Translations under genes and position numbers: made by a program | In this document: positions 1 to 64,000 of the stretch, piece after piece | Position numbering within the stretch: position 1 is the first letter of the stretch | Layout of the letters: each line of letters begins with the position of its first letter | The notes under the pieces: generated by a model | Databases searched by the model: none | What the model was told of the DNA's origin: nothing | What the model saw: only the letters and a program-made list of their open reading frames with translations | NCBI GenBank assembly: GCA_000092065.1 | Contig: CP000581.1 | Length of the DNA stretch: 64,000 nt | Strand: one strand, 5' to 3' | Origin: Ostreococcus lucimarinus | Taxonomy: Eukaryota

Positions 1-240
1 CTTATCCGCCCTCAGGAACCGCTCGCACGTCTCGCGCGTGCACCACGCGTCGACGTCGTCGTCGCGCGCCGCCGCGAGCGCATCCGCGACGCGTCGTCGC
101 ACGGCGTCGACCGCCTCGGGCGCGATCGCGGTTCGCATGCGCGCCGTGATGGACACCTTATCGCGAAGCGCGACGTCGCGACTCGTCGTCGACGTCGACG
201 CGTCTTCCGCCCGCCGCGTCGCGCGCGCGCCGTTCGCCAT
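1..240 (-). CDS. 5' coding exon of a SEC14/CRAL-TRIO-like protein, partial (continues past the left edge)
   Basis: Real ATG (cat at 238-240 on + strand). Minus-strand translation is MANGARATRRAEDASTSTTSRDVALRDKVSITARMRTAIAPEAVDAVRRRVADALAAARDDDVDAWCTRETCERFLRADK. The ...ERFLRA.K stretch resembles the CRAL-TRIO N-terminal motif (..LLRFLRARKFD..). Composition is not the R/A noise of spurious GC ORFs. Confidence 0.3.
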   Translation of the reverse strand, partial: MANGARATRRAEDASTSTTSRDVALRDKVSITARMRTAIAPEAVDAVRRRVADALAAARDDDVDAWCTRETCERFLRADK

Positions 241-469
241 CGCGCGCCGCGCTCCGACGCGCGCGACGCCGAGCGCGACGACGCCGGCGCGATCGCGACG
301 CGTTTCAGTGCGTTTCAGTGAGACGTCATTTATACACCCGGTCGCAACGCACATAGCGATATCGCGCGTGGTGTACGTACATGCGTACATGCGCGCGCGT
401 CGCACGCCCCGCACGCGCGCGTCGAACGTGGGGCAGCGCGGCGTCGCGGACGTCACAAATACGCACCCC
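241..469. promoter_or_regulatory. Divergent intergenic/promoter region between the SEC14-like gene (-) and GAPDH (+)
   Basis: Contains a tandem decamer gcgtttcagt x2 (301-320) and a locally AT-richer tract (gtacgtacatgcgtacatgcg, 378-400). No ORF with coding-like composition. Confidence 0.3.
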
Positions 470-2354
470 ATGTCCGCCGCCGTTAAGGTGCGCGATCGAC
501 GCGCGAGACGACGCGATCGGACGACGACGGCGCGATCGCGACGTCGCGACGTCGCGACGCGCGGTCGCGACGTCGGCGACGGCGCGATGACGGACGCGGG
601 ACGAGCGATCGCGGATAATCATCTCATCGACGCCATCGGCGACGACGATCGGGGACCGCGGGCGTCGAGCGCGGACGCGCGCGCGCGCGAGGACGCGAGG
701 GACTGACGGAAAGAATTTTGTGCGTCGCGATCGCAGACCGTCGAACTCACCGCCCGCACCGCGCTCGCGGGTAACTTCCGCAAGGCGACCGCGCCGCGCG
801 CGGCCGCGAAGGTGCGTGACCGCGCGGAACTCGGCGCGCGCGCGACGCGCGAGCGCGCGCGACGTCGACGGGGGTGCGCGGAGACTGACGAATGGGGTGT
901 TTGCGCGTCTAGGCCAACGTGAACGTGGTGACCGAGGCGAAGGTTAAGGTTGCCATCAACGGTTTCGGCCGCATCGGTGCGTGCGATCGCGGATAAGGGT
1001 CGCGATGCGATTGTCGCGATGTCGATGCGTTTCGCGCGTCGTGTGCGCGGTGTTCGCGCGATGTGAGGCGAACGAGGGCGCGCGGTGATTGGGAGAATAT
1101 GCGCGCAGCGCTCGTGCGTCGAGGGAGGGCGCGCGCGAGGCGCGCGAGGCGCGCGAGGGTGCGATCGACGCCGGGGTGCGCGCACGTGGCACCCTGGGGA
1201 TTTTTATGACTTTTAGCTCGCGCGCGTGGGCACGACTCGAACGACGCGACTGACGATGAAATGAACGCTTGTGGGCGATTTAAAACACAGGCCGCAACTT
1301 CGTGCGATGCTGGAAGAGCCGTGGCCCGGACTGCCCGCTCCAAGTCGTGTGCGTGAACCAATCCGGCGGCGCCAAGCCGGCGGCGCACTTGCTCAAGTAC
1401 GACTCCATCTTGGGTACGTTCAAGTCTGACGTCAAGGTTGTCGACGACGCCACGATCTCCGTCGATGGTGACATCATCAAGGTTGTGTCCGATCGCGACC
1501 CGCTCAACTTGCCGTGGAAGGAAATGGGCATCGACATCGTCATCGAAGGTACGGGCGTCTTCCTCGACGGCCCGGGCGCGGGCAAGCACATCCAAGCCGG
1601 CGCCAAGAAGGTTGTTATCACCGCCCCGGCCAAGGGCTCCGACATCCCGACCTACGTCGTCGGTGTGAACGCCGACCAATACGACAACTCTGCCAACATT
1701 GTCTCCAACGCGTCGTGCACCACCAACTGCTTGGCGCCGTTCGCCAAGGTGATCGACGACAAGTTCGGCATCGTCAAGGGTACGATGACCACCACGCACT
1801 CTTACACTGGTGATCAACGCATCTTGGATGCGTCCCACCGTGACTTGCGCCGTGCTCGTGCCGCCGCCTTGAACATCGTGCCGACCTCCACCGGTGCCGC
1901 CAAGGCTGTTGCGCTCGTCTTGCCGCAACTCAAGGGTAAGCTCAACGGTATCGCGCTTCGCGTGCCGACGCCGAACGTGTCCGTCGTCGACCTCGTCGTC
2001 AACGTTGAGAAGAAGGGCGTCACCGCTGAAGAAGTCAACGCCGCGTTCAAGGAAGCGCAAGATGGCCCGATGAAGGGTGTTCTTGCGATCACCGATGTCC
2101 CGCTCGTGTCTGTCGATTTCCGGTGCACCGACGTGTCCACCACCATTGACGCGGCTCTCACCATGGTGATGGGCGATGACATGGTCAAGGTTGTCGCGTG
2201 GTATGACAACGAATGGGGTTACACCCAACGCGTCGTCGACCTCTCCCTCATCGTCGCCAACGGCCTCATCAACGAAGGTGTTGCCTCCGCCGACCCGATG
2301 GACCAACTCTGCGCGGATGATCCCTCGGCGGACGAATGCAAGGTGTTCGATTAA
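470..2354 (+). CDS. GAPB: Plastid GapA/B-type glyceraldehyde-3-phosphate dehydrogenase (NADP-dependent), GapB-like with CP12-like C-terminal extension; inferred 4 exons
   Basis: Main exon 1291-2354 encodes ..[72 protein letters not shown].., nearly identical to plant GapA/B. The tail ..[20 protein letters not shown] is a two-Cys CP12-like extension. Exon 913-976 (..[14 protein letters not shown]) joins via intron 977-1290 (donor gtgcgt, branch actgac, acceptor cag). Upstream exons are inferred from the intron grammar: 470-487 (MSAAVK) and 737-811 (..[11 protein letters not shown]), giving a short transit peptide. The main exon is certain; the 5' exons are moderate confidence. Confidence 0.8.
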
Positions 2355-2692
2355 ACCATTTTTTCGATCAACTTCATCGAGCGATGTTGGCGAGTGGACG
2401 AGGCGTGAGACGTAATTATTACGTCGTTGCGCCCTTGATTTCTCGCGCGATTTACCAGCGTATTAACACACACTTCTGTAATCAGAATCTAGAGACAGAT
2501 TTGAAAGAACCGCGTTCGCCTCGACGTAATTTTTCCGTCTCGACTCGAAAGCGCTGTACTTAACGTGGCGTCCTGCAAAGTTGCATTACAAATATATTGA
2601 ATCAATGACCTGTCGTCGATGAAAGAATATCACGAAATGAAGACGAGCGCGCGTCTCGATTGTCGTGTGCGCGTGCGAGAGGATGGGGATGG

Positions 2693-3715
2693 TCACAGGA
2701 TTGGATTTTCGCCCGAGAAGGACATTTGAGCGGTTATGGCGCTCAGCTTTTGGGTGAGCAGATAGTTGGCCATCTGTACGCCTTCTGCGCTACCCGAGAT
2801 GACGACTTTTCGATTGCGCGTGCCTTCGAAGAAGTCGTCGCGGTCACTGACTTTGATGCGGCACCCGCTCGCGACTTGAACCTCGGCAATGGTGCGGCCG
2901 CCGCGACCGAGCACGGCGCCGATGAGCGAGTCGGGGATGGTGACGAGGATGGAAGTCTCGTCATCCCTCCCACCGCCCTGACCGGCGCCATAACGTCGTG
3001 GCGTGGCGCGATTAAATTCGCCGCTTCTCCGTCCGCCTCCACCACCTTGCAACGAAAGCGGCGATTGCACGCTGTACGTACTCTGTCGATGCACGAGGGT
3101 GGCGTACGCGGGATCTTCGCACAGCGTCGTCGCCACGAGAGCCACCGCTCGTAAAACGCAATCAATCGTTCCAGTGATCGTCAGCGTGCGATCATTACAC
3201 CCGGGAAGCATCCGATCTTGATTACTCAGCTTAATGTCCGCCTGCGAATCCTCCACAAAGCTTCGTATCTTCGATCCGCCCTTCCCGATGATGCACCCGC
3301 ACGAGCTGTTGGGCACCACCAGCGCCACCTGAGGCTGTCCCATGCGATCGATGCCCTCGCCGTCCGCCACCAGCTTCGTGATGATCAAGTGCAACACCTG
3401 CAATATCGCGCTCAGATCCCCGCTCACGATCACCACGCGATCATTCGTCCCCGGAAACACCTCGCGATTCCTCGACAACTGAATGCGCGCCCCCGTGAGC
3501 GCCTGAAACTCGTTGATCGTCGCCCCTCCCTTCCCGATCACGCTCCCCGCCGCGCTCGGCGAGATCAAAAACTTGAGCGTGAACGATCCATCGTCGATCG
3601 GCGCCGCGCTCTCCCCGCCGTCGTCGCTCGCGTCACCGCCCGCGTCGTCCGCGTCGCGCGCCGCGTTCCCATCGTCGCCGCGCGCGTCGCGCGCGCCGTC
3701 GTCGTTCGACGACAT
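2693..3715 (-). CDS. Triple-KH-domain RNA-binding protein (PCBP/hnRNP-K/Nova-like)
   Basis: Three type-I KH cores with GXXG loops: SVIGKGGATINEFQ, CIIGKGGSKIRSFVE and GAVLGRGGRTIAEVQ. Start taken at ATG 3715 (MSSNDDGARD..). The longer ORF to 4042 would overlap the neighbouring gene and is R-rich. Confidence 0.7.
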   Translation of the reverse strand: MSSNDDGARDARGDDGNAARDADDAGGDASDDGGESAAPIDDGSFTLKFLISPSAAGSVIGKGGATINEFQALTGARIQLSRNREVFPGTNDRVVIVSGDLSAILQVLHLIITKLVADGEGIDRMGQPQVALVVPNSSCGCIIGKGGSKIRSFVEDSQADIKLSNQDRMLPGCNDRTLTITGTIDCVLRAVALVATTLCEDPAYATLVHRQSTYSVQSPLSLQGGGGGRRSGEFNRATPRRYGAGQGGGRDDETSILVTIPDSLIGAVLGRGGRTIAEVQVASGCRIKVSDRDDFFEGTRNRKVVISGSAEGVQMANYLLTQKLSAITAQMSFSGENPIL

Positions 3716-3995
3716 CCGCCGCGCGCGCGACGCCGCGACGCCGCGACGCCGCGGTCCGACCGTCCGACCGTCCGACCGTCCGGTCGCGCGGTCGCGCGGT
3801 CGCTCGGTCGCGCGTCGTCGACGCGTCGCCGTGTCGCGCGCGCGCGCCGACGTGCTGACGCGACGCTGACGCGGACGCGCCGCGGGCGATCCGCACGCGG
3901 GTCTCATCACATGGGCCCGAACGCGCGTTAAACGCGGGGAAATCTTCGTAAAGGAGTGCGGGTGACATAACAAGTTGGAGTGATCAAAGCATCGT

Positions 3996-5516
3996 CTAGT
4001 CCAAAGCGAGCACGGTGATATCCGAGCAATCGCGGCCGTCATCCGCGAGGACGCACTCGAATCGAGCCAACATCGTCTTCATTTTACTCCTCGTGATGCT
4101 CGCGGGCGTGAGTTTCTTGAGTCTTTCCTGGTCGCCGAGACTCGCCCCGCGTTCTTCTTTCATCTTCTCCCAGTCCTCGGCGGAACGAATTCCAACACAC
4201 AACTCTTCGGAGTTATACTTCGCGAGGCATTCTAAACGAGCTTCAATCATTATCATACCAGGCGACTTGCCTAAGCCACAGTCGCAGTGCAGCGTCGTCC
4301 AGGATCGCATGTGACGCAAGACTTCTGGGCTCCCGAAATCCCAAGTCTCGCCCGGGAGCTTGTTGACATCGGCACACCCTGAACCGTAGTCATCGTATGA
4401 CAGTGCGAACGCATGCGCTTCGCCTTTCATACTGAGTTCGTTGATGGCCTGCGCTACACGTTCTTGTTCCATCGGGTGAGGACCGTAATTCAAAGCGAGC
4501 CGCTGGATTTTCAGCGTCGTCGGCGACGCGCGCCAGAAGACTTGGCCCGAGTTGAAATTCCAAGCGTCTTGATGGTGTTGTTTAGCGTTCTCATTCTTTT
4601 GCATATATGGGTAGCGTCCACGGTACAGCGCGTTATATCCGATCCAGTCTTGTTGATAAAACACATTTGTGCGCGGATGTTCGCGGACTAAACGCCCCAA
4701 GTCTGGGACTTTAAAAAGGAGAACATCCGTGTCGAAGATGAAAAAGTCCACATTCGCGGCGAGCAATCCGAGAGTGACTTTTTGTTTGAACCAAGTCAGC
4801 TGTTTGTATTTGAGGTCGTCGGCGTGCCCGCCCGAGTGCACCAAGCCGTCGAACGCGTGCCCGTCGGCGTATTGCAAGCAGTGAAACAGCTTCTCGCTTT
4901 CGCACTTCCTCGTCGCGTCGGCGTCCAGCGTGATCAAAATGTACCGCTCAATGAAGCACGTTTGATTCACAACGCGCTGCGTCGATAATTTGGCGGTCTC
5001 ATAGTTTTCCGAATCCGCGATGGAGACAAAGAGCGTGTTCGCCGGCGCGCACGACGACGGCGTCTTCGCGCGCTGCTGCGCAAACGGGTGCAACTGTTTA
5101 TACCACGAGCAATCCCTCGGCGTGATCTTGTGTTCGGTCTCGTGTGCCCTGTCATCGTCTCCGTTCATCGCGTTCGGGTAGTCGCTCGTCATCGCCGGCA
5201 GGCACGACAAGTTGCCGCCGACGCGCTCGAAGTCGTAAAAGTCGCCGCCGAGCGTGGCGGCGTCCCCTTCCAAATCCATCGCGTCCGCCTTCGCCGAGCG
5301 CGCGCGCGCGCCGAGCGGTTGGACGGACGCATCGCGCGCGGAGTTGACGCTCGAGACGATCGCCGCCCCGACGAGGAGCGCGCACGCCGAGCCGACCGCG
5401 AGCGTCGTCTTCAGGCTCAGGCTCGAGCGTCGACTTTGGTGTTGCGCGCGATCCGTCGCGGTCAACGACGCCGGCGCGTCGACCAAGGGCGCGGACTCCT
5501 CGAGCGAGCCCGACAT
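3996..5516 (-). CDS. Type-II membrane glycosyltransferase, Nucleotid_trans (PF03407/GT77-like) family, copy 1
   Basis: 506 aa, real ATG at 5516. N-terminal hydrophobic anchor (LAVGSACALLVGAAIVSSV). DxD-type motif ANVDFFIFDTDVLLFKVPDLG and downstream NFNSGQVFWRASP, typical of nucleotide-diphospho-sugar transferases. Confidence 0.7.
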   Translation of the reverse strand: MSGSLEESAPLVDAPASLTATDRAQHQSRRSSLSLKTTLAVGSACALLVGAAIVSSVNSARDASVQPLGARARSAKADAMDLEGDAATLGGDFYDFERVGGNLSCLPAMTSDYPNAMNGDDDRAHETEHKITPRDCSWYKQLHPFAQQRAKTPSSCAPANTLFVSIADSENYETAKLSTQRVVNQTCFIERYILITLDADATRKCESEKLFHCLQYADGHAFDGLVHSGGHADDLKYKQLTWFKQKVTLGLLAANVDFFIFDTDVLLFKVPDLGRLVREHPRTNVFYQQDWIGYNALYRGRYPYMQKNENAKQHHQDAWNFNSGQVFWRASPTTLKIQRLALNYGPHPMEQERVAQAINELSMKGEAHAFALSYDDYGSGCADVNKLPGETWDFGSPEVLRHMRSWTTLHCDCGLGKSPGMIMIEARLECLAKYNSEELCVGIRSAEDWEKMKEERGASLGDQERLKKLTPASITRSKMKTMLARFECVLADDGRDCSDITVLALD

Positions 5517-5860
5517 GGTGATCTCTTGGATATCCTTGGATCTCTTGACTTAGAGTCGACGGACGAGCGAGCGATGTGCCGAACTGTGCCGCTCGCTCGC
5601 GGAGGGTGTTCAGACGGAGTGCTCGTCGAAGCGGTTCGCGAAGCAAACAGCCGCGTCGGCGGAAACGAACGAGCGAAGTCACCGCTCAGCTCGAGACACG
5701 CCTGGATCTGACGATATTAAACATGGACACAGGCTTAGCCGAGGCGAGAGGCGTAGCTCGAGCGTCTAGACCTCGGCGACGATCGCTTTCGCCACCGCCG
5801 CGCTCGGAGGCGCTTTCCCGGTGCGGGTGACATAACAAGTTGGAGTGATCAAATCATCGT

Positions 5861-7381
5861 CTAGTCCAAAGCGAGCACGGTGATATCCGAGCAATCGCGG
5901 CCGTCATCCGCGAGGACGCACTCGAATCGAGCTAACATCGTCTTCATTTTACTCCTCGTGATGCTTGCAGGCGTGAGTTTCTTGAGTCTTTCCTGGTCGC
6001 CGAGACTCGCCCCGCGTTCTTCTTTCATCTTCTCCCAGTCCTCGGCGGAACGAATTCCAACACACAACTCTTCGGAGTTATACTTCGCGAGGCATTCTAA
6101 ACGAGCTTCAATCATTATCATACCAGGCGACTTGCCTAAGCCACAGTCGCAGTGCAGCGTCGTCCAGGATCGCATGTGACGCAAGACTTCTGGGCTCCCG
6201 AAATCCCAAGTCTCGCCCGGGAGCTTGTTGACATCGGCACACCCTGAACCGTAGTCATCGTATGACAGTGCGAACGCATGCGCTTCGCCTTTCATACTGA
6301 GTTCGTTGATGGCCTGCGCTACACGTTCTTGTTCCATCGGGTGAGGACCGTAATTCAAAGCGAGCCGCTGGATTTTCAGCGTCGTCGGCGACGCGCGCCA
6401 GAAGACTTGGCCCGAGTTGAAATTCCAAGCGTCTTGATGGTGTTGTTTAGCGTACTCATTCTTTTGCATATATGGGTAGCGTCCACGGTACAGCGCGTTA
6501 TATCCCACCTGGCCTTGTTGATAAAACACATTTGTGTGCGGATGTTTGCGGAGTAAAAGCCCCAAGTCTGGGACTTTAAAAAGGAGAACATCCGTGTCGA
6601 AGATGAAAAAGTCCACATTCGCGGCGAGCAAACCGAGAGTGACTTTTTGTTTGAACCAAGTCAGCTGTTTGTATTTGAGGTCGTCGGCGTGCCCGCCCGA
6701 GTGCACCAAGCCGTCGAACGCGTGCCCGTCGGCGTATTGCAAGCAGTGAAACAGCTTCTCGCTTTCGCACTTCCTCGTCGCGTCGGCGTCCAGCGTGATC
6801 AAAATGTACCGCTCAATGAAGCACTTTTGATTCACAACGCGCTGCGTCGATAATTTGGCGATGTCATAGTTTTCCGAATCCGCGATGGAGACAAAGAGCG
6901 TGTTCGCCGGCGCGCACGACGACGGCGTCTTCGCGCGCTGCTGCGCAAACGGGTGCAACTGTTTATACCACGAGCAATCCCTCGGCGTGATCTTGTGTTC
7001 GGTCTCGTGTGCCCTGTCATCGTCTCCGTTCATCGCGTTCGGGTAGTCGCTCGTCATCGCCGGCAGGCACGACAAGTTGCCGCCGACGCGCTCGAAGTCG
7101 TAAAAGTCGCCGCCGAGCGTGGCGGCGTCCCCTTCCAAATCCATCGCGTCCGCCTTCGCCGAGCGCGCGCGCGCGCCGAGCGGTTGGACGGACGCATCGC
7201 GCGCGGAGTTGACGCTCGAGACGATCGCCGCCCCGACGAGGAGCGCGCACGCCGAGCCGACCGCGAGCGTCGTCTTCAGGCTCAGGCTCGAGCGTCGACT
7301 TTGGTGTTGCGCGCGATCCGTCGCGGTCAACGACGCCGGCGCGTCGACCAAGGGCGCGGACTCCTCGAGCGAGCCTGACAT
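5861..7381 (-). CDS. Type-II membrane glycosyltransferase, Nucleotid_trans family, copy 2 (tandem paralogue)
   Basis: 506 aa, real ATG at 7381. Roughly 98% identical to copy 1 (differences include ETAKLSTQRVVNQT->DIAKLSTQRVVNQK, GRLVREHPRT->GLLLRKHPHT, DWIGYN->GQVGYN, NENAKQ->NEYAKQ). Confidence 0.7.
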   Translation of the reverse strand: MSGSLEESAPLVDAPASLTATDRAQHQSRRSSLSLKTTLAVGSACALLVGAAIVSSVNSARDASVQPLGARARSAKADAMDLEGDAATLGGDFYDFERVGGNLSCLPAMTSDYPNAMNGDDDRAHETEHKITPRDCSWYKQLHPFAQQRAKTPSSCAPANTLFVSIADSENYDIAKLSTQRVVNQKCFIERYILITLDADATRKCESEKLFHCLQYADGHAFDGLVHSGGHADDLKYKQLTWFKQKVTLGLLAANVDFFIFDTDVLLFKVPDLGLLLRKHPHTNVFYQQGQVGYNALYRGRYPYMQKNEYAKQHHQDAWNFNSGQVFWRASPTTLKIQRLALNYGPHPMEQERVAQAINELSMKGEAHAFALSYDDYGSGCADVNKLPGETWDFGSPEVLRHMRSWTTLHCDCGLGKSPGMIMIEARLECLAKYNSEELCVGIRSAEDWEKMKEERGASLGDQERLKKLTPASITRSKMKTMLARFECVLADDGRDCSDITVLALD

Positions 7382-7715
7382 GGTGATCTCTTGGATATCC
7401 TTGGATCTCTTGACTTAGGGTCGACGGACGAGCGAGCGATGTGCCGAACTGTGCCGCTCGCTCGCGGAGGGTGTTCAGACGGAGTGCTCGTCGAAGCGGT
7501 TCGCGAAGCAAACAGCTGCGTCGGCGGAAACGAACGAGCGAAGTCACCGCTCAGCTCGAGACACGCCTGGATCTGACGATATACGCAACGCTATCGCGCG
7601 ATCGCCCGCCCGGCTCGACCCGTCGTCGCGCGGCGCCAACGTGTGCGGCGGCGATGAAACCACGCGCGAGCGCGGCGCGCGCGCGAGAGCGGCGCGCGCG
7701 GCGCGCGCGCGGGCG

Positions 7716-8387
7716 ATGAAGCGACCCGGGATCGCGCGCGCGGACGCGCGCGACGCGCCGTCGACGTCGTCGGACGCGATCGACGCGCGCGCGGCGAAAA
7801 AGGCGCGCGCGAACGCCGCGGGTGGACTGCTCGCGAGCATCCTCGGCGACGTGAAGCGATCGAACGCGCAGCGCGCGAAGACGGTCGTCGCGAGCGGCGG
7901 ACGCGCGATCACGAGGGATGACGTCGTGTCTCGGGAGACGAAAGCGATGGAGGCGCGAAGGAAGTTTGAGAGGGAGGTGCGGGAGAGGATCGAGCGAGAG
8001 GTGGCGGGGAGCGAGAGCGCGGAGGCGTTTTGCGAGTTTGAGACGATGGAGAAGCAGTGGAGGAACATCGTGCACGAAATCGCGGCGGAGATGAAGTTGT
8101 TTTCGGAGAGCGTGGAGGTAGGGGCGACGGGGGAGGAGAAGTTTGTGATTGTGCATAAGAAGGCGCCGGAGGTGGAGCGAGACGCGGAGTCGTTGCGAAA
8201 CGAAATCGCGGCGAGAGAGCGGGCGGGAAAACACGGTAAAAAGGGAGAGGGGTTGAGCGATAAAGCGCCGACGTACGCGGCAGATGCGGTTGAGTTGACA
8301 GTTGTGGGTACGGTGAAGCGAGACTTGCGGTCGGTGGAGGAAACGATTGCGGATATGCGCAAAGCTCGCGAGAAGACGGACGCTTGA
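7716..8387 (+). CDS. Hypothetical protein (K/E/R-rich, coiled-coil-like)
   Basis: First real ATG at 7716 (MKRPGIARAD..); the track's start at 7641 is GTG. Mixed, coding-like composition (..EKQWRNIVHEIAAEMKLFSESVEVGATGEEKFVIVHKKAPEVERD..). The antisense ORFs here are R/P/S-rich noise. No family recognised. Confidence 0.5.
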   Translation: MKRPGIARADARDAPSTSSDAIDARAAKKARANAAGGLLASILGDVKRSNAQRAKTVVASGGRAITRDDVVSRETKAMEARRKFEREVRERIEREVAGSESAEAFCEFETMEKQWRNIVHEIAAEMKLFSESVEVGATGEEKFVIVHKKAPEVERDAESLRNEIAARERAGKHGKKGEGLSDKAPTYAADAVELTVVGTVKRDLRSVEETIADMRKAREKTDA

Positions 8388-8433
8388 GTCGAGACCCTTC
8401 TAATAACAAATCGCTACGACGTATTAGGCTTAT

Positions 8434-11400
8434 TTACAGCTCATCTTTCACGTCTTCTGTTTTATCGCCGACGCGCATGCGTTCTTCGACTCGTTCGGTG
8501 AACGCGCGAACCTCCGCGTCCAAACCTGGCCACTCTTGAACGATGCGTCGCGCGCCTTCAAGTTTTGGCTCCTTCGTGAGCGGGTTGTTACACAAATCGA
8601 TCGTCTTCGCCGCAGATTTGGTCTCATTCCCACACCACGATTCGCACCACAGCCAGGGCTGCGGTAACGAAAAGATTGGCACGTCGTGCTGCGCGTAGTT
8701 TGGCAAGTCTTGATCGAGGTTCGCCAACGAACCCGGATCTCGCGAAAGTTGGTCGTACATAACTCTCAATCTATCGCCAGCCGCCATAGCGCGAAAACGA
8801 TCGAGATCCACGACGTACAGCGCACTAATATGGTACGGCCTACCTCGTAAGTGATCTCGCCAGAAGCCCTGTTTCCAAAATCTAAAGCCTTCCATTTCTT
8901 TGTTGTTGTCGCACATCGGCGTGTACCCGTACGGCGCACCGTGAAGATCCATGGTCCAAAGTTCGCTCATATCCGCTCGAACAATTTGATCGGCATCGAC
9001 AAAAATAACTTTGTTGAGCTCGAGTGGGAACAGTACGTCGAGGAACAGAATCTTATACGCCCAGATGATTCTTTGCTTCTCCGTTTGCTTGTTCAGCCAC
9101 GTCGGCCACTTGTAGCTCACGAGCTCATACTCAAAGTCGTACTCCTTTGCCATGTACGGTAAGAAATCTTTAAAGGACGGCGAAAGCCAGTTTTTGATGA
9201 ACCAGAATTTCACCGGATTCTTCGTCGAGCGCTTGACGGATGCCATCATAATTTTCAAGAATCGCTCGTACAGATGACCGGAGGCAACGCTAAAGATGTG
9301 AATACGGTCTGCCTCCTTCGTCCTCTTGAATACACTCGACAACCATCCACTATTGTCTGAGGTTGAAACTTCGTCGAGTACGTCAAGATCTTCCTTACCT
9401 TTCCGTCTCGCAAGAGATACGTCAAGTTGCCGCCCTCTGAAAGAGTCCACTAATACGTCGACGGTGGATTCGTCGTGCGAAAGCGTCAAGTCTCGCGCCT
9501 CCGAGTCGAGAAGATCTTTCACCTGAAGAAATGCGAATATGTCCGACGATCTACCAGCTCGAAGTGACAACTTGTGCATTCCAGGTGAGGCTGGAAGCTG
9601 AAAATAACCCAAGTTCGACATCACGATTGTGCCTGGATTCACGGCCACGCTCTTATCCTCGAGCACGAACTGTGTCCCTCTCGCCGGTTGACCCGTGTTG
9701 TGATCACTTGCGTGGCCAGTGACTAGCAGAGACTCGAGCAAGTACTCTGCGTGCACAGTCTTCTCCTTGATGTCTTTGAGAATCAGGTTATCCAAATCAT
9801 ATGCCGCCCTGTGAGTCGTCACCATCCACGCTTCTGGGAAATCTACGTGCATCGTGAGCGTCTTGTGGGTCGGAACATTGGTGATGAATGCACGAGGTGA
9901 TTCCGTCATCGACGACGGTGGCGCAACATAGCGGTAGTACGACTTCAACGGTAAATCCTGCAAATTCGTCATGGGATTAAGGACGACTCGAATGGTCACC
10001 GCTTCTGGCAATCGGTCTCGAAGTAGCGCGAGCACCGGCGCGACGCGTTGCGCCTCCTTACTCAAAGGATCGAGAATGGCCTCAATCTGAACGATAGTTC
10101 CGGAGCCAGTGACAAAACTTGTTGCTTTCGCGTCGTTAATGATTTCCTCCAAACTTTCCACCGTTCGCTTCGTGGATGCGCCGGCTTGTTTCATCGCAAC
10201 AATTGCTGCGGCGTCTGAGATGATGGTCGACAACAAAGCCGGTTCCATCTCCTCGGCGTCTGAGAGGATTTCTTCTTTCACCACGTCGAATACCATTTTA
10301 GATGTTTTTGTCATCTCGATGGCGGCGAGAACGTCCAGGTCTTCGGCATCCATTTGACATTGTCTGGCCATCAGATCCAGGACCCTTCCATTCGCAATAA
10401 CGGCGCACTTCGATGTCAAGTCGTAATGAGCCAGTAGTCGAAGACTTTGCGTCGCGACGTCGGCAAAAATCGTCTCGTCGCTATACAGTCGCTTAAAATC
10501 GACCAAATTCAGCCCCATTCGCTCCGCCGCATCCTCGGGCTTCACATCTTCTGCCAAGAGTTGCTCAACGAAATTGGCAATCTTAGCCCGTCGCGTAGGC
10601 AGATGCAACGCGGCTTGAATCGCGCGCGAGCGCGCTCCCATCGTCGCAGCTGCCGATGGATGAACTACTGTAAATCGCGAAAGCGAACCAGATTCGGACA
10701 ACACGTGCTTTGCAGCCGCCAGGATCAAAAGTGCGCCCCTATCACTGTCAGCGTTGGCTACGACGACGATGGACATACCTTTCACTTCGTCTGCATCGCC
10801 GCCTTGAGCGTACTTGAGCGAAGCGATTGACGAACGGTCGATGGGTAATCGATACACCGGTGCGACATCATCCTCATCCAATATCCAAGGAACATACTTA
10901 GAAACCGCTCCTTCTTGCATGAACTTCGCCACATTTTCGAGCAGGGCGCCGGCAAGTTTTCCCGCAACAACGAGTCTTCGAACTTTCTCCATCTCCTGGC
11001 GCAAGTGGTGCGATACCATTTGCTCCAACGATGCGCGATACGCCATACCTTGCGATTCATCGACGTACACACCGTTCAATACGAACGACTGTGTCATCAA
11101 GCCTTTCGCCTTCACGGCGGCGCGGACTTCGTCGATGTACTTGTCGATGCTCGTTGACGAACGAGATGCGAACTCTTCGAGCAACGTCACCGCATCAAAT
11201 TCGAGATCATCGGCAAATTCTGACAGTGTTTTCTCGAACGCATCCATCGCACCTTCCCAAGACGGCGGAGAATATACCGCGGGCGCGAAGTACGACGGTG
11301 GTCTTTCTTCCGTACGACTTTGCGCTACGTAAGACATGAAATTGTGCTGTGCGACAGGCCCATATTCGCGCAATAAGTAATTTGCGGCACGTGCAACGCG

Positions 11401-13071
11401 ACGTCCGAAAACTAGGTCCGTTTGCTTCGCAAACGTCTGAGCGAGGACGGGATCAGGGTTATCTAACCCTGTGACGACGACTTGAGCCATTCGCACCGGT
11501 ACTTTGTGATCGTAGAAATGGGACATCATCCCAACCATATCCCACGTCGACATGTCTGACGGATCCAGGAAAACGGCCATATTGTAGAGATTGTACCTCA
11601 CTTTCGGAAATCCGCCTCGCGAAGGTTCGAGCAACGTTTTCAAATTCCTAGTCCACGAAGCGAACTTCGCGTCGGCCTCGATGTCGTTGTAAAACAGGAT
11701 TGCCGGGTTCGTCACGTCAATCTTGACCTCAGAGCTTCGCTGCTTTTTGGGCAAGCGAAGAAGCCTTGAAACGCTCGATTGCGGCAACCCAAGACGACGA
11801 AGCGCAGCGGCGTGCTGTACCTCCTTTGATATGGTCTCCGTCAAGGTGTAGATGTCGATGGTGTCGAGTTCTAAATTCTCGCCGTTGAGCGACATGATCA
11901 ACCCTCCGGGACGCATGTTTTTGCGATTTTTCGTCACTTCATTAACGATTGTCGAATTCAGTTTCATGCGAGACAATGAGTTCGCTAAAGAAGGGAAATT
12001 TTGCGAGAGCTCGACCAGGGCTCGGAGAGGATCGTCGGAGAGCGAGATGCGCTGCGTCGCCTGCAAGCCTAAATCCTTGATATCCCACAATTTCAGAGGC
12101 GCATCCGAGGTCAGCTCCGACTTTCCAACCATCGCGTCGCGAAATGCGCGTAGACCATCGACTTCGTTCGGATATCTCTTTGCTAATGTAGCGAAATTAA
12201 ATCCCGACACGCTCTCGTCTGCGAGCTCGTCGCCGAGCGGCGCCGACGCGTCGTCGTCCGCATCAGCCTCTTCGGCCTTGACCTTGCTATCATCAATCGC
12301 CTTGTACTCCATATTTTTCACCGCGAGCTCGACACCGAATCCGGCCAGGCGCAAGTTGGCGTCGTCAGACGCCCCGAACGCAGCGCACGAATCTCTTCTC
12401 GCGCACGCCGTCTCGAACAGTACCGGTCTTAAAACGTAGTTCACCAGACCGGACTCGCTCGCATCGACTAAAACGCGGTGCATCGAGTTAAAACACGCCG
12501 TCCCGGGCGCGGCGTACGCGAAAGCCGTCGGCAACGTCGCATTGAGCGCACCGCCGTACGTCGCGTCGCGTTCCGTCGCGCTCCCGCTCGCGCTCGCCGC
12601 GCCCGCGCGCACCGCCCCCTCCAGCGCCCCCGTGTCGTCATACACCGCCCCCCCCAACTCCACGCGACAGCATCCACCGCTCGCATCGCTCAGCGCCGCC
12701 GCCATCGTCCGAAAACTCGCCAGTCTCGGCGAGTACGCTCGCGCGCCGCGCGCCAATCCCAACGCCCGCGCGCGTCCATCGTCCCCGAGCGCCCGTCGTC
12801 CCGCCTCGTCCACGCGCGCCTCGCACGTCGCGTCATCGCTCGCGTCGCCATCGATCGGCGCGTCCAGATCGTCGACGAGCGTCCAGAACGCCGCGCCATC
12901 GACGTCCGCGACGCCGACCAGCGTTTCCAACGCGAACGACGTCGCGCGCCATCCCGCGCGCAGCGCGACGTCGATCGATTTCGCGCCCGCCGCGCCGCGC
13001 GCGAGCGCGCACGCGACGAGCAGCGACGCGATCGCGCGGCGCGCGCGCGCGCGCGGCGTCTCGACGCGCAT
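8434..13071 (-). CDS. UGGT: UDP-glucose:glycoprotein glucosyltransferase (ER folding sensor)
   Basis: 1545-aa single ORF with a signal-peptide-like N-terminus. C-terminal GT8/GT24 catalytic domain (..[75 protein letters not shown]..) and a terminal ..VKDEL ER-retention signal. Real ATG at 13071. Confidence 0.9.
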   Translation of the reverse strand: [1545 protein letters not shown]

Positions 13072-13163
13072 CGCCGCGCGGATGAGTGACGCGCCGGCGC
13101 GCGCGGCGTCATCTCTCGACGCGCGACGCGTCGCGCGGACGCGCGCGCGCGCGACGCGACGCG

Positions 13164-13733
13164 ATGGTGCTCGGCGTGTCCACGACGACGCTCGTGCTCG
13201 CGATCGGCGCCGGCGCGCTGGCGCTCGGGCCGAGAGACGTCCCGGTGGCGGCGAAATTCTTGGGAAGACTCACGGGACGCGCGGTGGCGCACGTCGGCGG
13301 CGTCGCGCGCGCGATCGAGCGCGCGACGAACGAGCGGGAGCTGCGAGGGATACGCGCGGAGGTGCGAGCGTCGATGAAGGACCTGCGAGGGGTGGCGCGG
13401 GAGATCGAGCGGGAGTTGACGCCGTCGGGACGGCGCGGCGAGGACGAGGGCGAGGGCGAACGCGAGGGCGGGACGAGCGCGACGGCGACGACGGCGACGT
13501 CGAGGGACGATTCGAGGACGTCGACGTCGGCGAGATACGAACGGGTGATTCCGGTGAGCGCGCGCGCGGTCGGGGCGACGCCGGCGAGCGGCGGGTTCGG
13601 CGTCGCCGGTTCCGAAGTGCTCGCGGCGAGTTTTAAAGAGCGCGAGGTCGCGCTCAAGGCGGCGCGGTTGATGGAGAGCGGCGCGATCGATGACTATTTA
13701 GCGAAGCGCGAGCGCGAGGGGGGCACCGAGTAG
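13164..13733 (+). CDS. TatB/Hcf106-like twin-arginine translocase subunit, no N-terminal presequence
   Basis: First real ATG at 13164; the track's 13086 is GTG. MVLGVSTTTLVLAIGAGALALGPRDVPVAAKFLGRLTGRAVAHV.. has the TatB pattern: TM helix, GP hinge, amphipathic helix (compare E. coli TatB [37 protein letters not shown]). The rest is an acidic/basic tail. Confidence 0.45.
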   Translation: MVLGVSTTTLVLAIGAGALALGPRDVPVAAKFLGRLTGRAVAHVGGVARAIERATNERELRGIRAEVRASMKDLRGVAREIERELTPSGRRGEDEGEGEREGGTSATATTATSRDDSRTSTSARYERVIPVSARAVGATPASGGFGVAGSEVLAASFKEREVALKAARLMESGAIDDYLAKREREGGTE

Positions 13734-13838
13734 AGACGCGGACGAAGCGCGCTGCGGTAGTAGGGACTTAGACGAATAGCAAAGAAACGGTGTGGTAAAA
13801 ACATACTTGCCAGTATCAACGAAAATCAACTCCGCGCT

Positions 13839-14579
13839 CTAAAGCTTGTCGAGAATGTGCTCGGTGACTTGCTTGCGAGTGTCCTCGGGCGACGTCACGG
13901 TGTGCCCGATCGTCTTCGGAGACTCGAAAATCTCGTGGTCGTTACCGCCCGGGTACGTCTTGTCGCCGAAGAAGTGAATGACGTCGAAGTCGTTCTCCAC
14001 GAATTGCAAGCAGTACGTCTTATCCCATCCCTGCGGGAACACGTCGAACGAAATCTGTCCCCCGATGGAGTACGTCAGCCCGTAATCCGCGAATTCTTTG
14101 CGCAGAGTCTCCACCATCGCCTTGCGCACGCCCGCCTTTTCGTCAAAGCGCTCGAACTCGTCCCGCTCCTCCTGACTGCAATTTCTCCCGATCGGCGACA
14201 CGTTCAGCATCCCCGCCCTGAACTCGATGAACGTCCCCCGCTTCACCGGGACGTCCAAATCCGCCACGTAGTGCAGCACAAAGTTAATAAACCGCTTCAA
14301 CTTGTCCTCGCCCAGAAACGCCTTGAGCGACTGCTTCGCCAGGAGCGCGCCATCCTTGTACGCCACCAGCCCGTTCTCCGAGAACAAGTACGCGTACTCC
14401 CGCTCCACGCCCTCGCCGAGCTGTTCGGAGATCTTCACCAGATCCGACCCGCCCACGATCCCGACCGTCACCCTCGACCGCAGATCCTCCATGAAGCGCT
14501 TCATGACGTCGTCCGCCTCCTTTCGCGGCACCGTCAGCGTGCCGTCGACGTCGAACAGCGCGAGCACGCGCGGCGACAT
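13839..14579 (-). CDS. PMM: Phosphomannomutase (HAD superfamily)
   Basis: 246 aa from real ATG at 14579: [20 protein letters not shown].. (DVDGT HAD motif) ..[36 protein letters not shown]... Upstream of 14579 the long ORF is microsatellite-encoded R/A noise. Confidence 0.9.
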
Positions 14580-14599
14580 GTCGCGGTGCGTTCGCGCGT

Positions 14600-14990
14600 T
14601 CGCCGTATCTCTCGCTCGCTCGCGTCGCGTCGCGTCGCGTCGCGTCGCGTCGCGTCCACGTGTGCGGCGCGCGGACGGCCGCACCGCACACCGCACGCCG
14701 CACGCCGTCGTCGTCGTCGTCGCCGATCGGTCGCCCGCGCGTCGGTCGGTCGGTCGGTCGGTCGGTTTCGTTTCCGTCGCGCGCGCGTCGTCGTCGCGGC
14801 CGCCGGACCGCCGGACCGCCGGACCGCCGGACCGCCGGTCCGCCGGTCGCGCGCGCGGTCGCGTCGGCATCTTGCGCGCCACCGCGCGCGCGTCGACGCG
14901 CGGCGCCTCGGCGAGGTCCCGCGCGCGACGCGGACGCGCGCGCGTCGTCGACGCGCGTCCGACGCGCGCCGTCGCGCCGTCGCGCCGTCG
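14600..14990. repeat. Cluster of GC-rich microsatellites in the PMM/enolase bidirectional promoter
   Basis: (gcgtc)x7 at about 14621-14656, (gtcg)x6 at about 14741-14766, (cgccggac)x4+(cgccggtc)x2 at about 14801-14848, and (gtcgcgcc)n near 14960-14990. Confidence 0.8.
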
Positions 14991-15154
14991 CGCGCGTCGT
15001 CGCCGTCGCCGTCGCGCGCGGCGTCGCCGTCGGCGACCGACCGCGCGTGGTCCGACCGACCGCGCGGATAAGCCGGAAAAACCCACCGACCGAGGGTCGC
15101 GACTCGATCGAGACCCCCTCGGGGTGACGACGTATGCGCGCCAGTGCGAACGCA

Positions 15155-15164
15155 TATATACCTC
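15155..15164 (+). promoter_or_regulatory. TATA-like element upstream of enolase
   Basis: catatatacc sits in otherwise about 75% GC sequence, roughly 140 bp upstream of the enolase ATG at 15299. It argues against the upstream in-frame ATG at 15134 being the start. Confidence 0.3.
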
Positions 15165-15298
15165 CCGCGCGCGCCCCACACGGGCGAAACGCGCGCGCAG
15201 TACGCCCCCGCGCGCCGCGGTCGCGCGCGGCGCGTGAGGGCTTGCGCCGGCGCGCCGTCGCGGCGCCCGACGCCGCACACGACGACGCGACGCGCGCG

Positions 15299-17137
15299 AT
15301 GAGCGTTCAGGAGTACATCGAGAAGCACGATCTCACGAAGAAGATCGAGGAGGCGCTCAACGCCGCGGTCAAGGCCAAGGCGGATGAGCCGCTCGCGTTC
15401 GTGGTGCGCGCGACGCGACGCGATTGACGCGCGAACGCGATGGATGCGCGCGACCGCGGCGCGACGTCGAGGGCGAAGGGCGACGCGCGCGAAGGCGCGC
15501 GAAGGCGCGCGAGCGATGCGTTCGATGGCGTGGAAAACGTGCGGGCGAATGGGACGGGACGCGGGATCGGTGCGAGCGCGCGCGCGCGGGGGGGGGGTCG
15601 TTACGATCGCGGGAGGCGATCGGGTGTCTGGATAAAAGCGCGCGGCGCGCGCGGGCGATCGCGCTCGCGGAGGGGTGGGCGGGGCGAACGCCGTCGCCGT
15701 TCGGGATCGGGCGTGGAGGATTCGGGCGCGAAGATGCGTCGCGCGGCGACGCGGCGCGACGAAAAGACGATTGACTGACGATTCGACGAATGCTTACGAC
15801 GCGCGCAGAGCGAGTACATGAAAAAGCGCACGACGCCCGCCATCACGAAGGTCGTCGGTCGCCAAATTTTTGACTCTCGCGGTAACCCGACGGTTGAAGC
15901 CGATGTGTACACGCACAAGGGTATGTTCCGCGCCATGGTGCCGAGTGGTGCGTCCACGGGTATCTACGAAGCCGTGGAACTTCGCGACGGCGGCAAGGAA
16001 TACATGGGCAAGGGCGTCATGCAAGCCGTGAAGAACTTGAACGAAATCATCGCCCCGGCGCTCATCGGCAAGGACCCGCGCGACCAAAAGGCGATCGATG
16101 ATTTCATGTGCAAAGATCTCGACGGTACGGACAACAAGGGCAAGCTCGGCGCCAACGCCGTGCTCGCGGTTTCCATGGCCGTCGCCAAGGCTGGCGCCGC
16201 CGAGAAGGACGTGCCGCTCTACCAACACATCGCCGACCTCGCCGGTAACGGCAAGTTGGTGCTCCCGGTGCCGGCGTTCAACGTCATCAACGGTGGTTCC
16301 CACGCTGGTAACAAGCTCGCCATGCAAGAGTTCATGATCTTGCCGGTCGGGGCTTCCTCCTTCAAGGAGGCGATGCAAATGGGCTCCGAAGTCTACCACA
16401 ACTTGAAGTCGGTCATCAAGAAGAAGTACGGCCAAGATGCGTGCAACGTCGGTGACGAAGGTGGCTTCGCCCCGAACATTCAAGACAACAAGGAAGGTCT
16501 CGACCTCCTCGTTGAAGCGATCGAAAAGGCTGGCTACACCGGTAAGATGAAGATCGGTATGGACGTCGCCGCGTCTGAATTCTTGACCGAAGACAAGTGC
16601 TACGATCTCGACTTCAAGACCGAAGGCAACGACGGTTCCATGAAGAAGACTGGTGCCGAGATGATCGACTTGTACCAAGAGTTCATCAGCGAGTACCCGA
16701 TGATCTCCATCGAGGATCCGTTCGACCAAGACGACGCTGAAAACACCGCCGCGCTCACGGCGAAGAACAACTGCCAAATCGTCGGCGACGACTTGTTGGT
16801 GACCAACCCGAAGCGCGTGCAAGCCGCCATCGACGGCAAGTGGTGCAACGCCCTCTTGCTCAAGGTGAACCAAATCGGCACCATCTCCGAGTCCATCGAG
16901 GCCGTCGGCATGTCCAAGAAGGCTGGCTGGGGTGTCATGGCTTCCCACCGCTCCGGCGAAACCGAAGATTCCTTCATCGCCGATCTCGCCGTGGGCTTGT
17001 CCACCGGTCAAATCAAGACGGGCGCCCCGTGCCGCTCCGAGCGTTTGGCCAAGTACAACCAGCTCTTGCGCATCGAAGAAGAACTCGGTGACAAGGCTGT
17101 CTACGCCGGCGCGTCGTACAAGCACATTGCTTGGTAA
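15299..17137 (+). CDS. ENO: Enolase with a 35-aa N-terminal Dpy-30/RIIa-like extension (2 exons)
   Basis: Exon 2 (15809-17137) is a canonical enolase (..[41 protein letters not shown]..). Exon 1 (15299-15403, [35 protein letters not shown]) ends at a gtgcgc donor. Intron 15404-15808 has actgac 29 nt before acceptor gcgcgcag. The junction is in phase and gives ..LAFV|[15 protein letters not shown]... Confidence 0.85.
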
Positions 17138-17436
17138 ACGCGCGTTAGGACACGCTCGGCACAATTACGTTTGTGCGCGCGTCGAGCGCCCCAGTCGCTC
17201 GTCGCGCCCCGCGATCGCGCTTTGCTTTGCCTTTGCTTGCATTAGAGCCACACCTTTCATATAATCCAACACAATTAGAAAAGCAACTCTACGCGTCGCC
17301 GTTCCCGAAAACGCGGGGGCAGGGTGCCGTTTTCTGTCCCGATGGAGGCCCCCAAGATGACGTTTCGCCCAATCGCGTCGACGCGACCGCACAGCGCGAC
17401 GCGACCGCGCAGTGCGAAGGCGCGCCGGCGGTGGAA

Positions 17437-18198
17437 ATGTCCTCGCTCGAGCGCGCGTCGCGCTCGAGCGCGCGCGCGGCGTCCGCGCGCGAGGACGCGA
17501 CGCGCGACGTCGCCGCGACGATTCAAGACAAAGATATTTTCGTCAAAGAATCCGCGTCGAAGGCGGCGTCGAACGCGCGCGACGGCGCGCGCGAACGCGA
17601 GTACGCGCGCGCGATGAAAGCAGACGTCGTCTGCGGCGGCGACGGACGCGCGGGAAAGAGTCGAAGCGCGCGCGGACGGGGACGGCGACGCGGCGCGAGG
17701 CGGTTGCTCGACGAGGCGTCGGCGTCGACGTCGCGATCGAGCGATCCCGGCGCGGACGCGCGATCGATGGTGAAGAACGAGGCGTTACTGGCGAGAGAGC
17801 GCGAATGCGCGGTGCGCGACGAGATCTGGGCGACGAGACTCGAGGACGACGAGACGACGGGGTACGACTTCGAAGCCACGCTCGAAGAACTTTGGATGGA
17901 TTGGTGGTGGAAGATGAGTCGAGGCGAGCGTCTGAGCGCGGAAAAGGCGTCCGTGATGGACATGCTGACGGCGATCGTCAACGGCACGAGCTCGAGGGAC
18001 ATCGAAACCGGCGTGCGTCGCGTGAGCGTCGCCGAGGCGTCCGAGTCCTCCGACTGCCCGGTGTGTCTCGAAGACGACGACTCTCGCGCCGACATCGTCC
18101 GACTCACGCGCTGCGAGCACACGTTTCACATCGACTGCATCGCCCCGTGGCTCCAACGACACAAAACCTGCCCGAAATGCCGCGCGCGCGTGCGTTGA
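17437..18198 (+). CDS. RING-H2 zinc-finger protein (putative E3 ubiquitin ligase)
   Basis: C-terminal CPVCLEDDDSRADIVRLTRCEHTFHIDCIAPWLQRHKTCPKCR. Start set at real ATG 17437 (MSSLERASRSS..). 17173-17436 is an AT-richer, promoter-like tract (ttcatataatccaacacaattag). Confidence 0.7.
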   Translation: MSSLERASRSSARAASAREDATRDVAATIQDKDIFVKESASKAASNARDGAREREYARAMKADVVCGGDGRAGKSRSARGRGRRRGARRLLDEASASTSRSSDPGADARSMVKNEALLARERECAVRDEIWATRLEDDETTGYDFEATLEELWMDWWWKMSRGERLSAEKASVMDMLTAIVNGTSSRDIETGVRRVSVAEASESSDCPVCLEDDDSRADIVRLTRCEHTFHIDCIAPWLQRHKTCPKCRARVR

Positions 18199-18471
18199 CG
18201 CCGCCCGCTCGCCGCTCGCCGCCGTCGCCGACGCGTCGTCGACGCGAATAATTCATTGTAACGCTGTACCGCTATCCACCTCGTCTCTCGTTGTCATCCC
18301 TCGTCTTCCTTCGTCTTCACTCGCCCGCCGTTCGCCGTCGTCTCGCGCGTCCCTCGCCCTCGCCTCGTCTCGCTCGGACGCGCCGCGCGCCGCGCTCGCG
18401 GTTTCGAATGCCCGGCGCGCGTCCACCAGATTTCTCTCGCTCGCGTCCGCCGCACACCGCCCCGTCGCGAG

Positions 18472-20606
18472 ATGTCGCGCGCGCGCGCGCGCGACGACGC
18501 GCGCGCTGTCGACGTCGCCCTCGCGTCGCGCGCGCGCCTTCGCGCGGGCCTGTACAACGCGTCGAACACGTGTTACCTGAACGCCATCCTCCAGGCGCGT
18601 CCGCGCGCGCGATCGCTCGCCGCGCGATGGCGCTCGCGCGGCCGCTCGGCGACGACGGCGACGACGACGACGACGACGCGCGACGCGAGCGACGACTGAC
18701 GACGACGACGCGCGCGCAGGCGCTGCGACACGTGCGCGCGTTTCGAGAATATCTGCTCGGCGACGAGGCGGCGGCGTTTTTATCGGCGCGCGCGACGCGA
18801 GGACGCGCGCGCGCGCGGTCGTTCGACGCCGGCGATGAGGTGCTGACGTTCGACGCGTCGCTGAAACGGAAGCGACGGACGGAGGGACGGTCGGGACGAG
18901 GGACGAGCGAATCGACGGCGAGCGAGGGCGACGCGGGACGAGACGACGCGGGGACGACGAGCGCGAGCGAGCGGGGAGGGGCGAAGAGGAGGTTCGCGAT
19001 GCGACCGCCGGCGATGACGCGAGAGAGGCGGGCGGATATGGCGAGCGCGGAAACGCTGGACGTGGGGGCGGAGATGCGGTGCGTGATGCGGACGCTGATG
19101 GATGGAGAGTACGAGGCGTTTCCGCCGCACGATTTGTTGCGAAGCGTGTGGAGGCTCGTGCCGTCGTTCGCGGGGAACGAACAGCAGGACGCGCACGAGT
19201 TCATGCGGTTCTTGTTGGATAGGTTGAGAAAGGAGTTGAGTAGTGGGAAACACGCGGTGAAAATGCGAGGGACGCTGACGCCGCGGCGGAAGGAACACTC
19301 GCCGTGCGAAAACGGCATTCCGAATCCTCCAACGCGAGCGAGAAGCGTGAGAAGCCGCAGCGGAAGATCGAGCCCGAGCCCGAGCTTTTTGAGAAACGAC
19401 GACGACGACGACGACGACGAGACGAAAAGTAGCGGCGCTGCACGCGGCTCGTCGCCGGTGAATGGGCTGTTGTCGAACGAAGATAGGCGAGTGGACGACG
19501 GCGACGAAGACGGAGGATACATCATCATGTCTCGTTGGGGGCCGAAGAGACACGACAAGGGTTGTATTTGCCGTCCTTGCAAGGCGCAGGCGAAGAAGGA
19601 AGCGCAAGAAGGGGTGCGCTGCGAAAAGTCCAAGACTACCACCGCCGATGCGAGCACGCATTTGAGTTCGCCTTCGAGCACGTTTGCGTCGCCGTCGCGG
19701 CTGTCGCGCGGGGTCACGGCGAGCGAGGTGAAGAGGCAACTCGAGGAGTCGCTTAAGGGATCTCAAACGAACGGATTGAAGGGTGGATTGTCACCCACGT
19801 CGCCGAAGACACCACAGGGGAAATGTGAACAAGATGACGGCGTGACGGGTGATAAAATCATGGAAATCTTCGGCGGCGTTGCGGTGACGACGGTGACGTG
19901 CATGAAGTGCGAGCGATCAAGCGAACGTCGAGAACCATTCATGGATCTTTCGCTTCCCATCCCTCCTGTCGTCGGGAAAAACGGCTCCGTGCCGTCGACC
20001 CCGGTTTCACCTTCGGTGGAGATCGAAGAAGGCGAAGGTCCTAACGGAGAGGCCACCCTGCAGCAATGTCTCGCGGCGTTTGTGCGCAACGAAACCCTCA
20101 GCGGACACGGGCGATACTTTTGCGACGGATGCGGTAAAGTTCAGAGTGCGACGAAATCTACGCGGATCGCCAAGCTCCCGCCTGTTCTGTGCTTGCACTT
20201 GAAACGTTTCACGTGGAAAGGTCACGCGATGCGCACCAAGCTCACGCACGACGTGGACTTCCCTTTGGATGATTTAGACTTAGCTCCTTACTGCGAGACC
20301 AACGGCGAAGCGGTGCAAAAACCTGAAAAGGTGCCGGCTTCGACGGGAAAGTCTCGTCGCACACCGAGGAAGAGCGCCATCCCCCCTGCGCAGGTTATGC
20401 GCAGCGATAAGATGTATGATCTCGTGGCTGTCGTCACGCATCACGGTTTGAACGCCGGTAGTGGGCACTACACCGCTTGCGCGCGAGAGTTCACCGCTGA
20501 AGGAAACAGCGACTGGCAGCACTTCAACGACGATGATGTCAACTCACTCACCGCGGAAGAAGTTCGAACGGGTCAGGGATATATCTTTTTATACGCGCGT
20601 AAGTAA
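18472..20606 (+). CDS. Ubiquitin carboxyl-terminal hydrolase (USP/UBP, peptidase C19), 2 exons with a GC-AG intron
   Basis: Cys box GLYNASNTCYLNAILQ ends exon 1 (18472-18594), in a different frame from the main ORF. Removing 18595-18719 (donor gcgcgt, branch actgac, acceptor gcgcgcag) gives ..LNAILQALRHVRAFREYLL... Downstream are ..EQQDAHEFMRFLLDRL.. and the His box YDLVAVVTHHGLNAGSGHYTACARE..GYIFLYARK. Confidence 0.8.
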
Positions 20607-20713
20607 GAATAGCACGATTTGCTTTGCTGTTATATCGAAACGACATTCATTGAAATTGCGATTTCCCGCGACGCGTGTCAAGGTTAAGTTTGATTACAAC
20701 AAGTACCGCGCTT

Positions 20714-22879
20714 TTAAAGCGTTCTGTAAAGGTCAATATATGACTGAGCCGGTTCCGTCCACGTGTTGTCGACGTTCATCGCGCGCTTCTGGTACTCCTC
20801 AAACGTGGAGCGTTTGGATTTGTACAGATTGAATGCTCGCGAGAGCGCGACGTCGATGTCTTCAGCACCCGTGCCATCAAACACGAAACCGTTTCGTTCG
20901 TTTTCGTCGATCGAAGCGTCATCGATGTCGAATACGGTATCCGCGAGACCGCCCGTGCGACGGACGAGCGGAAGTGCGGCGTAGCGCAACGCGATCATTT
21001 GCGTAAGTCCGCACGGCTCGAACATCGAGGGCACGATGACAATGTCCGCTGCGGCGTAGAGTAAATGGCTCAATGCGTCGCTGTACATGAGCATAAGCCG
21101 CGTCGAGTCGGAATTTTCTCCGAACTCTTCCGTTTCAGCCATTTTGCGGAAAACGCCGTCTGAATGGCCGGTGCCGAGAAGCACGAATTGACCGCCGTTA
21201 AAGCGCGTCGTGCGAATCGCTTGCTCGATGAGATTTACTCCCTTTTGCGGCACGAGGCGCGACACGCACACGACCAGCGGCGCGTCGGGGTCTTCCTTCA
21301 TACCTAATCCGCGCTGCAGATACTTTTTGCACAACGCCTTTTGCGACTTGACGTTGGTAGAGTCATAGCCGTACGGTATGAACGGATCGTCGCTCGGGGT
21401 CCAACTCTCCGGATCGATTCCGTTGAGAATCCCGCTAAACTTGTGCTTGTTTCCAACGAGATTCTTCCCCGTGAATCCGCCACCGCCGGCGAGAATTTCC
21501 GTCGCGTACGTCGGAGACACCGTGGTGACGTGATTCGAATACACGATGCCCCCCTTGAGCAAGCAAAGCCTTTCTGGGTTGTGCCCGATGGTGCGTTCGT
21601 CCAAAGCCTTGTCGACGGTGGCGAACATGGAGGCGTCCACGCCCGTGGCGCAGAACTCTTCCTGTCTCGCTTCGCCGTTGGAGTCCAAGTTATGAATCGT
21701 CAGCATGATTTTCGCGTTGGACATACCGTCGCAGTCTTGCCCGTACGCATCGCGAAGTCCCCAAAAGATCATAGGAAATCCGCACGCTTGCCACTCGTGA
21801 CAGTGAATGATGTTTGGATTCTCACCAGAGGCGATTAAAAATTCGCGCGCCGCGCGACAAAAGTACAAGTACGCCTCACGTTCATCGTACGATCCGCCGT
21901 AAATCTTCGAACCTTGAAATATATTCGAGCGCTCGTCGTCGTGTGGCTTGAGAAGTATCACGTCGATGCCGTTCACTCGCCCTCGCATCGCCGTCGTGCG
22001 AAAGTTGAAATATCGCGTCTCGCCGTCTTGATAACGACCCTTGGTGACGTCGTAATCCATCACGTGCGTCAAGCCGTCGATCTTGTCCGTCGGTAAACAC
22101 GAGTAAAATGGAAGAATCACAGTCACCGCGTGTCCCATCTTCCCGTGCGCGCGCGCCAGTCCTTCGACGACGTCGCCCAAACCGCCAACCTTGGCGATGG
22201 GCGCCAACTCGGCGGTGATGTGCACCACGCGCAACGGCGACGTCGTCTTCGTCACTTCCGCTTCTCGAGCGTCCGCTCTCGTCGCCCGCGGCATCGCGTT
22301 CCAAAACGCCGTGCCCGGCGTCGGCGCGCGCGCCTCGTCCCATCCCTCGACGACGCTCGCGCGCCGTTCGACCGGCGCCGCCGTTTCCGCCGGCGCGGCG
22401 TCCGCGCGCGTCTCCATCACCGTCTCCGCGACACCACCCTCCTCGCGCGCCTCCGCGAACGTCGCCTCCGCTTCTTCCACCGCGCGTCCCTCGACCGTCG
22501 CCTCCACGACCGCCTCGATCGTCGCCGTCGCGTCTTCGTCTTCGTCTTCGTCTTCGCCTTCGCCTTCGCCGCGCGCCGCCAGCGCCTCCTTCACCCGCGC
22601 CGCGAGATCCGCCTTCCGCCCGCTCACCGGCAGCGCCATCGTCCGCAGCACGTCCTTCAGTTCGTCCACCTTGAGCCCGTCGACGTCGTCCTCGCGCAGC
22701 GCGCGCGTCGTCGCCGCCGCGCGTCGCCGCAACGGTTTCGAACCATCGCCCATCGCATCTTGCGCCCTTCTCGCGCGCGCGACGCGCGTCGTCGCGCGTC
22801 GCGCCCCCCCGCGCGCGGTCGACGCCGTCGCGCGCGCCGTCGCGCGCGCCGTCGCGACGCGCGCGCGCGCGAGCGACAT
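20714..22879 (-). CDS. Starch synthase, GT5, SSIII-like catalytic domain, with transit peptide and SAP-like motif at the N-terminus
   Basis: ..LRVVHITAELAPIAKVGGLGDVVEGLARAHGKMGHAVTVILPFY.. and ..AAADIVIVPSMFEPCGLTQMIALRYAALPLVRRTGGLADTVFDIDD.. match plant SSIII. Start taken at real ATG 22879 (MSLARARVATARATARATAS.., transit-peptide-like). The track ORF extends 338 R-rich codons further, antisense to the next gene. Confidence 0.85.
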   Translation of the reverse strand: MSLARARVATARATARATASTARGGARRATTRVARARRAQDAMGDGSKPLRRRAAATTRALREDDVDGLKVDELKDVLRTMALPVSGRKADLAARVKEALAARGEGEGEDEDEDEDATATIEAVVEATVEGRAVEEAEATFAEAREEGGVAETVMETRADAAPAETAAPVERRASVVEGWDEARAPTPGTAFWNAMPRATRADAREAEVTKTTSPLRVVHITAELAPIAKVGGLGDVVEGLARAHGKMGHAVTVILPFYSCLPTDKIDGLTHVMDYDVTKGRYQDGETRYFNFRTTAMRGRVNGIDVILLKPHDDERSNIFQGSKIYGGSYDEREAYLYFCRAAREFLIASGENPNIIHCHEWQACGFPMIFWGLRDAYGQDCDGMSNAKIMLTIHNLDSNGEARQEEFCATGVDASMFATVDKALDERTIGHNPERLCLLKGGIVYSNHVTTVSPTYATEILAGGGGFTGKNLVGNKHKFSGILNGIDPESWTPSDDPFIPYGYDSTNVKSQKALCKKYLQRGLGMKEDPDAPLVVCVSRLVPQKGVNLIEQAIRTTRFNGGQFVLLGTGHSDGVFRKMAETEEFGENSDSTRLMLMYSDALSHLLYAAADIVIVPSMFEPCGLTQMIALRYAALPLVRRTGGLADTVFDIDDASIDENERNGFVFDGTGAEDIDVALSRAFNLYKSKRSTFEEYQKRAMNVDNTWTEPAQSYIDLYRTL

Positions 22880-22939
22880 CGCGCGCGAGTCTGACGCCGG
22901 CGGACGCGACCGACAGGCTGGCGCCACATCTCGTCGCCG

Positions 22940-24637
22940 ATGCGCGTCGCCGCGCGCGCCGCGGCGCTCGCGCGCGACGCGGACGACGCGGCGACGTCGC
23001 GCGGGGCGTCGCGCGCGCCGCGCGCGACGGCGTTCGCGGCGCGCGGCGACGTCGTCGTCGTCGGGTTCGACGACGGGTCGTTGGCGCGCTTCGACGCGGC
23101 GCCGCGGCGCGACGGCGCGCGCGACGGCGATCGCGCGCGCGCGACGTGGACGTCGATCCCGCGCGACGCGCGCGCGCGGGCGGACGACGCGCGCGACGGC
23201 GGAGGCGGGGCGGTGGACGCGTGCTGCGTCGGGACGGCGGCGGCGGCGGGACGCGTCGCGCGGTGCCGCGGCGATCCGACGTGCGCGGTCGACGTCCTGG
23301 ACGGGGCGACCGGAGACGTCGTGAAGACGCTGACGATGCCGACGGCGTGGCCGGCGACGGGACGGTGCGCGGTCGGCGGGTGCGGGACGGCGGGGGAGTA
23401 CGCGTGGGCGCGCGCGGCGACGAAGTGGAACCACTCGGGCGACGAGTTCGCGGGAAACGGGTCGTGCTTGGCGATATGGCGGCTGCGTGGGGATGAAGCG
23501 ACGGCGTGTGCGGTGTTCACGGCGAACGCGGACAGGCGAAGCGCGCGGGGAGGGATGGAGGAGGAGAAGACGCTCGCGCCGTTCGCTCGCGTGCGCGCGC
23601 TCGACGGCGGCGAAGGATTGGAGTACGTGACGATTGCGATTAATTTCGACGAAGAGTACGCGGTGCTGGAGCGAAAGGCGTGCGCGTTCACGTTGGATGA
23701 GCGTGGGCGGACGCGCGTGCGCGCGATCGAGGCGACATCGTTGAGGGTGGATTTGGGATGGATGCCGCGATTCGGCGCGGTGCGAGGTCGAGCGCTCGAG
23801 CTGGCGGCTCGAGCGATGCCTACCGTGCCGTCGTGCGCGATTTCGAGTCAATTCATCGTCGTCGTTTGGCTCGACGGCGAGCGCCCGGTGCACGTGATCG
23901 ACTCCAGGGCTGAGGGGTCGACAGACTCGCGACGGGGCTTGCTCGAGGCGTTGCGCGTCAACGTGGAGGCGTGCCTCGCGAATCCCGACGCGAAGACGTC
24001 GAGAACGGTTTTAGACGTCACCACGTACGACGGCGATGCGTACGTCATTGTGGTCACACGCGATGCGCCGACGCCGCAGAAATACGCACCGACGCCGCGC
24101 GAGGAGGATATACATTGCAAAGTCTTCGCGATTCCCACCGGTTTTCGCAGCGCCAAGCCGTCCGAGACGACGACGGAGACGACCCCGTTGATTGATTTAG
24201 ACGACGAACTCGTGACGCGCGATGAGTCGTGCACGATTTGCCTTGATGTGTTATCGGGCGAAGCCGCTCGCGCGCCGTGCTGCGGGGCGTCTTTCTGCGA
24301 AGACTGTCTCGCGTCGTACGTCGCGCTCTCAGCGGCGAAAGGGTGTCCGATGTGTCGCGACGTCGACGTCTTCTTGACGTCTCGTCGACCGCATTCGGCG
24401 TGGGGGCGGGCGTTGACCTCGTTCGAGCTCGACCTCCCGTTCCGCGCGCGTCAGCAATTGAAAAAGTATCGCGTTCTCGAACAAGTTTTAGATGGAGACT
24501 ACGCGACGCTCGACGATTTCCACCTCACGGGCGACCGGACACCGTTCGCGCTCGAAAACGGGCGCGCGCTCACCTTAGCCACATCCTCCGACTCAAACTT
24601 CGAAGGCGTCGAAGTTCGCGAGCTCGTGATCGATTAG
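22940..24637 (+). CDS. Hypothetical protein with a C-terminal RING-type zinc finger
   Basis: Real ATG at 22940. C-terminal CTICLDVLSGEAARAPCCGASFCEDCLASYVALSAAKGCPMCRD. The remainder is coding-like but unassigned. Confidence 0.55.
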   Translation: MRVAARAAALARDADDAATSRGASRAPRATAFAARGDVVVVGFDDGSLARFDAAPRRDGARDGDRARATWTSIPRDARARADDARDGGGGAVDACCVGTAAAAGRVARCRGDPTCAVDVLDGATGDVVKTLTMPTAWPATGRCAVGGCGTAGEYAWARAATKWNHSGDEFAGNGSCLAIWRLRGDEATACAVFTANADRRSARGGMEEEKTLAPFARVRALDGGEGLEYVTIAINFDEEYAVLERKACAFTLDERGRTRVRAIEATSLRVDLGWMPRFGAVRGRALELAARAMPTVPSCAISSQFIVVVWLDGERPVHVIDSRAEGSTDSRRGLLEALRVNVEACLANPDAKTSRTVLDVTTYDGDAYVIVVTRDAPTPQKYAPTPREEDIHCKVFAIPTGFRSAKPSETTTETTPLIDLDDELVTRDESCTICLDVLSGEAARAPCCGASFCEDCLASYVALSAAKGCPMCRDVDVFLTSRRPHSAWGRALTSFELDLPFRARQQLKKYRVLEQVLDGDYATLDDFHLTGDRTPFALENGRALTLATSSDSNFEGVEVRELVID

Positions 24638-24721
24638 ACTTTAGTTTAGTTTCACTACGGACGTTTCTGTCTGGATTAAATGTCTTTCTATGCGTCCCGC
24701 CGCGCGCGTTCGAGTCCTCGA

Positions 24722-25369
24722 TCACTTTAGCTCCGTCGTCGCCGCTCCGAAATCCGGCATCGCGGGCGACCCGCTGGACTCTTCTTCGGCTTTTCGTCCA
24801 CCGCCGAACACGTTCCCCCAGATCGACCCGCTCTCCTGCCCCCCCGCGTTCGCGTTCGCGTTCGCGTTCGCGTCCCCGCTCGCGTCCCCGCTCCCGCGCC
24901 CGCTCCCCGTCTCCGGTCCTCCCGCCATCGCCATCACCGGCGGCGGCGGCGGCGGCGCCGTCAACCGCGTCAACATTATGCTAATCCCTTCGATCACCGC
25001 CAACAGGAACCCTCCGAACGCCGCCGATCGCGCCGCGCTCGGCAATCCGTACCTCAGCTGCAGCGCGCCGCCCGTCGCCGCGCCGCTGATGATCGGATTC
25101 CACGGATCTTCCTTCCTTCGCGCCGCCACCAGCGCGCAATCGAACGCGCTGAACAGTCCCCCCCAGACCGCGAACGAGCCACCGATTCGCGGCGCCTCGC
25201 GTCGGATCGCCTCGGCGGCGCTCGCGAGCGCGAATCCTCTCGGCGCGTTGTACGCACCCTTGACGAGATTGACGACGCCGCCGCCGACGGCGCCCATCGC
25301 GAACGCGCCGCCGACGTCGTCGAAGATTCTGTGCGGGCACGGCTCGCGCCCGTGGTCGACGGACGCCAT
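24722..25369 (-). CDS. TIM17: Mitochondrial inner-membrane translocase subunit TIM17
   Basis: From real ATG 25369: MASVDHGREPCPHRIFDDVGGAFAMGAVGGGVVNLVKGAYNAPRGFAL.. (compare Tim17 ..REPCPWRIVDDCGGAFTMG..). The C-terminal tail is low-complexity (PPPPPP, ANANANAN from a (gcgttc)n repeat). Confidence 0.85.
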   Translation of the reverse strand: MASVDHGREPCPHRIFDDVGGAFAMGAVGGGVVNLVKGAYNAPRGFALASAAEAIRREAPRIGGSFAVWGGLFSAFDCALVAARRKEDPWNPIISGAATGGALQLRYGLPSAARSAAFGGFLLAVIEGISIMLTRLTAPPPPPPVMAMAGGPETGSGRGSGDASGDANANANANAGGQESGSIWGNVFGGGRKAEEESSGSPAMPDFGAATTELK

Positions 25370-25486
25370 GGCGACGCGCGCGTCGCGCTCTGCGGGCGAT
25401 CGCGTGACGTCGGCGGCGACCCTAACGCGCGCGAGCGACAGAGGGCGACGCGCGGCGCGCGACGCGAGCGACGGAGGGCGCGCGCG

Positions 25487-27682
25487 ATGGCGGACGCGAC
25501 GCAGCGCGACGCGAGCGACGCGAGCGCGGGCGAGACGTCGATGAGCGCGGCGAAGAAGGCGCTGAAGGCGGCGGAAAAGGTGACGAAAAAGCGACCGGAT
25601 CCGAGCGCGCTCGACGCGATCGCGCGCGGGATGGCGGCGATGCGGGTGAAGGCGTACGGCGAGGCGAAGGCGGCGTTTGAGAGCGCGGAAGCGATATGCG
25701 CGACGACGACGGTGCGGGCGGAGGCGAAGGCGAAGGAGGGAGGAGAGGGGGGGAAGGCGAAGGCGAAGACGAAGGCGAAGGCGAACGCGGCGGAGACGCA
25801 GGACGCGCTGGACGCGACGCATTTACCGAAACCGGGGAGCGAAGGACACGTGACGGCGAAACAAAAGGAAAATTTGCCGCCGGGGGCGAAGAATTACGCG
25901 ATAAACTCAGTGGCGGCGATGGCGGATCACTTGGCGGCGACGGGTGGGAAGTGGCGAACGCGATTTCCGCCCGAGCCGAACGGGTATTTGCACATCGGAC
26001 ACGCGAAGGCGATGTACTTTGACTTTGGAGTGGCGAGAAAACGAGGCGGTGAGACGATTTTGAGGTTTGACGACACGAATCCCGCGGCGGAGAAGCAAGA
26101 GTACATCGATAGCATTATTAGTTCGGTAAAGTGGTTGGGACACGAACCGGCGGCGACGACGTACTCGAGCGATTATTTCGACAAGTTGTACGAGTTTGCG
26201 GTAGATTTGATCAAGTCTGGCAACGCGTACGTGTGCTTTCAGAACAAAGAGCAGACGTTCAACTCGCGAAAGCTACTGCAGTCGTTTCAAAAGATGTGCG
26301 CCGACGGCGGCTTGCCGCGTTACGAGACGCCGCTTCCCGAGGGCGCGGAAAGTCCGTGGCGAAACACGAGCGTCGAAGAGAACTTGTCGCTTTTCGAGAA
26401 GATGAAAAATAGAGAGTTCAAGGAGGGCGAGTGCTGCTTGCGAATGAAGGGGGATTTGCGAAGCGACATTCCGAGCATGTGGGATCTCGCGGCGTATCGC
26501 ATCAAGTACGAGACGCACCCTCACTCTGGCGACAAGTGGTGCATTTACCCGACGTACGACTACACGCACTGCTTAGTGGACAGCCTAGAAAATATCACGC
26601 ACTCATTGTGCACGCTCGAATTCGAGTCTAGACAAGCGCCGAACGGGTCGTACTATTGGCTGTTGGACGCTCTCGACACGTACAAGCCGGTGACGTGGGA
26701 GTTTTCTCGATGCAACATCACTTACAACGTGATGAGCAAGCGCAAGTTGAACACGCTCGTGACCAAAGGATACGTCAACGGTTGGGACGATCCGCGTTTG
26801 CTCACTCTCGAGGGCCTTCGCCGGCGCGGTTACACGCCGAGCGCCATCAACAAGTTTTGCGCGTCGCTCGGTGTGACACGTCACGACAACACGCAACCCA
26901 TCAGCCGTCTCGAGAACGTGGTGCGGGATGAGATGAAAGATTCGGCGTCTAGATATTTCGCAGTATTAGATCCTGTGAAGGTGAATATCACGAACCATCC
27001 CGGAGGTGAGTTGATGTGTGAAGCTCCGGTGCATCCGTCGTTTGCCGAGCGCGGCATGCGTCGCATCGATTTGAAGCCAACCATTTTCATAGAACGTTCT
27101 GACTTCAAGACGGAAGACGTGGACGGATACTTTGGTTTGGCGCCTGGTAAGACGGTTCGATTGCAGTTCGGGTATAACATCACGTGCACGGATTTTAAGA
27201 CGCACGACGATGGCTCGGTATCGGAAATCAACGCAACGATAGACATGGAGTCTCGCGCGGCAAAGCCGCCAAAGGGAATTCTTCACTGGGCAACGCCGGA
27301 CTTCGTCAAGGGTGAGTGCAGATTATACAACAATCTTTTCACCGTAGAGATCCCCGGTAAAGTTGACGCGAACGCCGAGCAAAGTAACGCACCGACGGCG
27401 ACGGCGACCGACGCTGTTGAAGGCGACGCCGAAGAAGACGAAGAAGACGATGGAAGCGTGGACTGGTTGACTCAAATCAACCCCGAGTCGCTCGTTGTCC
27501 ATAGAGATGCGCTCCTCGAACCGGGCCTAATTGAATTCGCCTCCAAACCATTGGAAACGCAAGTGCAGCTGCAGCGTCTGGGTTTCTTCACCTTTGACAA
27601 CGATAGCACCGCGGACGCCCCGGTGCTGAATAGAATCGTCACGCTCAAGGAATCTGCGTCGAGGAAAACGCTCGGAAAATGA
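25487..27682 (+). CDS. QARS: Glutaminyl-tRNA synthetase (class I aaRS)
   Basis: FPPEPNGYLHIGHAKAMYFDFGVARKRGGETILRFDDTNP (HIGH motif, GlnRS-type ..LRFDDTNP) and VMSKRKL (KMSKS). K/A-rich N-terminal appendix. First real ATG in frame is at 25487. Confidence 0.85.
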   Translation: MADATQRDASDASAGETSMSAAKKALKAAEKVTKKRPDPSALDAIARGMAAMRVKAYGEAKAAFESAEAICATTTVRAEAKAKEGGEGGKAKAKTKAKANAAETQDALDATHLPKPGSEGHVTAKQKENLPPGAKNYAINSVAAMADHLAATGGKWRTRFPPEPNGYLHIGHAKAMYFDFGVARKRGGETILRFDDTNPAAEKQEYIDSIISSVKWLGHEPAATTYSSDYFDKLYEFAVDLIKSGNAYVCFQNKEQTFNSRKLLQSFQKMCADGGLPRYETPLPEGAESPWRNTSVEENLSLFEKMKNREFKEGECCLRMKGDLRSDIPSMWDLAAYRIKYETHPHSGDKWCIYPTYDYTHCLVDSLENITHSLCTLEFESRQAPNGSYYWLLDALDTYKPVTWEFSRCNITYNVMSKRKLNTLVTKGYVNGWDDPRLLTLEGLRRRGYTPSAINKFCASLGVTRHDNTQPISRLENVVRDEMKDSASRYFAVLDPVKVNITNHPGGELMCEAPVHPSFAERGMRRIDLKPTIFIERSDFKTEDVDGYFGLAPGKTVRLQFGYNITCTDFKTHDDGSVSEINATIDMESRAAKPPKGILHWATPDFVKGECRLYNNLFTVEIPGKVDANAEQSNAPTATATDAVEGDAEEDEEDDGSVDWLTQINPESLVVHRDALLEPGLIEFASKPLETQVQLQRLGFFTFDNDSTADAPVLNRIVTLKESASRKTLGK

Positions 27683-27786
27683 CTCAACTTGGACTTTGGC
27701 GAATAATAGGGTGATTATTAATACCGAAAACTCTTTCGTTCGCTTCGCTATCGCTACTGCGCGTACTTCATATTACGTGTCGGTTA

Positions 27787-29346
27787 TTACTTGCTGAAAA
27801 ATTCAGAGTGAATCGCTCGCACGGCGTCGCTCCCTTGTTCTTGGTCGACTAAAAGAGAGATGTTCGTTTTCGACGCCCCTTGAGAAACCATCTTCACTTT
27901 GATATCCTCGGAGCCAAGAGCGCGGAACGATCGCTCCATGATTTCGTTGTTTCTTTCCACGTTACCGATGAGAGAAATGATGGAATGTCCGCTGCTCACC
28001 GTCACGTGCGCGATGCCCTCGTTTTCGAAATCTTGCACGAGTTTTTCCAGTTCCTCCTTGGCCAAATCTCGGCTCCACAACTTGGATGGGTCGAGCGTGA
28101 GCGACACGCTCACCTCTGATGTCGCGACGACGTCGACAGAAATTCCATTGGACGCCATGACGCTGAAAACCTTGGCCAAAAAACCGTATTGGCCGAGCAT
28201 GCGCGTCGACGTAATGTCGAGCATGGTGACGTTTTTCTTTTGCACGATGGATGTAAGAAGCCAATTTTTGTGCTCGTCTTCGTCGCGCACGTGCCCAATA
28301 ACGGTGCCGGGCGCTCTAATGTTATACGAGTTTTTCACGCGCACGCACAAGTCACTGGAATCCATCGCCGGTCGCATCGAGTGCGGGTGAAGCACCTGCG
28401 CGCCAAAGTACGCCAACTCGGTCGCTTCTTGAAAACTCAAAAACGGCATGGGAACCGTGCCCTCAACCTCGCGCGGATCCGCGGAGAGCACGCCGTCGAC
28501 GTCTTTCCAAACCTGGACCTCTTTTAACCCGAGCGCCTTGCCGATCACCGTCGCCGTTAAATCACTACCTCCCCGTCCGAGCGTGCACACCGCCCCCGTC
28601 TTTTCGCCTCTACCGAGAAATCCCGTCACCACGCGCACGACGGGTTCGTCCCCCGGCCCCAACGTCAATCGCGCCTTCGTCTTTGAAAACGTCGCGTCCA
28701 GAATCATCCCATTTTCAAACTCATCCGTCGTGACGAACATGTCGTCGATCGTGTCCACCTGCTCGGTTCGAGCTCCCAACGACCGCAGATACGACGCGAA
28801 GATTCTCGTGCTCATTCGCTCGCCGAAACTCACCAGCAGCGCCCGCGTCCGCGACGTCACCTCTTGCATCAGCGCGATCCCCGTGCACACTTGCTCCAGC
28901 TTCTTCAACAACTTTTGCACCTCCGCCTTCGTCACCGCATCCGTGCCCAGCGCTTCCATCGTGTCCTCGTGCAGCCTTCGTATCGCGCGCAGCGGTTCCA
29001 GCGCCTCGACGCCCTCCTCCGCGCGCATCGCCATCTCCCCCGCCGCCAGCAGATTATTCGTCGTCTTACCCATCGCCGACAGCACGAGCACCGGCATCTC
29101 CTCCGGAAACGACAGCACGATCTGCGCGACCTCTCGCACGCGCGCCGCGTCGGCGACGGACGAACCGCCAAACTTCATGACGACCGAGTGCTGATGAAGC
29201 CCTCGACCGGGCGTTTTATTCGCCGCGTCCGTCGCGATCGCCGCGCGCGTCGCGCCCGCGCGCGCGCCGCGACGGACGCGACCGACCGCGCGTCGATCGA
29301 GCGCGCGCGCGGGCGCGCGCGCGGGCGAGGCGACGCGCGACGCCAT
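27787..29346 (-). CDS. Aspartate kinase (monofunctional, plastid-type, with ACT domains)
   Basis: ..HSVVMKFGGSSVADAARVREVAQIVLSFPEEMPVLVLSAMGKTTNNLL.. (aspartokinase N-terminus). C-terminal ACT-like repeats. Start at real ATG 29346 (MASRVASPARAPARALDRRAV.., transit-peptide-like). The track's start at 29397 is GTG. Confidence 0.85.
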   Translation of the reverse strand: MASRVASPARAPARALDRRAVGRVRRGARAGATRAAIATDAANKTPGRGLHQHSVVMKFGGSSVADAARVREVAQIVLSFPEEMPVLVLSAMGKTTNNLLAAGEMAMRAEEGVEALEPLRAIRRLHEDTMEALGTDAVTKAEVQKLLKKLEQVCTGIALMQEVTSRTRALLVSFGERMSTRIFASYLRSLGARTEQVDTIDDMFVTTDEFENGMILDATFSKTKARLTLGPGDEPVVRVVTGFLGRGEKTGAVCTLGRGGSDLTATVIGKALGLKEVQVWKDVDGVLSADPREVEGTVPMPFLSFQEATELAYFGAQVLHPHSMRPAMDSSDLCVRVKNSYNIRAPGTVIGHVRDEDEHKNWLLTSIVQKKNVTMLDITSTRMLGQYGFLAKVFSVMASNGISVDVVATSEVSVSLTLDPSKLWSRDLAKEELEKLVQDFENEGIAHVTVSSGHSIISLIGNVERNNEIMERSFRALGSEDIKVKMVSQGASKTNISLLVDQEQGSDAVRAIHSEFFSK

Positions 29347-29435
29347 GCTCGCGACGGTTTGTGACGCGCGCGCTGTGTTTTGAATCGCGCGCGTCACATC
29401 GGGACGGCGCGACGCGCCCGTCGAGGGCGCGCTCG

Positions 29436-30470
29436 ATGGTGGGACTGCTCGGCGAGTTCACCGAGGACGTCATCCATCGCGCGCGGGCGTCGGAGAGCGA
29501 TTCCGACGCCGATTCCGACGGCGCGGCGTCGAAGCGGGCGCTGCTGGCGAAACAGCGCACGCTCGAGGAGGTGCTGCGAACGCTCGGCGCGCGGGCGACG
29601 AGGCTCGAGGACGACGCGCGACGCGCGGATAAGGAGGCGAGAGCGGCGAGGCACGCGCTGGAGGACGCGCGACGAGAGAACGCGGCGCGAGAGAGAGATG
29701 TGGGCGCGCTGGAGGAGGCGCGGGACGCGGCGGACGGCGCGGCGCGCGCGGCTGCGAGCGAAAGGGACGACGTCAAGGCGACGCTCGCGCGCGCGGAGCG
29801 GGATTTAGCGCGCGTTCGTGAAGAGCGTAATGCGCTGCGGAAAGATTTAGAGGCGAAGGCGAAGGCGTGGAGGGATATGGAGGAAGAGCATCGACGACGG
29901 GAGCGCGCGGCGAGCGACAACGCGGCGTCGGCGAGAGCCGAGTCGGCGAAGAAAGACGTCGAGTTAGAATCGCTTCGTCGGCGGTGTGAGAGTGCAGAGG
30001 CGTACGCGAACAGTGTGAATGCGCGCGTAACCGAGGCGGAGCGCGAAATCGATGCGTTCAACGAGGTTGTGGTGTCGAGCGGCGACGGTTTGTCGCGAGA
30101 ACTACGCGAACAGCTCGCGCGCGCCGAAGAAACGCGCGTGGCGCTGGAGAACGAACTCGCGCGCGTCACGGCGAACGCGATCGCGCAAGAGGGCGAGCTC
30201 AAAAAGCTGCGCGTGATGGTCGAACACGATGCGCCAGGAGTTGCGGAACTTCGCGCGCGAGTGGACGCGATGGACGTTCGCGAGCGAGACTTGGTCTCGG
30301 CGTTGCGATACGAGGAAACCAAAAAAGATGAAGCCATTCGCGAAATGTATCGCGCGCGCGCGGCCGCTGCAAAAGCTGAAGCTCACGCATCGCGTCTCTC
30401 CGCGAAATCTTCGCACAGTCAAGCTTTGGCGACGGTGATTGAGTCTCTCGGAGACAGCTTGTTCGATTAA
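29436..30470 (+). CDS. Coiled-coil protein (hypothetical)
   Basis: Real ATG at 29436 (MVGLLGEFTEDVIHRARAS..). Long heptad-like E/R/A/L-rich stretch (..LEEVLRTLGARATRLEDDARRADKEARAARHALEDARRENAARERDVGALEE..). No family assigned. Confidence 0.5.
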   Translation: MVGLLGEFTEDVIHRARASESDSDADSDGAASKRALLAKQRTLEEVLRTLGARATRLEDDARRADKEARAARHALEDARRENAARERDVGALEEARDAADGAARAAASERDDVKATLARAERDLARVREERNALRKDLEAKAKAWRDMEEEHRRRERAASDNAASARAESAKKDVELESLRRRCESAEAYANSVNARVTEAEREIDAFNEVVVSSGDGLSRELREQLARAEETRVALENELARVTANAIAQEGELKKLRVMVEHDAPGVAELRARVDAMDVRERDLVSALRYEETKKDEAIREMYRARAAAAKAEAHASRLSAKSSHSQALATVIESLGDSLFD

Positions 30471-30515
30471 CAGCCCGCAATGTTACATAATATTTGTACT
30501 CTACTGGTAACGCCC

Positions 30516-31310
30516 TCATCGCTTAGCCTTTTCGGCGATCGCGTCGTAATGCACAGGGGAGACGTACGAGATGAAGCACATCCGTTTACTTTTAAGTTCT
30601 TCGGGTTCGTACAGCAAGTACCAATTGCTCTGCGTGCTCTGGACGCAGTGAATCTTCTGTCCCAACGCGTCGCACGCCGCGCGAAGCGTCAACTCATCCC
30701 CCCACGTCCTATCGCGTTTCATCTCCCGCAGCCACTTATCCAAGGCGCGCGGTCCATCAAAATAAATCTCAAAGTCCTCTCGTCTCTCCTCCACGCGCGT
30801 CGTCGCCAACTCCCTAATCTCCGCGTGGCGCTCCTGGTCGCGCAACGCATTCGCCGCCAACGCTCGAAACTGACAATTCCCATCCCCGACCATCGGCACT
30901 CGCGTCATTCCGAGTCGTCCCAACCGCGCATCCAGCGCTTTATTCCCGCTCTCCAACCGCGCCTCGCGTTCGCTTTCGCTCGCGAGCTCGAGTCCCACGC
31001 GCTCCGTCAGCATCGCCGCCAACCGCTCGCTCGTCGTCGTCGTCATCCGGCGCACCACGGCCAACTTCGCGTTCGCCGCGCGCCATCGCGCGTTCGCCGA
31101 CGTCGAAGGGTTCACCGCGCGCCGCGTCGCCAGGCTTTCCGGCCGCATCACGGTCGGTTTCGTGTTTTCCAATTTCGCCAACTTCGAAAACTTTCGCGTG
31201 AGCGCGCGCTCGATCGTCGTCGTCGAGCGCGCTTCGTCGTCGTCGTCGTCGGCGCGCGGCGTTTTACAGCACGCGGCGGCGCGCGCGCGCTTGCGCGGCG
31301 TCGCCGCCAT
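30516..31310 (-). CDS. OTU-domain cysteine protease (deubiquitinase-like)
   Basis: 264 aa from real ATG 31310. OTU Cys motif ..RVPMVGDGNCQFRALAANAL.. and C-terminal His region ..YVSPVHYDAIAEK... Confidence 0.7.
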   Translation of the reverse strand: MAATPRKRARAAACCKTPRADDDDDEARSTTTIERALTRKFSKLAKLENTKPTVMRPESLATRRAVNPSTSANARWRAANAKLAVVRRMTTTTSERLAAMLTERVGLELASESEREARLESGNKALDARLGRLGMTRVPMVGDGNCQFRALAANALRDQERHAEIRELATTRVEERREDFEIYFDGPRALDKWLREMKRDRTWGDELTLRAACDALGQKIHCVQSTQSNWYLLYEPEELKSKRMCFISYVSPVHYDAIAEKAKR

Positions 31311-31403
31311 CGATTCGATCGGCGCGCCGCGCTCGGCCGCCGCGCCGAGAAATGCCGACGCAGTCGTCACTCCGCGCGCCGTCGTCGCGCGACGAACGAC
31401 GCC

Positions 31404-32978
31404 ATGCCGCCGCGATCGACCGCGCGCGATGCGTCTCGACCGCGCGCGCGCGCGCGCGAGTCTCGATCGCGGTCGCGGTCGCGGTCGCGGTCGAGGCGTC
31501 GAGCGCGAACGACGAAGGCTGGCGACGAGCCGACGACGAAACGATCGACGACGACGCGCGCGACGACGGCGGACGCGCGCGCGTTCGCGTTCGGACTGCC
31601 GTACGATGACTTTCGCGCGGTGTGCCTGCTGCTGCTGCTGTACACGCTGCAGGGCGTGCCGATGGGGCTGTCGTCGTCGGTGGGATTCATCTTGCAGGAG
31701 CGCGGCGCGTCGTACGGCGACCAAGGCGTGTTTTCGTTGGCGTCGTGGCCGTTCTCGTTGAAGGTGCTCTGGGCGCCGGTCGTGGACGCGGTGTACGTGA
31801 AGTCTTTCGGACAGCGACGGACGTGGGTGATGCCGCTGCAGGCGATCGTCGGATGCACGCTGTTGTTTTTGGCCAACGCGCTCGGGGAGTTGATTAGCGC
31901 CGACGGGAGCGACGTGAAGACGCTGACGTGGACGTTTTTTTGGTTGTATTTGTTGCTGGCGAGTCAGGATATCGCGGTTGATGGGTGGGCGCTGACGATG
32001 TTGAGCGAGAAGAACGTTGGGTTGGCGTCGACGTGCAACGCGATCGGGCAAATGGTCGGGTTTTTCGTGTGCTTCACGGGATTTTTGGTGCTGAACTCGT
32101 ACGGGGTAGATCTCGGGGCGTTTATATCGTTCTGGGGGTATGTCTTCATCGCTTCGTCGGTGTTCGTGTACGCCACGAAGGAGGTGCGGTGCGAGACGCA
32201 GATGAGCGTGAAGAAGGCGTACGCGCAAGCGTTTTCCATTCTGCGATTACCCGCGGTGCTCAAGTTGAGCGCCGTGTTACTCACGCGATTCGTGGCGTTT
32301 AGCGCGTCCGAGACGCTGACGACGCTCAAGTTATTAGAGAAAGGCGTGCCGAAGACGCACATTGCCACCATGTCCGCGCTAATGACTCCGCTCAACTTGG
32401 CCATGCCCATGCTGACTCGAAAATGGACCGCCGGGGCGCGGCCGTTGGACACCATCACCAAGACTTGGGTGTGGCGCGGCGTCGCGTGCGCGTTCGCGGC
32501 GCTGCTCGTGTTTTACGCTCCCGATGTGACATCGAGCGGGACGATCCCGTACGGGTACTACGCTTTCTTATTCGCCTGGCTGTCCGTATACAGCGCATTC
32601 AGCAACGCGCATTTCATTTCATTTATGGCGTTTTACAACCGCGTCTCCGATGCGGACATGGGCGGCACGTACATGACAATCTTAAACACCGTCAGCAATC
32701 TCGGCGCCAAGTGGATGGAGAGCGTCACGTTGTTCACAATCGATCGAGTGAATACGAACGTGTGCGTCGCGAAAGGTACGCGCGAGATCATCGGCAGTTG
32801 CGCCACGGATGCGTTGAAGGCGGCGTGTAAAGGTAAGTGCGCGACGACGGATACGCCGTACTACATCGTCGTGATGCTTTCGCCAGTCATCGCTTACGCG
32901 TGGTTAAGGCTCACGCGTAAGACGATCGATTGGTTATCGCAGGCTCAGAAGTCGCACTGGCGCGTGAAGCAGGCGTAG
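31404..32978 (+). CDS. Acetyl-CoA transporter (AT-1/SLC33A1-like, MFS)
   Basis: ..FRAVCLLLLLYTLQGVPMGLSSSVGFILQERGASYGDQGVFSLASWPFSLKVLWAPVVDAVYVKSFGQRRTWVMPLQ.., a multi-TM protein matching the Acatn family. First in-frame real ATG is at 31404; the N-terminal 60 aa are S/R-rich. Confidence 0.75.
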   Translation: MPPRSTARDASRPRARARESRSRSRSRSRSRRRARTTKAGDEPTTKRSTTTRATTADARAFAFGLPYDDFRAVCLLLLLYTLQGVPMGLSSSVGFILQERGASYGDQGVFSLASWPFSLKVLWAPVVDAVYVKSFGQRRTWVMPLQAIVGCTLLFLANALGELISADGSDVKTLTWTFFWLYLLLASQDIAVDGWALTMLSEKNVGLASTCNAIGQMVGFFVCFTGFLVLNSYGVDLGAFISFWGYVFIASSVFVYATKEVRCETQMSVKKAYAQAFSILRLPAVLKLSAVLLTRFVAFSASETLTTLKLLEKGVPKTHIATMSALMTPLNLAMPMLTRKWTAGARPLDTITKTWVWRGVACAFAALLVFYAPDVTSSGTIPYGYYAFLFAWLSVYSAFSNAHFISFMAFYNRVSDADMGGTYMTILNTVSNLGAKWMESVTLFTIDRVNTNVCVAKGTREIIGSCATDALKAACKGKCATTDTPYYIVVMLSPVIAYAWLRLTRKTIDWLSQAQKSHWRVKQA

Positions 32979-33010
32979 CGAGTCTTTAACATCATTCCAA
33001 GCACTAGTCA

Positions 33011-33529
33011 TTACACATCGCCCAACGCTCGAGCGTCCGCCGCGAATAATTCTGGGTACTTCTCCCGCATCCCTCGCGCGCTCGTCGCCGCACCATCCGC
33101 TAGCAAAAACGCGGGTGGTGCGTTCCAATCCTCCCCACTCGGTTTCCACGCATCTTCCGCGTCGTCCTTCGTCTCCGCCGAAGCCTCGACGTCCTCTCGC
33201 AGCTCCGACACCAACCGCCTCAGGATCGCATCCGCCGCCCGCACGCGCGATGACGACGTCTCCACGCCGTCCCCATCGTCCGGCGCCGCGGACGCGAGCG
33301 GTCTCGAATGTTCGTCCGCGTCGCGCGTCGCCAGCGCGGCGCCACTCGACACATCGTATCCCAACATGCGCAGTTCCATGCGTCGTCGAACCATCGCGCG
33401 AAGCGCCGCGTCGTCGTCGCGCGCGTCGTCGCTCGCGTCGCTCGCGACGGTCAGAGCGGTGGCACGCGACGACGTCGAGGGATGACCGTCGAGGTAGGCC
33501 TCGAGACGCGCGCTGGCCTCGAGACGCAT
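33011..33529 (-). CDS. Hypothetical acidic protein
   Basis: 172 aa from real ATG 33529. D/E-rich, non-repetitive composition. No domain recognised. Confidence 0.35.
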   Translation of the reverse strand: MRLEASARLEAYLDGHPSTSSRATALTVASDASDDARDDDAALRAMVRRRMELRMLGYDVSSGAALATRDADEHSRPLASAAPDDGDGVETSSSRVRAADAILRRLVSELREDVEASAETKDDAEDAWKPSGEDWNAPPAFLLADGAATSARGMREKYPELFAADARALGDV

Positions 33530-33577
33530 GCGCGCTGTAGAGTTGCTGAGTGACGCTCTGGTTGAAATTTAAGATTA

Positions 33578-34666
33578 CTACTCGCACTTTTCGCAATTCG
33601 AGGACGGCACGGCGATGACGAGGTCGCACTCGCCGACGTTTATCCAAACGTTTTCCATTTTGGTTTTGCTGTTCACGGTGACGTCTGCGTCGAGGTGGCT
33701 CTCGGTCGTCGGCGCATCGGCGTCCGGCGCGGAAACGTCGAATAAGTCCGTCGTCCAATCGATGAGCGTTCGAGCCGTCTTCGCGAGCTCGCGGCTCTCG
33801 CGATCGAGTCTCTTGAGATACCACGGCGGCGTTTCCGCGTGTGCGGTTTTCTCCGCGTGCGGTGGACTCGGAATCGGGCACTCCGGAGACGCCGGCGAAC
33901 TCGGCGTAACGCGGACGACGGGCGCGTCTCGCGAGAAGTCGAACCCGGTCCGACTTCGAGCGCCCGCCCAAAACGTGTTCGCTTTTGAAGAATCGATGAC
34001 TTTACCGGTCAACTTCAACGCCTTGGGAGGTGGTACGAAACTCACGGTGTTTGACTGAGGCAACGCGCCGTCGAGGGCGAGCGCTCTCGGGACGACCACG
34101 ACGCGATGCTCGTCCGTCCCGTGGTCGTCACCGTCCTCTTCATCAAACACGTAATCATTTTCATCGTACGACGTCGAAGCCTCGCACGGCGACAACGCGC
34201 ACCGCTCGAAATCTAAATTTAGCTCTTCGACGTCGGCGCTCGCGTCGATTACGTCTTCGCTCCCCGCGACCGAAGCGACTGAAGCCTCCGGTTCGCCGAC
34301 GTCTTCCGGCGTCGAAGTCGCCGCGCCGACACCATCACTCGATGACTCCACGACTGCCGTCGCGCGCTCGCGCTCCGCCGCCTCGAAAGCCGCGACTTCT
34401 TCCAAACGTTCCATGTGCTCGAACCACACGTCTGGCGGCGGGAACTGCTCGCGCAGCTCCAGCTTCACCCTCCGCACCACAGCCTTCGTCTTCGCCCGAA
34501 CCGCGATCTTCGCTCGCGACGCCTTCCCCGCGAGCCACGCCTTGGCCGCGCCCAGTCCCAGGCGCGCGCGCGCCCCGTTCGCCGTCGACGCGCCCTCTGC
34601 CGACTGTGACGATTCGCGTACTCGCGCGACATTTTCCGCCTCCACGCCGCCGTCGCGCGCCGTCAT
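33578..34666 (-). CDS. Hypothetical protein
   Basis: 362 aa from real ATG 34666. Coding-like, acidic composition, C-terminal ..CEKCE. No domain recognised. Confidence 0.4.
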   Translation of the reverse strand: MTARDGGVEAENVARVRESSQSAEGASTANGARARLGLGAAKAWLAGKASRAKIAVRAKTKAVVRRVKLELREQFPPPDVWFEHMERLEEVAAFEAAERERATAVVESSSDGVGAATSTPEDVGEPEASVASVAGSEDVIDASADVEELNLDFERCALSPCEASTSYDENDYVFDEEDGDDHGTDEHRVVVVPRALALDGALPQSNTVSFVPPPKALKLTGKVIDSSKANTFWAGARSRTGFDFSRDAPVVRVTPSSPASPECPIPSPPHAEKTAHAETPPWYLKRLDRESRELAKTARTLIDWTTDLFDVSAPDADAPTTESHLDADVTVNSKTKMENVWINVGECDLVIAVPSSNCEKCE

Positions 34667-35000
34667 CGCGTCGCTCCGACGCGCGCGCGCGCGAATTAAT
34701 TATTACCCGCCGCGCGCGCGCGCTGCGGCGCCGCGCGATGTCGCCGCGCGCGTCGGAGCGACGCGATGTCGCCGTCGCGCGTCGTCCCCCTAACATTCGC
34801 GCGCGGTGCCATCGAAAAAATCGCGAAATCGCGATCGCGCCGCGCCGACGTCAAAAGCACGCGCGTCCTCGACGTCGCGTCGCGTTCGAGCGCATCGACG
34901 CGAGCGCACGATCGCGAGCGACGCTCGCGAGACGGTTCGCGGCGCTCGGCGCGCGCGCAGGGCTCGACGCGCGCGAAGATTCGCGTGAGGGACGGGAGAC

Positions 35001-35419
35001 ATGTGCGTTCGAAGCGACGCGGTGACGCGCGCGACGCGCGCGCGCGGCGCGGCGCGCGACGGACGACGCGACGAGGGCGCGCACAGCGCGCGAACTGGGG
35101 TGACTGACGACGGCGCGTCGCGAACGCTCGCGCTCGTAGGTTGTTTTACTCGTACTTTAAGACGCTCGTGGGGAAGCCGGTGACGGTGGAGCTGAAGAAC
35201 GATCTCGCCATCGCGGGCACGCTCGTGTCGGTGGATCAATACTTGAACATTAAGCTCGAAAACACGCGGGTGACGGATGAGGCGCGGTATCCGCACATGC
35301 GAAGCGTGAGGAATTGTTTCATTCGCGGGAGCGTCGTGCGATACGTGCAGTTGCCGGAAGCGGCGGTCGACGTGGACATTCTGCACGACGCCACGCGGCG
35401 CGAGGCGCGAGGGGCGTGA
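35001..35419 (+). CDS. LSM2: U6 snRNA-associated Sm-like protein LSm2; start codon split by an intron
   Basis: Exon 2 (35140-35419) begins G TTG TTT TAC TCG TAC TTT AAG ACG CTC GTG (LFYSYFKTLVGKPVTVELKNDLAIAGTL..SVDQYLNIKLEN..GSVVRYVQLP). No ATG lies in frame. Upstream, AT|gtgcgt at 35001-35008, actgac at about 35103 and acceptor ctcgtag|G rebuild ATG TTG.. = MLFYSYFKTL (compare LSm2 MLFFSFFKTL). Confidence 0.8.
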
Positions 35420-35674
35420 TATCATCGATAGCTTACCACTACCAACTTAGCGTTTTAATGTCTCCACGTCGTGGTGATTAGGTTCATCTACGCTTTGCCG
35501 TTTCAGACGCGATGTTGCTTGCGAACGACGCGCCGCGTCTGAGCAACTAAGACGACGCCGCGTTGATGTACACGATGTATGAATGATGCGTCGATATAAA
35601 TACAATGGCGCTTTACTGCGCGCCGCTAGCTAAAGATTGTTTCAATGCGATTTTCTAACCCGATTCGACCGCGA

Positions 35675-36631
35675 TCACCGCGCGATGCCGTACGGAAGCG
35701 CCGCGGCGAGGCGAGTGATTCGACGAATATCCACCGGCGGGTAGTTTTGCAACATCTTCATGCACGTCGCAAAATCGCCGTCGATAAGTTCTGAGCCGAT
35801 GTTCAGCACACACGCCACGCACAAGCGTAGCAGACACTCTTTGCGAGAACGCGGCGACGCGAGCATGACGTCCCACAGGCGCAAGACGTCCGCGAACTCA
35901 AAGTCCTGCGTGAACAGCAGCGTGATCCACCGAAATGCGTACATCGACGTCGTCAGGTTCAGATCTTCCAAGTGTCCGTGCACCTCTGGCCCGTGCACGG
36001 CCAGCATATCGCTCAACTCGTCCAACAACGCGCGGACGCCTTGATCCGTCGCGTCGAGCTCCATGACGAAGACGTCGCGAAACTCGCCGAATATCTCGGT
36101 AAAGCAATAAAATGCATCCGCCGCGGCGGCGTTCGGCGCGGCGTGCGCGTCCGCTGAATTCGCCAATACGTAATATATGCATCCATACATCTCGTGCATA
36201 CCCTGCACGTACCCGACGCCCGGATTCAACTTGGCGAACACGTACAGCGCGTTTCGCATCTCATCCTTCCTTCGCCCTCCCTCACCATCCTCACCCTCGT
36301 CGTTGAAGAAATGCATATCCGGATGCACGCGCGCGACGTCTCGATCGATCTGCTCCGCCAACTCATCCCCTCTGCGCGCGTCGATCCACGCGCCGCTCGT
36401 CGTCGTCGTCGTCGTCGACGCGCAAAACTCCTCCAAAAACCTCCCGTACTCCTCTCGTCTCGCCCGTTCCGTCGCCTCCCACCGCGCGCGCTCTTTCGGC
36501 AGGTACTCCAAGCACACCTTCCAAACCATCGCCCGCGCGCGTCCACCGTCGTCATCCGGCACGCCGCCGTCCGACGCCAACAGTTTCAACCGCCCCGCGT
36601 CCACCTCGTCGTCCCTTCCCAGCGCCTCCAT
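35675..36631 (-). CDS. TBC-domain Rab GTPase-activating protein
   Basis: Real ATG at 36631. ..RAMVWKVCLEYLP.. (Arg-finger region), ..IDRDVARVHPDMHFF.., ..NPGVGYVQGMHEMYGCIYYVL.. (Gln finger YxQ) and ..YAFRWITLLFTQDF... Confidence 0.75.
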   Translation of the reverse strand: MEALGRDDEVDAGRLKLLASDGGVPDDDGGRARAMVWKVCLEYLPKERARWEATERARREEYGRFLEEFCASTTTTTTSGAWIDARRGDELAEQIDRDVARVHPDMHFFNDEGEDGEGGRRKDEMRNALYVFAKLNPGVGYVQGMHEMYGCIYYVLANSADAHAAPNAAAADAFYCFTEIFGEFRDVFVMELDATDQGVRALLDELSDMLAVHGPEVHGHLEDLNLTTSMYAFRWITLLFTQDFEFADVLRLWDVMLASPRSRKECLLRLCVACVLNIGSELIDGDFATCMKMLQNYPPVDIRRITRLAAALPYGIAR

Positions 36632-36954
36632 CAGCGCCTCTCGTCGCGACGTCCCGCGCGCGCCGCTCGCGCCGAGCGCGTCCTTTTCGTCGCTTCGCGC
36701 GATCGCGCGCGCGACGCGCGCGGCGTGCGCGCGCGACTCCTCCTCGATCGTCGCCGCGCGTCGTCGCGCGCGCCGACGCTCGTTCGCGACGCGCGGCGCG
36801 CGGGACGATCGTCCGAGTCAGCGCGCGCGACGGCGACGGCGACGACGACGGCGCGCGCGCGACGACGCGACGCGCGACGCTGGCGACGCTCGCGTGCGCG
36901 GTGACGACGACGACGACGGCGCGCGCGCGCGCGGATTACGGCGACACGGTGTAC

Positions 36955-37470
36955 ATGAACGCGCTGCAGGGGGAGGGGAAGGATTACGGAAAGAAGGAGG
37001 TGCTGTATCCGGATTTCGAGCGCACGTCGAGCGGGCTGCAGTACAAGGACATGAAGCTCGGAAACGACGACGCGGCGACGTACGAGGGTAAATCTGGGAA
37101 AACGGCGGTGGTGGATTGGGATGGGTACACGATCGGGTACTACGGACGACCGTTCGAGGCGAGGAATAAATCCAAGGGCGGGGCGTTCACGGGGGACGAG
37201 AAGGACTTTTTTCGATTCAAGGCGGACGACGAGAAGGTGATCGGCGCGTTTCGAGAGGCGATCGAGGGAATGAAGGTGGGGAGCATTCGAAGGATTATCG
37301 TGCCCGCGAATAACGCAAAGTTGGGGTATCCCGATGGAAAGAAGTGGCGGACGATGCAGCCGCAACCGGCAAACTTTTCGGGCGAGCGGGCGTTGGGATT
37401 CGTGCTCGAAAATCAGGGCATGATTGACAAGACTCTATTGTTTGACATCGAACTCCTCGCGATTCGCTGA
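36955..37470 (+). CDS. FKBP-type peptidyl-prolyl cis-trans isomerase, thylakoid-lumen-type family; 5' end unresolved
   Basis: FKBP fold ..SGLQYKDMKLGNDDAATYEGKSGKTAVVDWDGYTIGYYG..LLFDIELLAI. Coordinates start at the first ATG (36955). The reading frame is open upstream to before 36601, with no ATG in any frame between 36632 and 36954. The track's 36901 start is GTG. Confidence 0.6.
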   Translation: MNALQGEGKDYGKKEVLYPDFERTSSGLQYKDMKLGNDDAATYEGKSGKTAVVDWDGYTIGYYGRPFEARNKSKGGAFTGDEKDFFRFKADDEKVIGAFREAIEGMKVGSIRRIIVPANNAKLGYPDGKKWRTMQPQPANFSGERALGFVLENQGMIDKTLLFDIELLAIR

Positions 37471-37585
37471 GGAGCGCGCGCGTCGTCAACACGGGTTGGG
37501 GTCAACTTTTTGTACACCAAGCGCTTCGCGTCGGGCGCGAAGCGGGCAATTACCTTGTTTTAATAAACATCCATCCAGTTTGGCG

Positions 37586-38833
37586 TCAATTCGGCGGGTA
37601 CATCGGAGCGTACACGCCCGCGGCGAACATCGGATGCACCGCCGGCACCGCGCCGTTCGGCACGCCGGCGGCTGGCATTTCCCCCGCGGCGAAGGCGCGC
37701 ACCAGGCTCTTCGCCGCGGCGATATTGCTCTCGTGGGGACCCTTGAGCTCGACCGCGCTCGTATTCGTCTCGGGATCGGTTTCGATGAGGGACACTTGAC
37801 ATCCCGAAATTTGCGCGATGGTCGAAATGTTGTTCCCATGATCGCCCAACACGTTCGACACGGCCTCGCCCTCGACTTCGACCGTTTCGTGAATCATCGG
37901 CGGCGGCATCGCGGACGGTGGAACCGCGGGCATCATGTACATCGGAGGCATGGGCGGCGCCGCCATCATCGCCGGCGTGATGCCGACGATGGCGGGATCG
38001 GCGAACGCCATGGCCGCCGCCGCGTTCGCCGCGTACTCCGAGCGCATGTCCCTCGGCGCCGCGACGGTCGGCTGATAATACCCCAACACGCTCGAATCCA
38101 CCAAAAAGTCTCTGAGCAAATCAAACACGAGCTCCGCCGCCGCGCGCACGTCCTTCCTCGGCCCGTGAATCTCCACCACGCGGTCCTCGCTCGTGGCGCA
38201 CGGAGGCACCTGCCCGACTTCTTGCACCGCCACGTGCGCCCCGTTCGCGAGCAATCGAATTTTTCTAATATTTTCCCCACCCTTCCCGATGAGATGCCCC
38301 GCCTGACCCGCCGGCACGAGCAATCTCAGCGCCACGTGCGTCCTTCGCGGCGCCCCCGTCGTCTCGCCGTCGTTCAACCTCTTTTCCCCACCCTCGTCCC
38401 CCAAATCCGTCGATTCCCCGCCATCGCCGTCGCCGCTCGCATTTTCACACCCCCCCTCGTCCCCATCGCTCCTCTCCGCGTCCTCCGTCTCGTCGTCCGA
38501 CCCCTCGCCGCCTCGCCTCGCGTTCGACGTCAAGAATTTCACCACCATCATCGCCGCCGTCTTCGCCGCGCACGCCTCCTTCCGCGCTTCCCGCCCCCTG
38601 GGCGCGCTCACCAACACCGCCCGCTCCAACCCCTGCGTCGGCGATTCCAGCACCTTGACCGCCGCGCCCGTCTCGCCGACGATTCGTTTGACGTTCGCGC
38701 CCGATTTCCCGATCAATCCGCCCACGCGCGTCTCCGCGCACAGCACGCGGAACACCGCGTGCCCGAGCGTCGCGCGCGCGTCGTCGTCGCCGTCGCCGTC
38801 GCCGTCCGCCGTCGGCGTCGCCGCGGTCGTCAT
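37586..38833 (-). CDS. Triple-KH-domain RNA-binding protein (PCBP/hnRNP-K-like), second paralogue
   Basis: Real ATG at 38833. KH cores VGGLIGKSGANVKRIVGETGAAVKV, AGHLIGKGGENIRKIRLLANGAHVAV and LGDHGNNISTIAQISGCQVSL. Pro/Met/Ala-rich linker. Confidence 0.7.
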   Translation of the reverse strand: MTTAATPTADGDGDGDDDARATLGHAVFRVLCAETRVGGLIGKSGANVKRIVGETGAAVKVLESPTQGLERAVLVSAPRGREARKEACAAKTAAMMVVKFLTSNARRGGEGSDDETEDAERSDGDEGGCENASGDGDGGESTDLGDEGGEKRLNDGETTGAPRRTHVALRLLVPAGQAGHLIGKGGENIRKIRLLANGAHVAVQEVGQVPPCATSEDRVVEIHGPRKDVRAAAELVFDLLRDFLVDSSVLGYYQPTVAAPRDMRSEYAANAAAAMAFADPAIVGITPAMMAAPPMPPMYMMPAVPPSAMPPPMIHETVEVEGEAVSNVLGDHGNNISTIAQISGCQVSLIETDPETNTSAVELKGPHESNIAAAKSLVRAFAAGEMPAAGVPNGAVPAVHPMFAAGVYAPMYPPN

Positions 38834-39252
38834 CGCGGCGGCGCGCGCGCGAGTGTCGCCTGGGGGGGACGGCGACCGTCCCGGTCGGTCGGTCGGTCGC
38901 CGCGCGCGTCGCGCGACGACGACGCGCGCGCGCCCGCGGCGACGCGACGCGACGCCGCGCGCGGGTCACCGAAGGCTCGATCGTCTCGGAGAATTTCGTC
39001 TCCATTTTCGCGCGTCGCGCCGCGGTCGGCGCGCGCGTCGCGGGCGTCGCGGTCGGTCGGTCGCCGCGCGCGCGACGACGACGCCGCGCGCGCGCGCGCG
39101 ACGACGGCACCGCGCGCGCCGCGGCGGGCGAGACGCCGGCGCGCCTCGCGCGCGGGCGACGGATTTTTCCCCGACGGTTTTTCGCGCGAATCCGCGCGTC
39201 GCGACGACGCGCGACGACTCGGCGCGTCACATCGCGACGACGCGAACGACCG

Positions 39253-41043
39253 ATGGCGCGACGAATGACGACGACGCGCGCGGCGACGACGACGCGCGCG
39301 GCGACGACGACGGCGGCGCGACGGCGCGCGCGAACGGCGACGCGATGTCGCGCGAACCGCGACGACGCGCCGTCGGCGCGGACGACGCGGTTGCTCGAAG
39401 ACGTCGCGACGACGAACGCGACGGCGACGACGCGCGACGCGCGAGGCGCGGGCGCGCAGACGACGCTGGACGGATTGCGCGCGCTGGACGCGGCGTGGGC
39501 GAAGATGCGCCGCGGTGACGCGACGGCGACGGCGACGGCGACGGCGGCGTTCGCGAAGCGACGGGAAGGCGCGAGCGACGCGCGCGGGGAGACGTACGAC
39601 GTCGCGGTGGCGGGCGGGACGCTGGGGGTGCTCGTCGCGGCGGCGCTGCAGAGACGAGGCGCGAGGGTGGTGGTGGTCGAGCGAGGGGAGCTGAGAGGAC
39701 GCGAACAGGAGTGGAACGTGTCGAGGGAGGAGTTGGAGCGGTTGGTGCGCGTCGGTGCGATCACGACGGAGGACGCGGACGCGTGCACGCGCATCGAGTT
39801 TAATCCGATTCGGTGCGGGTTTCACGGCGGAGGGAACGGGAACGGGAACGCGGGCGATTTGGTGACGAGGGACATTTTGAACACCGGGGTGTCGCCCGCG
39901 GCGCTCGTCGAGGCGTGTCGGAAGAGATTCGAAGAGGCGGGCGGCGCGGTGCTGGAACGAGCGTCGCTGCGCGGCGTCGAAGTGTACGACGACTGCGCGG
40001 TTCTCGACGTGGACGGCGTGCCCGTGCGCGCGCGGCTGGTTTTAGATTGCATGGGGTTTCAATCGCCCATCGTGCGTCAAATCAGAGACGATAGAAAACC
40101 GGACGGCGTGTGCGTCGTCGTCGGAAGTTGCGCCGAGGCGGACGCGTTCGACAACTCGTCGGCGGATTTGATTCGCACCGTCACGGACATCGAGGAAGAC
40201 TATAGAGGACAATACTTTTGGGAGGCGTTTCCCGCGAGCACCGGGCCGCGAGATCGCACGACTTACATGTTCACGTACATGGACGCCGATGAAAGTCGCC
40301 CGAGCATCGCGTCGATGCTCGACGATTACTGGGACCTCATGCCTTTGTATCAAGGCTTGGATTCAATCGAAGACGCCAAGCTCAAACGCGTTTTATTCGG
40401 GTTGTTTCCGACGTACAGAGACTCGCCGCTGAAGACGGAGTTCGATCGCGTGCTCGCGATCGGCGATGCGAGCGGCATCCAATCTCCGTTGTCCTTTGGC
40501 GGCCTCGCCGCGATTTTGCGCCACATCTCGCGAATCACGGGCGCGTGCGAAGAGGCGTTGGACGCCGACTGCCTCGACCGCGAAGCCCTGAGAACGGTGA
40601 ACGCGTACCAGCCGGCGTTATCGGCCGCGTGGTTGTTCCAAAAATGCATGAGCGTCGAGGTCGGATCGCGCCCGAAACGCGACTTCATCAACCGACTCAT
40701 GCGAATCAACTTCAACGTGATGAGCCGCCTCGGAGAAGACGTCTTGCGCCCCTTTCTCCAAGACGTCGTCACTTTCAAAGGCTTGGGCAAAACCTTAGTC
40801 TCCATGACCCTGACAGAACCGTTATTCGTCCCCGAGATCCTCATGAACGCCGGCGTGGGTCCCATTTTAGATTGGTTCAAGCACTTCGCCGCGCTCGGCG
40901 CGTACGATTTCTTGGCTTCGCCAGCCGCCGCTCTGGCCGATACGGTCAAAGACTTCAGCGCGGTTTCTCCGCGCCGTCGTTTCATCATTCGTCGTCAGTG
41001 CGAAGCCATCATTTACGGTGCCGGTCGCGACGTCATCCCTTAA
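39253..41043 (+). CDS. Plastid-targeted FAD-dependent oxidoreductase of the CruA/CruP lycopene-cyclase family (CruP-like)
   Basis: Real ATG at 39253. Transit-peptide-like T/A/R N-terminus. Dinucleotide-binding YDVAVAGGTLGVLVAAALQRRGARVVVVERGELRGREQEWNVSREEL.. and ..VLAIGDASGIQSPLSFGGLAAILRHI... The family call is from memory of CruP-like proteins and is moderate confidence. Confidence 0.55.
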   Translation: MARRMTTTRAATTTRAATTTAARRRARTATRCRANRDDAPSARTTRLLEDVATTNATATTRDARGAGAQTTLDGLRALDAAWAKMRRGDATATATATAAFAKRREGASDARGETYDVAVAGGTLGVLVAAALQRRGARVVVVERGELRGREQEWNVSREELERLVRVGAITTEDADACTRIEFNPIRCGFHGGGNGNGNAGDLVTRDILNTGVSPAALVEACRKRFEEAGGAVLERASLRGVEVYDDCAVLDVDGVPVRARLVLDCMGFQSPIVRQIRDDRKPDGVCVVVGSCAEADAFDNSSADLIRTVTDIEEDYRGQYFWEAFPASTGPRDRTTYMFTYMDADESRPSIASMLDDYWDLMPLYQGLDSIEDAKLKRVLFGLFPTYRDSPLKTEFDRVLAIGDASGIQSPLSFGGLAAILRHISRITGACEEALDADCLDREALRTVNAYQPALSAAWLFQKCMSVEVGSRPKRDFINRLMRINFNVMSRLGEDVLRPFLQDVVTFKGLGKTLVSMTLTEPLFVPEILMNAGVGPILDWFKHFAALGAYDFLASPAAALADTVKDFSAVSPRRRFIIRRQCEAIIYGAGRDVIP

Positions 41044-41158
41044 TTCGACTCGACTCGACCGTTCTCGTAGTCGTAGCGCTGTAAAACACGCGAGCCCGCG
41101 CGAGGCGTTTCCCGCAGCCAGCCCGCGCGGACGTCATTCGCGCGCACGCGGGATCACC

Positions 41159-44100
41159 ATGGGCGTCTACGACGACGACGACGCCATGCGCGTCGACTCC
41201 AGAGAAGACGACGAGGAAGAAGAGATCGGACAGGTGCGTTTGAACGCCCGCGCGCGACGCGCGAGCGCGCGAAGGCGACGCGAAGGCGCCGAGATCACCG
41301 AACGACGCCCGCGATCGACGCCGCATTCGTCGCGAATGCGTCGTCTTTCGCGACGCTCGCGCGGATTCGAGCGCGCGCGGACGGTCGCGTGGACGCGACG
41401 TCGCATCCGTGGTCGCGCGCGGTGACGAAACGCGCGCGGAGGAGGCGCGCGAGGACGAAGATCGCGGAAAAAGATCAGAGACTGACCGAATCTCACTCGT
41501 TTTCGGAGCGCGCAGGAAGACGCGTGGGTCGTCATCAGTTCCTTCTTCGAGGAGAAGGGTTTGGTGCGCCAACAACTCGACTCTTTCAATGAGTTCATCC
41601 AGCACACGATGCAAGAGATTGTCGGTGCGTGCGATCGAGCGAGACGCACGACGCGACGCGCGGGTAAAACGCGGGGTTTAGGGTAACGTATAAGATCGCG
41701 GAAACGAGAGACTGACGTGCTTTGGATTCGTTCGACGACGCAGATGAGATGCGGGAGATTGAGTTGACGCCAGAACATCAACACATGCCCGGACAGGATA
41801 TCGATTCGATGGAGAAGAAGACGTACAAGATTAGCTTTAACCAGATTTACCTCAGCAAGCCGATGGTGACCGAGGCGGATGGATACACCACAACGCTGTT
41901 CCCAAAGGAAGCGAGATTGCGTAATCTCACGTATTCGGCGCCGTTGTACGTCGATATGGTGAAGGAAGTCACGACGGTGCAACCGGACGGGGAAACGACG
42001 GTGGAGAAGGAGATTTTGAACAAAAACTTCATCGGCAAGGTTCCGATTATGCTGCGCTCTGATTACTGTTCGCTTCACGGACACACGGACAAGGAGTTGA
42101 CCGAGCTCGGGGAGTGCCCGTACGATGAGGGTGGTTATTTCGTCATCAACGGTAGCGAGAAGGTGCTCATCGCGCAGGAGCGTATGAGTACAAACCACGT
42201 GTACGTGTTCGAGAAGAAGCAACCGAGCAAGTTTATGTGGCAGGCTGAGTGCCGCAGTCAACCGGAGCGCGGGTCTCGCGGCGCGAGCTCGTGCGTGATG
42301 CGACAACTTCACGCCCCGGGGACTAAGGACGCGCCTGGTCCGATTCGATGTACGCTACCGTACATTCGAACGGATATTCCCATCTTCGTCGTGTTCCGCG
42401 CTCTCGGCTTCGTCGCAGACAAGGATATCTTGGAGCACATCGTGTACGATCTCGCGGACAATGAAATGATGGAGATGTTGAGGCCGTCTATCGAAGAGGC
42501 TTTCGTGATCCAATCGCAAGAAGTGGCGCTCGATTTCATCGGTAAGCGTGGATCCGCCGTCGGCGTTTCTCGCGAGAAGCGGATCAAGTACGCAAAGGAG
42601 ATTTTGCAAAAAGAGCTACTTCCCCACGTCGGCGTGCGTGAGGATTGCGAAACGAAGAAGGCGTACTTTTTGGGTTACATGATTCACCGTTTGTTGCTGT
42701 GCTCTCTCGGACGCCGTCCGGAAGACGATCGTGATCACTACGGCAATAAGCGTTTGGATCTCGGCGGTCCGTTGTTGGCACAATTGTTCCGACAATTGTT
42801 CCGCAAACTTACCAAGGACGTGCGTCTGTACTGCCAACGCTGCATTGACAGCGGCAAGGAAATTCAGCTCCAGCTCGCGATCAAGGCGAAAACGATCACT
42901 CAGGGCTTGAAGTATTCCCTCGCCACCGGTAACTGGGGATCGCAAGGAGCTGCAGATATTCGGGCAGGTGTCAGCCAAGTGCTAAACCGCCTTTCGTATT
43001 CGTCCACCTTGTCGCATCTTCGTCGCATCAACTCTCCGATCGGTCGTGAGGGTAAATTGGCCAAGCCTCGTCAGCTGCACAACTCATTGTGGGGTATGAT
43101 TTGTCCCGCGGAGACTCCCGAAGGCCAAGCTGTCGGTTTGGTGAAGAACCTCGCGCTCATGGCTCTCGTTTCCGTCGGTTCTCCCTCGGAGCCGATCTTG
43201 GAGTTCTTGGACGAGTGGACCATGGAAAACTTGGAAGAAATCTCTCCGTCGTTGATTGCTGAGTCGACGAAGATTTTCCTGAACGGCGTGTGGGTTGGCG
43301 TGCATCGGAACCCGGCGGATTTGGTCAGAACGCTGCGCAAGCTTCGCCGTCAGTGTGACATCGATTCTTCAGTGAGTGTCGTGCACGACATTCGGTTGAA
43401 AGAGCTTCGATTGTACACCGATTACGGTAGATGTACGCGTCCGCTCTTCATCGTCGAGGACGATCAAAAACTCAAGATCAAAAAGCAACACATCGAATTG
43501 TTGACGGAGAAGGACGTCACAGGGTACACCTGGAACGAACTCGTCACGTCGGGTTTTATCGAGTACGTCGACACTGAAGAAGAGGAAACGACCATGATTT
43601 CCATGACCATCGATGATCTTGTTGCCGGTCGCCACGCGGTCGAGCAAAACACCGGCGTTGCGATCAACTACACGCACTGCGAGATTCACCCGTCGATGAT
43701 TCTTGGCATCTGTGCCTCCATTATTCCCTTCCCCGACCACAACCAGTCGCCGCGTAACACTTATCAAAGTGCGATGGGTAAGCAAGCGATGGGGATGTAC
43801 GTGACGAACTACCAAATCCGCATGGATACCCTCGGTTACGTCATGTTTTACCCGCAAAAGCCACTTGTCACGACGCGCGCCATGGAATACTTGCACTTCC
43901 GCGAGCTTCCCGCTGGTTGCAACGCCGTTGTCGCCATCATGTGCTACACCGGTTACAACCAAGAAGATTCCGTGCTCATGAACCAAAGCGCCATCGATCG
44001 CGGCTTGTTCCGTTCTCTCTACTACAGATCGTTCAAAGACGAGGAGAAGAAGCAAGGCAGCTTGAGCCGAGAAGAGTTCGAGAGACCAGACAGAGACACG

Positions 44101-45111
44101 TGCTTGGGTATGCGTCACGGCACTTACGACAAACTCGATGACGATGGTTTGATTTGCCCGGGTACGCGCGTGAGTGGTGATGATATCATCATCGGTAAGA
44201 CGGCGCCGCTTCCCGAAGATGACACCGCCGTGCTGTCCAAGCGCTTCTCGAAGAAGGATTGCTCCACGGGCATGAAGCACGCGGAGACTGGCATCATCGA
44301 TCAAGTGCTGCTCACGACGAACGATCAAGGTTTACGTTTCGTCAAGCTTCGCGTCCGCTCGATGAGAACGCCGCAGGTTGGCGACAAGTTTTCTTCGCGT
44401 CACGGGCAGAAGGGTACCGTCGGCATGACGTACACGCAAGAAGACATGCCGTTCACGTGCGAGGGTATCACGCCCGATATCATCGTGAACCCTCACGCTA
44501 TTCCTTCGCGGATGACAATCGGTCAGCTCGTGGAGTGTATCATGGGCAAGGTTGCGGCGTGCATGGGCAAGGAAGGGGACGCTACGCCATTCACCCCGGT
44601 TACTGCAGAAGACATCTCTTCGATGCTGCACAAGTGTGGCTACCAAAAGCGTGGTAACGAAGTCATGTACAACGGTCACACGGGGCGCATGCTGGACGCG
44701 CAAATCTTCATCGGTCCGACGTATTACCAGCGCTTGAAGCACATGGTAGACGATAAGATTCACTCGCGCGGGCGCGGGCCGGTGCAAATCTTGACTCGTC
44801 AACCGATGGAGGGCCGCTCGAGAGATGGTGGTCTTCGTTTCGGGGAAATGGAACGAGATTGCATCATGAGTCATGGTGCTGCCTCTTTCCTCAAGGAACG
44901 ATTGATGGATCAATCCGACGCTTACAGAATCCACGTTTGCCAAAAGTGCGGGTTGATTGCCGTGGCCAACTTGAAGAACCAAACGTTTGAGTGCTGCAAG
45001 AACCCGAGCGAACGTACGTCGGTCGTCCAAGTCATGGTTCCGTACGCTTGCAAACTTCTGTTCCAAGAGCTCATGAGTATGGCGATCGCCCCGAGACTCA
45101 TCACCGGTTAA
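41159..45111 (+). CDS. RPB2: DNA-directed RNA polymerase II second-largest subunit (RPB2), 3 exons
   Basis: Exon 1 is 41159-41233 ([25 protein letters not shown]|gtgcgt). Exon 2 is 41516-41624 ([36 protein letters not shown]|gtgcgt). Exon 3 is 41744-45111 ([52 protein letters not shown]..). Both introns carry actgac 25-27 nt before the AG. The track ORF (41722, a TTG start) lacks the conserved N-terminus. Confidence 0.9.
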
Positions 45112-45174
45112 CGCCGGAATATTAGAAAAACGCAAAAAAAAAATTGTTAGAAATCACGAACCGTTAGCCTTCAA

Positions 45175-45801
45175 CTACAACACTCTCGCCGCCTCTAAGT
45201 TCAGCGCGCACACACCACGCATGAACGCCCGCCGAACTTCCGACTCCGAATCATTGCGATCGCCGCTCGCGTTCGCACAAACGGCCGCAGGGTGTCGCTT
45301 TCGCGGCGCGAGTTTGGCCACGGCGTCGTCGCACCGTTCGCGGTAGAACGTCGTCTCGCGAGTCAACGTCTCTTCGCGCTTTGAAACTTTCACACGAGAT
45401 GCTCGCCGCAAAGCGCGCCACGCATCGAGCACCGATCGTTTCGTGCGTAAACGTGCTTCGCGCGCTCGCGCGCGTTCTTCTCGTCCCACGTGAACCGCTT
45501 CGCGCCATCGCCGAAGCAGTCTGCGCGCCTCGTCGCGTCGCGCGCGCCGGGCCAACGCCTCCGCGCACCGCGTCGTCTGCATCCTCGCCCGCGCGCACCA
45601 CGCTCGCCACCGCGTCGTCTCTTCATTCGCCGTCCGCAAGCTCTCGTCCCCCTGCGCGTCCCGCCGTCGCGCGTTCGTCTCCACCGCTCGCGCGCACTCG
45701 CGCACCGCCACCGCCAGCGCGCGCTCGAGCTCGCGAAACGTCGTCAGCAATCCCGCGTCGTTCGTCGCGCGCTCGTCCTTCCGCCGTCGACTCGACTCCA
45801 T
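45175..45801 (-). CDS. Hypothetical coiled-coil protein
   Basis: 208 aa from real ATG 45801. Fits exactly in the gap between RPB2 and the tRNA methyltransferase. W/E/T-containing composition, unlike the R/P noise of the overlapping + strand ORF. Confidence 0.35.
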   Translation of the reverse strand: MESSRRRKDERATNDAGLLTTFRELERALAVAVRECARAVETNARRRDAQGDESLRTANEETTRWRAWCARARMQTTRCAEALARRARRDEARRLLRRWREAVHVGREERARAREARLRTKRSVLDAWRALRRASRVKVSKREETLTRETTFYRERCDDAVAKLAPRKRHPAAVCANASGDRNDSESEVRRAFMRGVCALNLEAARVL

Positions 45802-45947
45802 CGCGCGCGGCGCCCGGACCGTTCGTCGGACCGCGGACCGTTCGGTCGTCGGATCGCTCGCGCCGTTCGCGCGCGACAGAGCGCCGCCGTCGCGCGTCGG
45901 TCAATGCCGACGCGTCGTTTCGTCTCCCGCCATTGACCGCCGCCGCG

Positions 45948-47090
45948 ATGGCGGCCTCGAGTCCGAGCTATCACGGCTCGCGCGCGCTCGACGCCGACGC
46001 GTACGAGCGCCAGCTCGAGGAGAAGGTTGCCGAAATCGCGCGCGCGTTCGCGCCGTTCGTCGACGCGTCGCGCGCGCGCGTCGCGCGCTCGGAAATCGTC
46101 GAGTTCCGCTCGAGGGTACGGTTTCAAGTCGTTCGCGACGTTGACGGCGCGTCGCGCTACGCGATGTGGGACAGAGGCGCGCCGACGGTGATGGTGGATG
46201 ATTTTCCCATGGCGCGACGGGCGATCCGAGACGTGATGGGGCGATTGCTGCGCGAGGCGAGCGCGGTGGCGGCGCTGCGGGACGGGCTCGAGGCGACGCA
46301 CTTTTTGTGCGGCGTCGCCGAAGGCAAGGTGTTGGCGACGCTCGTGTACTCGACACCGATCAACGTCGACGCGTGGACGCTCGCGGCGCGTCGTTTACTC
46401 GCGACGAAGTTCGACGACGTGTCGCTCGAACTCATGGGACGATGCAAGGGCGTCGTCGCGAAGACGGGGGATGATTTCGTGTGGGAAGAGTACGAGCTCG
46501 GCGACGGTTCGGTGTTGACTTACAAACACACCGAGGGCGCTTTTTCGAATCCTAATCGAACGATCACGATCGCCACGATGGAGTTCTTGCGCGATGCGGC
46601 GAAGAAGAAGTTCTCGAGGCGAAAGATGCTACTAGAGCTGTATTGCGGCAACGCGAATCATACGTGCGCGCTCGCGAATTTGTACGAGCGCGTTGTCGCG
46701 GTTGAAGTAAACCCCGTTTTAGTCGATGCCGCGCGAGAGAGTCTGGACATGAACTCGGTGTCGAACGTCGATATAATTTTGAGTCCGAGCGAGAGCGTCG
46801 CCAAAAGTTTGCTGCGCGGAAAGTTCAAAGACGCAGCCGGCGCTACGATTCGCGTCGAAGACTTTGACGCCGTCCTCGTCGATCCACCTCGAGCGGGTCT
46901 CGACGCCGACACGTTGGCGCTCGTGTCCCAGATCGATCACGTGCTGTACGTGTCGTGTGGACCTGAAAACTTGCTCGCCAACATCAGGGATGGACTGGAC
47001 GCAACACACGCGGTCGACGATTTCATAGTATTGGATCATTTCCCGTGGACGCGACACATCGAAGTCGCCGTATCCATGCGCAAGCGTTAG
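45948..47090 (+). CDS. tRNA (uracil-5-)-methyltransferase, TrmA-type (tRNA m5U54)
   Basis: From real ATG 45948: MAASSPSYHGSRALDADAYERQLEEKVAEIARAFAPF.. parallels E. coli TrmA (..[21 protein letters not shown]..). C-terminal SAM-MTase fold: ..LELYCGNANHTCALA..FDAVLVDPPRAGLD..VLYVSCGPENL... The track ORF extends 189 R/P-rich codons upstream from a GTG. Confidence 0.8.
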   Translation: MAASSPSYHGSRALDADAYERQLEEKVAEIARAFAPFVDASRARVARSEIVEFRSRVRFQVVRDVDGASRYAMWDRGAPTVMVDDFPMARRAIRDVMGRLLREASAVAALRDGLEATHFLCGVAEGKVLATLVYSTPINVDAWTLAARRLLATKFDDVSLELMGRCKGVVAKTGDDFVWEEYELGDGSVLTYKHTEGAFSNPNRTITIATMEFLRDAAKKKFSRRKMLLELYCGNANHTCALANLYERVVAVEVNPVLVDAARESLDMNSVSNVDIILSPSESVAKSLLRGKFKDAAGATIRVEDFDAVLVDPPRAGLDADTLALVSQIDHVLYVSCGPENLLANIRDGLDATHAVDDFIVLDHFPWTRHIEVAVSMRKR

Positions 47091-47253
47091 GTAGTTTAGA
47101 GAAATCCAATGTAGGTAGAACGGTAGTACAACATAAGCAATTCTTTTAGTAGTCACATCGAAGTCGCCGTATCCATGCGCAAGCGTTAGGTAGTTTAGAG
47201 AAATCCAATGTAGGTAGAACGGTAGTACAACATAAGCAATTCTTTTAGTAGTC
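47056..47253. repeat. Perfect 99-bp direct tandem duplication (x2) spanning the stop codon of the tRNA methyltransferase gene
   Basis: acatcgaagtcgccgtatccatgcgcaagcgttaggtagtttagagaaatccaatgtaggtagaacggtagtacaacataagcaattcttttagtagtc occurs at 47056-47154 and again at 47155-47253. It lies in the convergent 3' region just before the DUS3 stop (47263). Confidence 0.85.
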
Positions 47254-47262
47254 TAGTTAGGG

Positions 47263-49089
47263 TCATCCCTGGTCCATATCGCCGAGCGCGGCGCCAGACT
47301 CGCTCGCGTAAGCGTTCGATTTGTGCTTTGGCTGAAATGCGAATCCTTCAGGCGGCGGGCCGAGGAGCATTGTGGAGATCTTCACCCAATCGCTACTCGC
47401 CTCGCTCGCCATGAGTGTCTCCAAATCGTCCCGTCCAACAAACGCCGGTGGGCGCTGTGTCATCGCGGCAGCGCCGTAACTGTGATCCAACAACCCGATG
47501 GGGGTGTAGCGATACGTAAACGACATCCACTCGAGCAAATATTTGCGCGTCGACTCCACGCCTCGCGTGTCGCTTCCCCAGTGTTCGAGCCCGAAAGAGG
47601 CGAATGATTTCAAAATATCGAATCGCTCACGCGACGAAATGTCCCAGTCGCGACGCTCTTTGATTTCGGTGAACAGCCACGGCTTGATGAGCGCGCCGCG
47701 AGCGAGCATGCACGTGTCCACGGAGTGTTCCTCCAGATGGGTGTAGTAATCCTTTTGCATGTATACATCGCCGTTACCTATCAAAGGTACCGAGCTCGAC
47801 TCTTTTGTTAATTTGGTGTACTCCCAATCCGCCACGCTCCGGTATCGCTGCGCGCGCGTGCGTCCGTGAAGCGTCATCGCCGCCGCGCCCCATTCGGCGA
47901 CTTTCGGCGCAAACGTGTGCGCGACTCGACTTTTATCGGTGTACGCCATGCGCGTTTTGAACGTTAGCGAACACTTGCCAAGCGCCGCGCTGGCAGCACG
48001 AATGACTGTTTCCATCTTCTTGGGTTTCTCGAGCATCATCGACCCGTATCCTTTCTGGCACACGGAGTCGATCGGGCACCCCATGTTGATGTCTATAAAG
48101 TCGACGTCTATCGTGTCTTCGAGTAATTGGCAGCACCTGGTGACTGAGTCTGGGTAACCACCACATATCTGCACCCCAAAAATGTCTTCGCTCTTATGAC
48201 GACGAAGAAGCGCCCACTCACTCGGGAGTCCTTGCAGTAAACTCGTACACAACGCCATCTCACCGCACGTGATGTCGGCGCCAAGCGTCTTGCAAACGCG
48301 ACGAAACGGTAAATTTCCGACCGTCGTCAAAGGAGCTAGGTACAGCTTGTCTTTGAAGTCGATTGTTCTCTTCTCTTCGACGCGCGCTTTCGTAAACGCA
48401 CCCGTATCCGTACGGTTTTCTTCGTCGACTTTTGCGCGTTTCGCCGCGCTCTCCTCGCCCGCTTTCGTCTGCTCATCCTTTTTCGTCTCCATCGCCCTCA
48501 ACACTTCCTTCACGATCGTATCCGCCCTAGAAAAATCATACTTCTTCTTGCGTAACCGCACCATCACGTCCTTGTCCACGAAATTCATCTCCTTCTCCAC
48601 CGTCTTCGGCGGCTCGAGCGTCGTCGTCGACTCGGCAACCGTCGCGCCGTCCCGACCCTCCCCCGTCGCGTGCGTTCCGTAATATCGACAACGCACCCCG
48701 TACGGGCACCCGCCCTCTTTATTCACGAACGTGCACGTCCCCGGCAAATCGGGAGGTTTCGTCTTCAAAAACGCGTCGACGTCGTGCGAATATTTACACG
48801 CGTCGCCAAAGGCGCACTTTCCCTCGCGCGTCAACTGATTGCACAGCCCGCGCTCGCGCGGCTTATCCGCGCGCGACTTTTCGGCGAACTTGGCGCGTTT
48901 GTTGAACGCGCCGAACGTGCCGCCGCCCGAGATCGGCGCGGCGTCGCCGGCGTCGGCGTGGGTCGCCGCATCGAGCGGCGGCGGTGGTCTGGGCTCGACG
49001 AGAAACTCGCGCTTGACGACGACGGTACCGCTCGCGAAGAGCTCCGCGGACGTGGGCGGAGTCCACGGCGCGCCGACGTCGCTCGACAT
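47263..49089 (-). CDS. DUS3: tRNA-dihydrouridine synthase 3-like (two CCCH zinc fingers + DUS TIM-barrel)
   Basis: Real ATG at 49089. ..LCNQLTREGKCAFGDACKYSHD.. and ..GTCTFVNKEGGCPYGVRCRYYGTH.. (CCCH x2). DUS domain ..LAPLTTVGNLPFRRVCKTLGADITCGEMA..IDINMGCP... Confidence 0.85.
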   Translation of the reverse strand: MSSDVGAPWTPPTSAELFASGTVVVKREFLVEPRPPPPLDAATHADAGDAAPISGGGTFGAFNKRAKFAEKSRADKPRERGLCNQLTREGKCAFGDACKYSHDVDAFLKTKPPDLPGTCTFVNKEGGCPYGVRCRYYGTHATGEGRDGATVAESTTTLEPPKTVEKEMNFVDKDVMVRLRKKKYDFSRADTIVKEVLRAMETKKDEQTKAGEESAAKRAKVDEENRTDTGAFTKARVEEKRTIDFKDKLYLAPLTTVGNLPFRRVCKTLGADITCGEMALCTSLLQGLPSEWALLRRHKSEDIFGVQICGGYPDSVTRCCQLLEDTIDVDFIDINMGCPIDSVCQKGYGSMMLEKPKKMETVIRAASAALGKCSLTFKTRMAYTDKSRVAHTFAPKVAEWGAAAMTLHGRTRAQRYRSVADWEYTKLTKESSSVPLIGNGDVYMQKDYYTHLEEHSVDTCMLARGALIKPWLFTEIKERRDWDISSRERFDILKSFASFGLEHWGSDTRGVESTRKYLLEWMSFTYRYTPIGLLDHSYGAAAMTQRPPAFVGRDDLETLMASEASSDWVKISTMLLGPPPEGFAFQPKHKSNAYASESGAALGDMDQG

Positions 49090-49188
49090 GCGCGCGGAGA
49101 AGCGCCGCGGCGGCGCGCGCGGCGCTGTGTGTCGTAACCGACTCTCTACACCTAATCGCTACAAAGACGCCGCGCTAACCGCGCCAAT

Positions 49189-50067
49189 TTAATTTTTCCT
49201 ACGGCGTAATTTTCGCGCGCGCGCGCCGCTCGCGGCGCACCGATCGTCGTCGTTTTCTTCGTCTCGTCCATCGACGACGTCGTCGTCGTCGTCGAGATGG
49301 ACGCGAACGTCGGCGCGCGTCGCGACGCTCGATTCCGGCGCCGCGCGCTTTTTCGTCTTCGACTTGGCGTTCGCCGCCGCCGCGCGAGAGAATCGCGGTT
49401 TCGGCAACGCTTCGACGGACTCGCGTTCGACGTGTATCGTCGGTGTGTTCGGGTGCTCGTCGCCCGTCGCCGACGACGGACCGCGCGCGTTCGACACTCG
49501 CCCGCTACCGACGGTGAGCTCTTCGTCGAGCGCGTATCGCGTGTACTTGGCGGGATTCGCCACGTGATCCGGCACGCGGTCCACCGCGCTCGGCGCGCCC
49601 ACCGCGCGCGCGCGCTCGACCATCGACGTCACCCCGTTCATCGATCGACGCTCGCGCGCGTCGACGCCGAGCGCCAGGGCGTCGTCCTCGTCGAAATCCG
49701 CCTCGCCGTCCAGCGCGCGACACCGCCCGACGCTCGCCGCCAACCGCGTCATCTTCCGCGCGTCGTCGTCCCCCTCCTCGTCCGATTCCAGGCAATCCAA
49801 ATCGTCCCCGCATCTCTCGCTCGCGCTCTCGCTCGCGCTCTCGCCGTCGCCGCCGTCGCCGTCGCCGCCCCGTCGCGTCACCGCGTTCGATCGCGGTCGC
49901 CACCCGCCGCCGTCGCCGTCCCCGAACACCGCGCCGACGCGCGCGTGAAACGTCCCGTACTCGATCGTCTCCGTCGCGCCGCGCGACGTCGACGCGCGCG
50001 CCGATTCGCGATTCAAGCGATCCTTCGCGTCGCCCGCGTCGTCGTCCGCGCGCGCGCGCGTCGCCAT
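49189..50067 (-). CDS. Hypothetical acidic protein
   Basis: 292 aa from real ATG 50067. D/E/G-rich, contains ..PDHVANPAKYTRYALDEELTV... Basic C-terminal tail (KSKTKKRAAPE..KLRRRKN, NLS-like). No family assigned. Confidence 0.4.
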   Translation of the reverse strand: MATRARADDDAGDAKDRLNRESARASTSRGATETIEYGTFHARVGAVFGDGDGGGWRPRSNAVTRRGGDGDGGDGESASESASERCGDDLDCLESDEEGDDDARKMTRLAASVGRCRALDGEADFDEDDALALGVDARERRSMNGVTSMVERARAVGAPSAVDRVPDHVANPAKYTRYALDEELTVGSGRVSNARGPSSATGDEHPNTPTIHVERESVEALPKPRFSRAAAANAKSKTKKRAAPESSVATRADVRVHLDDDDDVVDGRDEENDDDRCAASGARARKLRRRKN

Positions 50068-50269
50068 CGCGTCGTCGTCGTCGTCCCGTTGTGTCCGCGC
50101 GACGCGTCGTCGTCGTCGTCGCGCGCGTCGACCGCGCCGCGCGTCGTCACCGCGCGTCGCGCGAACGCGCGCGCCGACGCGCGTGCGATTCGCCGGAAAC
50201 GTTCGCGCCCGTCACGCGCGCGCGCGTCCGCCGTCGCGCGTCGCCGCGATCGCGCGCGCGCGCGTCGAT

Positions 50270-50520
50270 CGATCGATCGAACCCGATCGACGCGATCCGA
50301 ATCGATCGAATCGATCGAATCGATCGATTCGAGCATCGAATCGAATCGACCTCGAGGTCGACCTCGCCCGCTCGACTCGGGGTGCTTGAATCCGGTATTG
50401 GGAATTTCCCGATGCGTATTGAAATCGGCGATTTTACACTGTTTGCCCATACGAAAAGCCTAATACGTCGATACGCCAATACGGTATCAGCTCGTATCGA
50501 TACGAGCTGATACCGTCGCG
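50270..50520. promoter_or_regulatory. Bidirectional promoter region with palindromic microsatellite and a perfect 34-bp palindrome
   Basis: (gaatcgatc)n-type repeats and gacctcgaggtc at 50270-50360. A locally AT-richer tract. cggtatcagctcgtatcgatacgagctgataccg (50482-50515) is identical to its own reverse complement. Confidence 0.5.
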
Positions 50521-50582
50521 CGATCGCGAATCGCGATCGAACCGCGCGACGCACGACGACGCGCGCGATCCGACGCGCCGCG

Positions 50583-51161
50583 ATGACGCTCGCGACGACG
50601 ACGACGACGATGCCCCGCGCGCGCGCGATCGCGCCCCGACGCGCTCCGAAGACGACGCGCAAAATCGCGACGACGACGACGCGATCGACGGCGATCGACG
50701 CCGGCGATCGATTCGCGACGGCGACGCGGACGCTCGCGGCGGTGACGCTCGCGGCGACGCTCGCGATGCAACAACCGACGGACATCGCGCACGCGAAATC
50801 CGGCGCGGACGCGAACGTCGTCGAGAGATCGAGCGGGCTGTCGCCGATCAGCGATAAGGCGAAGTCGTACGGCGAAGAGATCGACGCGCGCGAGGCGGGC
50901 GATTACGAGAGCTCGAAGCGCGGGTCGTACAACGTGCGAGAAAAGTACGCGAAGAAGGCGCCGAAGGCGACGAAGAAGTTTGAACGACCGGTTCGGGAGG
51001 AAGCGGCGCCGAGGGCGAAGAAGGAATCCTCGGGCGGGGGGTTCGCGTTGCCGAGCTTTTCGTTGCCGAGCGTGTCGCTGCCGAGCCTGCCGAGCCTGCC
51101 GAGCTTCGGCGGCGACGCGGCGACGGAGGACGCGGCGCCGGCGGAGGCGGAGGCGTCGTGA
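50583..51161 (+). CDS. Hypothetical small protein with presequence-like N-terminus (possible plastid/thylakoid targeting) and SLPS repeats
   Basis: Real ATG at 50583. T/A/R-rich N-terminus followed by a hydrophobic stretch ..TRTLAAVTLAATLAMQQPTDIAHA (AxA-like site). Mature part is K/E-rich with ..GGGFALPSFSLPSVSLPSLPSLPSFGG... Confidence 0.45.
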   Translation: MTLATTTTTMPRARAIAPRRAPKTTRKIATTTTRSTAIDAGDRFATATRTLAAVTLAATLAMQQPTDIAHAKSGADANVVERSSGLSPISDKAKSYGEEIDAREAGDYESSKRGSYNVREKYAKKAPKATKKFERPVREEAAPRAKKESSGGGFALPSFSLPSVSLPSLPSLPSFGGDAATEDAAPAEAEAS

Positions 51162-51360
51162 GCGCGCGCGCGGCGAACGCGATGAAACGTCGCGAACGCG
51201 AACGCGATCGGCGCTCGACGCGACCGAACGCGTTTAATAATAAAGAAGCGCACACTTCGTCGACGCGTCGACGCTCGCCCCGCGCCGCGCGCTCGACGAA
51301 TGAGTGAAGACGACCGCGCGCGAGATTCCGCGACGCGCCGTCCGCGCGCGACGACGCGCG

Positions 51361-52146
51361 ATGGGCGGTCGCGGGCGCGGTGGACGCTCGAACGCGTGGA
51401 CGCGCGACGGCGGTCAGGGACGCGGCGGTCGCGGACACGCCGCCGTCGGCGTCCGAAGACGAGACCTGCTCCAGGAAGATTTGCTCGACGAGAAACCGAA
51501 CTGGGCGCTGTCGTGCTACGGCCCGAAGGGCGAGCAGCCGAACCTGCTCGGCGGTGACACGTCGTTCGAGGAGCTGCGGTGCGCGGCGTACGCGACGGTG
51601 CGCGCGGGAGGGGACGCGGGAGGCGCGCACGCGCGAGCGCGCGAGTACGCCGACGCCAAGGCGGGCGACGTCAAGGGAATACTGGCGTTCCCGGAACATC
51701 AGCTAAAGTTAGTTTTGGACCGCGTGGAGCGAGGGGAGATGGCGCCCGCGGGCGCGGATCGCGTGATGGACGGAACGGCGATCGTGGGGGGTGGGGGAGG
51801 GTTCTCGAGGACGCACGCGCCGGCGCTCGACGCGAGGGCGACGCCGTTCGCGCCGGCGGGTGGGATGGCGAGCGGGTTCACGGGGAATCAGCCTTCGTTG
51901 ACGCCGGTTGCGACGGGGTTCGTGGCGAGCGCGCAACCGACGAGTCCGTTCGGCGGCGGTCCCGGAGGCGGCGCGAGTCCGTTCGGCGGCGGTCCCGGAG
52001 GCGCGAGTCCGTTCGGCGGCGGTAACGCGCCGCGCGCGCCGTCGCTCACGCCGGATCCGAACGTCCCGAACTCAGAGGCGTGGTGCGCGCCTTCGTTCGA
52101 CATCGGAGGCGTGCCCGACGACCCGCCGCCCGCCGCGTACGTTTGA
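51361..52146 (+). CDS. NUP42/NUPL2-like FG-repeat nucleoporin
   Basis: First real ATG at 51361; the track's 51304 is GTG. ..EKPNWALSCYGPKGEQPNLLGGDTSFEELRCAAY.. parallels human NUPL2 ..[31 protein letters not shown]... C-terminal FG-type repeats SPFGGGPGGGASPFGGGPGGASPFGGG. Confidence 0.55.
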   Translation: MGGRGRGGRSNAWTRDGGQGRGGRGHAAVGVRRRDLLQEDLLDEKPNWALSCYGPKGEQPNLLGGDTSFEELRCAAYATVRAGGDAGGAHARAREYADAKAGDVKGILAFPEHQLKLVLDRVERGEMAPAGADRVMDGTAIVGGGGGFSRTHAPALDARATPFAPAGGMASGFTGNQPSLTPVATGFVASAQPTSPFGGGPGGGASPFGGGPGGASPFGGGNAPRAPSLTPDPNVPNSEAWCAPSFDIGGVPDDPPPAAYV

Positions 52147-52193
52147 TTGGGCGCGCGCTTTCGTGTTGTTACATAGTCGATGTAGTTGTAGAA

Positions 52194-55061
52194 TCACTCG
52201 CGAATCGCGAATTCACTCACCGATCTCGTCATCGGTGTCTCATTTTCTGCCTCTGCGGCCTCGAGCGCTTTTTTGTCATGCGCTTCGCGCTTGCGTTGCC
52301 CGCGCGCCTCTCGAGCGATGACTTTTCGTTGCGAACGAATCATATTGTCAAACTCCGACGTCAGGCGATAATCAAACTGGTACGCCCACTGTACCTCGGT
52401 GTCTTGAAACACGAGCGCGCGAACGTCGCCTACGGCGCGAGCTGACGTCCACGCCGTGAGAGTTTCTTCTTCGCCGCTCGCTTCCAAGTTTTTCAATTCA
52501 CCGACGAAATTGCCCACTCGACGAACGCCGACGACGACGCCGTCGCGAGTCAGCGTGCACTCGCCTGCAGTTATTATGAAGAACTCCGTCGCCGGGTCAC
52601 CCTGCCGCGTGATGAGCTCGCCGCTTTTGAATCGACGTTCAGGTGGTTGATGAGAGATGGAAATCAACCCGTCGAGTCGGGTGTGCAGGTTATGCAGCGT
52701 GTCCGAAGTGTGCGAAGCCTGGCCAGTGAACCAGGCGTGTTCTAGTGCCTGAGTCGCGGTGAGCCTGCGCTTGGGATTGGGATCGAGTAAACCTTCTATC
52801 AAATCCTTCGCGACATCACTCACAGATTCCCACTCCTCCGTTTCGAAATCGAGATCACATTCAATGATTTGCTCGTAAAGTTCATCCTCATCGTCGTCAT
52901 CAAACGGCCACGTATTCGTGAGCAGGACGTGCATGGCGATTCCGAGCGCCCAAACATCCACGCCTTGACCGTACACGCCAGCAAGTAACGCCTCTGGGGC
53001 GATGTACGATAGTGTACCACACACGTGCTGCGCTTTTTGACGAGCGTTCAACGCCTTCGCCAAACCAAAATCGACAATGTTCAACGACTTCAAATCGCCC
53101 TTTTCAGCCAGAACAAAGTTCTCGAGCTTCAAATCTCTATGAATGACACCCTTGCCGTGCATGAACGCCACTGCATCGAGCATGGCAGACATTATTATCT
53201 TGACCTCTTCTTCGCTAAATGCCCCGCGCGCGTTCACCAAATCGTCGAGCTCCTCGCCTTGCAAGCAATCCATGACGACGTGCACGACTTCATCGTTTTG
53301 TTCAGTGAAAAACTCTCGTATGGTGACGATATGCGGGTGCGCTGAGAGCTGCTGCATCATGACGAGTTCGCGCTTGACTTCATGAAGCGTCATGGATTGA
53401 AGCTCATCCTCATCGTCGCTGTCTTCATCGCTCGATGACTCACTTCCACCTTCGTCGTCGCTGTCGCCGCCTAAACCTTCGACGCGAAGCGTCTTCACGG
53501 CGACGATTTCACCCGTGTTACGATGCTTCGCCTTGCGCACAACGGCAAAACCACCGGCACCAAGAGTTTCTAAAACGTCGTACTTGTCTAGGAAAGGCAT
53601 ATAATCGTGCACTAACCCGACTGGGCGAACAAAACGCGATGTGTCAAGATCGTCCAAACCGCCCGGCGCAGAATTCGTTCGTTTCAGCCCGAGCTTGTTT
53701 CGCGTTCGACCTTCGGGCTTATGTTCGATGCGTTTGGCGAACAAGTGCGCTAAACGATAGCTAGGCATGGCTTTAACCAGTAATCCTTTGGTGTCGAATC
53801 CCTGCGGTCGTTGCGAATTCTTCAAATTGTTTGGCATCGCTTGAGCGCGCAAGCCACTCCAACCAGTGTTGATTTGCCTCTTCGTCGCGCTCCCCATTCG
53901 AGTCAAACCGGCAGAGTTCTTGCGCTCCAAAGTCATGGCGTGCATACGGTCACTTATGAACGGTGCCGGAGACGCGCTTCGCGAGCCTCCTGGAGATTCA
54001 CCTGGAGACTTCGTCGCCTTCGCGAGCGCGGCGAGATCCGGCGCGCTGTCCAACCGAAGCAACTGCGCGTGACCACGCGCAGCTTTCCCTCCGTAAGATG
54101 CAGGTTTCACCGATGCCCAAGCACTCAGACCAACAGGTAGTAAACCTGCGCGTTTCGCTCGTTCAATAAGCTCGCCAAAGATTTCGGGTGCCTTGGGAAC
54201 GTCTATGGACACGTCCTTGAGCGCCGTGGCGGTGCGCGCGAAACCTTTCGCCATTTGACTTCCGTTCACCACAGAGCTCCGCCCGATGTATTTCAATAAA
54301 TCCACCACCTTTTCGATGACGTTAGGGGTCAAGATCGACTGCTCGATCGCCAGCGTCAGCGCTTTCTTGACGAGCTCGTGATGGTAAAAAGGCATGTTCA
54401 ACCGACGTAATCGCCGCTCCGCCTCGGCGCCGTCTCTCGACATCAAATACTCATCGATGATATCCCGCATCTCTATCTTGGCGTTATCCGCGCTGTATCC
54501 CTCGGGTCCGCCCCACGCCTTACGCACGCGCGACTCCCCACTCGCATCGGCCAGCGTCATTTTCGCCGACTTGGCCACGTCTCTTCCTTCGCCGTAACCG
54601 TCCCTCGAGCACGCCGTCTCCAGGTACGTCACCGACACCACATCATCCGCCACCGCGCGCGCCAAAAACGTCACGCACTCAGCCACGGCATCTGGGAAAT
54701 CGATTTTCAAATCCGCAACCTCCGCGAGCACGCGATCGAACCCACGTTCGAAATCCTCCGCGTCCAGCGTCCCGCTCGCCCTCGTCGCCGCGAGCGCCTG
54801 CGCGCACATCTCCCGCTCTCTCGCCCCTCTATCCAGCGCGCACGCGATCATGCGCTTCACGCAGTGCGCCTCCAGCCCACACTTCGCATCGCTCGCCCCC
54901 GCGCCCCCGCCCTGCGCCGCGATCGTCTCCGCGAGCGCGCGGTCGAACTCCTCCACGCTGCAGTGCGAAAAGAACTCTCGACAGCGCTTCTCCACGTCGC
55001 GCTTGAACGCCACCTCCTGTCCGACGTAATACTTGGACCGCGACGACCACGGCGCGGACAT
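52194..55061 (-). CDS. Multidomain signalling protein: two PDCD4-like MA3 domains + CaMK-like Ser/Thr kinase + C-terminal cyclic-nucleotide-binding-like domain
   Basis: Real ATG at 55061 (MSAPWSSRSKYYVGQ..). MA3 #1 ..CREFFSHCSVEEFDRALAE..REMCAQALAA; MA3 #2 ..IDEYLMSRDGAEAERRLRRLNMPFYHHELVKKALTLAIEQS (compare PDCD4 ..LKELEVPHFHHELVYEAI..). Kinase motifs LGAGGFAVV, VAVK, HRDLKLEN, DFGLA, APE. C-terminal ..FKSGELITRQGDPATEFFIITAGECTLT..NFVGELKNL.. looks cNMP-binding-like. One uninterrupted frame. Confidence 0.75.
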   Translation of the reverse strand: MSAPWSSRSKYYVGQEVAFKRDVEKRCREFFSHCSVEEFDRALAETIAAQGGGAGASDAKCGLEAHCVKRMIACALDRGAREREMCAQALAATRASGTLDAEDFERGFDRVLAEVADLKIDFPDAVAECVTFLARAVADDVVSVTYLETACSRDGYGEGRDVAKSAKMTLADASGESRVRKAWGGPEGYSADNAKIEMRDIIDEYLMSRDGAEAERRLRRLNMPFYHHELVKKALTLAIEQSILTPNVIEKVVDLLKYIGRSSVVNGSQMAKGFARTATALKDVSIDVPKAPEIFGELIERAKRAGLLPVGLSAWASVKPASYGGKAARGHAQLLRLDSAPDLAALAKATKSPGESPGGSRSASPAPFISDRMHAMTLERKNSAGLTRMGSATKRQINTGWSGLRAQAMPNNLKNSQRPQGFDTKGLLVKAMPSYRLAHLFAKRIEHKPEGRTRNKLGLKRTNSAPGGLDDLDTSRFVRPVGLVHDYMPFLDKYDVLETLGAGGFAVVRKAKHRNTGEIVAVKTLRVEGLGGDSDDEGGSESSSDEDSDDEDELQSMTLHEVKRELVMMQQLSAHPHIVTIREFFTEQNDEVVHVVMDCLQGEELDDLVNARGAFSEEEVKIIMSAMLDAVAFMHGKGVIHRDLKLENFVLAEKGDLKSLNIVDFGLAKALNARQKAQHVCGTLSYIAPEALLAGVYGQGVDVWALGIAMHVLLTNTWPFDDDDEDELYEQIIECDLDFETEEWESVSDVAKDLIEGLLDPNPKRRLTATQALEHAWFTGQASHTSDTLHNLHTRLDGLISISHQPPERRFKSGELITRQGDPATEFFIITAGECTLTRDGVVVGVRRVGNFVGELKNLEASGEEETLTAWTSARAVGDVRALVFQDTEVQWAYQFDYRLTSEFDNMIRSQRKVIAREARGQRKREAHDKKALEAAEAENETPMTRSVSEFAIRE

Positions 55062-55178
55062 CTCCGCGACGCGCTCGCCGCGACGCGACGCGCGCGCGCG
55101 ACGCCAGCGCGTCGAACGGCGCGATGTGATGCGCACCGAACGCGTCGCGCGCGACTTCGCGACGCGTCGCGCGTCGCC

Positions 55179-56525
55179 ATGGGCATCTTCGACGGCATCT
55201 TCGGCGGCGAGCCGCGCGCGTCGAGCGGCGCGTCCGCGCTGTTCGACGCGCGGTCGGCGTTTCACGCCGCGAGCGCGGCGGACGCGCCGGTGGTGCGCGC
55301 GCCGTTGTCGGCGTCGGCGAAGAAACGGGCGCGACGCGACGCGAGCGCGGACGCGACGGACGCGCGCGCGAAACGCGCGCGAGAAAAACCGAACGCGCGC
55401 GCGGCGAGCGCGGCGTCGTCGTCGTCGGACGCGGCGTCGAGCGAGGATGAGGGCGAAAGCGAGGACGATGCGCCGGCGGCGGCGGCGGTTTCGGACGAGA
55501 AACCGAACGGCGACAGCGACAGCGATGAGGGAGCGACGAAAGCGAAACCGTCGGGGTCGGGGTATCGCGATCGATCGGCGGAGGCGACGGCGGAGGAGCT
55601 GGCGCGGACGGTGTTCGTCGGGAACGTCCCGGCGAAGACGAAGCTGAAAAAGTTGAAGGCGAAATTCGGCGAACACGGCAAGGTGGTGAGCGTACGGTTG
55701 AGAAACGTGCCCGTGGAAGCGGATGGAAACGAACCTAGGAAAATTAAAGTGCTGAAGGGAAAATTAAACGCGGAGCGGGCGAACGCGACGGCGTTCGTGG
55801 TGTACGACGACGCGGCGTCGGCGCGCGCGGCGACGGCGGCGTTGAATATGAAGGAGTTCGAGGGACGGCACATTCGCGTTGATTTAGCGAGTAAACCATC
55901 GATCATACGAAGTGAGGTGGTGTATGATCACACGCGAAGTGTCTTCTTGGGCCATTTACCGTTTAATGTCGACGATGAGGACGTGATTCGGTTGTTCAAC
56001 AAGAATAAAGAGTATCCCGATTTGCGCAAGAGCGTCGAGGCCGTGCGCGTGGTGCGAGACAGAAAGACGACCATGGGTAAGGGCATCGGGTTCGTGTTGT
56101 TCAAAACGCCAGCGCAAGCGCGTACGGCGCTTTTGCTTGACGGGAGTAAGCTCGGCGATAGAGAGATTCGCGTGAGCAAAGCCGCTCGATCCAAGGCGCC
56201 GAAACCCGGCACGCCGAGCAAGGCGCGCGCCGAGCCGAAGGTCGCCACCGGTGCCGAACGACGGAATCCGAAGCTTCGTGACGAAGGTGGCGATGCGTCG
56301 ACGTCGCGTGGCACAAACGCGTGGGAAGGGTCGAGATCTCGTCCCGGTGGAAAATCGTCCAAGAGCGCGCACCGCGGCGGCGAGGCGCAGCGCGGCGCCC
56401 CAGGCGCGAGGCAAACTTCGAGTAAAGCCGGCATCGCGAAGGCGGCCAAACGATCGGGAAAGCGCCCCGCCGTGGCGGCGCGCAAGGCCAAAGCCAAGGC
56501 GTCCGCGGCGGCGGGACGTAACTAA
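55179..56525 (+). CDS. Nucleolar two-RRM RNA-binding protein (RBM34/Nop12-like)
   Basis: Real ATG at 55179 (MGIFDGIFGG..). RRM1 ..TVFVGNVPAKTKLKKLKAKFGEHGKVVSVRL..AFVVYDD... RRM2 ..SVFLGHLPFNVDDEDVIRLF..GKGIGFVLFKT... Acidic Ser-rich N-terminus and K/R-rich C-terminus. Confidence 0.7.
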   Translation: MGIFDGIFGGEPRASSGASALFDARSAFHAASAADAPVVRAPLSASAKKRARRDASADATDARAKRAREKPNARAASAASSSSDAASSEDEGESEDDAPAAAAVSDEKPNGDSDSDEGATKAKPSGSGYRDRSAEATAEELARTVFVGNVPAKTKLKKLKAKFGEHGKVVSVRLRNVPVEADGNEPRKIKVLKGKLNAERANATAFVVYDDAASARAATAALNMKEFEGRHIRVDLASKPSIIRSEVVYDHTRSVFLGHLPFNVDDEDVIRLFNKNKEYPDLRKSVEAVRVVRDRKTTMGKGIGFVLFKTPAQARTALLLDGSKLGDREIRVSKAARSKAPKPGTPSKARAEPKVATGAERRNPKLRDEGGDASTSRGTNAWEGSRSRPGGKSSKSAHRGGEAQRGAPGARQTSSKAGIAKAAKRSGKRPAVAARKAKAKASAAAGRN

Positions 56526-56585
56526 CGTAGATTTTGTGGTCTTGATGCTGCGCAATACAACGTCTCAGCGATTCCTCGCGCCGTC

Positions 56586-57072
56586 TACTCCTCCTTCTTA
56601 TCGCCCTCGATCGCCTTCGTCTCGCCTTCTTCGGTCATTTCCTCTGTAAGTTCATCCTTAAACTCCTATTCGCGTCGCAAACCAACCGTCACGATTCGTC
56701 AGTCGTCGCGTTCGCTCGCCCTCGTCCCGCGTCGCCTTCGTTTGAGATACTCTTTGCCCTCGCGCGTCCGTCTCGCGCGCTCGCTCGATCAACGCCTTCG
56801 CCGCGCACCTTGGCCGCCTCTTGAAAACTCTTCACCGTCTTCCCGAGCGACTTTCCGAGCTCGGGAAGCTTGCTCGGGCCGAACAGCACCGCGGCGACGC
56901 CACCGATGACGACGATTTCAGGAAGCCCGAGCCCGAACAATCCGTTGGAAATCACGCGCGCGCGTCGTCGTTCGAGCGCCGCGCGACGCGGCGCCAGCGC
57001 GGACGATCGCTGTGCGTACGTTTGACGCGCCGCGACGCGCGTCGCGCGCGCCGGGGCGTGCACGGTAAACAT
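56586..57072 (-). CDS. THA4: Plastid twin-arginine translocase subunit Tha4 (TatA), 2 exons
   Basis: Exon 1 ..GLFGLGLPEIVVIGGVAAVLFGPSKLPELGKSLGKTVKSFQEAAK ends at AAG|gtgcgc (intron 56667-56808, actgac 27 nt before acceptor aatag). Exon 2 (56586-56666) encodes EFKDELTEEMTEEGETKAIEGDKKEE*, giving the canonical ..FQEAAKEF.. and acidic tail. Start set at ATG 57072 (MFTVHAPARATRVAARQ.. transit peptide). An upstream in-frame ATG at 57195 is an alternative. Confidence 0.8.
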
Positions 57073-57257
57073 CACGACGGATTCTGCGGTCGATCGCTCG
57101 CGCGCGGTCGCCGGCGTCGCCGCATTCGCGCGCGCGCGCGACGTCACGCGCGACCGTCGACGCTCGTGACGCGCTGAGATGACGTAACGCTGCATCGCGC
57201 GCGCACACGCACGAGATAGACGCGCGAGACGCGCGCGCGGCGACGCTGTTCGTCGTC

Positions 57258-59922
57258 ATGTCGACGCGATGCGCCGACGCGCAGTCGCTCAACCGCGCCG
57301 TCGTCGCCGCTCGCGCGCCGCGCGAGCTCGTCGCGCTCATCGACGGCAACGACGCGCTGCTGAACGCGATCAACTGCGCCGCGATCGCGGGCAAGGCGGC
57401 GAAGATGCACGCGCTGGCGGAGAAACGCGACGATGGCGCCGCCGCCGGGGAGGCGCGCGCGGTGGTGAAAACCATCGCGAACGTCGCGCGCGCGTCGCTG
57501 GAACGCGCGCCGCGCGAGTGGTGGCCGCGGCAGTGCGCGGCGATGCTTTGGGCGTGTGGACGCGCGAACGCGCGGGATGAGGCGATGGAACGCGCGATCG
57601 AGGCGATGGTGGAGGCGCGCGCGCGAATGTTCAAGCCGCAGGAACTGTCGAACGCGTTTTGGGGATTGGCCAAGGCGAAGAGCGATACCGTGGGATTGTG
57701 GTTGATATTGGGAGACTTGATACGAGCGTCGTTGATGGTGGATAAAGGGACGGATCATCAGAACGGATGGACGCCGCAAGGGGTGTCGAACGCGGCGTGG
57801 AGCTTGGGGGCGATGACGGAGACGACGCGACGAGGCGTGTTCGAGGAGAGCGCGCTGGGACGCGAGCTCGCACGTGGGATCGCGGTGGCGGTGGAAGAAC
57901 GAGTTGAGATGTTCAATCCGCAAGAATGTGCGAATACGATGTCTGGGTTCGCGAAGTGTGGGTCGAGCGTGCGAGAAGACGCCGAAGTAGGTGTCAAGGC
58001 GTTGTGCTCGCGATTGAAGCGAGAACGCGCGTGGTTCTCCGGCGGCGAGTTTCAGTGCCAGCACGTCTCCAACGTTATTTGGGCGTGCGCGAAGTTGAAC
58101 ATGAGCGATGATGCGGAATTGATCGCTATATTCGTCGACGCGGCAAACGAGTACGCGAACAAGTTCAACGCGCACGAACTCTCGATGGTTCTGTGGGCGC
58201 TCGCGAATCTCGCCGTCGACGATCACAAAGTCATGCACGCGCTCGCAAAGTCGATGGCGAGGAAAGCGGACGAATCATCGGCGCAGCAAATCGCGACGTC
58301 AGCGCACGCGATGGCAAAGCTCGGGATTTATAACTCACAGATAATGAAGGCTTACAAGGATCACGCCGCGGCGCGCAGAGATGAATTTCAGCCGCGCGAC
58401 ATCGCGTTCTTGGCGTGGTCGTTCGCAAAACTCGACATCAAGGCACCAGAACTGTTTGAAATGTTTAGCGCTGTGGTGTGTGAGATGTTGTTCGACGTCG
58501 AGTTTCAAACCTTTTCGCCACACCACTTGACGATGGTGTTGTGGTCGTTCGCCATGCTCAACGAAAATACGCAAGAGGTTTTACCATACATCGTGCGGGC
58601 GATGAAGTCCATGATCGACGAGTTCAATCCGCGAGATTTGACGAACACGGCGTGGGCGCTCGCCGCGCTCGGATGCGACGACAATGAATTAATCAAAGCA
58701 CTGGGCGCGTGCGCACAAATGAAGCTCAACGACTTTAATTCGCAGGAGCTTTTAAAGTTCCTCGGTTCGTACGAGCGACTCGGCGTTGAAGACGCTTCAC
58801 TCGCCAAAGCCGTGTCGGCGCGGCGTACGTTGTCGTACGAGTTTCCCTCAATGAACGCTACCATCGAGCTCACCGCGGCGACACCGCAGAGTTACAAAGG
58901 TACCGATCGTGTCCGCGTCGACGATAGCTGTGGGGGATGGGGAAGAGGAAACACGGGTGTGGCACTGTGGGAAGGAAGTTTTGTTTTAGCGGAGTGGTTA
59001 TCTCGACAGAAATCGCCGCTCGCGACGGAGGGCGTCGCTAAGGCGCTCGGTGGAGCTTGGGACGACGATTGGAAGGGTAAAGTATGCGTTGAACTCGGTG
59101 CTGGTTTAGGTTTACCGTCCGTAGTCGCTTCCAAACTTGGCGCGCACGTTGTCGCTACCGACGGTACGTTTCGCGCGTCTTCTTTCGACTTGTTCGTCCT
59201 TCGCCACTGTTAATCCCTTCATTGGACTTTCTGTGTCCTTGGAGTTTCAAATGTGGCACACATCAACTCGGGAGTTTCGCTGACAGCACTCGCACGTTTC
59301 GGCGGGCCATGAGTGTCATCTGATAGTAGCTCTCGCACATTCATCGCGCGTATCGCACATCGAACTGACGAGTTCCTTTTCATTCCACGCAGGCGACGAC
59401 GACGTCTTGACGCTACTGCGAGAGAACGTCGAAGCAAACGCGGCGAAGGACGCACGCGTAGAGAAACTTGTTTGGGGCAACGAAAAGCCGCTAAAAACTC
59501 TCGGGTTAAAAACGCAGCCGGATCTTGTCTTGGCGAGCGACGTCGTGTACGGTAACGACCCGGCCAAGTGGACGAATCTCGTGCGCACGATGCGCGACTT
59601 GGCTGGGCCGAACACGCTCATTTTGATCGCAAACGTCCAGCGGTACCCTGTACACCATCCGCTCGCGGAAACTAAGTTTTACACCGAGTCAACGGTAAAA
59701 GATTTTGAGCGAACGGAGCTACCAGTGACGGCATTACACTCCGATTTCCAACGCACTGGCGCCGGTAATTGCGTCATTCACGTGTTTCGTCCGCGCGGCG
59801 ACAAAAAGAGAAAGTCGGCGAGTAAAGATGCAAAAAAGGAGAAGAAGGCAAAAAAGGAGAAGAAGGAGAAGAAGGAGAAGAAGGAGAAGAAGGAGAAGAA
59901 AGAGAAGAAAGAGAAGTCCTAG
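57258..59922 (+). CDS. OPR (octotricopeptide, about 38-aa) repeat protein fused to a Methyltransf_16 (METTL21/Nnt1-like) SAM-methyltransferase domain, with a Lys/Glu-rich tail (2 exons)
   Basis: Real ATG at 57258. At least 8 repeats of F.PQELSN..WALAKL-type (FKPQELSNAFWGLAKA, FNAHELSMVLWALANLA, FQPRDIAFLAWSFAKLD, FSPHHLTMVLWSFAMLN, FNPRDLTNTAWALAALG ...). Then ..GGWGRGNTGVALWEGSFVLAEWL..VCVELGAGLGLPSVVASKLGAHVVATDG|gtacgt, intron 59164-59392 (actgac 21 nt before cag), then DDDVLTLLRENVEAN..DLVLASDVVY... Tail is KKEKKAKKEKKEKKEKK... Confidence 0.7.
59836..59915 (+). repeat. Coding trinucleotide-type microsatellite (AAGGAGAAG)n
   Basis: About 9 units of aaggagaag / aaagagaag encoding the (KEK)n C-terminal tail of the OPR-methyltransferase protein. 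Confidence 0.8.
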
Positions 59923-60004
59923 CTGAGTATTAGATAGAGTTAGAGCGTAGCGCGTCACGACGAGACGAGTGTTGTGAATAATATTGCAAAGTCATCGTTC
60001 GTCT

Positions 60005-60976
60005 CTACGGCGGCAGGTCAGAGTTTGTGAGTGGTTTCGCGAGCAAAATGTGCCCAACCTCGACGAGACCGAGCTTCGCGAAGGGATTGTTCTTGCTCGA
60101 ACGTTGCGCGATTTGCGCCGAGGTGAGCTTCGCCTTGACCTCAGGCGGCTCCTCGTATCCGCACTTTTCAAAGAGAATCTGCGCAGCCTCGTTGTCAACC
60201 TTAGTGTGCGTGTACAATATGGTTTCGCCCATATTCGCCATCGCGCGCTCGGCCGCGAGCACGAGTTGTCGGCCGATCCCACGCCCGCGCTGCGTCGGGC
60301 TCACGCACACGTCTGACAAGTACGCCTTGTCCCTCGGCGCCCTCGGCTGCAGCTTGTCGGCCCCGTATCTATTGCCGTTCGGCAACGACACCTCCGAAAT
60401 CCCCACCAACACGTTCCCAACCTTGGCAGATATCAAAATACGATCCTCCGCCGTCTTCACGCCGTCCAAAAGTCCCATGCGCACGCGCTTCGCTTGTTCG
60501 CCTCGCAATCGGTTCTTCGCCAAGATATCCTGCGGCCTCACCTTGAAAAACAAGTCCATCACCAAATTCGTCGCATCGTCCACATCCTCCTCCTCCAGCA
60601 CCCCGATCACGACGTTCCCTTTCGTCTTCATCTCCACCGACACCCGCTTCACCGCCTGATCCTTCTTCGCCGTCGCCTGACTCTTCTGCCGCTTCGTCGG
60701 CGCGAACTTCACCGTCCCCGCCGCCAGGTCCACCATCAACATCGGCCGCGGTCCATCGCTCACCGCCTCTCCCGTCGTCGTCGTCACGCCGCGAATCGAC
60801 GCGCTCTTCCTTCCGTCCACCGCGGTCCCCGTCTCCGCGTCATCGCTCGCGTTCGCGCGCGTCGCGCGTCGCGTCGTCGACTTATCCGTCGGCATCCGCG
60901 TCCTCGCCTTCGCGCGACCGACGCGCGGGGCGCGCGCCGCGCCCACCACCGCGGTCGCGCGCGTCGTCGTCGACAT
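60005..60976 (-). CDS. GNAT-family N-acetyltransferase with presequence-like N-terminus
   Basis: Real ATG at 60976 (MSTTTRATAVVGAARAPRVGRAKARTRM.., T/A/R-rich). GNAT core ..AYLSDVCVSPTQRGRGIGRQLVLAAERAMANMGETILYTHTKVDNEAAQILFEKCGYE.. (Q/RxxGxG/A acetyl-CoA motif). Confidence 0.7.
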   Translation of the reverse strand: MSTTTRATAVVGAARAPRVGRAKARTRMPTDKSTTRRATRANASDDAETGTAVDGRKSASIRGVTTTTGEAVSDGPRPMLMVDLAAGTVKFAPTKRQKSQATAKKDQAVKRVSVEMKTKGNVVIGVLEEEDVDDATNLVMDLFFKVRPQDILAKNRLRGEQAKRVRMGLLDGVKTAEDRILISAKVGNVLVGISEVSLPNGNRYGADKLQPRAPRDKAYLSDVCVSPTQRGRGIGRQLVLAAERAMANMGETILYTHTKVDNEAAQILFEKCGYEEPPEVKAKLTSAQIAQRSSKNNPFAKLGLVEVGHILLAKPLTNSDLPP

Positions 60977-61116
60977 CGCGCGCGTCGTCGTCGCGCGCGT
61001 CGTCGCGCGTCGCCGTGTGTCGCGCCGCGACGCGCCGGCGCGCCCAACCTCTCAACCCTATTCGTCCGGCGGATCTCGATTGACCGCACGATCGCGCGCG
61101 CGACGAAGCGCGCACG

Positions 61117-64000
61117 ATGGCGGCGCCCGCGGTGCCGGTCACGGTGAAAGAAGCGATACAGGTGCGTCCGCGACCCGCGGTCGCGCGGCGCGAAAGCGAC
61201 GCTCGAAGCGCGAAAAGACGACGGAACGCGACGGCAATGCCGAGGCGATCGCATCTCGTTGGGTCAATCGATGTCGAACGAAAACGCGCGGTGGACGCGT
61301 CGTCGCGCGAAAGGGCGCGGGATGGTGCGGACGGTGATGACTGACGAGATCCGCGCGGCTTTGAACGGTGCGCAGTTGAAAACGTGCGGAGTGAACCCGC
61401 AATGTATTTCGTTCACGAATCTCACCATGGAGAGCGAGAAGTACGTGTGCGCTCGGGAGAGCGGGACGACGAATAATGTGGTGATCGTCGAGGTGAATAA
61501 CCCGCTGCAGCCGATGAAGAAACCGATCACGGCGGATAGCGCGCTTATGAACCCGACGCAGAACGTGATTGCGCTCAAGGCGAGAGTGGAGAACGAGAAT
61601 GGCGTGGAGGATTCGTTGCAGATTTTCAACATTGATCAAAAGGCGAAAATCAAGGGGCACGACATGGAGCCGGTGGTGTTTTGGAAGTGGATCACGCCGA
61701 AAATGTTGGGGATCGTGACCAACACCGCGGTGTTTCACTGGTCGATCGATGACGCGAACGCGCCGGTGAAGGTGTTTGACAGAACTGCAAACCTGAACGG
61801 GAATCAGATCATCAGCTATAAAGCATCAGAGGACATGCAGTGGTTCACGCTGATCGGTATCGCGCAAGGCGACGCGTCGAGACCGGCGTTAGTGAAGGGT
61901 AACATGCAGCTGTACTCGGTGGCGCAACAACGCTCGCAGCCGCTCGAGGCGCACATGGCGGCGTTCACGACGCACCAAGTGCCGGGCAACGCGCAAAAGA
62001 GTCAGTTGGTATGTTTCGCTCAAAAGATGGTTCAAGCCGATGGATCGGTGGTTTCCAAGCTTCATGTGATTGAGCTCGGCGCGCCGGCAGGGCAAACGCC
62101 GTTCACGAAGCGCACGAGCGAGTTGTTTTTCCCGCCCGAGTTTGCCGACGACTTCCCGGTCGTCATGCAAGTGAGCGACAAATACGGCGTCATTTACATC
62201 GTCACCAAGAGCGGTCTGCTGTTCGTGTACGACGTGGAAACTGCGTCGCCGATCTACCGAAGCCGCATTTCGCAAGATCCGGTCTTCGTCGGCGCGTCCG
62301 CGACGAGCGTTGGCGGTTTGTACGTTGTTAACAGAGGCGGCCAAGTCTTGTTGATCACCCTGAACGAAGCCGCCGTTGTGCCGTTCATCAGCAGCACGCT
62401 CAATAACTTGGAGCTTGCGCTTTCGGTCGCGTCGAGAGGGAATCTTCCCGGCGCCGATGCGCTCGTGATGCCCAAGTTTGATATGCTCTTCAACTCTGCG
62501 GACTACAAGGGGGCGGCCGAACTCGCGGCGAGCATGAGCTCGTTGCGCACAGATCAGACCATCGCCCGATTTCGCGGCGTCCCGACTCAACCGGGCCAAA
62601 GTTCTCCTTTGTTACAGTACTTTGGCGCGTGCTTGCAGCGCGGAAAGTTGAACAAGCTGGAATCAGTTGAACTCGCAAAGCTCGTGCTTGCGCAAAACAA
62701 GAAGCAGCTTCTCGACACATGGCTGAGCGAGGACAAGCTCGAGGCGAGCGAAGAACTCGGCGACATGCTGGCGCCGACTGACTCCGATACTGCGCTTAAG
62801 ATTTACGTCAAAGCACGCGCGAGTCCGAAGGTAACCGCAGCGTTCGCGCAGCGTGGCGAATTCGACAAGATGGCGCAATACTGCTCCGCCGTCGATTACA
62901 AGCCAGACTATATGTACATGTTGCAAGCTCTTATGATGAAAGATCCCGCGAGCGCGGTGCAGTTGGCACAAAAGATCAGTCAGATGACACCGCCACCGTG
63001 CGACATGGGGGCCATCGCCGATCTCTTCTTGCAGCGCAACATGATTCGTGAGGCGACATCGATCTTGCTCGATTTGCTCAAGGGCGACGACGAGAGCCAA
63101 GCGGCGCTGCAAACCAAGGTTCTTGAGATCAACTTGGTGACATACCCGAACGTCGCTGATGCGATCTTGGCGCAAGGAAAGCTCACGCACTACGACCGCC
63201 CGCGCATCGCGCAGCTCTGCGAGAAGGCTGGTCTTTACATTCGAGCCATGGAGCACTACACGGAGCTCGCCGACTTGAAGCGTTGTGTCGTCAACACACA
63301 CTCGATAGACCCGCAAGCGCTCACTGAATTCTTCGGTACACTGAGCCGCGAGTGGGCTTTGGACTGCCTTAAGGAACTTCTCACGTTCAACATGCGTCAA
63401 AACCTTCAGATGGCGGTGAACATTGCTAAGGAGTACACGGAACAACTCGAGATTCACTCTGTCGTGAAGATGTTTGACAAGTTTGAATCTGCCGAAGGCC
63501 TCTTCTACTACCTCGGGTACTTCGTGAACACGTGTGAAGACAAGGACCTTGTGTACAAATTTATCGAAGCTGCTTCAAAGACTGGACAGATCAAGGAAGT
63601 CGAGCGAGTGACGCGCGAGAGCGATCATTACGATGCCGAACGCGTCAAGGTGTTCCTCATGGAAGCCAAGCTCTCAGATGCTCGTCCGCTTATCAATGTG
63701 TGCGACCGTTATGAGTTCGTTCCGGATTTGACGACATACCTTTACAACAACAACATGTTGCGCTACATCGAAGGCTACGTGCAAAAAGTCAACCCGAAGC
63801 AGGCGCCGAAGGTCGTTGGTACACTGTTGGATCTCGAGTGCCCGGACGATTTCATCAAGACTCTCATCTTGTCCGTGCGATCTCTCTTGCCCGTGGCGCC
63901 GCTCGTGGAAGAAGTGGAGAAACGTAACCGCTTGAAGATCCTCACGCAATTCCTCGAGCACCTCGTGAACGAAGGGAGCGTGGATCCGCAAGTACACAAC
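61117..64000 (+). CDS. CHC: Clathrin heavy chain, 5' portion (continues past the right edge), at least 2 exons
   Basis: Exon 1 is 61117-61161 ([15 protein letters not shown]|gtgcgt). Intron 61162-61375 (actgac 28 nt before gcgcag). Exon 2 from 61376: [91 protein letters not shown].. matches plant and animal CHC along its whole length (plant N-terminus MAAANAPITMKEALTLTSIGINPQ). Confidence 0.9.

Follow-up and report, generated by a model that had tools for sequence, protein, structure and literature searches.

The window analyzed here, 64,000 bp of chromosome 1 of Ostreococcus lucimarinus CCE9901, contains two 1,762-bp direct repeats, each carrying a glycosyltransferase gene, between the genes for a KH-domain protein and an R3H-domain protein (Table 1). 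In an ungapped comparison at an offset of 1,865 bp, the repeats align without indels and differ by 21 mismatches (98.8% identity), and each includes noncoding sequence, 201 bp on the 5' side and 40 bp on the 3' side of the coding sequence. They are split by a unique spacer of 103 bp, which is without homology to either outer flank, gave no match in Rfam, and has a fold z-score of -1.1. An earlier, sequence-only reading had described two units of about 1,865 bp that are approximately 98% identical, including their flanks. The tandem repeat stands, but the full 1,865-bp units do not: the layout is R-spacer-R, corresponding to about 1.94 units of a 1,865-bp period. Repeats and spacer together occupy 3,627 bp (positions 3956 to 7582) of the KH-R3H intergenic region. 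Because the spacer is 94% identical to the sequence located 3' of the single gene in a sister lineage, we consider it to be the native 3' flank of the gene.

Table 1. Features of the repeat locus and its surroundings (positions in the window)
Feature	Position	Strand	Basis or remark
KH-domain protein gene, 340-aa model; insertion flank on downstream side	2693-3715	-	Pfam KH_1; gene calls in loci; ATG checked
Repeat R_D, downstream copy, adjoins KH gene	3956-5717	-	98.8% ungapped identity to 5821-7582
GT77-type glycosyltransferase, D copy, 506 aa	3996-5516	-	Pfam PF03407, E = 2.8e-13; outgroup comparison; GT-A structure model
Divergent core, D copy (CDS nt 519-928, codons 173-310)	4589-4998	-	14/21 repeat differences, 11/11 aa differences
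CTTCGC in R_D (repeat positions 75-80)	5638-5643	-	Junction point of sister-lineage circular permutation
Spacer, 103 bp	5718-5820	-	Homologue at L025 2440-2541
Repeat R_U, upstream copy, adjoins R3H gene	5821-7582	-	Ungapped comparison
GT77-type glycosyltransferase, U copy, 506 aa	5861-7381	-	Exact protein match to XP_001415783.1
Divergent core, U copy (CDS nt 519-928)	6454-6863	-	Counterpart of D-copy core
CTTCGC in R_U (repeat positions 75-80)	7503-7508	-	Repeat positions as in R_D
R3H-domain protein gene, divergent from U copy; insertion flank on upstream side	7641-8387	+	Pfam R3H
UGGT (UDP-glucose:glycoprotein glucosyltransferase) gene, old synteny block	8434-13071	-	Pfam; synteny without GT77 in L038, L039
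Phosphomannomutase (PMM) gene, same old synteny block	13839-14579	-	Pfam; exact protein match to XP_001415786.1

As had been proposed, both open reading frames encode type II DxD glycosyltransferases of the Nucleotid_trans family. They match PF03407 over residues 188 to 377 with 50.8 and 50.0 bits (cutoff, 22; E of about 3e-13 to 5e-13), and both have the DxD motif D262-T-D264; residues D262, D264, Q288, and G324 are invariant among 33 relatives. The sole hydrophobic segment comprises residues 35 to 59 (KD maximum, 2.16). An AlphaFold model with a pLDDT of 79.8 overall and of >90 in the GT-A core places a TM helix at residues 36 to 59 and a disordered stem at residues 58 to 90, and 12 cysteines lie C-terminal to the TM segment. 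Hydrophobicity and the model together describe a type II protein whose short N-terminal tail is followed by one signal-anchor TM segment, a stem, and a catalytic domain, a topology that would place both copies in the Golgi apparatus. The best Foldseek matches are members of the retaining GT8 clan, namely, XXYLT1, glycogenin, LgtC, the UGGT catalytic domain, and LARGE1 (E of 4e-7 to 1e-5), and these structural neighbors suggest a retaining mechanism. Each copy is therefore predicted to be a lumenal, DxD-dependent retaining GT-A glycosyltransferase held by an N-terminal signal anchor. With 52 matches at an E of ≤1e-3 among 1.84 billion representatives, the close family is small, and by sequence the copies belong to a narrow branch of the Nucleotid_trans/GT77 family that is restricted to picoalgae.

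The two coding sequences differ at 18 nucleotides, resulting in 11 amino acid differences that include DWIGYN/GQVGYN and GRLVREHPRT/GLLLRKHPHT. The impression that these substitutions are clustered and mostly nonsynonymous was borne out: 14 of the 21 repeat differences are packed into 410 nt (scan permutation p = 0.0006), five of eight adjacent bases differ at nt 869 to 876, and all amino acid differences fall within codons 173 to 310, mostly in the loop at residues 270 to 320. This core is bordered by identical tracts of 512 and 484 bp and codes for the helix and loop that lie between the DxD and FNSGQ motifs. The loop is hypervariable, being the most variable part across the whole family, and is also a divergence hotspot between the paralogs of a second species and between species. 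Motif order and analogy to the GT8 clan indicate that it is probably situated near the acceptor side of the active site. The D copy has an alpha core (R275, V277, E279, R282, D290, W291, I292, N310) that agrees with outgroups at V277, D290, W291, and I292. The beta core of the U copy (L275, L277, K279, H282, G290, Q291, V292, Y310) is derived at W291Q, W291 being conserved in the subfamily.

The R-spacer-R junction is also present in an independent 1.13-Mb contig from a different strain (L016), short contigs (L001, L003, L005, and L031) span the transition from repeat end through spacer to repeat start, and two copies are found on at least nine metagenome scaffolds. On most of these scaffolds the two copies are identical, probably because one edge of the assembly graph was traversed twice, and therefore only the reference and L016 truly resolve copy-specific sequence. 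In L016, 12 of the 14 core sites are beta in the U copy, and 13 of the 14 are alpha in the D copy. These observations bear on whether the pair is an assembly artifact, that is, a single gene expanded to two or alleles or strains that were misjoined. Short-read contigs of about 2 kb do end at the repeat borders, and some metagenome contigs are single copy (L009, L015, and L032 to L037). However, the junction recurs across many independent data sets and assemblers, L016 resolves two distinct copies in the same order, and the spacer recurs as conserved, genuine sequence in the sister lineage. The independent assemblies thus exclude the collapsed or expanded array and the misjoined alleles that had been raised earlier; an artifact is already largely refuted by the data at hand, and we assign it a negligible probability. 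Among the single-copy contigs, L032 to L037 come from six sequencing runs of wild populations and have identical junctions; such contigs could in principle reflect assembly collapse, but the fact that unitig-based contigs were obtained run by run from six runs speaks against this. In this species, the pair is established but polymorphic in copy number.

Two other Ostreococcus lineages (L038 and L039) have the gene order GAPDH-KH-R3H-UGGT-191aa-PMM-enolase without a GT77 gene, and the closest GT77 homologues in four other lineages are found in four other genomic contexts. This synteny indicates that the 3,627-bp pair is a lineage-specific insertion between the KH and R3H genes, so that its proximity to UGGT and PMM is coincidental. 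The sequence-only reading had pointed to the adjacency of the pair to UGGT and PMM as a concentration of glycan-pathway functions; the adjacency itself is supported by Pfam, but a meaningful glycan cluster is not. Such a functional, coregulated glycosylation cluster could be proposed from the presence of two GT77 genes, UGGT, and PMM within 11 kb, with starch synthase, enolase, and GAPDH also close by. We consider it very improbable, since UGGT and PMM belong to a conserved block that exists without GT77, the nearest GT77 homologues are elsewhere, and the genes at this locus are on different strands with unrelated genes (R3H and a 189-aa ORF) between them. In addition, UGGT acts in endoplasmic reticulum quality control, and PMM provides a mannose precursor for general use.

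With regard to the age of the pair, the dS between the paralogs is 0.016 (5.5/339.5), which in the absence of gene conversion would still mean a fairly young duplication relative to the species split (dS, 0.2 to 0.28). Nevertheless, this value is about 5 times the between-strain dS of the flanking genes (6/1,779 = 0.0034; Fisher p = 0.006 to 0.02), which are 99.8 to 100% identical between strains. The pair is neither strain specific nor younger than the standing diversity, being present in L016, in many wild contigs, and in a divergent 504-aa haplotype, and both alpha and beta cores are widespread among wild haplotypes, including the divergent 504-aa clade. Furthermore, the copies exchange sequence. 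The base at nt 1329 is T in both copies of the window and C in both copies of L016; which copy has CGG and which has TAA at nt 1413/1416/1449 varies from genome to genome; and wild haplotypes are mosaics. In the tandem pair of the second species, dS is 0 to 0.01 in codons 1 to 269 and 0.09 to 0.33 downstream. The pair bears the marks of concerted evolution, namely, strain-specific variants shared by both copies, exchange between positions, and uneven divergence along the repeat, and the pair of the second species resembles it in this. Since variants are swapped or shared between the copies, gene conversion between them keeps them alike.

Outside codons 173 to 310, the copies show no nonsynonymous and four synonymous differences (p = 0.0026), and no disrupted ORF was found in any haplotype examined. 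The absence of nonsynonymous change there means that both copies are constrained, and purifying selection outside the core appears to keep them intact. Relaxed selection, as suggested previously, is at odds with this if taken to act on a whole copy, and the label of a very recent duplication does not hold given the shared copy-specific cores, the paralog dS, and the gene conversion. A very recent, essentially neutral tandem duplication, in which new mutations accumulate and one copy drifts to loss under relaxed selection, is accordingly an unlikely account. It would be in keeping with the high overall identity, with a whole-gene omega between copies of 0.65 that is not different from 1, with a paralog dS far under the species-level value, with the loss of the subfamily-conserved W291 from the beta copy, and with the existence of a single-copy allele. 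However, position-specific alpha and beta cores recur in the second strain, both core types are common among wild haplotypes, the paralogs exceed the between-strain divergence of their flanks, the sequence outside the core is constrained, and the clustering of differences, including the five of eight bases at nt 869 to 876, is not expected from independent neutral point mutations.

It is also conceivable, albeit doubtful, that diversifying or balancing selection acts on the loop, so that copies and haplotypes would give different surface glycans, for example, under attack by glycan-attaching prasinoviruses. Between strains, the GT77 genes have diverged 14 to 26 times as much as the flanking genes at nonsynonymous sites (p of 2e-8 to 1e-16), and the ratio of nonsynonymous to synonymous changes is 27:5 or 15:3, compared with 5:6 in the flanks (p = 0.02 to 0.05). 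In small samples, as for all dN/dS statements on this pair, omega between copies is 2.3 in the core (Fisher p = 0.32) and 4.9 in the loop, the latter on 10 changes, and loop omega is 1.3 to 1.4 relative to sister species. The position of the divergence hotspot in the second species and between species, the copy-number polymorphism, and the mosaic haplotypes would likewise fit such selection. In Ostreococcus tauri, glycosyltransferase expression is tied to prasinovirus resistance, but the differentially regulated genes are on chromosomes 19 and 2 and not on chromosome 1 (PMC5082852). Moreover, no single dN/dS test is significant on its own, an omega of about 1 in a surface loop equally fits relaxed constraint, conversion between the paralogs makes polymorphism look higher than it is, chimeras can occur among metagenome haplotypes, and a search for a viral homologue found none. 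Positive selection on the pair is not demonstrable.

How the cassette reached this locus is suggested by the sister lineage, in which contig L025 has one circularly permuted 1,865-bp unit at another locus, with CTTCGC at both ends. The order there is flank, CTTCGC-R75 to R1762, spacer, R1 to R80 ending in CTTCGC, and flank, and the permuted order was seen in three further independent contigs (L040 to L042). A circularly permuted single unit points to relocation via a circular or concatemeric intermediate, by which the 1,865-bp unit would have reached the O. lucimarinus locus. The transfer may have started from a sister-like locus and ended at the O. lucimarinus locus, or it may have gone the other way. 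An R-spacer-R arrangement is what would be expected from a circle of R plus spacer integrating into a resident R or from a 1.94-unit concatemer, and the wild single-copy allele would most simply be a recombination (pop-out) product of the pair.

Taken together, we favor, with a probability of roughly 70%, a reading that combines an inserted two-copy cassette, gene conversion, a copy-specific core, relocation through a circular or concatemeric form, and a coincidental adjacency to UGGT and PMM. The cassette consists of about 200 bp of promoter or 5' region, the coding sequence, and 40 bp of 3' sequence, and is present in two head-to-tail copies with the 103-bp native 3' flank between them. Gene conversion would hold most of the repeat at about 99.5% identity, while a core of about 410 bp would stay copy specific, with the ancestral-like alpha form downstream and the derived beta form upstream. 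Functionally, the pair would most likely amount to two isoenzymes whose acceptor or donor preferences differ slightly, or to a dosage effect.

Characterized members of GT77/PF03407 include the plant RGXT xylosyltransferases, the extensin arabinosyltransferases RRA, XEG113, and ExAD, and Dictyostelium AgtA. The O. lucimarinus proteins resemble this family in their significant Pfam match over the DxD core, their type II topology, and a GT-A fold closest to the retaining GT8 clan. They differ from it in that their branch is narrow and divergent, about 90 aa at the C terminus make up an additional, conserved Cys-rich region, and the loop that separates DxD from FNSGQ is long and variable. With the next groups they share approximately 20 to 25% identity. 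Algal RRA and XEG113 clades have been described elsewhere (PMC3797821). With the GT8-clan enzymes named above they share a DxD followed by an xNxGx-type motif, here FNSGQ, but sequence identity is just 11 to 17%, TM-scores are 0.25 to 0.35 on the query, and the O. lucimarinus copies have about 30 extra residues between the two motifs. The PDB gave no sequence-level match.

At the level of the locus, concerted tandem paralogues with a region that escapes homogenization are familiar from, for instance, globin, opsin, and MHC-linked duplicates. The present pair is similar to these in its near-identical flanks around a sharply divergent core, strain variants common to both copies, mosaics, and one- and two-copy polymorphism. 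It is unlike them in that the pair itself has been relocated as a cassette, the region that escapes encodes a loop of an enzyme, and none of the selection tests reaches significance. Relocation or amplification via extrachromosomal circular DNA or tandem arrays occurs in yeast and in plant herbicide-resistance amplicons. The circular permutation of the unit between two lineages and the 6-bp CTTCGC at both ends recall these cases, but here the unit is very small, comprising one gene, and the circle, the direction, and the exact steps are putative. Finally, O. tauri chromosome 19 is an example of the small, glycosyltransferase-rich "viral immunity" outlier chromosome of the Mamiellales. The pair differs from it in its place on chromosome 1, amid ordinary, conserved synteny and a normal GC content, and in belonging to a glycosyltransferase family other than those named for that chromosome; like the outlier chromosome, it represents a duplicated, structurally polymorphic, and lineage-specifically placed glycosyltransferase locus (PMC5082852).

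The glycosyltransferase genes lie within two direct repeats of 1762 bp (hereafter R, with R75 and the like denoting positions along it), which align in an ungapped self-comparison at an offset of 1865 bp with 98.8% identity, 21 mismatches and no indels; at both repeat borders, identity in this comparison drops to random. In each repeat, 201 bp precede a 1521-bp ORF and 40 bp follow it. The 103-bp spacer between them has no similarity to either outer flank, so a reading of it as a diverged flank copy fails and the layout is therefore R-spacer-R, with a unit of 1865 bp. A structured RNA was rejected for spacer and repeat, since no Rfam match reached E <= 1 and their fold z-scores were -1.1 and -0.65. 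No further GT77 copies or fragments were found within the 64-kb window. The two ORFs differ by 18 nt and 11 aa, among them the motif changes quoted in an earlier sequence-only reading, whose description of a tandem, near-identical pair of 506-aa proteins is borne out.

Features of the GT77 locus in the window, neighboring genes and genomic settings of the closest GT77 homologues elsewhere
Feature	Position or setting	Strand
GAPDH	1302-2354	plus
KH-protein ORF, longest form	2693-4042	minus
Repeat R, downstream copy (KH side)	3956-5717	
GT77 ORF, downstream (alpha) copy	3996-5516	minus
CTTCGC, first occurrence	5638-5643	
Spacer	5718-5820	
Repeat R, upstream copy (R3H side)	5821-7582	
GT77 ORF, upstream (beta) copy	5861-7381	minus
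CTTCGC, second occurrence	7503-7508	
PMM	13839-14579	minus
Enolase	15818-17137	plus
Starch-synthase-like gene	20714-23893	minus
GT77 homologue, context 1	tandem pair between MnmE and DnaJ/Sec63	
GT77 homologue, context 2	single gene adjoining a sulfotransferase	
GT77 homologue, context 3	single gene near galactokinase	
GT77 homologue, context 4	sister lineage, 82% aa identity; single gene in a HAD-like to channel-like interval	

The window belongs to chromosome 1 of Ostreococcus lucimarinus CCE9901. XP_001415783.1 matches the product of the upstream ORF exactly, as XP_001415786.1 does the PMM protein of the window, and both are from the same 1,152,508-bp contig. Only the upstream copy has an NCBI protein match; the exact protein of the downstream copy was matched on metagenome contigs only, and the deposited annotation may carry this copy with a different gene model or not at all. 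On the KH side, a longer reading of the KH-protein ORF begins at an upstream ATG (4042) that lies within the repeat, so that the ORF overlaps the 3' end of the downstream GT77 copy. Gene callers switch between 445/449-aa and 340-aa models, and a start at 3715 (340 aa) is more plausible than the longer versions.

The differences between the repeats are clustered, with 14 of the 21 falling within a core of 410 nt (CDS nt 519-928, codons 173-310; scan permutation p = 0.0006), where mismatches take up 5 of the 8 consecutive positions nt 869-876; this core is bordered on its two sides by tracts of 512 and 484 bp without a difference. Contigs ordered UGGT - R3H - GT77 - GT77 - KH - GAPDH were recovered from many independent samples, and the junction of R end, spacer and R start is spanned by short contigs (L001, L003, L005 and L031). 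An assembly artefact or the misjoining of two alleles is ruled out by these independent contigs. Furthermore, a 1.13-Mb contig from another strain (L016), with 68 differences over 15 kb, resolves two distinct copies, the upstream one agreeing with the window's upstream copy at 12 of 14 core sites and the downstream one with its counterpart at 13 of 14. Scaffolds L006-L014 show two identical copies; these were left out as evidence on divergence or homogenization because an assembler can run one graph edge twice, which is probably what happened here. Outgroup proteins place the ancestral states V277, D290, W291 and I292 in alpha, the core type of the downstream copy, and beta, that of the upstream copy, is derived at these positions. 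The beta change W291Q hits a position conserved in the subfamily, where W is replaced, by Y, only in the group most distant from the pair. At T174 and R275, in turn, alpha is the derived type.

Pfam places both proteins in PF03407 Nucleotid_trans (E about 3e-13), and they have a single hydrophobic segment (residues 35-59) behind a 34-residue N-terminal tail, with 12 cysteines following it. In an AlphaFold model built with 33 relatives (mean pLDDT, 79.8), residues 36-59 form a transmembrane helix, the stem is disordered and the catalytic core scores above 90; an earlier model on 12 sequences, with a pLDDT of 48.7, was discarded. The PDB holds no relative by sequence. Foldseek, run against the PDB, groups the core with retaining GT-A enzymes of the GT8 clan (E, 4e-7 to 1e-5), with matches to XXYLT1, glycogenin, LgtC, the UGGT catalytic domain and LARGE1. 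None of the 33 relatives departs from D262 and D264 of the DxD motif, nor from Q288 and G324. By profile, motif and fold, both proteins thus belong to the Nucleotid_trans/GT77 family, as a divergent picoalgal branch, and the type II, DxD-containing glycosyltransferase class assigned previously is upheld; a Golgi location is putative. The subfamily is very narrow, since among 1.84 billion representatives, all scanned with HMMER, only 52 reach E <= 1e-3 and only 13 reach E <= 1e-30, and its close hits are all on marine or estuarine picoeukaryote-type contigs. Among the distant homologues (cluster P0097) are partial NCBI entries labeled putative nucleotide-diphospho-sugar transferase from Pseudomonas aeruginosa and E. 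coli; their contigs measure 531 to 1109 bp, and they look like eukaryotic or environmental contamination of bacterial assemblies.

In contigs of two other Ostreococcus lineages (L038 and L039; R3H 69-71% identical), the order GAPDH - KH - R3H - UGGT - 191-aa ORF - PMM - enolase - RING is kept, with the interval from KH to R3H free of genes in both. The 3627-bp stretch at 3956-7582 is therefore an insertion specific to the O. lucimarinus lineage, and the UGGT-PMM adjacency is an old synteny unrelated to GT77. The sequence-only reading had remarked on an unusual local concentration of glycan-pathway functions; this apparent cluster is a case against over-reading adjacency. The pair itself and the protein class remain, and the interpretation in that reading is partly supported. 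GAPDH, PMM and enolase lie within 16 kb in an order also kept in L038 and L039, in a sugar-metabolism block that holds the unrelated genes KH, R3H, RING and UCH as well. The 1059-aa starch-synthase-like protein (Glyco_transf_5 and Glycos_transf_1) carries a SAP domain at residues 404-438, an unusual domain combination. GC content along the window is strongly uneven, with about 52% for UGGT and 67-70% for neighboring genes and intergenic DNA at 12001-16000. Low-GC blocks are found at 8001-12000, 20001-22000, 26001-28000, 42001-44000, 52001-54000, 58001-60000 and 62001-64000, several of them coinciding with very long ORFs such as those for UGGT and the starch synthase. Apart from the GT77 pair, strains differ most densely over the first part of the window (1-1000; 25 to 114 differences per 500 bp) and in the KH-protein gene region at 2501-3000 (up to 108, in contig L007), probably reflecting indels or low-complexity repeats.

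No two of the five lineages compared have the GT77 gene at the same locus, and in at least two of them it forms a tandem pair. In the sister lineage, four independent contigs (L025 and L040-L042) read from the flank into CTTCGC-GAACC... (R75 to R1762), then a spacer homologue 94% identical to that of the window, then R1-R80 ending in ...GTTTG-CTTCGC, and then the other flank. The sister gene hence sits in a single 1865-bp unit that is a circular permutation of the unit in the window, with CTTCGC at both ends. For such a permuted unit to arise, a tandem array or else a circular or rolling-circle form is required, and the 1.94 units of the window would need an array of at least three units or a concatemer. 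If the O. lucimarinus counterpart of the HAD-like to channel-like interval reads ...TCTCTAAA CTTCGC CTGCGAAG..., the sister copy would be the insertion. The permuted unit, whose two ends share a microhomology of 6 bp, is concrete sequence evidence for gene relocation by a circular or concatemeric route in a green alga.

Copy number is also polymorphic in natural populations of this globally abundant picoalga. Per-run contigs from six sequencing runs (L032-L037) have one 504-aa copy between R3H and KH, with exactly alike junctions, the spacer absent and flanks 99.6-100% identical to the window; the core of this copy is a hybrid (G290, W291 and V292). Most simply, the single-copy allele is a recombination product of the pair, because the spacer is native 3' sequence that a lone R could not regenerate. 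Alternatively, a circle of R plus spacer integrating into a resident R would give the pair from a single copy.

The pair had been taken for a very recent duplication, a reading that the matching copy-specific cores in L016 and the divergence of the paralogs do not support. Across the flanking UGGT, R3H, KH and GAPDH genes, the window differs from wild contigs with a dS of 6/1779 = 0.0034 and a dN of 5/5670 = 0.0009, and the two window copies differ from each other with a dS of 0.016 and a dN of 0.0107. Paralog dS is thus about 5 times (p = 0.006-0.02) and dN 12 times (p = 2e-6) that of the flanks, so that the duplication is older than the coalescence of the sampled strains. Nucleotide 1329 is T in both window copies and C in both L016 copies, a block at nt 1413/1416/1449 (CGG or TAA) is carried by one copy or the other depending on the genome, and the protein haplotypes found in the wild combine alpha and beta states as mosaics, all of which are signatures of gene conversion between the copies. 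Another tandem pair, of 499 and 501 aa and with 96% nt identity, belongs to a second species and repeats the gene-conversion pattern in starker form, dS being 0-0.011 over codons 1-269 and 0.09-0.33 downstream. On the contigs of this Ostreococcus-like lineage (L021-L023; e.g., L021 8188-11506), the pair lies between MnmE and DnaJ/Sec63 and is near-identical over its first ~290 codons and diverges abruptly from about codon 294. In a divergent 504-aa haplotype (L018, 9207-10965 versus 7348-9103), differences lie mainly at the extreme 3' end (nt 1469, 1514, 1528, 1548 and 1558), and the upstream copy has the sister-species outgroup state at three of these five sites (nt 1514, 1528 and 1548).

Between the window copies, omega is 0.65 over the whole gene. 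Codons 173-310 hold all 12.5 nonsynonymous changes (omega, 2.3; Fisher p = 0.32), and there are 0 nonsynonymous and 4 synonymous changes outside them (p = 0.0026). Together with the finding of no broken GT77 ORF in any haplotype, this indicates that both copies are constrained there and argues against pseudogenization. Codons 270-320, the stretch between the DxD and FNSGQ motifs, vary in length and sequence family-wide, and CDS nt 874-974 (aa 292-325) are the least conserved 100-bp CDS window relative to the sister lineage (71%). Comparing the two copies gives an omega of 4.9 in this loop (10 changes); comparison with the sister lineage gives 1.3-1.4, and deeper comparison 0.3. Between strains, nonsynonymous divergence of GT77 is 14 to 26 times that of the flanks, with N:S counts of 27:5 or 15:3 for GT77 and 5:6 for the flanks (p = 0.02-0.05). 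These between-strain counts are suggestive of diversifying selection; positive selection is not significant by Nei-Gojobori counts, and a surface loop under relaxed constraint, together with gene conversion, would fit the data equally well. If the loop sets acceptor specificity, the locus would be a candidate for controlling how diverse the glycans of the cell surface are, and through them possibly recognition by viruses or grazers, an idea that is directly testable since Ostreococcus is genetically tractable.

It is conceivable, though we consider it improbable, that the 1865-bp unit is a "hopping" GT77 cassette, a small circle moving between sites via CTTCGC microhomology or recombination with a resident copy to give one- and two-copy alleles, with copy number and the hypervariable acceptor-side loop kept polymorphic by frequency-dependent selection from prasinoviruses recognizing the glycan that the enzyme makes. 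If so, the cassette would be a chromosome 1 counterpart of the immunity genes on the outlier chromosome. In O. tauri, the glycosyltransferases implicated in prasinovirus resistance are on chromosomes 19 and 2, and GT77 goes unmentioned in the study of its immunity chromosome (PMC5082852). An IMG/VR pattern scan found no prasinovirus or other viral homologue of GT77, and BFVD fold matches were only generic GT-A proteins of giant viruses and phages.

In the literature searched, no published account of this pair was found, and nothing relevant came up on O. lucimarinus tandem duplications. Its closest likenesses are to tandem paralogs in concerted evolution, in that the window pair is homogenized save for one escaping segment, and to the relocation of small cassettes, in that the GT77 unit has been relocated and permuted. 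Each of these phenomena is already known; taken together, their combination and the sequence-level evidence pointing to a circular or concatemeric form make this locus a good additional case, not a system of a new type.

Follow-up and report, generated by a model that had tools for sequence, protein, structure and literature searches.

A presequence-less, TatB-like nuclear gene of Ostreococcus lucimarinus as a probable Mamiellales counterpart of land-plant mitochondrial TatB

Introduction

In Escherichia coli, a glutamate in the transmembrane (TM) helix of TatB docks the protein onto a polar cluster of TatC. The plant mitochondrial TatB (mTatB; At5g43680) has reportedly been described by Carrie et al. 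in 2016 and Schafer et al. in 2020. The Arabidopsis At5g43680 product is a protein of 232 aa, experimentally shown to be mitochondrial (PMC13456617), which co-migrates with the TatC encoded in the mitochondrial DNA (mtDNA) and is needed for the insertion of the Rieske Fe-S protein into complex III (PMC13456617, PMC5855863, PMC10231475). Beyond plants, nuclear TatB genes have been reported from ochrophytes, oomycetes, a cryptophyte, and jakobids (Petru et al., 2018; Gray et al., 2020). The TM glutamate (Glu8 in E. coli) has been put forward as a signature of both bacterial and eukaryotic TatB, alongside a Gly-Pro (GP) hinge and an amphipathic helix longer than that of TatA (Petru et al., 2018), and mTatB and TatB have been stated to have "entirely different sequences" (bioRxiv 10.1101/2020.04.06.026997).

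Among the green algae, mttB/tatC is listed in the mtDNA of Ostreococcus tauri and Micromonas (PMC3873408, Table 2). The proteomes of both were part of the initial search set of Petru et al. (2018), yet no green alga appears in Table S1 of that study; in the open literature, a scope that leaves Carrie et al. (2016) outside, we likewise found no chlorophyte mTatB mentioned by name. Here we describe a gene from O. lucimarinus that an earlier note on this DNA had proposed to encode a nuclear, presequence-less mitochondrial TatB, and compare it with the bacterial, mitochondrial, and plastid members of the superfamily.

Results

A conserved, intron-less gene in a syntenic neighborhood

The window, i.e., the whole stretch of 64,000 nucleotides of O. 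lucimarinus DNA that we analyzed, contains a complete, intron-less TatB-like coding sequence at 13164..13733 on the plus strand, comprised of 189 codons and a TAG stop (13731-13733). Its product, which starts from the ATG at 13164 and opens with MVLGVSTTTLVLAIGAGALALGPRDVPVAAKFLGR, is 100% identical to XP_001415436.1 (ABO93728.1; UniRef A4RQS4), encoded on a nuclear chromosome of O. lucimarinus CCE9901 and named "predicted protein" at NCBI. The earlier note had both the reading frame and the N-terminal sequence right, and gave 190 aa for what is a 189-aa product. In the automatic JGI/IMG annotation, copies of the protein are labeled "TatA".

We recovered 92 homologues with identities of 50-100%; among the Mamiellales proteins identity ranges from 50 to 88%. 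The gene is flanked by a divergently transcribed gene for UDP-glucose:glycoprotein glucosyltransferase (UGGT; 8434..13071, minus strand, ATG at 13071) and, on its other side, by a phosphomannomutase gene (PMM; 13839..14579, minus strand). The gene order R3H, UGGT (minus), TatB-like (plus), PMM (minus) is kept both in a genome resembling that of O. tauri and in a Mamiellales lineage further removed; in O. tauri itself, the orthologue is the chromosome 1 gene flanked by UGGT and PMM. Measured against the O. tauri-like orthologue, dN/dS is 0.43 over the whole gene, with regional values of 0.33 for residues 1-85, 1.08 for a linker spanning residues 86-127, and 0.33 for residues 128-189. Indels in the Mamiellales alignment are confined to this central linker and are all in frame.

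The protein begins at its transmembrane helix

An in-frame TGA (13083..13085, plus strand) lies 78 nt 5' of the ATG, and a scan of the sequence between this stop and 13164 found no in-frame ATG, which rules out an unspliced N-terminal extension. An equivalent upstream stop, again with no intervening ATG, is present at each of the four orthologous loci examined, which come from two further lineages of Mamiellales. The divergent ATGs of the UGGT and TatB-like genes are separated by a spacer of 92 bp (13072..13163), presumably a shared bidirectional promoter, and the corresponding distance in other Mamiellales is 77-107 bp. This gap, taken with the in-frame stop, leaves no space for an exon coding for a presequence or transit peptide. 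The lack of a targeting presequence claimed in the earlier note is thereby borne out, and the spliced upstream transit-peptide exon, whose presence would have pointed to an Hcf106 orthologue, is excluded.

Comparison of the homologues tells the same start: every Mamiellales member opens with M-[VP]-[FL]-G-[VLM]-S, and in land-plant relatives, as in those streptophyte homologues for which a name is available, the first residue aligns with this start, directly at the TM helix. Another ATG at 13082 (MSDAP...), considered as a possible start, does not share the gene's reading frame in the window. A single metagenomic variant does have this ATG in frame; as the same variant is also frameshifted at its C-terminus, the in-frame upstream ATG is probably an assembly error.

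Protein architecture

Hydropathy and hydrophobic-moment profiles confirmed the succession of TM helix, GP hinge, and amphipathic helix that had been read from the opening of the product. Residues 1-22 are hydrophobic (mean Kyte-Doolittle value 1.7), and the predicted TM helix (residues 2-21, VLGVSTTTLVLAIGAGALAL; 13167..13226) aligns in register with the TM helices of bacterial TatB and land-plant mTatB. Within it, Thr9 (codon at 13188..13190) corresponds in the alignments to Glu8 of bacterial TatB and to the glutamate of the SYGEL motif of land-plant mTatB; this position is Thr or Ser in all ten aligned Mamiellales sequences, and the TM-glutamate signature of Petru et al. (2018) is accordingly absent from them. 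The Gly22-Pro23 hinge (13227..13232) is invariant in the Mamiellales alignment and recurs as GP in bacterial TatB; when Mamiellales and land plants are taken together, G22 is invariant and P23 nearly so. It is followed by a long, basic amphipathic helical region (13239..13418), which aligns with the extended helices that distinguish TatB from TatA. Residues 24-50 have a net charge of +4 and a hydrophobic moment of 0.41-0.51, and residues 57-85 are more amphipathic still, with a moment of 0.57-0.68.

The linker (residues 86-127; 13419..13544) is of low complexity and variable length, Glu/Gly-rich and then Thr/Ser/Ala-rich, with pLDDT below 50, and to judge from its dN/dS of 1.08 it evolves neutrally. 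It leads into a conserved C-terminal domain (residues 128-189; 13545..13730; dN/dS 0.33) bearing, in the Mamiellales, the motif V-I-P-V-S-A-R..G..P....G-S-[DE]-V-L-A-A..K-E-R-E-V-A..A. This motif is common to the streptophyte mitochondrial TatB proteins, and is found neither in bacterial TatB nor in Hcf106. The AlphaFold2 model, based on an alignment of 22 sequences, places helices at residues 7-20, 26-54, 60-85, and 149-186, with residues 86-148 disordered; as its confidence is low (mean pLDDT 56, pTM 0.23), we used it for secondary structure only. The helices at 26-54 and 60-85, following the GP hinge, agree with the longer-than-TatA amphipathic region described by Petru et al. (2018).

Profile searches link the family to TatB and, over its full length, to mTatB

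The Pfam check suggested in the earlier note did not turn out as hoped: TatA_B_E (PF02416) has no match at E<=1 on the 189-aa product, nor has Pfam one on a 215-aa product read from a GTG start. With NCBIfam, the single sequence matched PRK04654 (E 1.5e-5) and TIGR01410 tatB (E 3e-4); all the models hit are of the TatB type, and they cover residues 3-135 and 17-69, every match being far under its curated cut-off (for TIGR01410, 21.3 bits against 56.5). Precomputed PF02416 matches are found for one Mamiellales homologue and for many of the land-plant homologues. In a profile search of the PDB, TatA/TatB chains were among the top matches, weakly (E 0.04-1) and aligned from residue 3-6. The same search also returned coiled-coil noise, for example OS-9, ApoE, and CagA, and we took its TatA/TatB matches as supporting evidence only.

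We then relied on a family profile of ten Mamiellales sequences, run with HMMER in an exhaustive search of 1.84 billion cluster representatives. It recovered 1046 matches at E<=1e-3, which fall into a eukaryotic and a bacterial group. The eukaryotic proteins, of 170-320 aa, share the N-terminal domain and include members from Chlorokybus, Diphasiastrum, Ginkgo, and Apostasia, of which the Apostasia entry alone carries the TatB name (UniRef); most of the top-scoring ones contain the motif P-[VI]-S-A..G..P....G-[SA]-[DE]..[DE]A..E..VA. The bacterial matches (HMM E about 1e-13) begin with MFDIGWSE...GPKDLP, and all 16 that we tested matched TIGR01410 tatB, with a best E of 6e-24; one of them, recovered by the family profile at E 7e-13, scores 73.6 bits with TIGR01410, over the cut-off of 56.5.

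In profile-profile comparisons with hhalign, the Mamiellales family aligned with the streptophyte mitochondrial TatB family at a probability of 99.7% (E 4.6e-27) over 177 columns that take in both domains, including the C-terminal motif, and with bacterial TatB at 99.1% (E 1.1e-18) over residues 2-90, the E-values being not fully independent, since the bacterial and streptophyte sets were picked from the family profile's own matches. The corresponding values are 49% (E 1.8e-4, 34 columns) for the core of the Tha4 protein encoded in the window and 30% (E 5.5e-4, 34 columns) for an Hcf106 alignment. The land-plant mTatB family itself aligned with bacterial TatB at E 4e-21. An Ala/Arg/Gly-rich composition of the kind found in GC-rich genomes can inflate profile scores; against such a bias stand HMMER E-values that are significant library-wide, and alignments that keep their register from the N-terminus on and match the GP hinges to each other. 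A significant TatA/B profile match, whose lack would have spoken against the original proposal, is provided by the family profile with its E of 1.1e-18 to bacterial TatB. On these alignments, homology to bacterial TatB covers the first ~90 residues, and homology to streptophyte mTatB extends over the full protein, the eukaryote-specific C-terminal motif included.

Searching onward from a land-plant protein of the family brought up 485 angiosperm relatives; many bear the name "sec-independent protein translocase protein TatB", and one is called "mitochondrial TatB-like". Arabidopsis At5g43680 was absent among the 120 matches listed of these 485, and the link to At5g43680 therefore rests on the names of the relatives and on the literature.

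The plastid Tat genes are distinct

The window also encodes a Tha4 protein on the minus strand (57072..56585), with exon 1 at 57072..56809, a 143-nt GT..AG intron at 56808..56666, and exon 2 at 56665..56585. The earlier note had placed this gene at 56586-57072 with a transit peptide; an Ala/Arg/Ser-rich extension of ~45 aa does precede the TM helix, and the gene proves to end at 56585, to lie on the minus strand, and to have two exons. Its product matches Pfam TatA_B_E at 6e-17.

For Hcf106, we scanned metagenomic contigs with a core query confirmed by an Arabidopsis-identical match. The scan recovered intron-less Hcf106 orthologues with N-terminal extensions of 45-80 aa rich in Ala/Arg/Ser/Thr and with Pfam TatA_B_E matches, whose closest named relatives are land-plant proteins called "TATB, chloroplastic". 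The contigs are marine, with a GC content of 0.49-0.60 typical of Bathycoccus and Ostreococcus. Two assemblies, ERZ10646592 and ERZ10646630, each contain an Hcf106 gene of this kind as well as a contig of 450 kb encoding the exact window protein, a sharing that amounts to co-occurrence and is no proof of one genome. Our searches found Hcf106 orthologues on metagenomic contigs only, and no named O. lucimarinus record of Hcf106. On chromosome 6 of O. tauri lies a further TatA/B/E gene, ostta06g03190, whose product has been detected in the proteome. The features of Hcf106 itself, viz., a plastid transit peptide and the core motif FGVGAPEALVIGVVALLVFGPKGLA...FQPTIRELQ, are both absent from the window protein.

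Discussion

A probable mitochondrial TatB

The best explanation of these observations is that the gene is probably the Mamiellales orthologue of the nuclear-encoded mTatB of the At5g43680 family, acting with TatC in mitochondria. This supports the proposal made in the earlier note, the alignment to mTatB at E 4.6e-27 standing against 5.5e-4 for Hcf106; a mitochondrial localization of the Mamiellales protein is what this orthology suggests. The protein would be synthesized in the cytosol, lack a cleavable presequence, and be inserted into the mitochondrial inner membrane, where its TM helix and basic amphipathic helix could act as an internal signal of the Bcs1 type. In Bcs1, the internal targeting signal combines a TM helix with a basic amphipathic helix C-terminal to it. 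Such a signal would give the protein a bacterial-type orientation in the inner membrane, and together with the mtDNA-encoded TatC (mttB) it would form a TatBC receptor. This receptor would recognize the Rieske Fe-S protein by its twin-arginine signal, and in the course of complex III assembly the folded domain of that protein would then cross the inner membrane, as in Arabidopsis, while the plastid Tat pathway would use separate genes, namely the Tha4 of the window and an Hcf106 orthologue encoded elsewhere.

Alternative explanations

At 60% GC, several frames of this stretch carry long ORFs, those overlapping the gene in other frames reaching 180-360 aa, such that an open frame alone is little proof of a gene. 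This, along with the lack of a Pfam match on the single sequence, might be taken to mean that the ORF is spurious, having arisen by chance in GC-rich DNA, and that its likeness to TatB is merely compositional. The probability of such an origin is negligible, and we regard it as already refuted by the pattern of conservation: 50-88% identity across the Mamiellales in conserved synteny, in-frame indels restricted to the linker, a dN/dS of 0.33 in both domains, a TatB alignment that holds its register from residue 2 and pairs the GP hinges, and homologues that range from Chlorokybus to angiosperms. The ORF is a real, conserved, selected, intron-less gene. A second alternative would make its product a plastid TatB, i.e., an Hcf106 orthologue, or else a dual-targeted TatB, reaching the plastid via an unrecognized upstream exon or an internal signal. 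The gene does code for a TatA/B-family protein in a photosynthetic alga whose plastid Tat needs a TatB, a Tha4 gene is present in the same window, and the Hcf106-bearing contigs are not tied to O. lucimarinus by name. Nevertheless, we consider a plastid role very improbable, given that the in-frame stop and the 92 bp to the UGGT start leave no space for a transit-peptide exon and that the likeness to Hcf106 (30%, E 5.5e-4, 34 columns) is far exceeded by that to mTatB (E 4.6e-27, 177 columns). Moreover, real Hcf106 orthologues exist on Mamiellales-like contigs of GC 0.49-0.60, they co-occur with the exact window protein in ERZ10646592 and ERZ10646630, and O. tauri has a third TatA/B/E gene in ostta06g03190.

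The replacement of the TM glutamate bears on function in other ways. We see the Mamiellales protein as an atypical TatB member; its homology is assigned from the profile alignments, and the glutamate serves as a signature residue, not as a ground for that assignment. Still, a TatB descendant that is no longer part of a canonical Tat receptor could have become a membrane protein that acts independently of TatC, or an assembly factor relying on its C-terminal domain only. The change from Glu8 to Thr/Ser throughout the Mamiellales, a eukaryote-specific C-terminal domain that is as constrained as the TatB-like one (dN/dS 0.33 each), and the failure of some TatC-only mitochondrial systems to complement bacterial Tat (PMC6251230) would all agree with such a shift. 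It is nonetheless decidedly unlikely, as the GP hinge and the whole 90-residue TatB-like region are under purifying selection, the replacing residue is still a polar hydroxyl one at the same position, the Mamiellales keep mttB in otherwise compact mtDNAs, and the land-plant orthologue acts with TatC in Rieske insertion. If the protein is instead the mitochondrial TatB that we favor, the lost glutamate can be read together with the TatA side of the system. To our knowledge, no mitochondrial TatA is known in the Mamiellales. The two facts jointly raise the possibility, which we offer tentatively and hold to be unlikely, of a remodeled and possibly bifunctional TatA/B in a minimal two-component mitochondrial Tat system, with compensating changes in the mtDNA-encoded TatC.

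Implications

The algal gene is an unannotated addition to the known mTatB family, extending it to a new algal group, and does not represent a new kind of system. Its sequence gives a putative function to what is so far a "predicted protein" in a model picoeukaryote, and it would indicate that the pairing of a nuclear TatB with a mitochondrial TatC, studied only in Arabidopsis, is also found in early-branching chlorophytes with very compact genomes. Because the C-terminal motif is common to chlorophytes and streptophytes, this eukaryote-specific addition would predate the green-lineage split. O. tauri is transformable and could serve as a simple unicellular system for mitochondrial Tat, in which the natural replacement of Glu by Thr/Ser provides a ready test of how TatB docks on TatC. 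The clear likeness, at the profile level, of both the algal (E 1e-18) and the land-plant (E 4e-21) proteins to bacterial TatB would contradict the published description of mTatB and TatB as entirely different in sequence; it would also favor, as a reading we put forward tentatively, an origin of mTatB in the TatB of the endosymbiont by gene transfer.

Comparison with known Tat components

With the plastid proteins Hcf106 and Tha4, the Mamiellales protein has in common the architecture of the superfamily, i.e., a TM helix, a GP hinge, and an amphipathic helix; the plastid proteins differ in their transit-peptide-like extensions and strong Pfam TatA_B_E matches, their likeness to the Mamiellales family is limited to about 34 residues, and neither has the C-terminal motif. 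The nuclear TatB proteins of ochrophytes, oomycetes, a cryptophyte, and jakobids, which we compared by description only, show the same pairing of a nuclear TatB with an mtDNA-encoded TatC. Bacterial TatB (TIGR01410; E. coli structures 2MI2 and 9DZZ) likewise has the N-terminal TM helix, the Gly-Pro hinge, and the extended amphipathic helices, whereas the algal protein lacks Glu8, has the eukaryote-specific C-terminal domain, scores under the TIGR01410 cut-off, is encoded in the nucleus, and would need import.

The closest described relative is plant mTatB, from which the algal protein, known from sequence alone, differs in its length (189 against about 232 aa, on account of a shorter linker), in an identity of about 25%, and in the TM glutamate of SYGEL, which is Thr/Ser in the Mamiellales (STTTL). 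The two agree in being products of nuclear genes that start at the TM helix with no presequence, in the GP hinge, the long amphipathic region, the variable linker, and the motif PVSA..G..P....GSD..EA..E.EVA, and the mtDNA-encoded TatC of plants has its like in the mtDNA of O. tauri and Micromonas (PMC3873408).

Gene order and probable shared promoter of the putative mitochondrial TatB gene

The gene that we read as mitochondrial TatB (mTatB; 13164..13733, plus strand) lies in an order conserved across Mamiellales, namely an R3H-domain protein, UGGT (minus), mTatB (plus) and phosphomannomutase (minus), as observed in the window and at loci L001 and L004. In the window, UGGT occupies 8434..13071 and phosphomannomutase 13839..14579, both on the minus strand, with a UGGT–mTatB spacer at 13072..13163. 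Given that the divergent start codons of UGGT and mTatB are just 77-107 bp apart, the two genes probably share a bidirectional promoter.

Sequence features and homologs with deviating termini

At the transmembrane position where bacterial TatB and land-plant mTatB conserve a glutamate, every Mamiellales copy has Thr or Ser (Thr9 in the window protein; codon 13188..13190, plus strand), and several other eukaryotic matches (P0119, P0141, P0144, P0168, P0181) likewise lack the glutamate. In the linker (13419..13544), a stretch rich in Glu and Gly precedes one made up of Thr, Ala and Ser (TSATATTATS); the linker differs in length among strains and species and shows a dN/dS of ~1.

Several metagenomic homologs depart from this organization at their termini. 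In P0079, P0119, P0124 and P0126, N-terminal extensions of 25-52 aa, exemplified by the Bathycoccus-like MMMTRSGVAAFADAPRSVDARCARGESTTTTT, are called from upstream in-frame ATGs. They probably arose artificially, through prokaryotic gene callers choosing the longest ORF, though they may represent a real presequence in those lineages. P0070, P0076 and P0085 match the window gene almost exactly but are frameshifted at the N- or C-terminus; P0070, for instance, is joined to an out-of-frame upstream ATG (window position 13082), and its C-terminal end is read in the +1 frame. Errors of assembly, or indels, within GC-rich repeats are the most likely cause.

Plastid paralogs

The earlier note placed a plastid TatA (Tha4) gene at 56586-57072; the gene is indeed there, with its stop one base further, at 56585, and the strand, which had been left out, is minus. 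This gene (56585..57072) has exon 1 at 57072..56809, a single 143-nt GT..AG intron at 56808..56666 and exon 2 at 56665..56585 (EFKDELTEEMTEEGETKAIEGDKKEE*), and its product bears an Ala/Arg/Ser-rich N-terminal extension of ~45 aa.

The plastid TatB (Hcf106) genes of Mamiellales type are intronless (loci L013, L018, L014-L017, L087-L096) and, in several lineages, have a patatin/DUF3336 gene and a DEP/Duc1 gene as neighbours. As the best 120 matches included no RefSeq protein from O. lucimarinus or O. tauri, the annotated gene models in these genomes may be different or missing.

Relationship of land-plant mTatB to bacterial TatB

Comparison of the land-plant mTatB and bacterial TatB alignments with hhalign gave 99.4% (E 4e-21, 82 columns), an E-value that is not fully independent as the bacterial sequences were chosen through the algal profile. 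Homology between these families is clear at the sequence level, in contrast to a 2020 preprint (bioRxiv 10.1101/2020.04.06.026997) that describes mTatB and TatB as having "entirely different sequences".

Follow-up and report, generated by a model that had tools for sequence, protein, structure and literature searches.

A predicted docking/dimerization domain at the N-terminus of enolase in the non-flagellated green alga Ostreococcus lucimarinus

The enolase locus

We analyzed a 64,000-nucleotide stretch of contig CP000581.1 from Ostreococcus lucimarinus (assembly GCA_000092065.1), referred to here as the window, and followed up an enolase gene on its plus strand (Table 1). The coding sequence is divided between a first exon of 35 codons and a second exon extending from 15809 to 17137, which closes with a TGG codon (17132-17134) and a TAA stop (17135-17137). 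The CTGAC motif of the intron lies 30 nt ahead of the acceptor. Without splicing, the frame of exon 1 reaches a stop at 15425, and upstream of exon 2 the enolase frame extends without a stop only as far as 15779. The TATA-like element CATATATACC falls in a divergent intergenic region common to the enolase gene (plus strand) and a phosphomannomutase gene (minus strand). An Rfam scan of the window at gathering thresholds gave no match. A scan for sigma-70 promoters and terminators gave no promoter-like site, the model being of bacterial type and the host a eukaryote.

Table 1 Features of the enolase gene in the window (D/D, docking/dimerization).
Feature	Position	Strand	Remarks
TATA-like element CATATATACC	15153..15162	+	putative core promoter, about 135 nt 5' of the ATG
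Exon 1, coding part (35 codons)	15299..15403	+	ATG at 15299-15301; covers the predicted flanking helix, helix I, loop, and first part of helix II of the D/D domain
Intron, phase 0, 405 nt	15404..15808	+	donor GTGCGC; CTGAC 15775-15779; acceptor CAG 15806-15808
Codons 36-45	15809..15838	+	rest of predicted D/D helix II and linker
Internal in-frame ATG (Met39)	15818..15820	+	9 nt into exon 2
Enolase catalytic body	15839..17137	+	Enolase_N, residues 47-176; Enolase_C, residues 185-473
3' untranslated region	17138..17387	+	3' ends of contigs L021-L025 at about 17247 to 17387 (blastn)

The spliced gene encodes a protein of 477 amino acids. An exact look-up found it to be 100% identical, at 477 of 477 residues, to XP_001415437.1/ABO93729.1 (UniRef100_A4RQS6) of O. 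lucimarinus CCE9901, so the model that joins exon 1 to exon 2 is already part of the reference annotation. The record is named "predicted protein" or phosphopyruvate hydratase, and the N-terminal D/D domain described below is unlabelled there. Because the reference enolase model is already correct, the impact of our analysis on annotation is small. Both Pfam domains of enolase were detected above their gathering scores, namely PF03952 (Enolase_N; E=3.5e-56, 189 bits against a cut-off of 35) and PF00113 (Enolase_C, the TIM barrel; E=2.6e-148, 493 bits against 21.5), and on these matches we assign the protein as an enolase (phosphopyruvate hydratase). More than 30 distinct solved enolase sequences also aligned to the 477-aa protein with high scores. 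Two further stretches of the window encode exact O. lucimarinus proteins, XP_001415783.1 (5861-7381, minus strand) and XP_001415794.1 (47263-49089, minus strand).

Exon 1 is present in spliced transcripts

We searched for the splice junction in environmental sequences by comparing contigs with the window using blastn. The join 15403|15809 was seen in five intron-less contigs (L021-L025) with 99.3-100% identity to the window. These are short contigs of 1.6-1.8 kb, each containing an exact and contiguous 477-aa ORF, and they come from JGI samples 3300016723 and 3300016740 and from Logan runs SRR28369046, ERR9850589, and ERR9850559. Their alignments stop at 15403 and restart at 15808/15809, and all five contain the ATG at 15299. 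Metagenome contigs of genomic origin from this species (L005-L018) keep the intron, which indicates that the five intron-less contigs represent spliced mRNA. The 5' ends of the intron-less contigs extend at least to about 15267-15286. Transcription of the enolase gene thus begins upstream of 15299, and the 405-nt intron is removed. The junction proposed in the preliminary description, made from the window sequence alone, is therefore present in 5 of 5 transcript contigs, as is exon 1, while an additional minor transcript initiated within the intron would be compatible with the same contigs.

The exon and its intron position are conserved in relatives

We then compared the locus with that of an environmental relative (contig L001). 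The genes for phosphomannomutase, enolase, a RING finger protein, and UCH are found in the same order on this contig, and the amino acid identity is 86%. The enolase gene of the relative likewise has a 35-codon exon, a GTGCGT donor, an intron of 396 nt with CTGAC, and a CAG acceptor, with the interruption at the same codon. In exon 1, 27 of 35 amino acids are identical between the two, and the codon differences comprise 12 synonymous and 8 non-synonymous changes. Identity between the two introns was 0.59, compared with 0.53 for shuffled sequence.

An intron after codon 35 was also found in Micromonas commoda (262 nt) and in Chlamydomonas incerta. An exhaustive search of representatives gave 631 matches at E<=0.001, in which the match of many genomic ORF fragments ended at profile position 35-36; among the 150 matches listed, mostly ORF fragments of exon 1, no non-enolase context was seen. 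A homologue search with a 47-residue alignment returned short fragments only. The shared position in Micromonas and Chlamydomonas indicates that the intron is old. We also considered whether it belongs to the repeated introns of the "introner" type and rejected this, since its position is common to Micromonas and Chlamydomonas and its sequence shows no conservation.

About 90 green-algal and land-plant homologues start with the motif MSVQEYI.KH.L.KKVEE..NA.VK.KP.EP..F. The genera bearing it include Micromonas, Chlamydomonas, Chloropicon, Pyramimonas, Nephroselmis, Coccomyxa, Selaginella, Marchantia, Sphagnum, and Ginkgo. Taken together, the annotation match, the transcripts, the environmental relative, and these homologues place exon 1 far beyond chance. 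The 35-codon exon, the 405-nt intron, and the in-phase splice of the preliminary description are thus confirmed by the exact identity to XP_001415437.1, the transcript contigs, and conservation.

The N-terminal extension matches docking/dimerization domains

Solved enolases begin at query residue 46-48, apart from one chain whose match begins at 41 and the Chlamydomonas enzyme, which has the full extension. This delimits the extension as residues 1-45. The full window protein gave no Pfam domain besides Enolase_N and Enolase_C, and its first 47-49 residues by themselves gave no D/D match, even at E<=10; recognition of the domain thus depends on the family profile. When 35 extensions were scanned singly, Pfam reported Dpy-30 in 18 (best 5.5e-8), Tex55 in 11, DUF5586 in 9, and RIIa in 6 (best 1.7e-5). 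In a search of PDB sequences, a profile built from the extension matched Chlamydomonas enolase (7n6g/7sqc) at 5.8e-24 over residues 1-47 and 7ugh, another enolase entry whose N-terminus is similar, at 3.8e-5. The same profile matched the DPY-30 domain of AK7 (3e-5), the D/D domain of PKA RI-alpha (1.8e-4, 37 residues), NDK5 (7e-3), and DPY30 (0.016-0.03).

The AlphaFold2 monomer model, made with the family alignment, had a pLDDT of 93.8 and contained helices at residues 3-9, 12-25, and 31-42. The best PDB match of the model in Foldseek was the RI-alpha D/D domain bound to smAKAP (5hvz_B; probability 1.00, TM 0.73, rmsd 1.0 A, 26% identity). The next matches were mostly DPY30 together with axoneme and central-apparatus chains, and most of the top 30 were of D/D type. 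The Foldseek E-values were all at least 0.13 and not significant, because the D/D query is so short.

These results identify residues 1-45, at the level of profile and predicted fold, as a D/D domain of the RIIa/DPY-30 clan, and at the same level the module appears closest to the RI-alpha (R1D2) type. The likeness to Dpy-30/RIIa that had been proposed from the sequence is thus borne out by the profile matches, the AlphaFold model, and Foldseek, with the refinement that the domain appears more precisely to be RI-type. The flanking N-terminal helix of R1D2 domains corresponds to the predicted helix 3-9 (VQEYIEK), which carries Tyr6-Ile7. In the PxxP loop of this type, the window protein has A28-D-E-P31 (KADEP), with Ala28 in place of the first proline and the second, Pro31, present. 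The second loop proline separates R1D2 from R2D2 (PMC8339350). It is invariant in the family of enolase extensions, which reads KPDEP in core chlorophytes and RPSEP in the environmental relative.

The predicted fold also bears on the suggestion that the extension is "separately encoded". Exon 1 is real, but the module comprises residues 1-45, and the intron lies inside its last helix (PLAFV|SEYMKK). As the intron interrupts D/D helix II and does not delimit the module, the wording is apt only in part.

The extension is under purifying selection

We estimated selection on the extension in two ways. Between the window and the environmental relative, pN/pS was 0.19 in codons 1-45, compared with 0.205 in the body, the synonymous sites of the D/D region being saturated and the lineage of the relative possibly flagellated. 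Among 12 distinct environmental haplotypes, exon 1 contained one SNP, which is synonymous (15385 T/C). Judged from these sequence comparisons, purifying selection on the extension is as strong as on the catalytic body. The low pN/pS and the single synonymous SNP suggest that selection has preserved the domain in a lineage that lacks an axoneme.

Relation to known D/D-bearing proteins

An N-terminal extension of about 45 aa was described in 2014 in all complete green-algal enolases examined, including those of O. lucimarinus, O. tauri, both Micromonas species, and Chlamydomonas, and in Arabidopsis ENOc (PMC4192683, Metabolites 2014). The same study reported one enolase gene in each Ostreococcus and found no transit peptide. 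Enolase was later listed among non-metazoan PKA-R-like D/D proteins, in the R1D2 clade, with the M. commoda D/D domain shown in an alignment and the enolase D/D lost in metazoans (PMC8339350, JBC 2021). Our search of the literature on the function of Arabidopsis ENO3/ENOc turned up no account of the extension other than PMC4192683. For Ostreococcus enolase, both the gene model and the D/D assignment are thus already known, and the residual novelty lies only in the role of a D/D-tagged enolase in cells without cilia.

The cluster containing M. commoda enolase, the R1D2 example, is 81% identical to the window protein and has the same intron position. Both proteins have the second loop proline and an N-terminal flanking helix that bears Tyr-Ile, whereas the first PxxP proline is Ala in O. 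lucimarinus; Micromonas, unlike Ostreococcus, is flagellated. The D/D domain of PKA RI-alpha (2ezw, 5hvz) shares Y-[VI]-x-K-H and P-[ML]-A-F-[LV]-x-E-Y over 37 residues. It differs in being carried by a kinase regulatory subunit and in having inter-chain cysteines, while that of Ostreococcus enolase is carried by an enzyme and lacks those cysteines. AK7 and NDK5/RSP23 offer a further likeness as nucleotide or energy-metabolism enzymes whose D/D domains dock them in axonemal complexes. In AK7 and NDK5, however, the domain is C-terminal, in contrast to the N-terminal extension of enolase, and the domains of AK7, NDK5/RSP23, and DPY30 belong to the DPY-30 branch and not to the PKA-R branch. In angiosperm cytosolic enolase 3 (AtENOc/ENO3 type), the extension reads MSVQEYLDKHMLSRKIEDAVNAAVRAK..DPVLFISNHM.K and is 51-57% identical to residues 1-47 of the window protein. 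This enzyme is one of several angiosperm enolase paralogues, whereas Ostreococcus has a single enolase.

The Chlamydomonas enolase sits in the C1b projection, which is organized by CPC1 (PMC6548120, PMC9113940), and a preprint on the central apparatus of T. brucei places an enolase dimer in C1b. Residues 1-477 of the window protein align to residues 1-477 of the Chlamydomonas C1b enolase (7n6g_6G, 788 bits, E=1.8e-236; also 7sqc). This end-to-end alignment upholds the homology to the Chlamydomonas N-terminal extension put forward earlier, and on its strength the window enolase is assigned as the orthologue of the Chlamydomonas central-apparatus subunit. The loop reads KPEEP in Chlamydomonas and KADEP in O. 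lucimarinus.

Ostreococcus enolase carries the domain without a flagellum

The preliminary description had read the extension as a possible flagellar or central-pair docking tag in a flagellated prasinophyte. Neither part held, as O. lucimarinus belongs to a non-flagellated genus (PMC6851583), its enolase is a single housekeeping enzyme, and the extension also occurs in angiosperms. O. tauri and O. lucimarinus are among the non-motile chlorophytes surveyed in PMC6652019, from which dynein-arm, radial-spoke, central-pair, and IFT proteins were mostly absent. Since each Ostreococcus has one enolase gene (PMC4192683), the D/D tag is placed on a housekeeping glycolytic enzyme. A 9+2 axoneme and the CPC1 scaffold are present in Chlamydomonas, whereas Ostreococcus is non-flagellated and presumably lacks CPC1; judged by the 9+2 axoneme, the O. 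lucimarinus protein would fall outside the C1b enolases. Without a flagellum, the C1b partner cannot be the present partner in Ostreococcus.

The extension is also kept in the enolases of Chloropicon, Coccomyxa, Chromochloris, and Botryococcus, which we take to be coccoid or non-motile. It is found in angiosperm "cytosolic enolase 3" from Acorus, Morella, Punica, Trifolium, and Helianthus, and we know of no flagellated cells at all in angiosperms.

Possible roles of the domain

By analogy with characterized D/D domains, the two N-termini of the enolase homodimer would pair into an antiparallel X-type four-helix bundle, whose groove would bind an amphipathic helix belonging to a scaffold protein. 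In the model, the flanking helix would span residues 3-9, helix I residues 12-25, and helix II residues 31-42, with the loop between the latter two ending at Pro31. In flagellates such as Chlamydomonas, the domain would contribute to the placement of enolase in C1b. The Ostreococcus domain was probably inherited from flagellated ancestors and is still under purifying selection, and it therefore most likely has a non-axonemal role. Such a role could be anchoring to another partner with an amphipathic helix or reinforcement of the dimer. We therefore consider it very probable that the single annotated enolase carries an ancestral D/D domain that is under selection, most likely for a role outside the axoneme. 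More tentatively, and with considerable doubt, we suggest that selection may keep the domain because it docks glycolytic enolase on a non-axonemal amphipathic-helix scaffold both in Ostreococcus and in angiosperms with cytosolic enolase 3. If true, this would mean that an AKAP-like anchoring of glycolysis, conserved and as yet undescribed, exists in the green lineage independently of cilia.

The domain could instead only reinforce or regulate the enolase homodimer, with no scaffold helix bound. An effect on dimerization or regulation has been proposed (PMC4192683), and such a role would be consistent with the lack of a known partner in non-flagellated green organisms and with the loss of the first loop proline in O. 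lucimarinus. However, the enolase of nearly all other organisms dimerizes without a D/D domain, as solved enolases starting at 46-48 illustrate. Characterized D/D domains bind amphipathic helices (PMC8339350), and the Chlamydomonas orthologue is part of a scaffolded complex (PMC9113940). We regard a purely dimer-stabilizing or regulatory function as unlikely.

A different possibility concerns the protein that is made. If exon 1 were vestigial, a transcript initiated in the intron could yield a functional D/D-less enolase of 439 aa from Met39 (ATG at 15818), the in-frame ATG that lies just inside exon 2. Across the sequence collection, ORF callers give this 439-aa product in 1153 blocks, and alternative initiation in algal enolases has been speculated upon (PMC4192683). 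The abundance of the shorter form is artefactual, arising where gene callers that ignore introns are applied to genomic contigs, and exon 1 was joined to exon 2 in every one of the five transcript contigs. Micromonas, Chlamydomonas, and most of the remaining homologues have Leu at position 39, so Met39 is not a conserved start. The reading frame, splice sites, and amino acids of exon 1 are also conserved, with mostly synonymous change, which makes a vestigial exon very unlikely.

Our preferred reading, a selected domain with a non-axonemal role, would also be wrong if Ostreococcus had a cryptic flagellated stage, such as gametes, in which the domain still served as a C1b docking tag. The collinearity of the window protein with the Chlamydomonas C1b enolase and the purifying selection on the domain would both fit this explanation, and in Pseudoscourfieldia one species of prasinophyte is known to occur as both coccoid and flagellated morphs (PMC13213038). 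Against it, Ostreococcus is described as non-flagellated (PMC6851583) and the extension has been retained in angiosperms, which are not known to form flagellated cells, so that we judge a hidden flagellar function to be highly improbable. An organelle-targeting (transit) peptide, which the length of about 45 aa would allow by comparison with the plastid ENO1 transit peptide of Arabidopsis (PMC4192683), was rejected and has a negligible likelihood, as the extension is acidic and lysine-rich, is highly conserved from Ostreococcus to angiosperms, has a high-confidence predicted three-helix fold with D/D profile matches, and is not predicted as a transit peptide by several programs, Chlamydomonas plastids moreover being without enolase activity (PMC4192683).

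A D/D-tagged enolase is not a usable marker of flagella. Ostreococcus tauri is amenable to homologous recombination and would offer a clean system for asking what this domain binds when cilia are absent. In metagenomes, intron-blind gene calling systematically cuts this abundant marine enolase to 439 aa and leaves exon 1 as a separate small "hypothetical" ORF.

An intron after codon 35 of enolase is shared by Ostreococcus, Micromonas and Chlamydomonas

Ostreococcus, Micromonas and Chlamydomonas all have a phase-0 intron that follows codon 35 and opens with a GTGCG donor (L019:1501-1885 at the M. commoda locus and L020:1501-1775 at the C. incerta locus). The C. incerta gene has an extra intron within codon 5. 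In an exhaustive protein search, the matches of many genomic fragments ended at profile position 35-36, and this suggests that the codon-35 intron occurs widely across the green lineage. Across environmental haplotypes, the O. lucimarinus intron differed at 8 SNP columns and 2 inserted columns. Short repeats within it are listed in the table, together with GC-rich microsatellites that crowd the divergent intergenic region (14588-15032) between the phosphomannomutase gene on the minus strand and enolase.

Repeats and additional open reading frames in the window
Feature	Coordinates	Strand	Match
506-aa gene, nucleotide-diphospho-sugar transferase family PF03407	3996-5516	-	
506-aa gene, nucleotide-diphospho-sugar transferase family PF03407	5861-7381	-	exact, XP_001415783.1
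(TCGCG)x9.4 microsatellite	14612-14656		
(GTCG)x6.5 microsatellite	14741-14766		
(CCGCCGGA)x5.9 microsatellite	14800-14846		
24-nt unit x3.8 repeat	14937-15032		
19-nt unit x3, short tandem repeat in enolase intron	15405-15464		
GCGCGCGAAG x2.8, short tandem repeat in enolase intron	15485-15512		
G9 run in enolase intron	about 15590-15598		
456-aa antisense open frame spanning the entire enolase coding region	15794-17164	-	

Gene calling and transcript ends

Intron-blind gene calling on metagenome contigs cuts the enolase gene into pieces (window 15134-15427 and 15818-17137; same-species genomic contigs L005-L018). Exon 1 is called as an ORF of its own, of 61-97 aa, which runs on into the intron, and exon-1 fragments of 42 and 61 aa carry the label 'enolase' in JGI. 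In the sequence collection, 1153 blocks index exactly the 439-aa product that begins at Met39; the complete 477-aa protein is present only in NCBI and on the five intron-less transcript contigs.

Four of these transcript contigs have 5' ends that are not genomic (L021:1-101, L022:1-100, L024:1-32 and L025:1-19), so the transcription start is not set by them. L021 and L022 begin with about 100 nt of unrelated AT-rich sequence, joined at CCGCGCG, 6 nt upstream of the ATG; these joins probably arose as chimeras during assembly. The first bases of L024 and L025 belong to a Nextera adapter (AGATGTGTATAAGAGACAG).

Docking domain and central apparatus in other enolases

An enolase dimer is reported from the C1b projection of the T. 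brucei central apparatus (preprint PMC12154619). Among the PDB matches, chains 1oep and 2ptw start at query residue 46 and therefore lack the docking/dimerisation (D/D) domain. Another solved enolase, 7ugh, has a related N-terminal extension. If 1oep and 2ptw are, as we presume, trypanosome enolases, the D/D domain may not be strictly required for central-apparatus association in every lineage.

Other open reading frames in the window

Long antisense ORFs are frequent throughout this GC-rich window, and they, like the one opposite enolase, are most likely compositional artefacts. The two PF03407 genes are neighbours and share 98% protein identity, which suggests a recent tandem duplication.

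Follow-up and report, generated by a model that had tools for sequence, protein, structure and literature searches.

A PDCD4 paralog joined to its own CaMK-like kinase and a cyclic-nucleotide-binding-fold domain in an Ostreococcus-type green picoalga

Translation that depends on eIF4A has a central brake in PDCD4, which kinases control in trans in animals and plants; S6K1 and Akt are two such kinases. The Mamiellophyceae are globally abundant marine primary producers. Ostreococcus tauri serves as a minimal model: its translation is light-gated, its kinome is small, and several phosphoproteome datasets have been published for it. The eIF4A-binding surfaces of PDCD4 are two acidic patches, E249/D253 and D414/D418 (PMC3089569). 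In animals, Mnk kinases are brought to the initiation complex eIF4F by docking on the HEAT-3 domain of eIF4G (PMC3850090).

The window analysed here is a stretch of 64,000 nucleotides of the Ostreococcus lucimarinus contig CP000581.1. It contains a nuclear gene, from a green picoalga of the Ostreococcus type, that encodes a PDCD4 paralog permanently joined to a kinase of its own (Table 1). The initial annotation, made from the nucleotide sequence, had described one uninterrupted frame of 955 codons encoding tandem PDCD4-type MA3 domains, a linker, a CaMK-type kinase and a C-terminal domain, and both the frame and the architecture are borne out by ORF analysis, translation and Pfam searches. 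The ORF is exact, with an ATG start (MSAPWSS...), 955 codons and then a stop. A longer mechanical ORF extending to position 55676 was rejected, as it starts with GTG and is only an Arg-rich product of reading through the intergenic sequence upstream. In the whole protein, MA3 scored 116.4 bits in two stretches (cut-off 23.2 bits), Pkinase 230.3 bits and cNMP_binding 39.5 bits over residues 808–890 (cut-off 27.5 bits), all three lying above the curated cut-offs. MA3-1, MA3-2, the 164-residue linker and the CNB piece were also scanned separately. The full-length AF2 model has a pTM of 0.32, and inter-domain packing in it carries no confidence.

Table 1. Features of the fused gene and its product, in window coordinates.
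Feature	Position	Strand	Residues	Basis and remarks
Complete single-exon CDS	52194..55061	(-)	955 aa + stop	MA3-MA3-linker-kinase-CNB-tail; ORF, translation, Pfam domains
MA3 domain 1	54606..55013	(-)	~17-152	Pfam 47.2 bits alone; PDCD4 alignment; AF2 pLDDT 80-93
MA3 domain 2	54114..54491	(-)	~191-316	Pfam 77.0 bits alone; PDCD4 alignment
Disordered linker	53613..54113	(-)	317-483	~170 aa; AF2, dN/dS, conserved short motifs
Motif LRLDSAPDL	54033..54059	(-)	335-343	Start of short predicted helix; S339 phospho-acceptor
Motif WSGLRA	53844..53861	(-)	401-406	Conserved in linker
Motif L-K-R-T-N-S-A-P-G-G-L	53655..53687	(-)	459-469	Invariant linker motif
CaMK-like Ser/Thr kinase	52728..53582	(-)	494-778	Pfam Pkinase 230.3 bits; all catalytic motifs
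Acidic Ser/Asp/Glu-rich insert	53397..53477	(-)	529-555	Between strand beta3 (VAVK) and helix alphaC
Junction helix	52656..52706	(-)	786-802	SDTLHNLHTRLDGLISI; connects kinase to CNB barrel
CNB-fold domain	52377..52640	(-)	808-895	Pfam 39.5 bits (whole protein), 42.8 bits (alone)
Degenerate phosphate-binding cassette	52434..52514	(-)	850-876	GNFVGE...LTAWTSARA; Vfr and family alignments
C-terminal long basic helix and tail	52197..52358	(-)	902-955	AF2 helix 902-940

The same uninterrupted architecture, MA3 + Pkinase (+ cNMP), is shared by approximately 20 protein clusters from Ostreococcus-, Micromonas- and Bathycoccus-like algae at 42–76% identity, the window protein being 63–76% identical to a clade of 930–1014 residues and 42–48% identical to a clade of 1150–1250 residues. 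Homology within the family is collinear over the full length and includes the invariant linker motifs LRLDSAPDL and R-x-x-S-A-P-G-G-L. The fusion had been proposed to be lineage-specific and worth seeking in related algal proteomes; the searches recovered it there, and found the fused form only in Mamiellophyceae-type algae and their marine relatives. A near-identical gene on an ENA contig (L001) is likewise predicted as one gene, and O. tauri-type contigs are syntenic with the locus and carry the ortholog as one gene call. The existence of a single mRNA, which the initial annotation had left to transcript data, is supported by the MMETSP transcript ORF P0094 (1153 residues) of a relative, which covers all domains. 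A second MMETSP transcript ORF, P0482 (1137 residues, 'type:complete'), falls in another cluster of the family.

The gene is real and already listed in databases. Its O. tauri ortholog (XP_003074235.1, CAL50087.1, UniProt Q01GQ7; Ot01g01760, ostta01g01780; strain variant OUS42796.1) belongs to another Ostreococcus species or clade than the window protein, is 933 residues long and 75% identical to it, and agrees with it in domain order (MA3x2-kinase-CNB) and in flanking genes. It carries the names 'RmlC-like jelly roll fold', 'putative calcium-dependent protein kinase' and 'Unusual CAMK', the last from a 2014 kinome paper. The initial annotation was not aware of MA3 modules joined to a kinase, but the Q01GQ7 entry already lists MA3, S/T kinase and cNMP-binding domains in its annotation string. 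No functional or comparative study of the fusion was found in the searchable literature.

The assignment of two PDCD4-type MA3 domains is upheld by their separate Pfam scores and by the PDCD4 chains of the PDB, which align across both domains (residues 60–309) with E=1e-31 and are by far the best match, eIF4G2 reaching only 3e-4. The acidic patch of MA3-1, D117/D121 (ADLKID), aligns with E249/D253 of PDCD4, and that of MA3-2, D283/D287 (KDVSID), with D414/D418; this conservation makes the link to translation suggested at the outset plausible. D121 is invariant in 21 sequences, and position 117 is Asp in the Ostreococcus-type clade; in the Micromonas-like clade the family alignment places the acidic residue equivalent to E249 (Glu) one position earlier. 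D287 is invariant, position 283 is always Asp or Glu, and the MA3 region as a whole is under purifying selection (dN/dS about 0.17). MA3-1 is divergent: its helices begin at about residues 5–17, a variable loop (residues 50–62) is inserted that breaks up the N-terminal helices, and its Pfam score is lower than that of MA3-2. Approximately 16 poorly conserved residues precede it, and the PDCD4-type N-terminal RNA/ribosome-binding region with its phospho-degron is absent. Since the same algae keep a separate, ordinary two-MA3 PDCD4 (PMC3850090; ostta05g02330 in O. tauri), to which the fused MA3 region is 35% identical, the fused gene is a PDCD4 paralog, and the fused copy may therefore have a different partner.

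The linker is predicted to be disordered, with AF2 pLDDT below 50 over residues 312–483, and gave no Pfam match when its 164 residues were scanned alone. Newly recognised in it are four strict LxRxxS sites (S339, S383, S391 and S464), compared with 0.16 expected, a number reached in 0/20000 shuffles. The phi-x-R-x-x-S pattern is the substrate consensus of CaMK-group kinases, and the linker sites match it. Two of them, S339 and S464, are conserved in 20/20 sequences and also fit RxxSxP, the context of S464 being CaMK-type and also like a 14-3-3 mode-I site. Around S339, residues R336, L337, D338, S339, A340, D342 and L343 are invariant in the family, as are R461, S464, P466, G468 and L469 around S464; in WSGLRA, R405 and A406 are invariant and W401, G403 and L404 at least 90% conserved.

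Three of the four sites are phosphorylated in vivo in O. tauri, where phosphopeptides contain the equivalents of S339, S383 and S464 (PMC3723912, PMC4716292). The peptide LDpSAPDLVALAR (S339 equivalent) drops with the CK1 inhibitor PF-670462 (PMC3723912), and TNpSAPGGLDELDTTR (S464 equivalent) rises in CK1 and CK2 overexpressors, although it is up under CK2 inhibition as well as under CK2 overexpression. A further peptide, NLEApSEAEEALVAWTSAR, lies in the CNB cassette (S862 equivalent), matches the sequence of the O. tauri ortholog, and peaks at ZT0 with a trough at ZT4 (3.8-fold, p=4e-4; PMC10540734). Translation in O. tauri is light-stimulated, and acid-directed phosphosites peak at dawn. 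These phosphoproteomes show the ortholog phosphorylated at several sites and responding both to clock kinases and to dawn.

The kinase is motif-complete, as first described, with all five motifs located (GAGGFAVV 501–508, VAVK 520–523, HRDLKLEN 641–648, DFG 664–666 and APE 688–690) and the catalytic residues and motifs invariant across the fused family. The activation loop from DFG to CGT contains neither Ser nor Thr. Its top PDB sequence matches are CaMKII, CaMKI, CaMKIV, DAPK and CDPK (135–164 bits), CaMKII and CaMKI being the best at about 160 bits; the catalytic domain is a CaMK-group domain, and CAMK-like is also the class given to the O. tauri ortholog (PMC4143559). A link to Ca signalling, also raised in the initial annotation, finds no support: Pfam scans of the whole protein and its pieces at E up to 1 contain no EF-hand family, no Ca2+-sensing domain was detected in them, and 'CaMK-type' is a kinase-group label only. 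The database label 'calcium-dependent' is likewise not supported. The acidic insert occurs in all family members with variable sequence and an AF2 pLDDT below 50. The helix that follows the kinase is modelled at residues 786–802 in the full-length protein and as helix 4–23 in a CNB-only model, with conservation of at least 90% at H793, R795, L796 and L799. Its position is that of the autoinhibitory helix of CaMK/CDPK kinases, and by this analogy it may be autoinhibitory.

The C-terminal domain has the cyclic-nucleotide-binding fold it was thought to resemble. Besides the Pfam score, a Foldseek search of the CNB model against the PDB returned PKG I CNB-B, PKA R, Vfr/CRP and CNG channels with E values of about 1e-8 to 1e-7 and a probability of 1.0. 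The cassette retains the Gly-Glu pair (G854, E855), which is invariant in the family. However, the Vfr alignment places Leu at the position of CRP R82 and PKA R209, and the phosphate-binding Arg of the R-[ST]-A motif is absent in 19/19 fused sequences that reach the cassette; the column is unconserved and holds Leu, Val, Pro, Ala or Thr. Without this arginine cNMP affinity is reduced, though not in every case abolished. In place of the cassette helix, fused members carry inserts of widely differing length, S862 lying within the insert of the window protein, and in distant members the Pfam CNB score falls to 25.1 and 20.9 bits, below the cut-off. Beyond the barrel, an R-x-x-S-E motif near the terminus (RSVSE, residues 946–950) recurs near the C-terminus in most family members, although its full phi-x-R-x-x-S form is conserved in only 4/20.

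Stand-alone green-algal proteins with a CaMK-like kinase and a C-terminal CNB domain are 31–46% identical to the fused protein over kinase and CNB in the same order but, unlike it, are without MA3. They include P0218 and P0309 of Pterosperma sp. CCMP1384, KAK3250468.1 of Cymbomonas tetramitiformis and the marine metagenome proteins P0199, P0253 and P0235, and the C-terminal half of the fusion likely derives from them. The cassette arginine is kept in P0199, P0218, P0235, P0253 and P0309 (RTASV, RQASV, RGADV), so these proteins probably still bind cNMP. Because the fused members have lost this residue and their stand-alone relatives in other prasinophytes keep it, canonical cNMP sensing by the fusion is doubtful, and the cNMP signalling link initially suggested is weak. 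The family thus offers a clean example in which fusion was followed by loss of the nucleotide-binding arginine of a CNB domain, a residue that unfused paralogs kept.

Stand-alone kinase-CNB proteins of 436–642 residues in related algae, together with internal Met codons in the linker at residues 373, 376, 389, 409, 432 and 488, could suggest that two adjacent genes, one for MA3 and one for kinase-CNB starting at an internal Met, share the open frame, or that an internal promoter yields mainly a kinase-only product. We regard this as highly improbable. The frame is open across a linker of very variable length in approximately 20 clusters, and the linker, which contains invariant motifs, evolves under purifying selection (dN/dS about 0.10 versus the O. 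tauri-type ortholog). At ~170–180 residues it is close to the length of about 180 first given, and it is stop-free in this frame only, the other five containing 3–9 stops each. The linker frame is not open by chance, since 180 stop-free codons have a probability of about 7e-4 given the linker composition. Moreover, transcript ORF P0094 spans all domains, and the S339- and S464-equivalent phosphopeptides of O. tauri map to the linker, which is therefore translated. The conserved frame, P0094, the linker dN/dS and synteny establish a single gene, besides whose full-length product a shorter isoform may occur.

Two further alternatives concern function rather than structure. The protein could be a true cyclic-nucleotide-regulated kinase, in which non-canonical cAMP or cGMP binding by the CNB domain activates the kinase and so connects cNMP to translation. 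The fold scores above the Pfam cut-off, the GNFVGE pair is invariant, the closest structural matches are the CNB domains of PKG and PKA, and the cassette is canonical in the nearest stand-alone relatives, so that the ancestor probably bound cNMP. We nevertheless consider this reading unlikely given the replacement of the phosphate-binding Arg and of the cassette helix and the sub-threshold scores of distant members, and the family profile matches PDB CNB domains mainly over beta2-beta3, ending before the cassette. It is similarly doubtful that the MA3 pair has ceased to act on eIF4A and instead docks another DEAD-box helicase or a kinase substrate as a general HEAT-repeat platform, which would make the protein an 'unusual CAMK' with a neofunctionalised scaffold and no role in translation initiation. 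Retention of a canonical PDCD4 in the same algae, the low identity of the fused MA3 region to it, the divergence of MA3-1 and the missing N-terminal region would all fit such a platform; against it, both eIF4A-binding acidic patches are kept, deep divergence has left D121 and D287 unchanged, the region is under purifying selection, and PDCD4 far exceeds eIF4G2 as a match.

On balance, we think it probable that the protein is a kinase-coupled, phospho-regulated PDCD4-type eIF4A binder that links signalling to translation initiation, a reading drawn from sequence features. The tandem MA3 module would most likely bind eIF4A or the eIF4A/eIF4G complex. Because the linker sites fit the CaMK-group consensus, the adjacent kinase, acting in cis, or kinases related to it probably phosphorylate them; once modified, they may recruit 14-3-3 proteins. 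With every catalytic residue present and no need of activation-loop phosphorylation, the kinase should be active. The CDPK-like layout of kinase, junction helix and C-terminal sensor suggests that the CNB domain probably gates the kinase, more likely as a phospho- or protein-regulated switch than as a cAMP/cGMP sensor. The net effect might be that kinase activity and linker phosphorylation decide whether the MA3 module grips eIF4A or, alternatively, that the initiation machinery receives a kinase and becomes its substrate. Either way, translation initiation would be tied to signalling, including that of the clock kinases CK1/CK2 and of the dark-to-light transition. A more elaborate version, which we consider decidedly unlikely, is a self-contained switch peculiar to prasinophyte picoalgae: an eIF4A clamp set in cis by its own kinase through the invariant LxRxxS/RxxSxP linker sites, which 14-3-3 proteins may read. 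The kinase would be gated by a CNB domain that no longer answers to cyclic nucleotides but to a cassette phosphoserine, a built-in pseudo-ligand supplied by CK1/CK2 before dawn. If true, it would be the missing link from the circadian/light signal to the strongly light-gated translation of Ostreococcus.

The fusion may link signalling directly to protein synthesis. Being natural and deeply conserved, it serves as 'Rosetta-stone' evidence that places a CaMK-like kinase and an eIF4A-binding module in one pathway, and since the ortholog resides in the O. tauri model with its phosphoproteome record, the hypothesis is directly testable. The database names are corrected as well: the fused protein is not a CDPK, and 'RmlC-like jelly roll' describes it incompletely.

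PDCD4, whether animal, plant (MRF/ECIP1-type) or algal two-MA3 (PMC3850090), has in common with the fused protein the tandem MA3 domains and acidic eIF4A patches. However, the fused protein is without the N-terminal RNA/ribosome-binding region and adds a disordered phospho-linker, kinase and CNB domain C-terminally, so that a kinase is attached in cis where PDCD4 has trans kinases. The CDPK/CaMK family has the same CaMK-group catalytic domain and the same succession of kinase, helix and C-terminal regulatory domain, but compared with CDPK no EF-hands or calmodulin-like domain were detected and the C-terminal sensor is a CNB fold. PKG and the PKA R subunit likewise couple a CNB fold to a Ser/Thr kinase. 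Unlike them, the fused protein lacks the cassette arginine, and in place of the AGC-type kinase and N-terminal tandem CNB domains of PKG it has a CaMK-like kinase and one C-terminal CNB domain. Mnk-eIF4G is a functional analogy only, in that a kinase is brought to eIF4F via a HEAT-repeat module of the MIF4G/MA3/W2 type; the animal pairing is non-covalent and involves two proteins, whereas here a single polypeptide combines the kinase with the module for its putative partner.

The window has a high GC content (61%) and densely packed genes, and the gene encoding the MA3-kinase-CNB (cyclic-nucleotide-binding fold) protein lies on its minus strand. A 117-bp spacer parts this gene from a divergently transcribed gene for an RRM protein, and a convergent gene with an Amo1_N domain ends 47 bp downstream. 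An ORF reaching to 55676 was rejected as a real gene, being a mechanical call of a GTG-started, Arg-rich extension into the spacer. Long Arg/Ala-rich ORFs overlap true genes in other frames or strands across the window; these, including the extension, are typical artefacts of mechanical ORF calling in GC-rich genomes and are not genes. When window positions ∼47000–60000 were compared with the related contigs L001 and L002–L004, the order acetyltransferase, RESC6/FAST-like, (TatA), RRM, MA3-kinase-CNB, Amo1_N, small ORF, Dus (Dus3-like) and tRNA-U5-methyltransferase was found to be shared with contigs of the O. tauri type. The neighbours differ in L005, a contig of a distant relative with 73% GC. 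The L001 copy (6001–8865; ENA ERZ27294993 k141_542319) has five nucleotide differences from window 52197–55061 within the gene, four nonsynonymous (I445T, E553K, T770A, G921E) and one synonymous, a number too small for interpretation. GC3 declines steadily from the start of the gene, with ∼0.90 over the first 100 codons and ∼0.55–0.65 from codon 300 onward. The region 52–54 kb is a GC trough (0.55, with flanks of 0.64–0.69), and similar troughs occur at 8–12, 20–22, 26–28, 42–44, 58–60 and 62–64 kb.

Coordinates of the MA3-kinase-CNB gene, features of its product and overlapping ORF calls
Feature	Residues	Window position (strand)	Description
MA3-kinase-CNB gene		52194–55061 (−)	955-codon frame; ATG at 55061, stop at 52194–52196
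Low-confidence region	312–483		AF2 pLDDT <50
Short helix	340–349		Only helix modelled in the low-confidence region
LRLDSAPDL	335–343		Invariant short motif in disordered linker
WSGLRA	401–406		Invariant short motif in disordered linker
L-K-R-T-N-S-A-P-G-G-L	459–469		Invariant short motif in disordered linker
V-G-x-V-H-x-x-x-P-F	Directly before kinase		Invariant short motif of linker
Kinase domain	494–778		Pfam Pkinase, 230.3 bits
Acidic insert	529–555	53397–53477 (−)	GLGGDSDDEGGSESSSDEDSDDEDELQ; Ser/Asp/Glu-rich, between beta3 and alphaC
HAWF	775–778		End of kinase
Conserved helix	786–802		Between kinase and CNB barrel (AF2)
R-x-x-S-E (RSVSE)	946–950	52212–52226 (−)	Few residues before C-terminus
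Arg/Ala-rich ORF		49297–50463 (+)	Example of an overlapping ORF call
Arg-rich extension		55062–55676	GTG-started ORF call

Pfam scans of the 955-residue product backed each of the three domains proposed in the initial annotation (MA3, Pkinase and cNMP_binding). MA3 was matched over two stretches (116.4 bits), both of which still passed when scanned separately (MA3-1, 47.2 bits; MA3-2, 77.0 bits), and cNMP_binding scored 39.5 bits in the whole protein against a curated cut-off of 27.5, and 42.8 bits when the CNB domain was scanned alone. A database search for the same architecture yielded about 20 protein clusters with MA3 and kinase (and CNB) domains, which fall into a clade of 930–1014 aa with 63–76% identity to the window protein, a clade of 1150–1250 aa with Gly/Ala/Ser-rich inserts and 42–48% identity, and an Asn/Ser/Lys-rich form. 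Composition, length and abundance lead us to infer that these groups represent Ostreococcus-, Micromonas/Mantoniella- and Bathycoccus-type algae, of which O. tauri is the one directly shown.

The initial annotation had also claimed that a single gene encodes all of these domains, and conservation, dN/dS, transcript ORFs and linker phosphopeptides uphold that claim and led to the rejection of a two-gene or chance-ORF model. The frame is unbroken through the linker in every one of the about 20 family clusters, despite greatly varying linker length. Of the six frames across the linker of the window protein, only this one lacks stops, with 3–9 in each of the other five, and the probability of 180 stop-free codons at its composition is ∼7e-4. 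The linker shares 71% of its amino acids with that of the O. tauri-type ortholog, at a dN/dS of ∼0.10, alongside 0.17 for MA3, 0.07 for the kinase and 0.06 for the CNB domain, all of these ratios being rough as dS is saturated. The MMETSP transcript ORF P0094 (1153 aa) is 99% identical to family cluster P0009 and contains two MA3 domains, Pkinase and CNB, and a second transcript ORF, P0482 (1137 aa, ‘type:complete’), is by clustering a member of another family cluster. Gene callers likewise called a single gene in near-identical and orthologous contigs. It is therefore very improbable that the MA3 and kinase parts are expressed from separate transcripts, and the single-gene status is, like the domain assignments, nearly certain.

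The MA3 pair aligns with PDCD4 over both domains with E=1e-31, compared with only 3e-4 for eIF4G2/DAP5, and AF2 models both domains confidently (pLDDT 80–93). The window protein lacks the N-terminal region of PDCD4. A study of PDCD4 evolution described ‘two-MA3 PDCD4 homologs’ in O. tauri, O. lucimarinus and Micromonas (Cheng et al. 2013). The Mamiellales sequences aligned in that study are a different, stand-alone protein, and the fused gene was therefore rejected as the only PDCD4 of the alga. The stand-alone PDCD4 of O. tauri, ostta05g02330, was found in the proteome and shares only 35% identity with the fused MA3 region; the fusion therefore contains a second, paralogous PDCD4-type module.

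The 164-residue linker had no Pfam match when scanned alone, and contains four strict L-x-R-x-x-S sites (S339, S383, S391 and S464), whereas 0.16 are expected from shuffled linkers and none of 20,000 shuffles gave four. All 20 of 20 full-length family members keep the motifs at S339 and S464. L/phi-x-R-x-x-S is the classical substrate consensus for CaMK, CDPK and SnRK kinases, and R-x-x-S-x-P is similar to the 14-3-3 mode-I motif. Three of the four sites correspond to published phosphopeptides of the O. tauri ortholog, XP_003074235.1: LDpSAPDLVALAR (S339) is lowered by the CK1 inhibitor PF-670462, TNpSAPGGLDELDTTR (S464) is raised in lines overexpressing CK1 and CK2 and also by the CK2 inhibitor TBB, and SNpSPGLTR (S383) is present in the O. 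tauri phosphoproteomes (PMC3723912, PMC4716292). Thus, the linker is translated and is a target of multi-site phosphorylation.

The kinase motifs listed in the initial annotation were all found, and the catalytic residues are all present and invariant in the family. The nearest solved structures are CaMKII and CaMKI. Activation-loop phosphorylation is not expected because there is no Ser or Thr in the sequence between DFG and the CGT of the P+1 loop. Judging from the known layout of CaMK and CDPK proteins, the conserved helix that follows the kinase probably stands in place of their autoinhibitory or junction helix. The full-length AF2 model (pTM 0.32) gave no usable inter-domain geometry. An acidic insert between beta3 and alphaC occurs in all family members with differing sequence and length; the model shows it as disordered, and it resembles a cluster of CK2-type sites. 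An R-x-x-S-E motif is also found near the C-terminus of most family members (RAMSE, RATSE and RHQSE in relatives), within a tail that is otherwise poorly conserved. A PKG-like identity was rejected, as the kinase is of another group, the domains stand in another order and the CNB cassette lacks its arginine.

The cNMP-binding domain of the initial annotation stands as a fold, both by Pfam and by structure, but not by the cassette test, since the phosphate-binding arginine is absent. The closest structural matches to an AF2 model of the CNB domain alone (pLDDT 72) are PKG I CNB-B, PKA R, Vfr/CRP and the CNB domain of CNG channels. In the HMMER alignment to Vfr (ETLTAWTSARA versus EERSAWVRAKV) the equivalent of CRP R82 is Leu in the window protein, and across the fused family this column contains Leu, Val, Pro, Ala or Thr. 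Inserts that differ greatly in length stand in place of the cassette helix, and a profile of the fused family aligns with PDB CNB domains mainly over beta2–beta3 and ends before the cassette. The CNB domains of distant fused members score below the Pfam cut-off (25.1 and 20.9 bits). A full-library HMMER search also found stand-alone proteins of 436–642 aa with a CaMK-like kinase and a C-terminal CNB domain and without MA3, which share 31–46% identity with the window protein over kinase and CNB and retain the canonical arginine (RTASV, RQASV, RGADV). Among the prasinophytes that have them are Pterosperma sp. CCMP1384 and Cymbomonas tetramitiformis, which are of the Pyramimonadales type. The most parsimonious scenario is that a PDCD4-type module became joined to a cNMP-responsive kinase-CNB gene, after which the CNB domain lost canonical nucleotide binding. 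The stand-alone set comprises P0199, P0218, P0235, P0253/P0356, P0309, P0282, P0183/P0333 and P0382, with loci L006 and L007, and such genes are also present on marine metagenome contigs of >1 Mb. Most of these proteins combine the canonical cassette arginine with long inserts inside the cassette. To our knowledge, no family of CNB-regulated CaMK-type kinases has been described in green algae.

We propose that the MA3 module binds eIF4A, and that the CNB-like domain gates the kinase via the junction helix. The kinase would phosphorylate the LxRxxS sites in cis, bound initiation factors, or both, and this phosphorylation, possibly read by 14-3-3, would alter whether eIF4A is held. The eIF4A-binding acidic patches of human PDCD4 are E249/D253 (MA3-M) and D414/D418 (MA3-C) (PMC3089569), and these align with D117/D121 and D283/D287 of the window protein. 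D121 and D287 are invariant in 21 of 21 aligned sequences, all of which carry Asp or Glu at position 283; the Ostreococcus-type clade has Asp at position 117, and the other clade has Glu one residue earlier. That the MA3 pair is instead a neofunctionalised scaffold without relation to eIF4A appears unlikely. The signal for the CNB domain would be phosphorylation or a protein partner, not cAMP or cGMP. In O. tauri, the residue equivalent to S862, which lies in the cassette insert in an acidic S-x-x-E context (NLEApS), is phosphorylated with a site probability of 1.0; phosphorylation peaks at ZT0, just before lights-on, and is lowest at ZT4 (3.8-fold, ANOVA p=4e-4), and the site belongs to the acid-directed ‘phospho-dawn’ class assigned by the authors to CK1/CK2 (PMC10540734). 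Translation in O. tauri is strongly light-stimulated. The fold is retained and the canonical arginine is gone, and we regard it as doubtful that the domain still functions as a non-canonical cNMP sensor. We lean towards the reading that combines MA3-eIF4A binding, a CNB-gated kinase and a phospho-regulated linker, although its eIF4A link and regulatory logic are much less certain than the single-gene status and the domain assignments.

The window protein clearly belongs to a Mamiellophyceae-type family that has no name; UniProt lists the O. tauri representative of this family under names that are uninformative or wrong. Cluster P0005 (933 aa, 75% identical to the window protein) holds several O. 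tauri entries, including XP_003074235.1 / CAL50087.1 / UniProt Q01GQ7, named ‘RmlC-like jelly roll fold’, and OUS42796.1, named ‘putative calcium-dependent protein kinase’. The former name covers the CNB barrel only. The latter is unsupported for the O. tauri ortholog, which has no detectable EF-hand, and a CDPK identity was likewise rejected for the fused protein, in which no EF-hands were detected; two phosphoproteomics papers treat the ortholog as a CDPK. The O. tauri kinome paper classifies Ot01g01760 as ‘Unusual CAMK’, CAMK-like, and does not mention MA3 in its text and tables (PMC4143559). The architecture is already part of public annotation, since a 2023 phosphoproteome paper gives ostta01g01780 an annotation string that combines S/T kinase, MA3 and cNMP-binding domains (PMC10540734). 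Searches of the literature by domain combination, by Ostreococcus, and by PDCD4 with Mamiellophyceae genera found no description of an MA3-kinase-CNB fusion. The fusion is thus catalogued yet uncharacterised. The searchable literature mentions neither its paralogy to a stand-alone PDCD4 nor the phosphorylated, invariant LxRxxS sites of its linker, the loss of the cassette arginine following fusion, or the existence of stand-alone kinase-CNB relatives.

At the level of new principle the fusion is no surprise, and its value lies in a concrete, testable link from signalling and clock kinases to eIF4A-dependent translation in a tractable, ecologically important alga. The fused protein resembles a CDPK in which a CNB fold takes the place of the EF-hand sensor, and it equally resembles a PDCD4 with a built-in kinase. 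Lacking the EF-hands of the one and the N-terminal region of the other, it is strictly a member of neither family.
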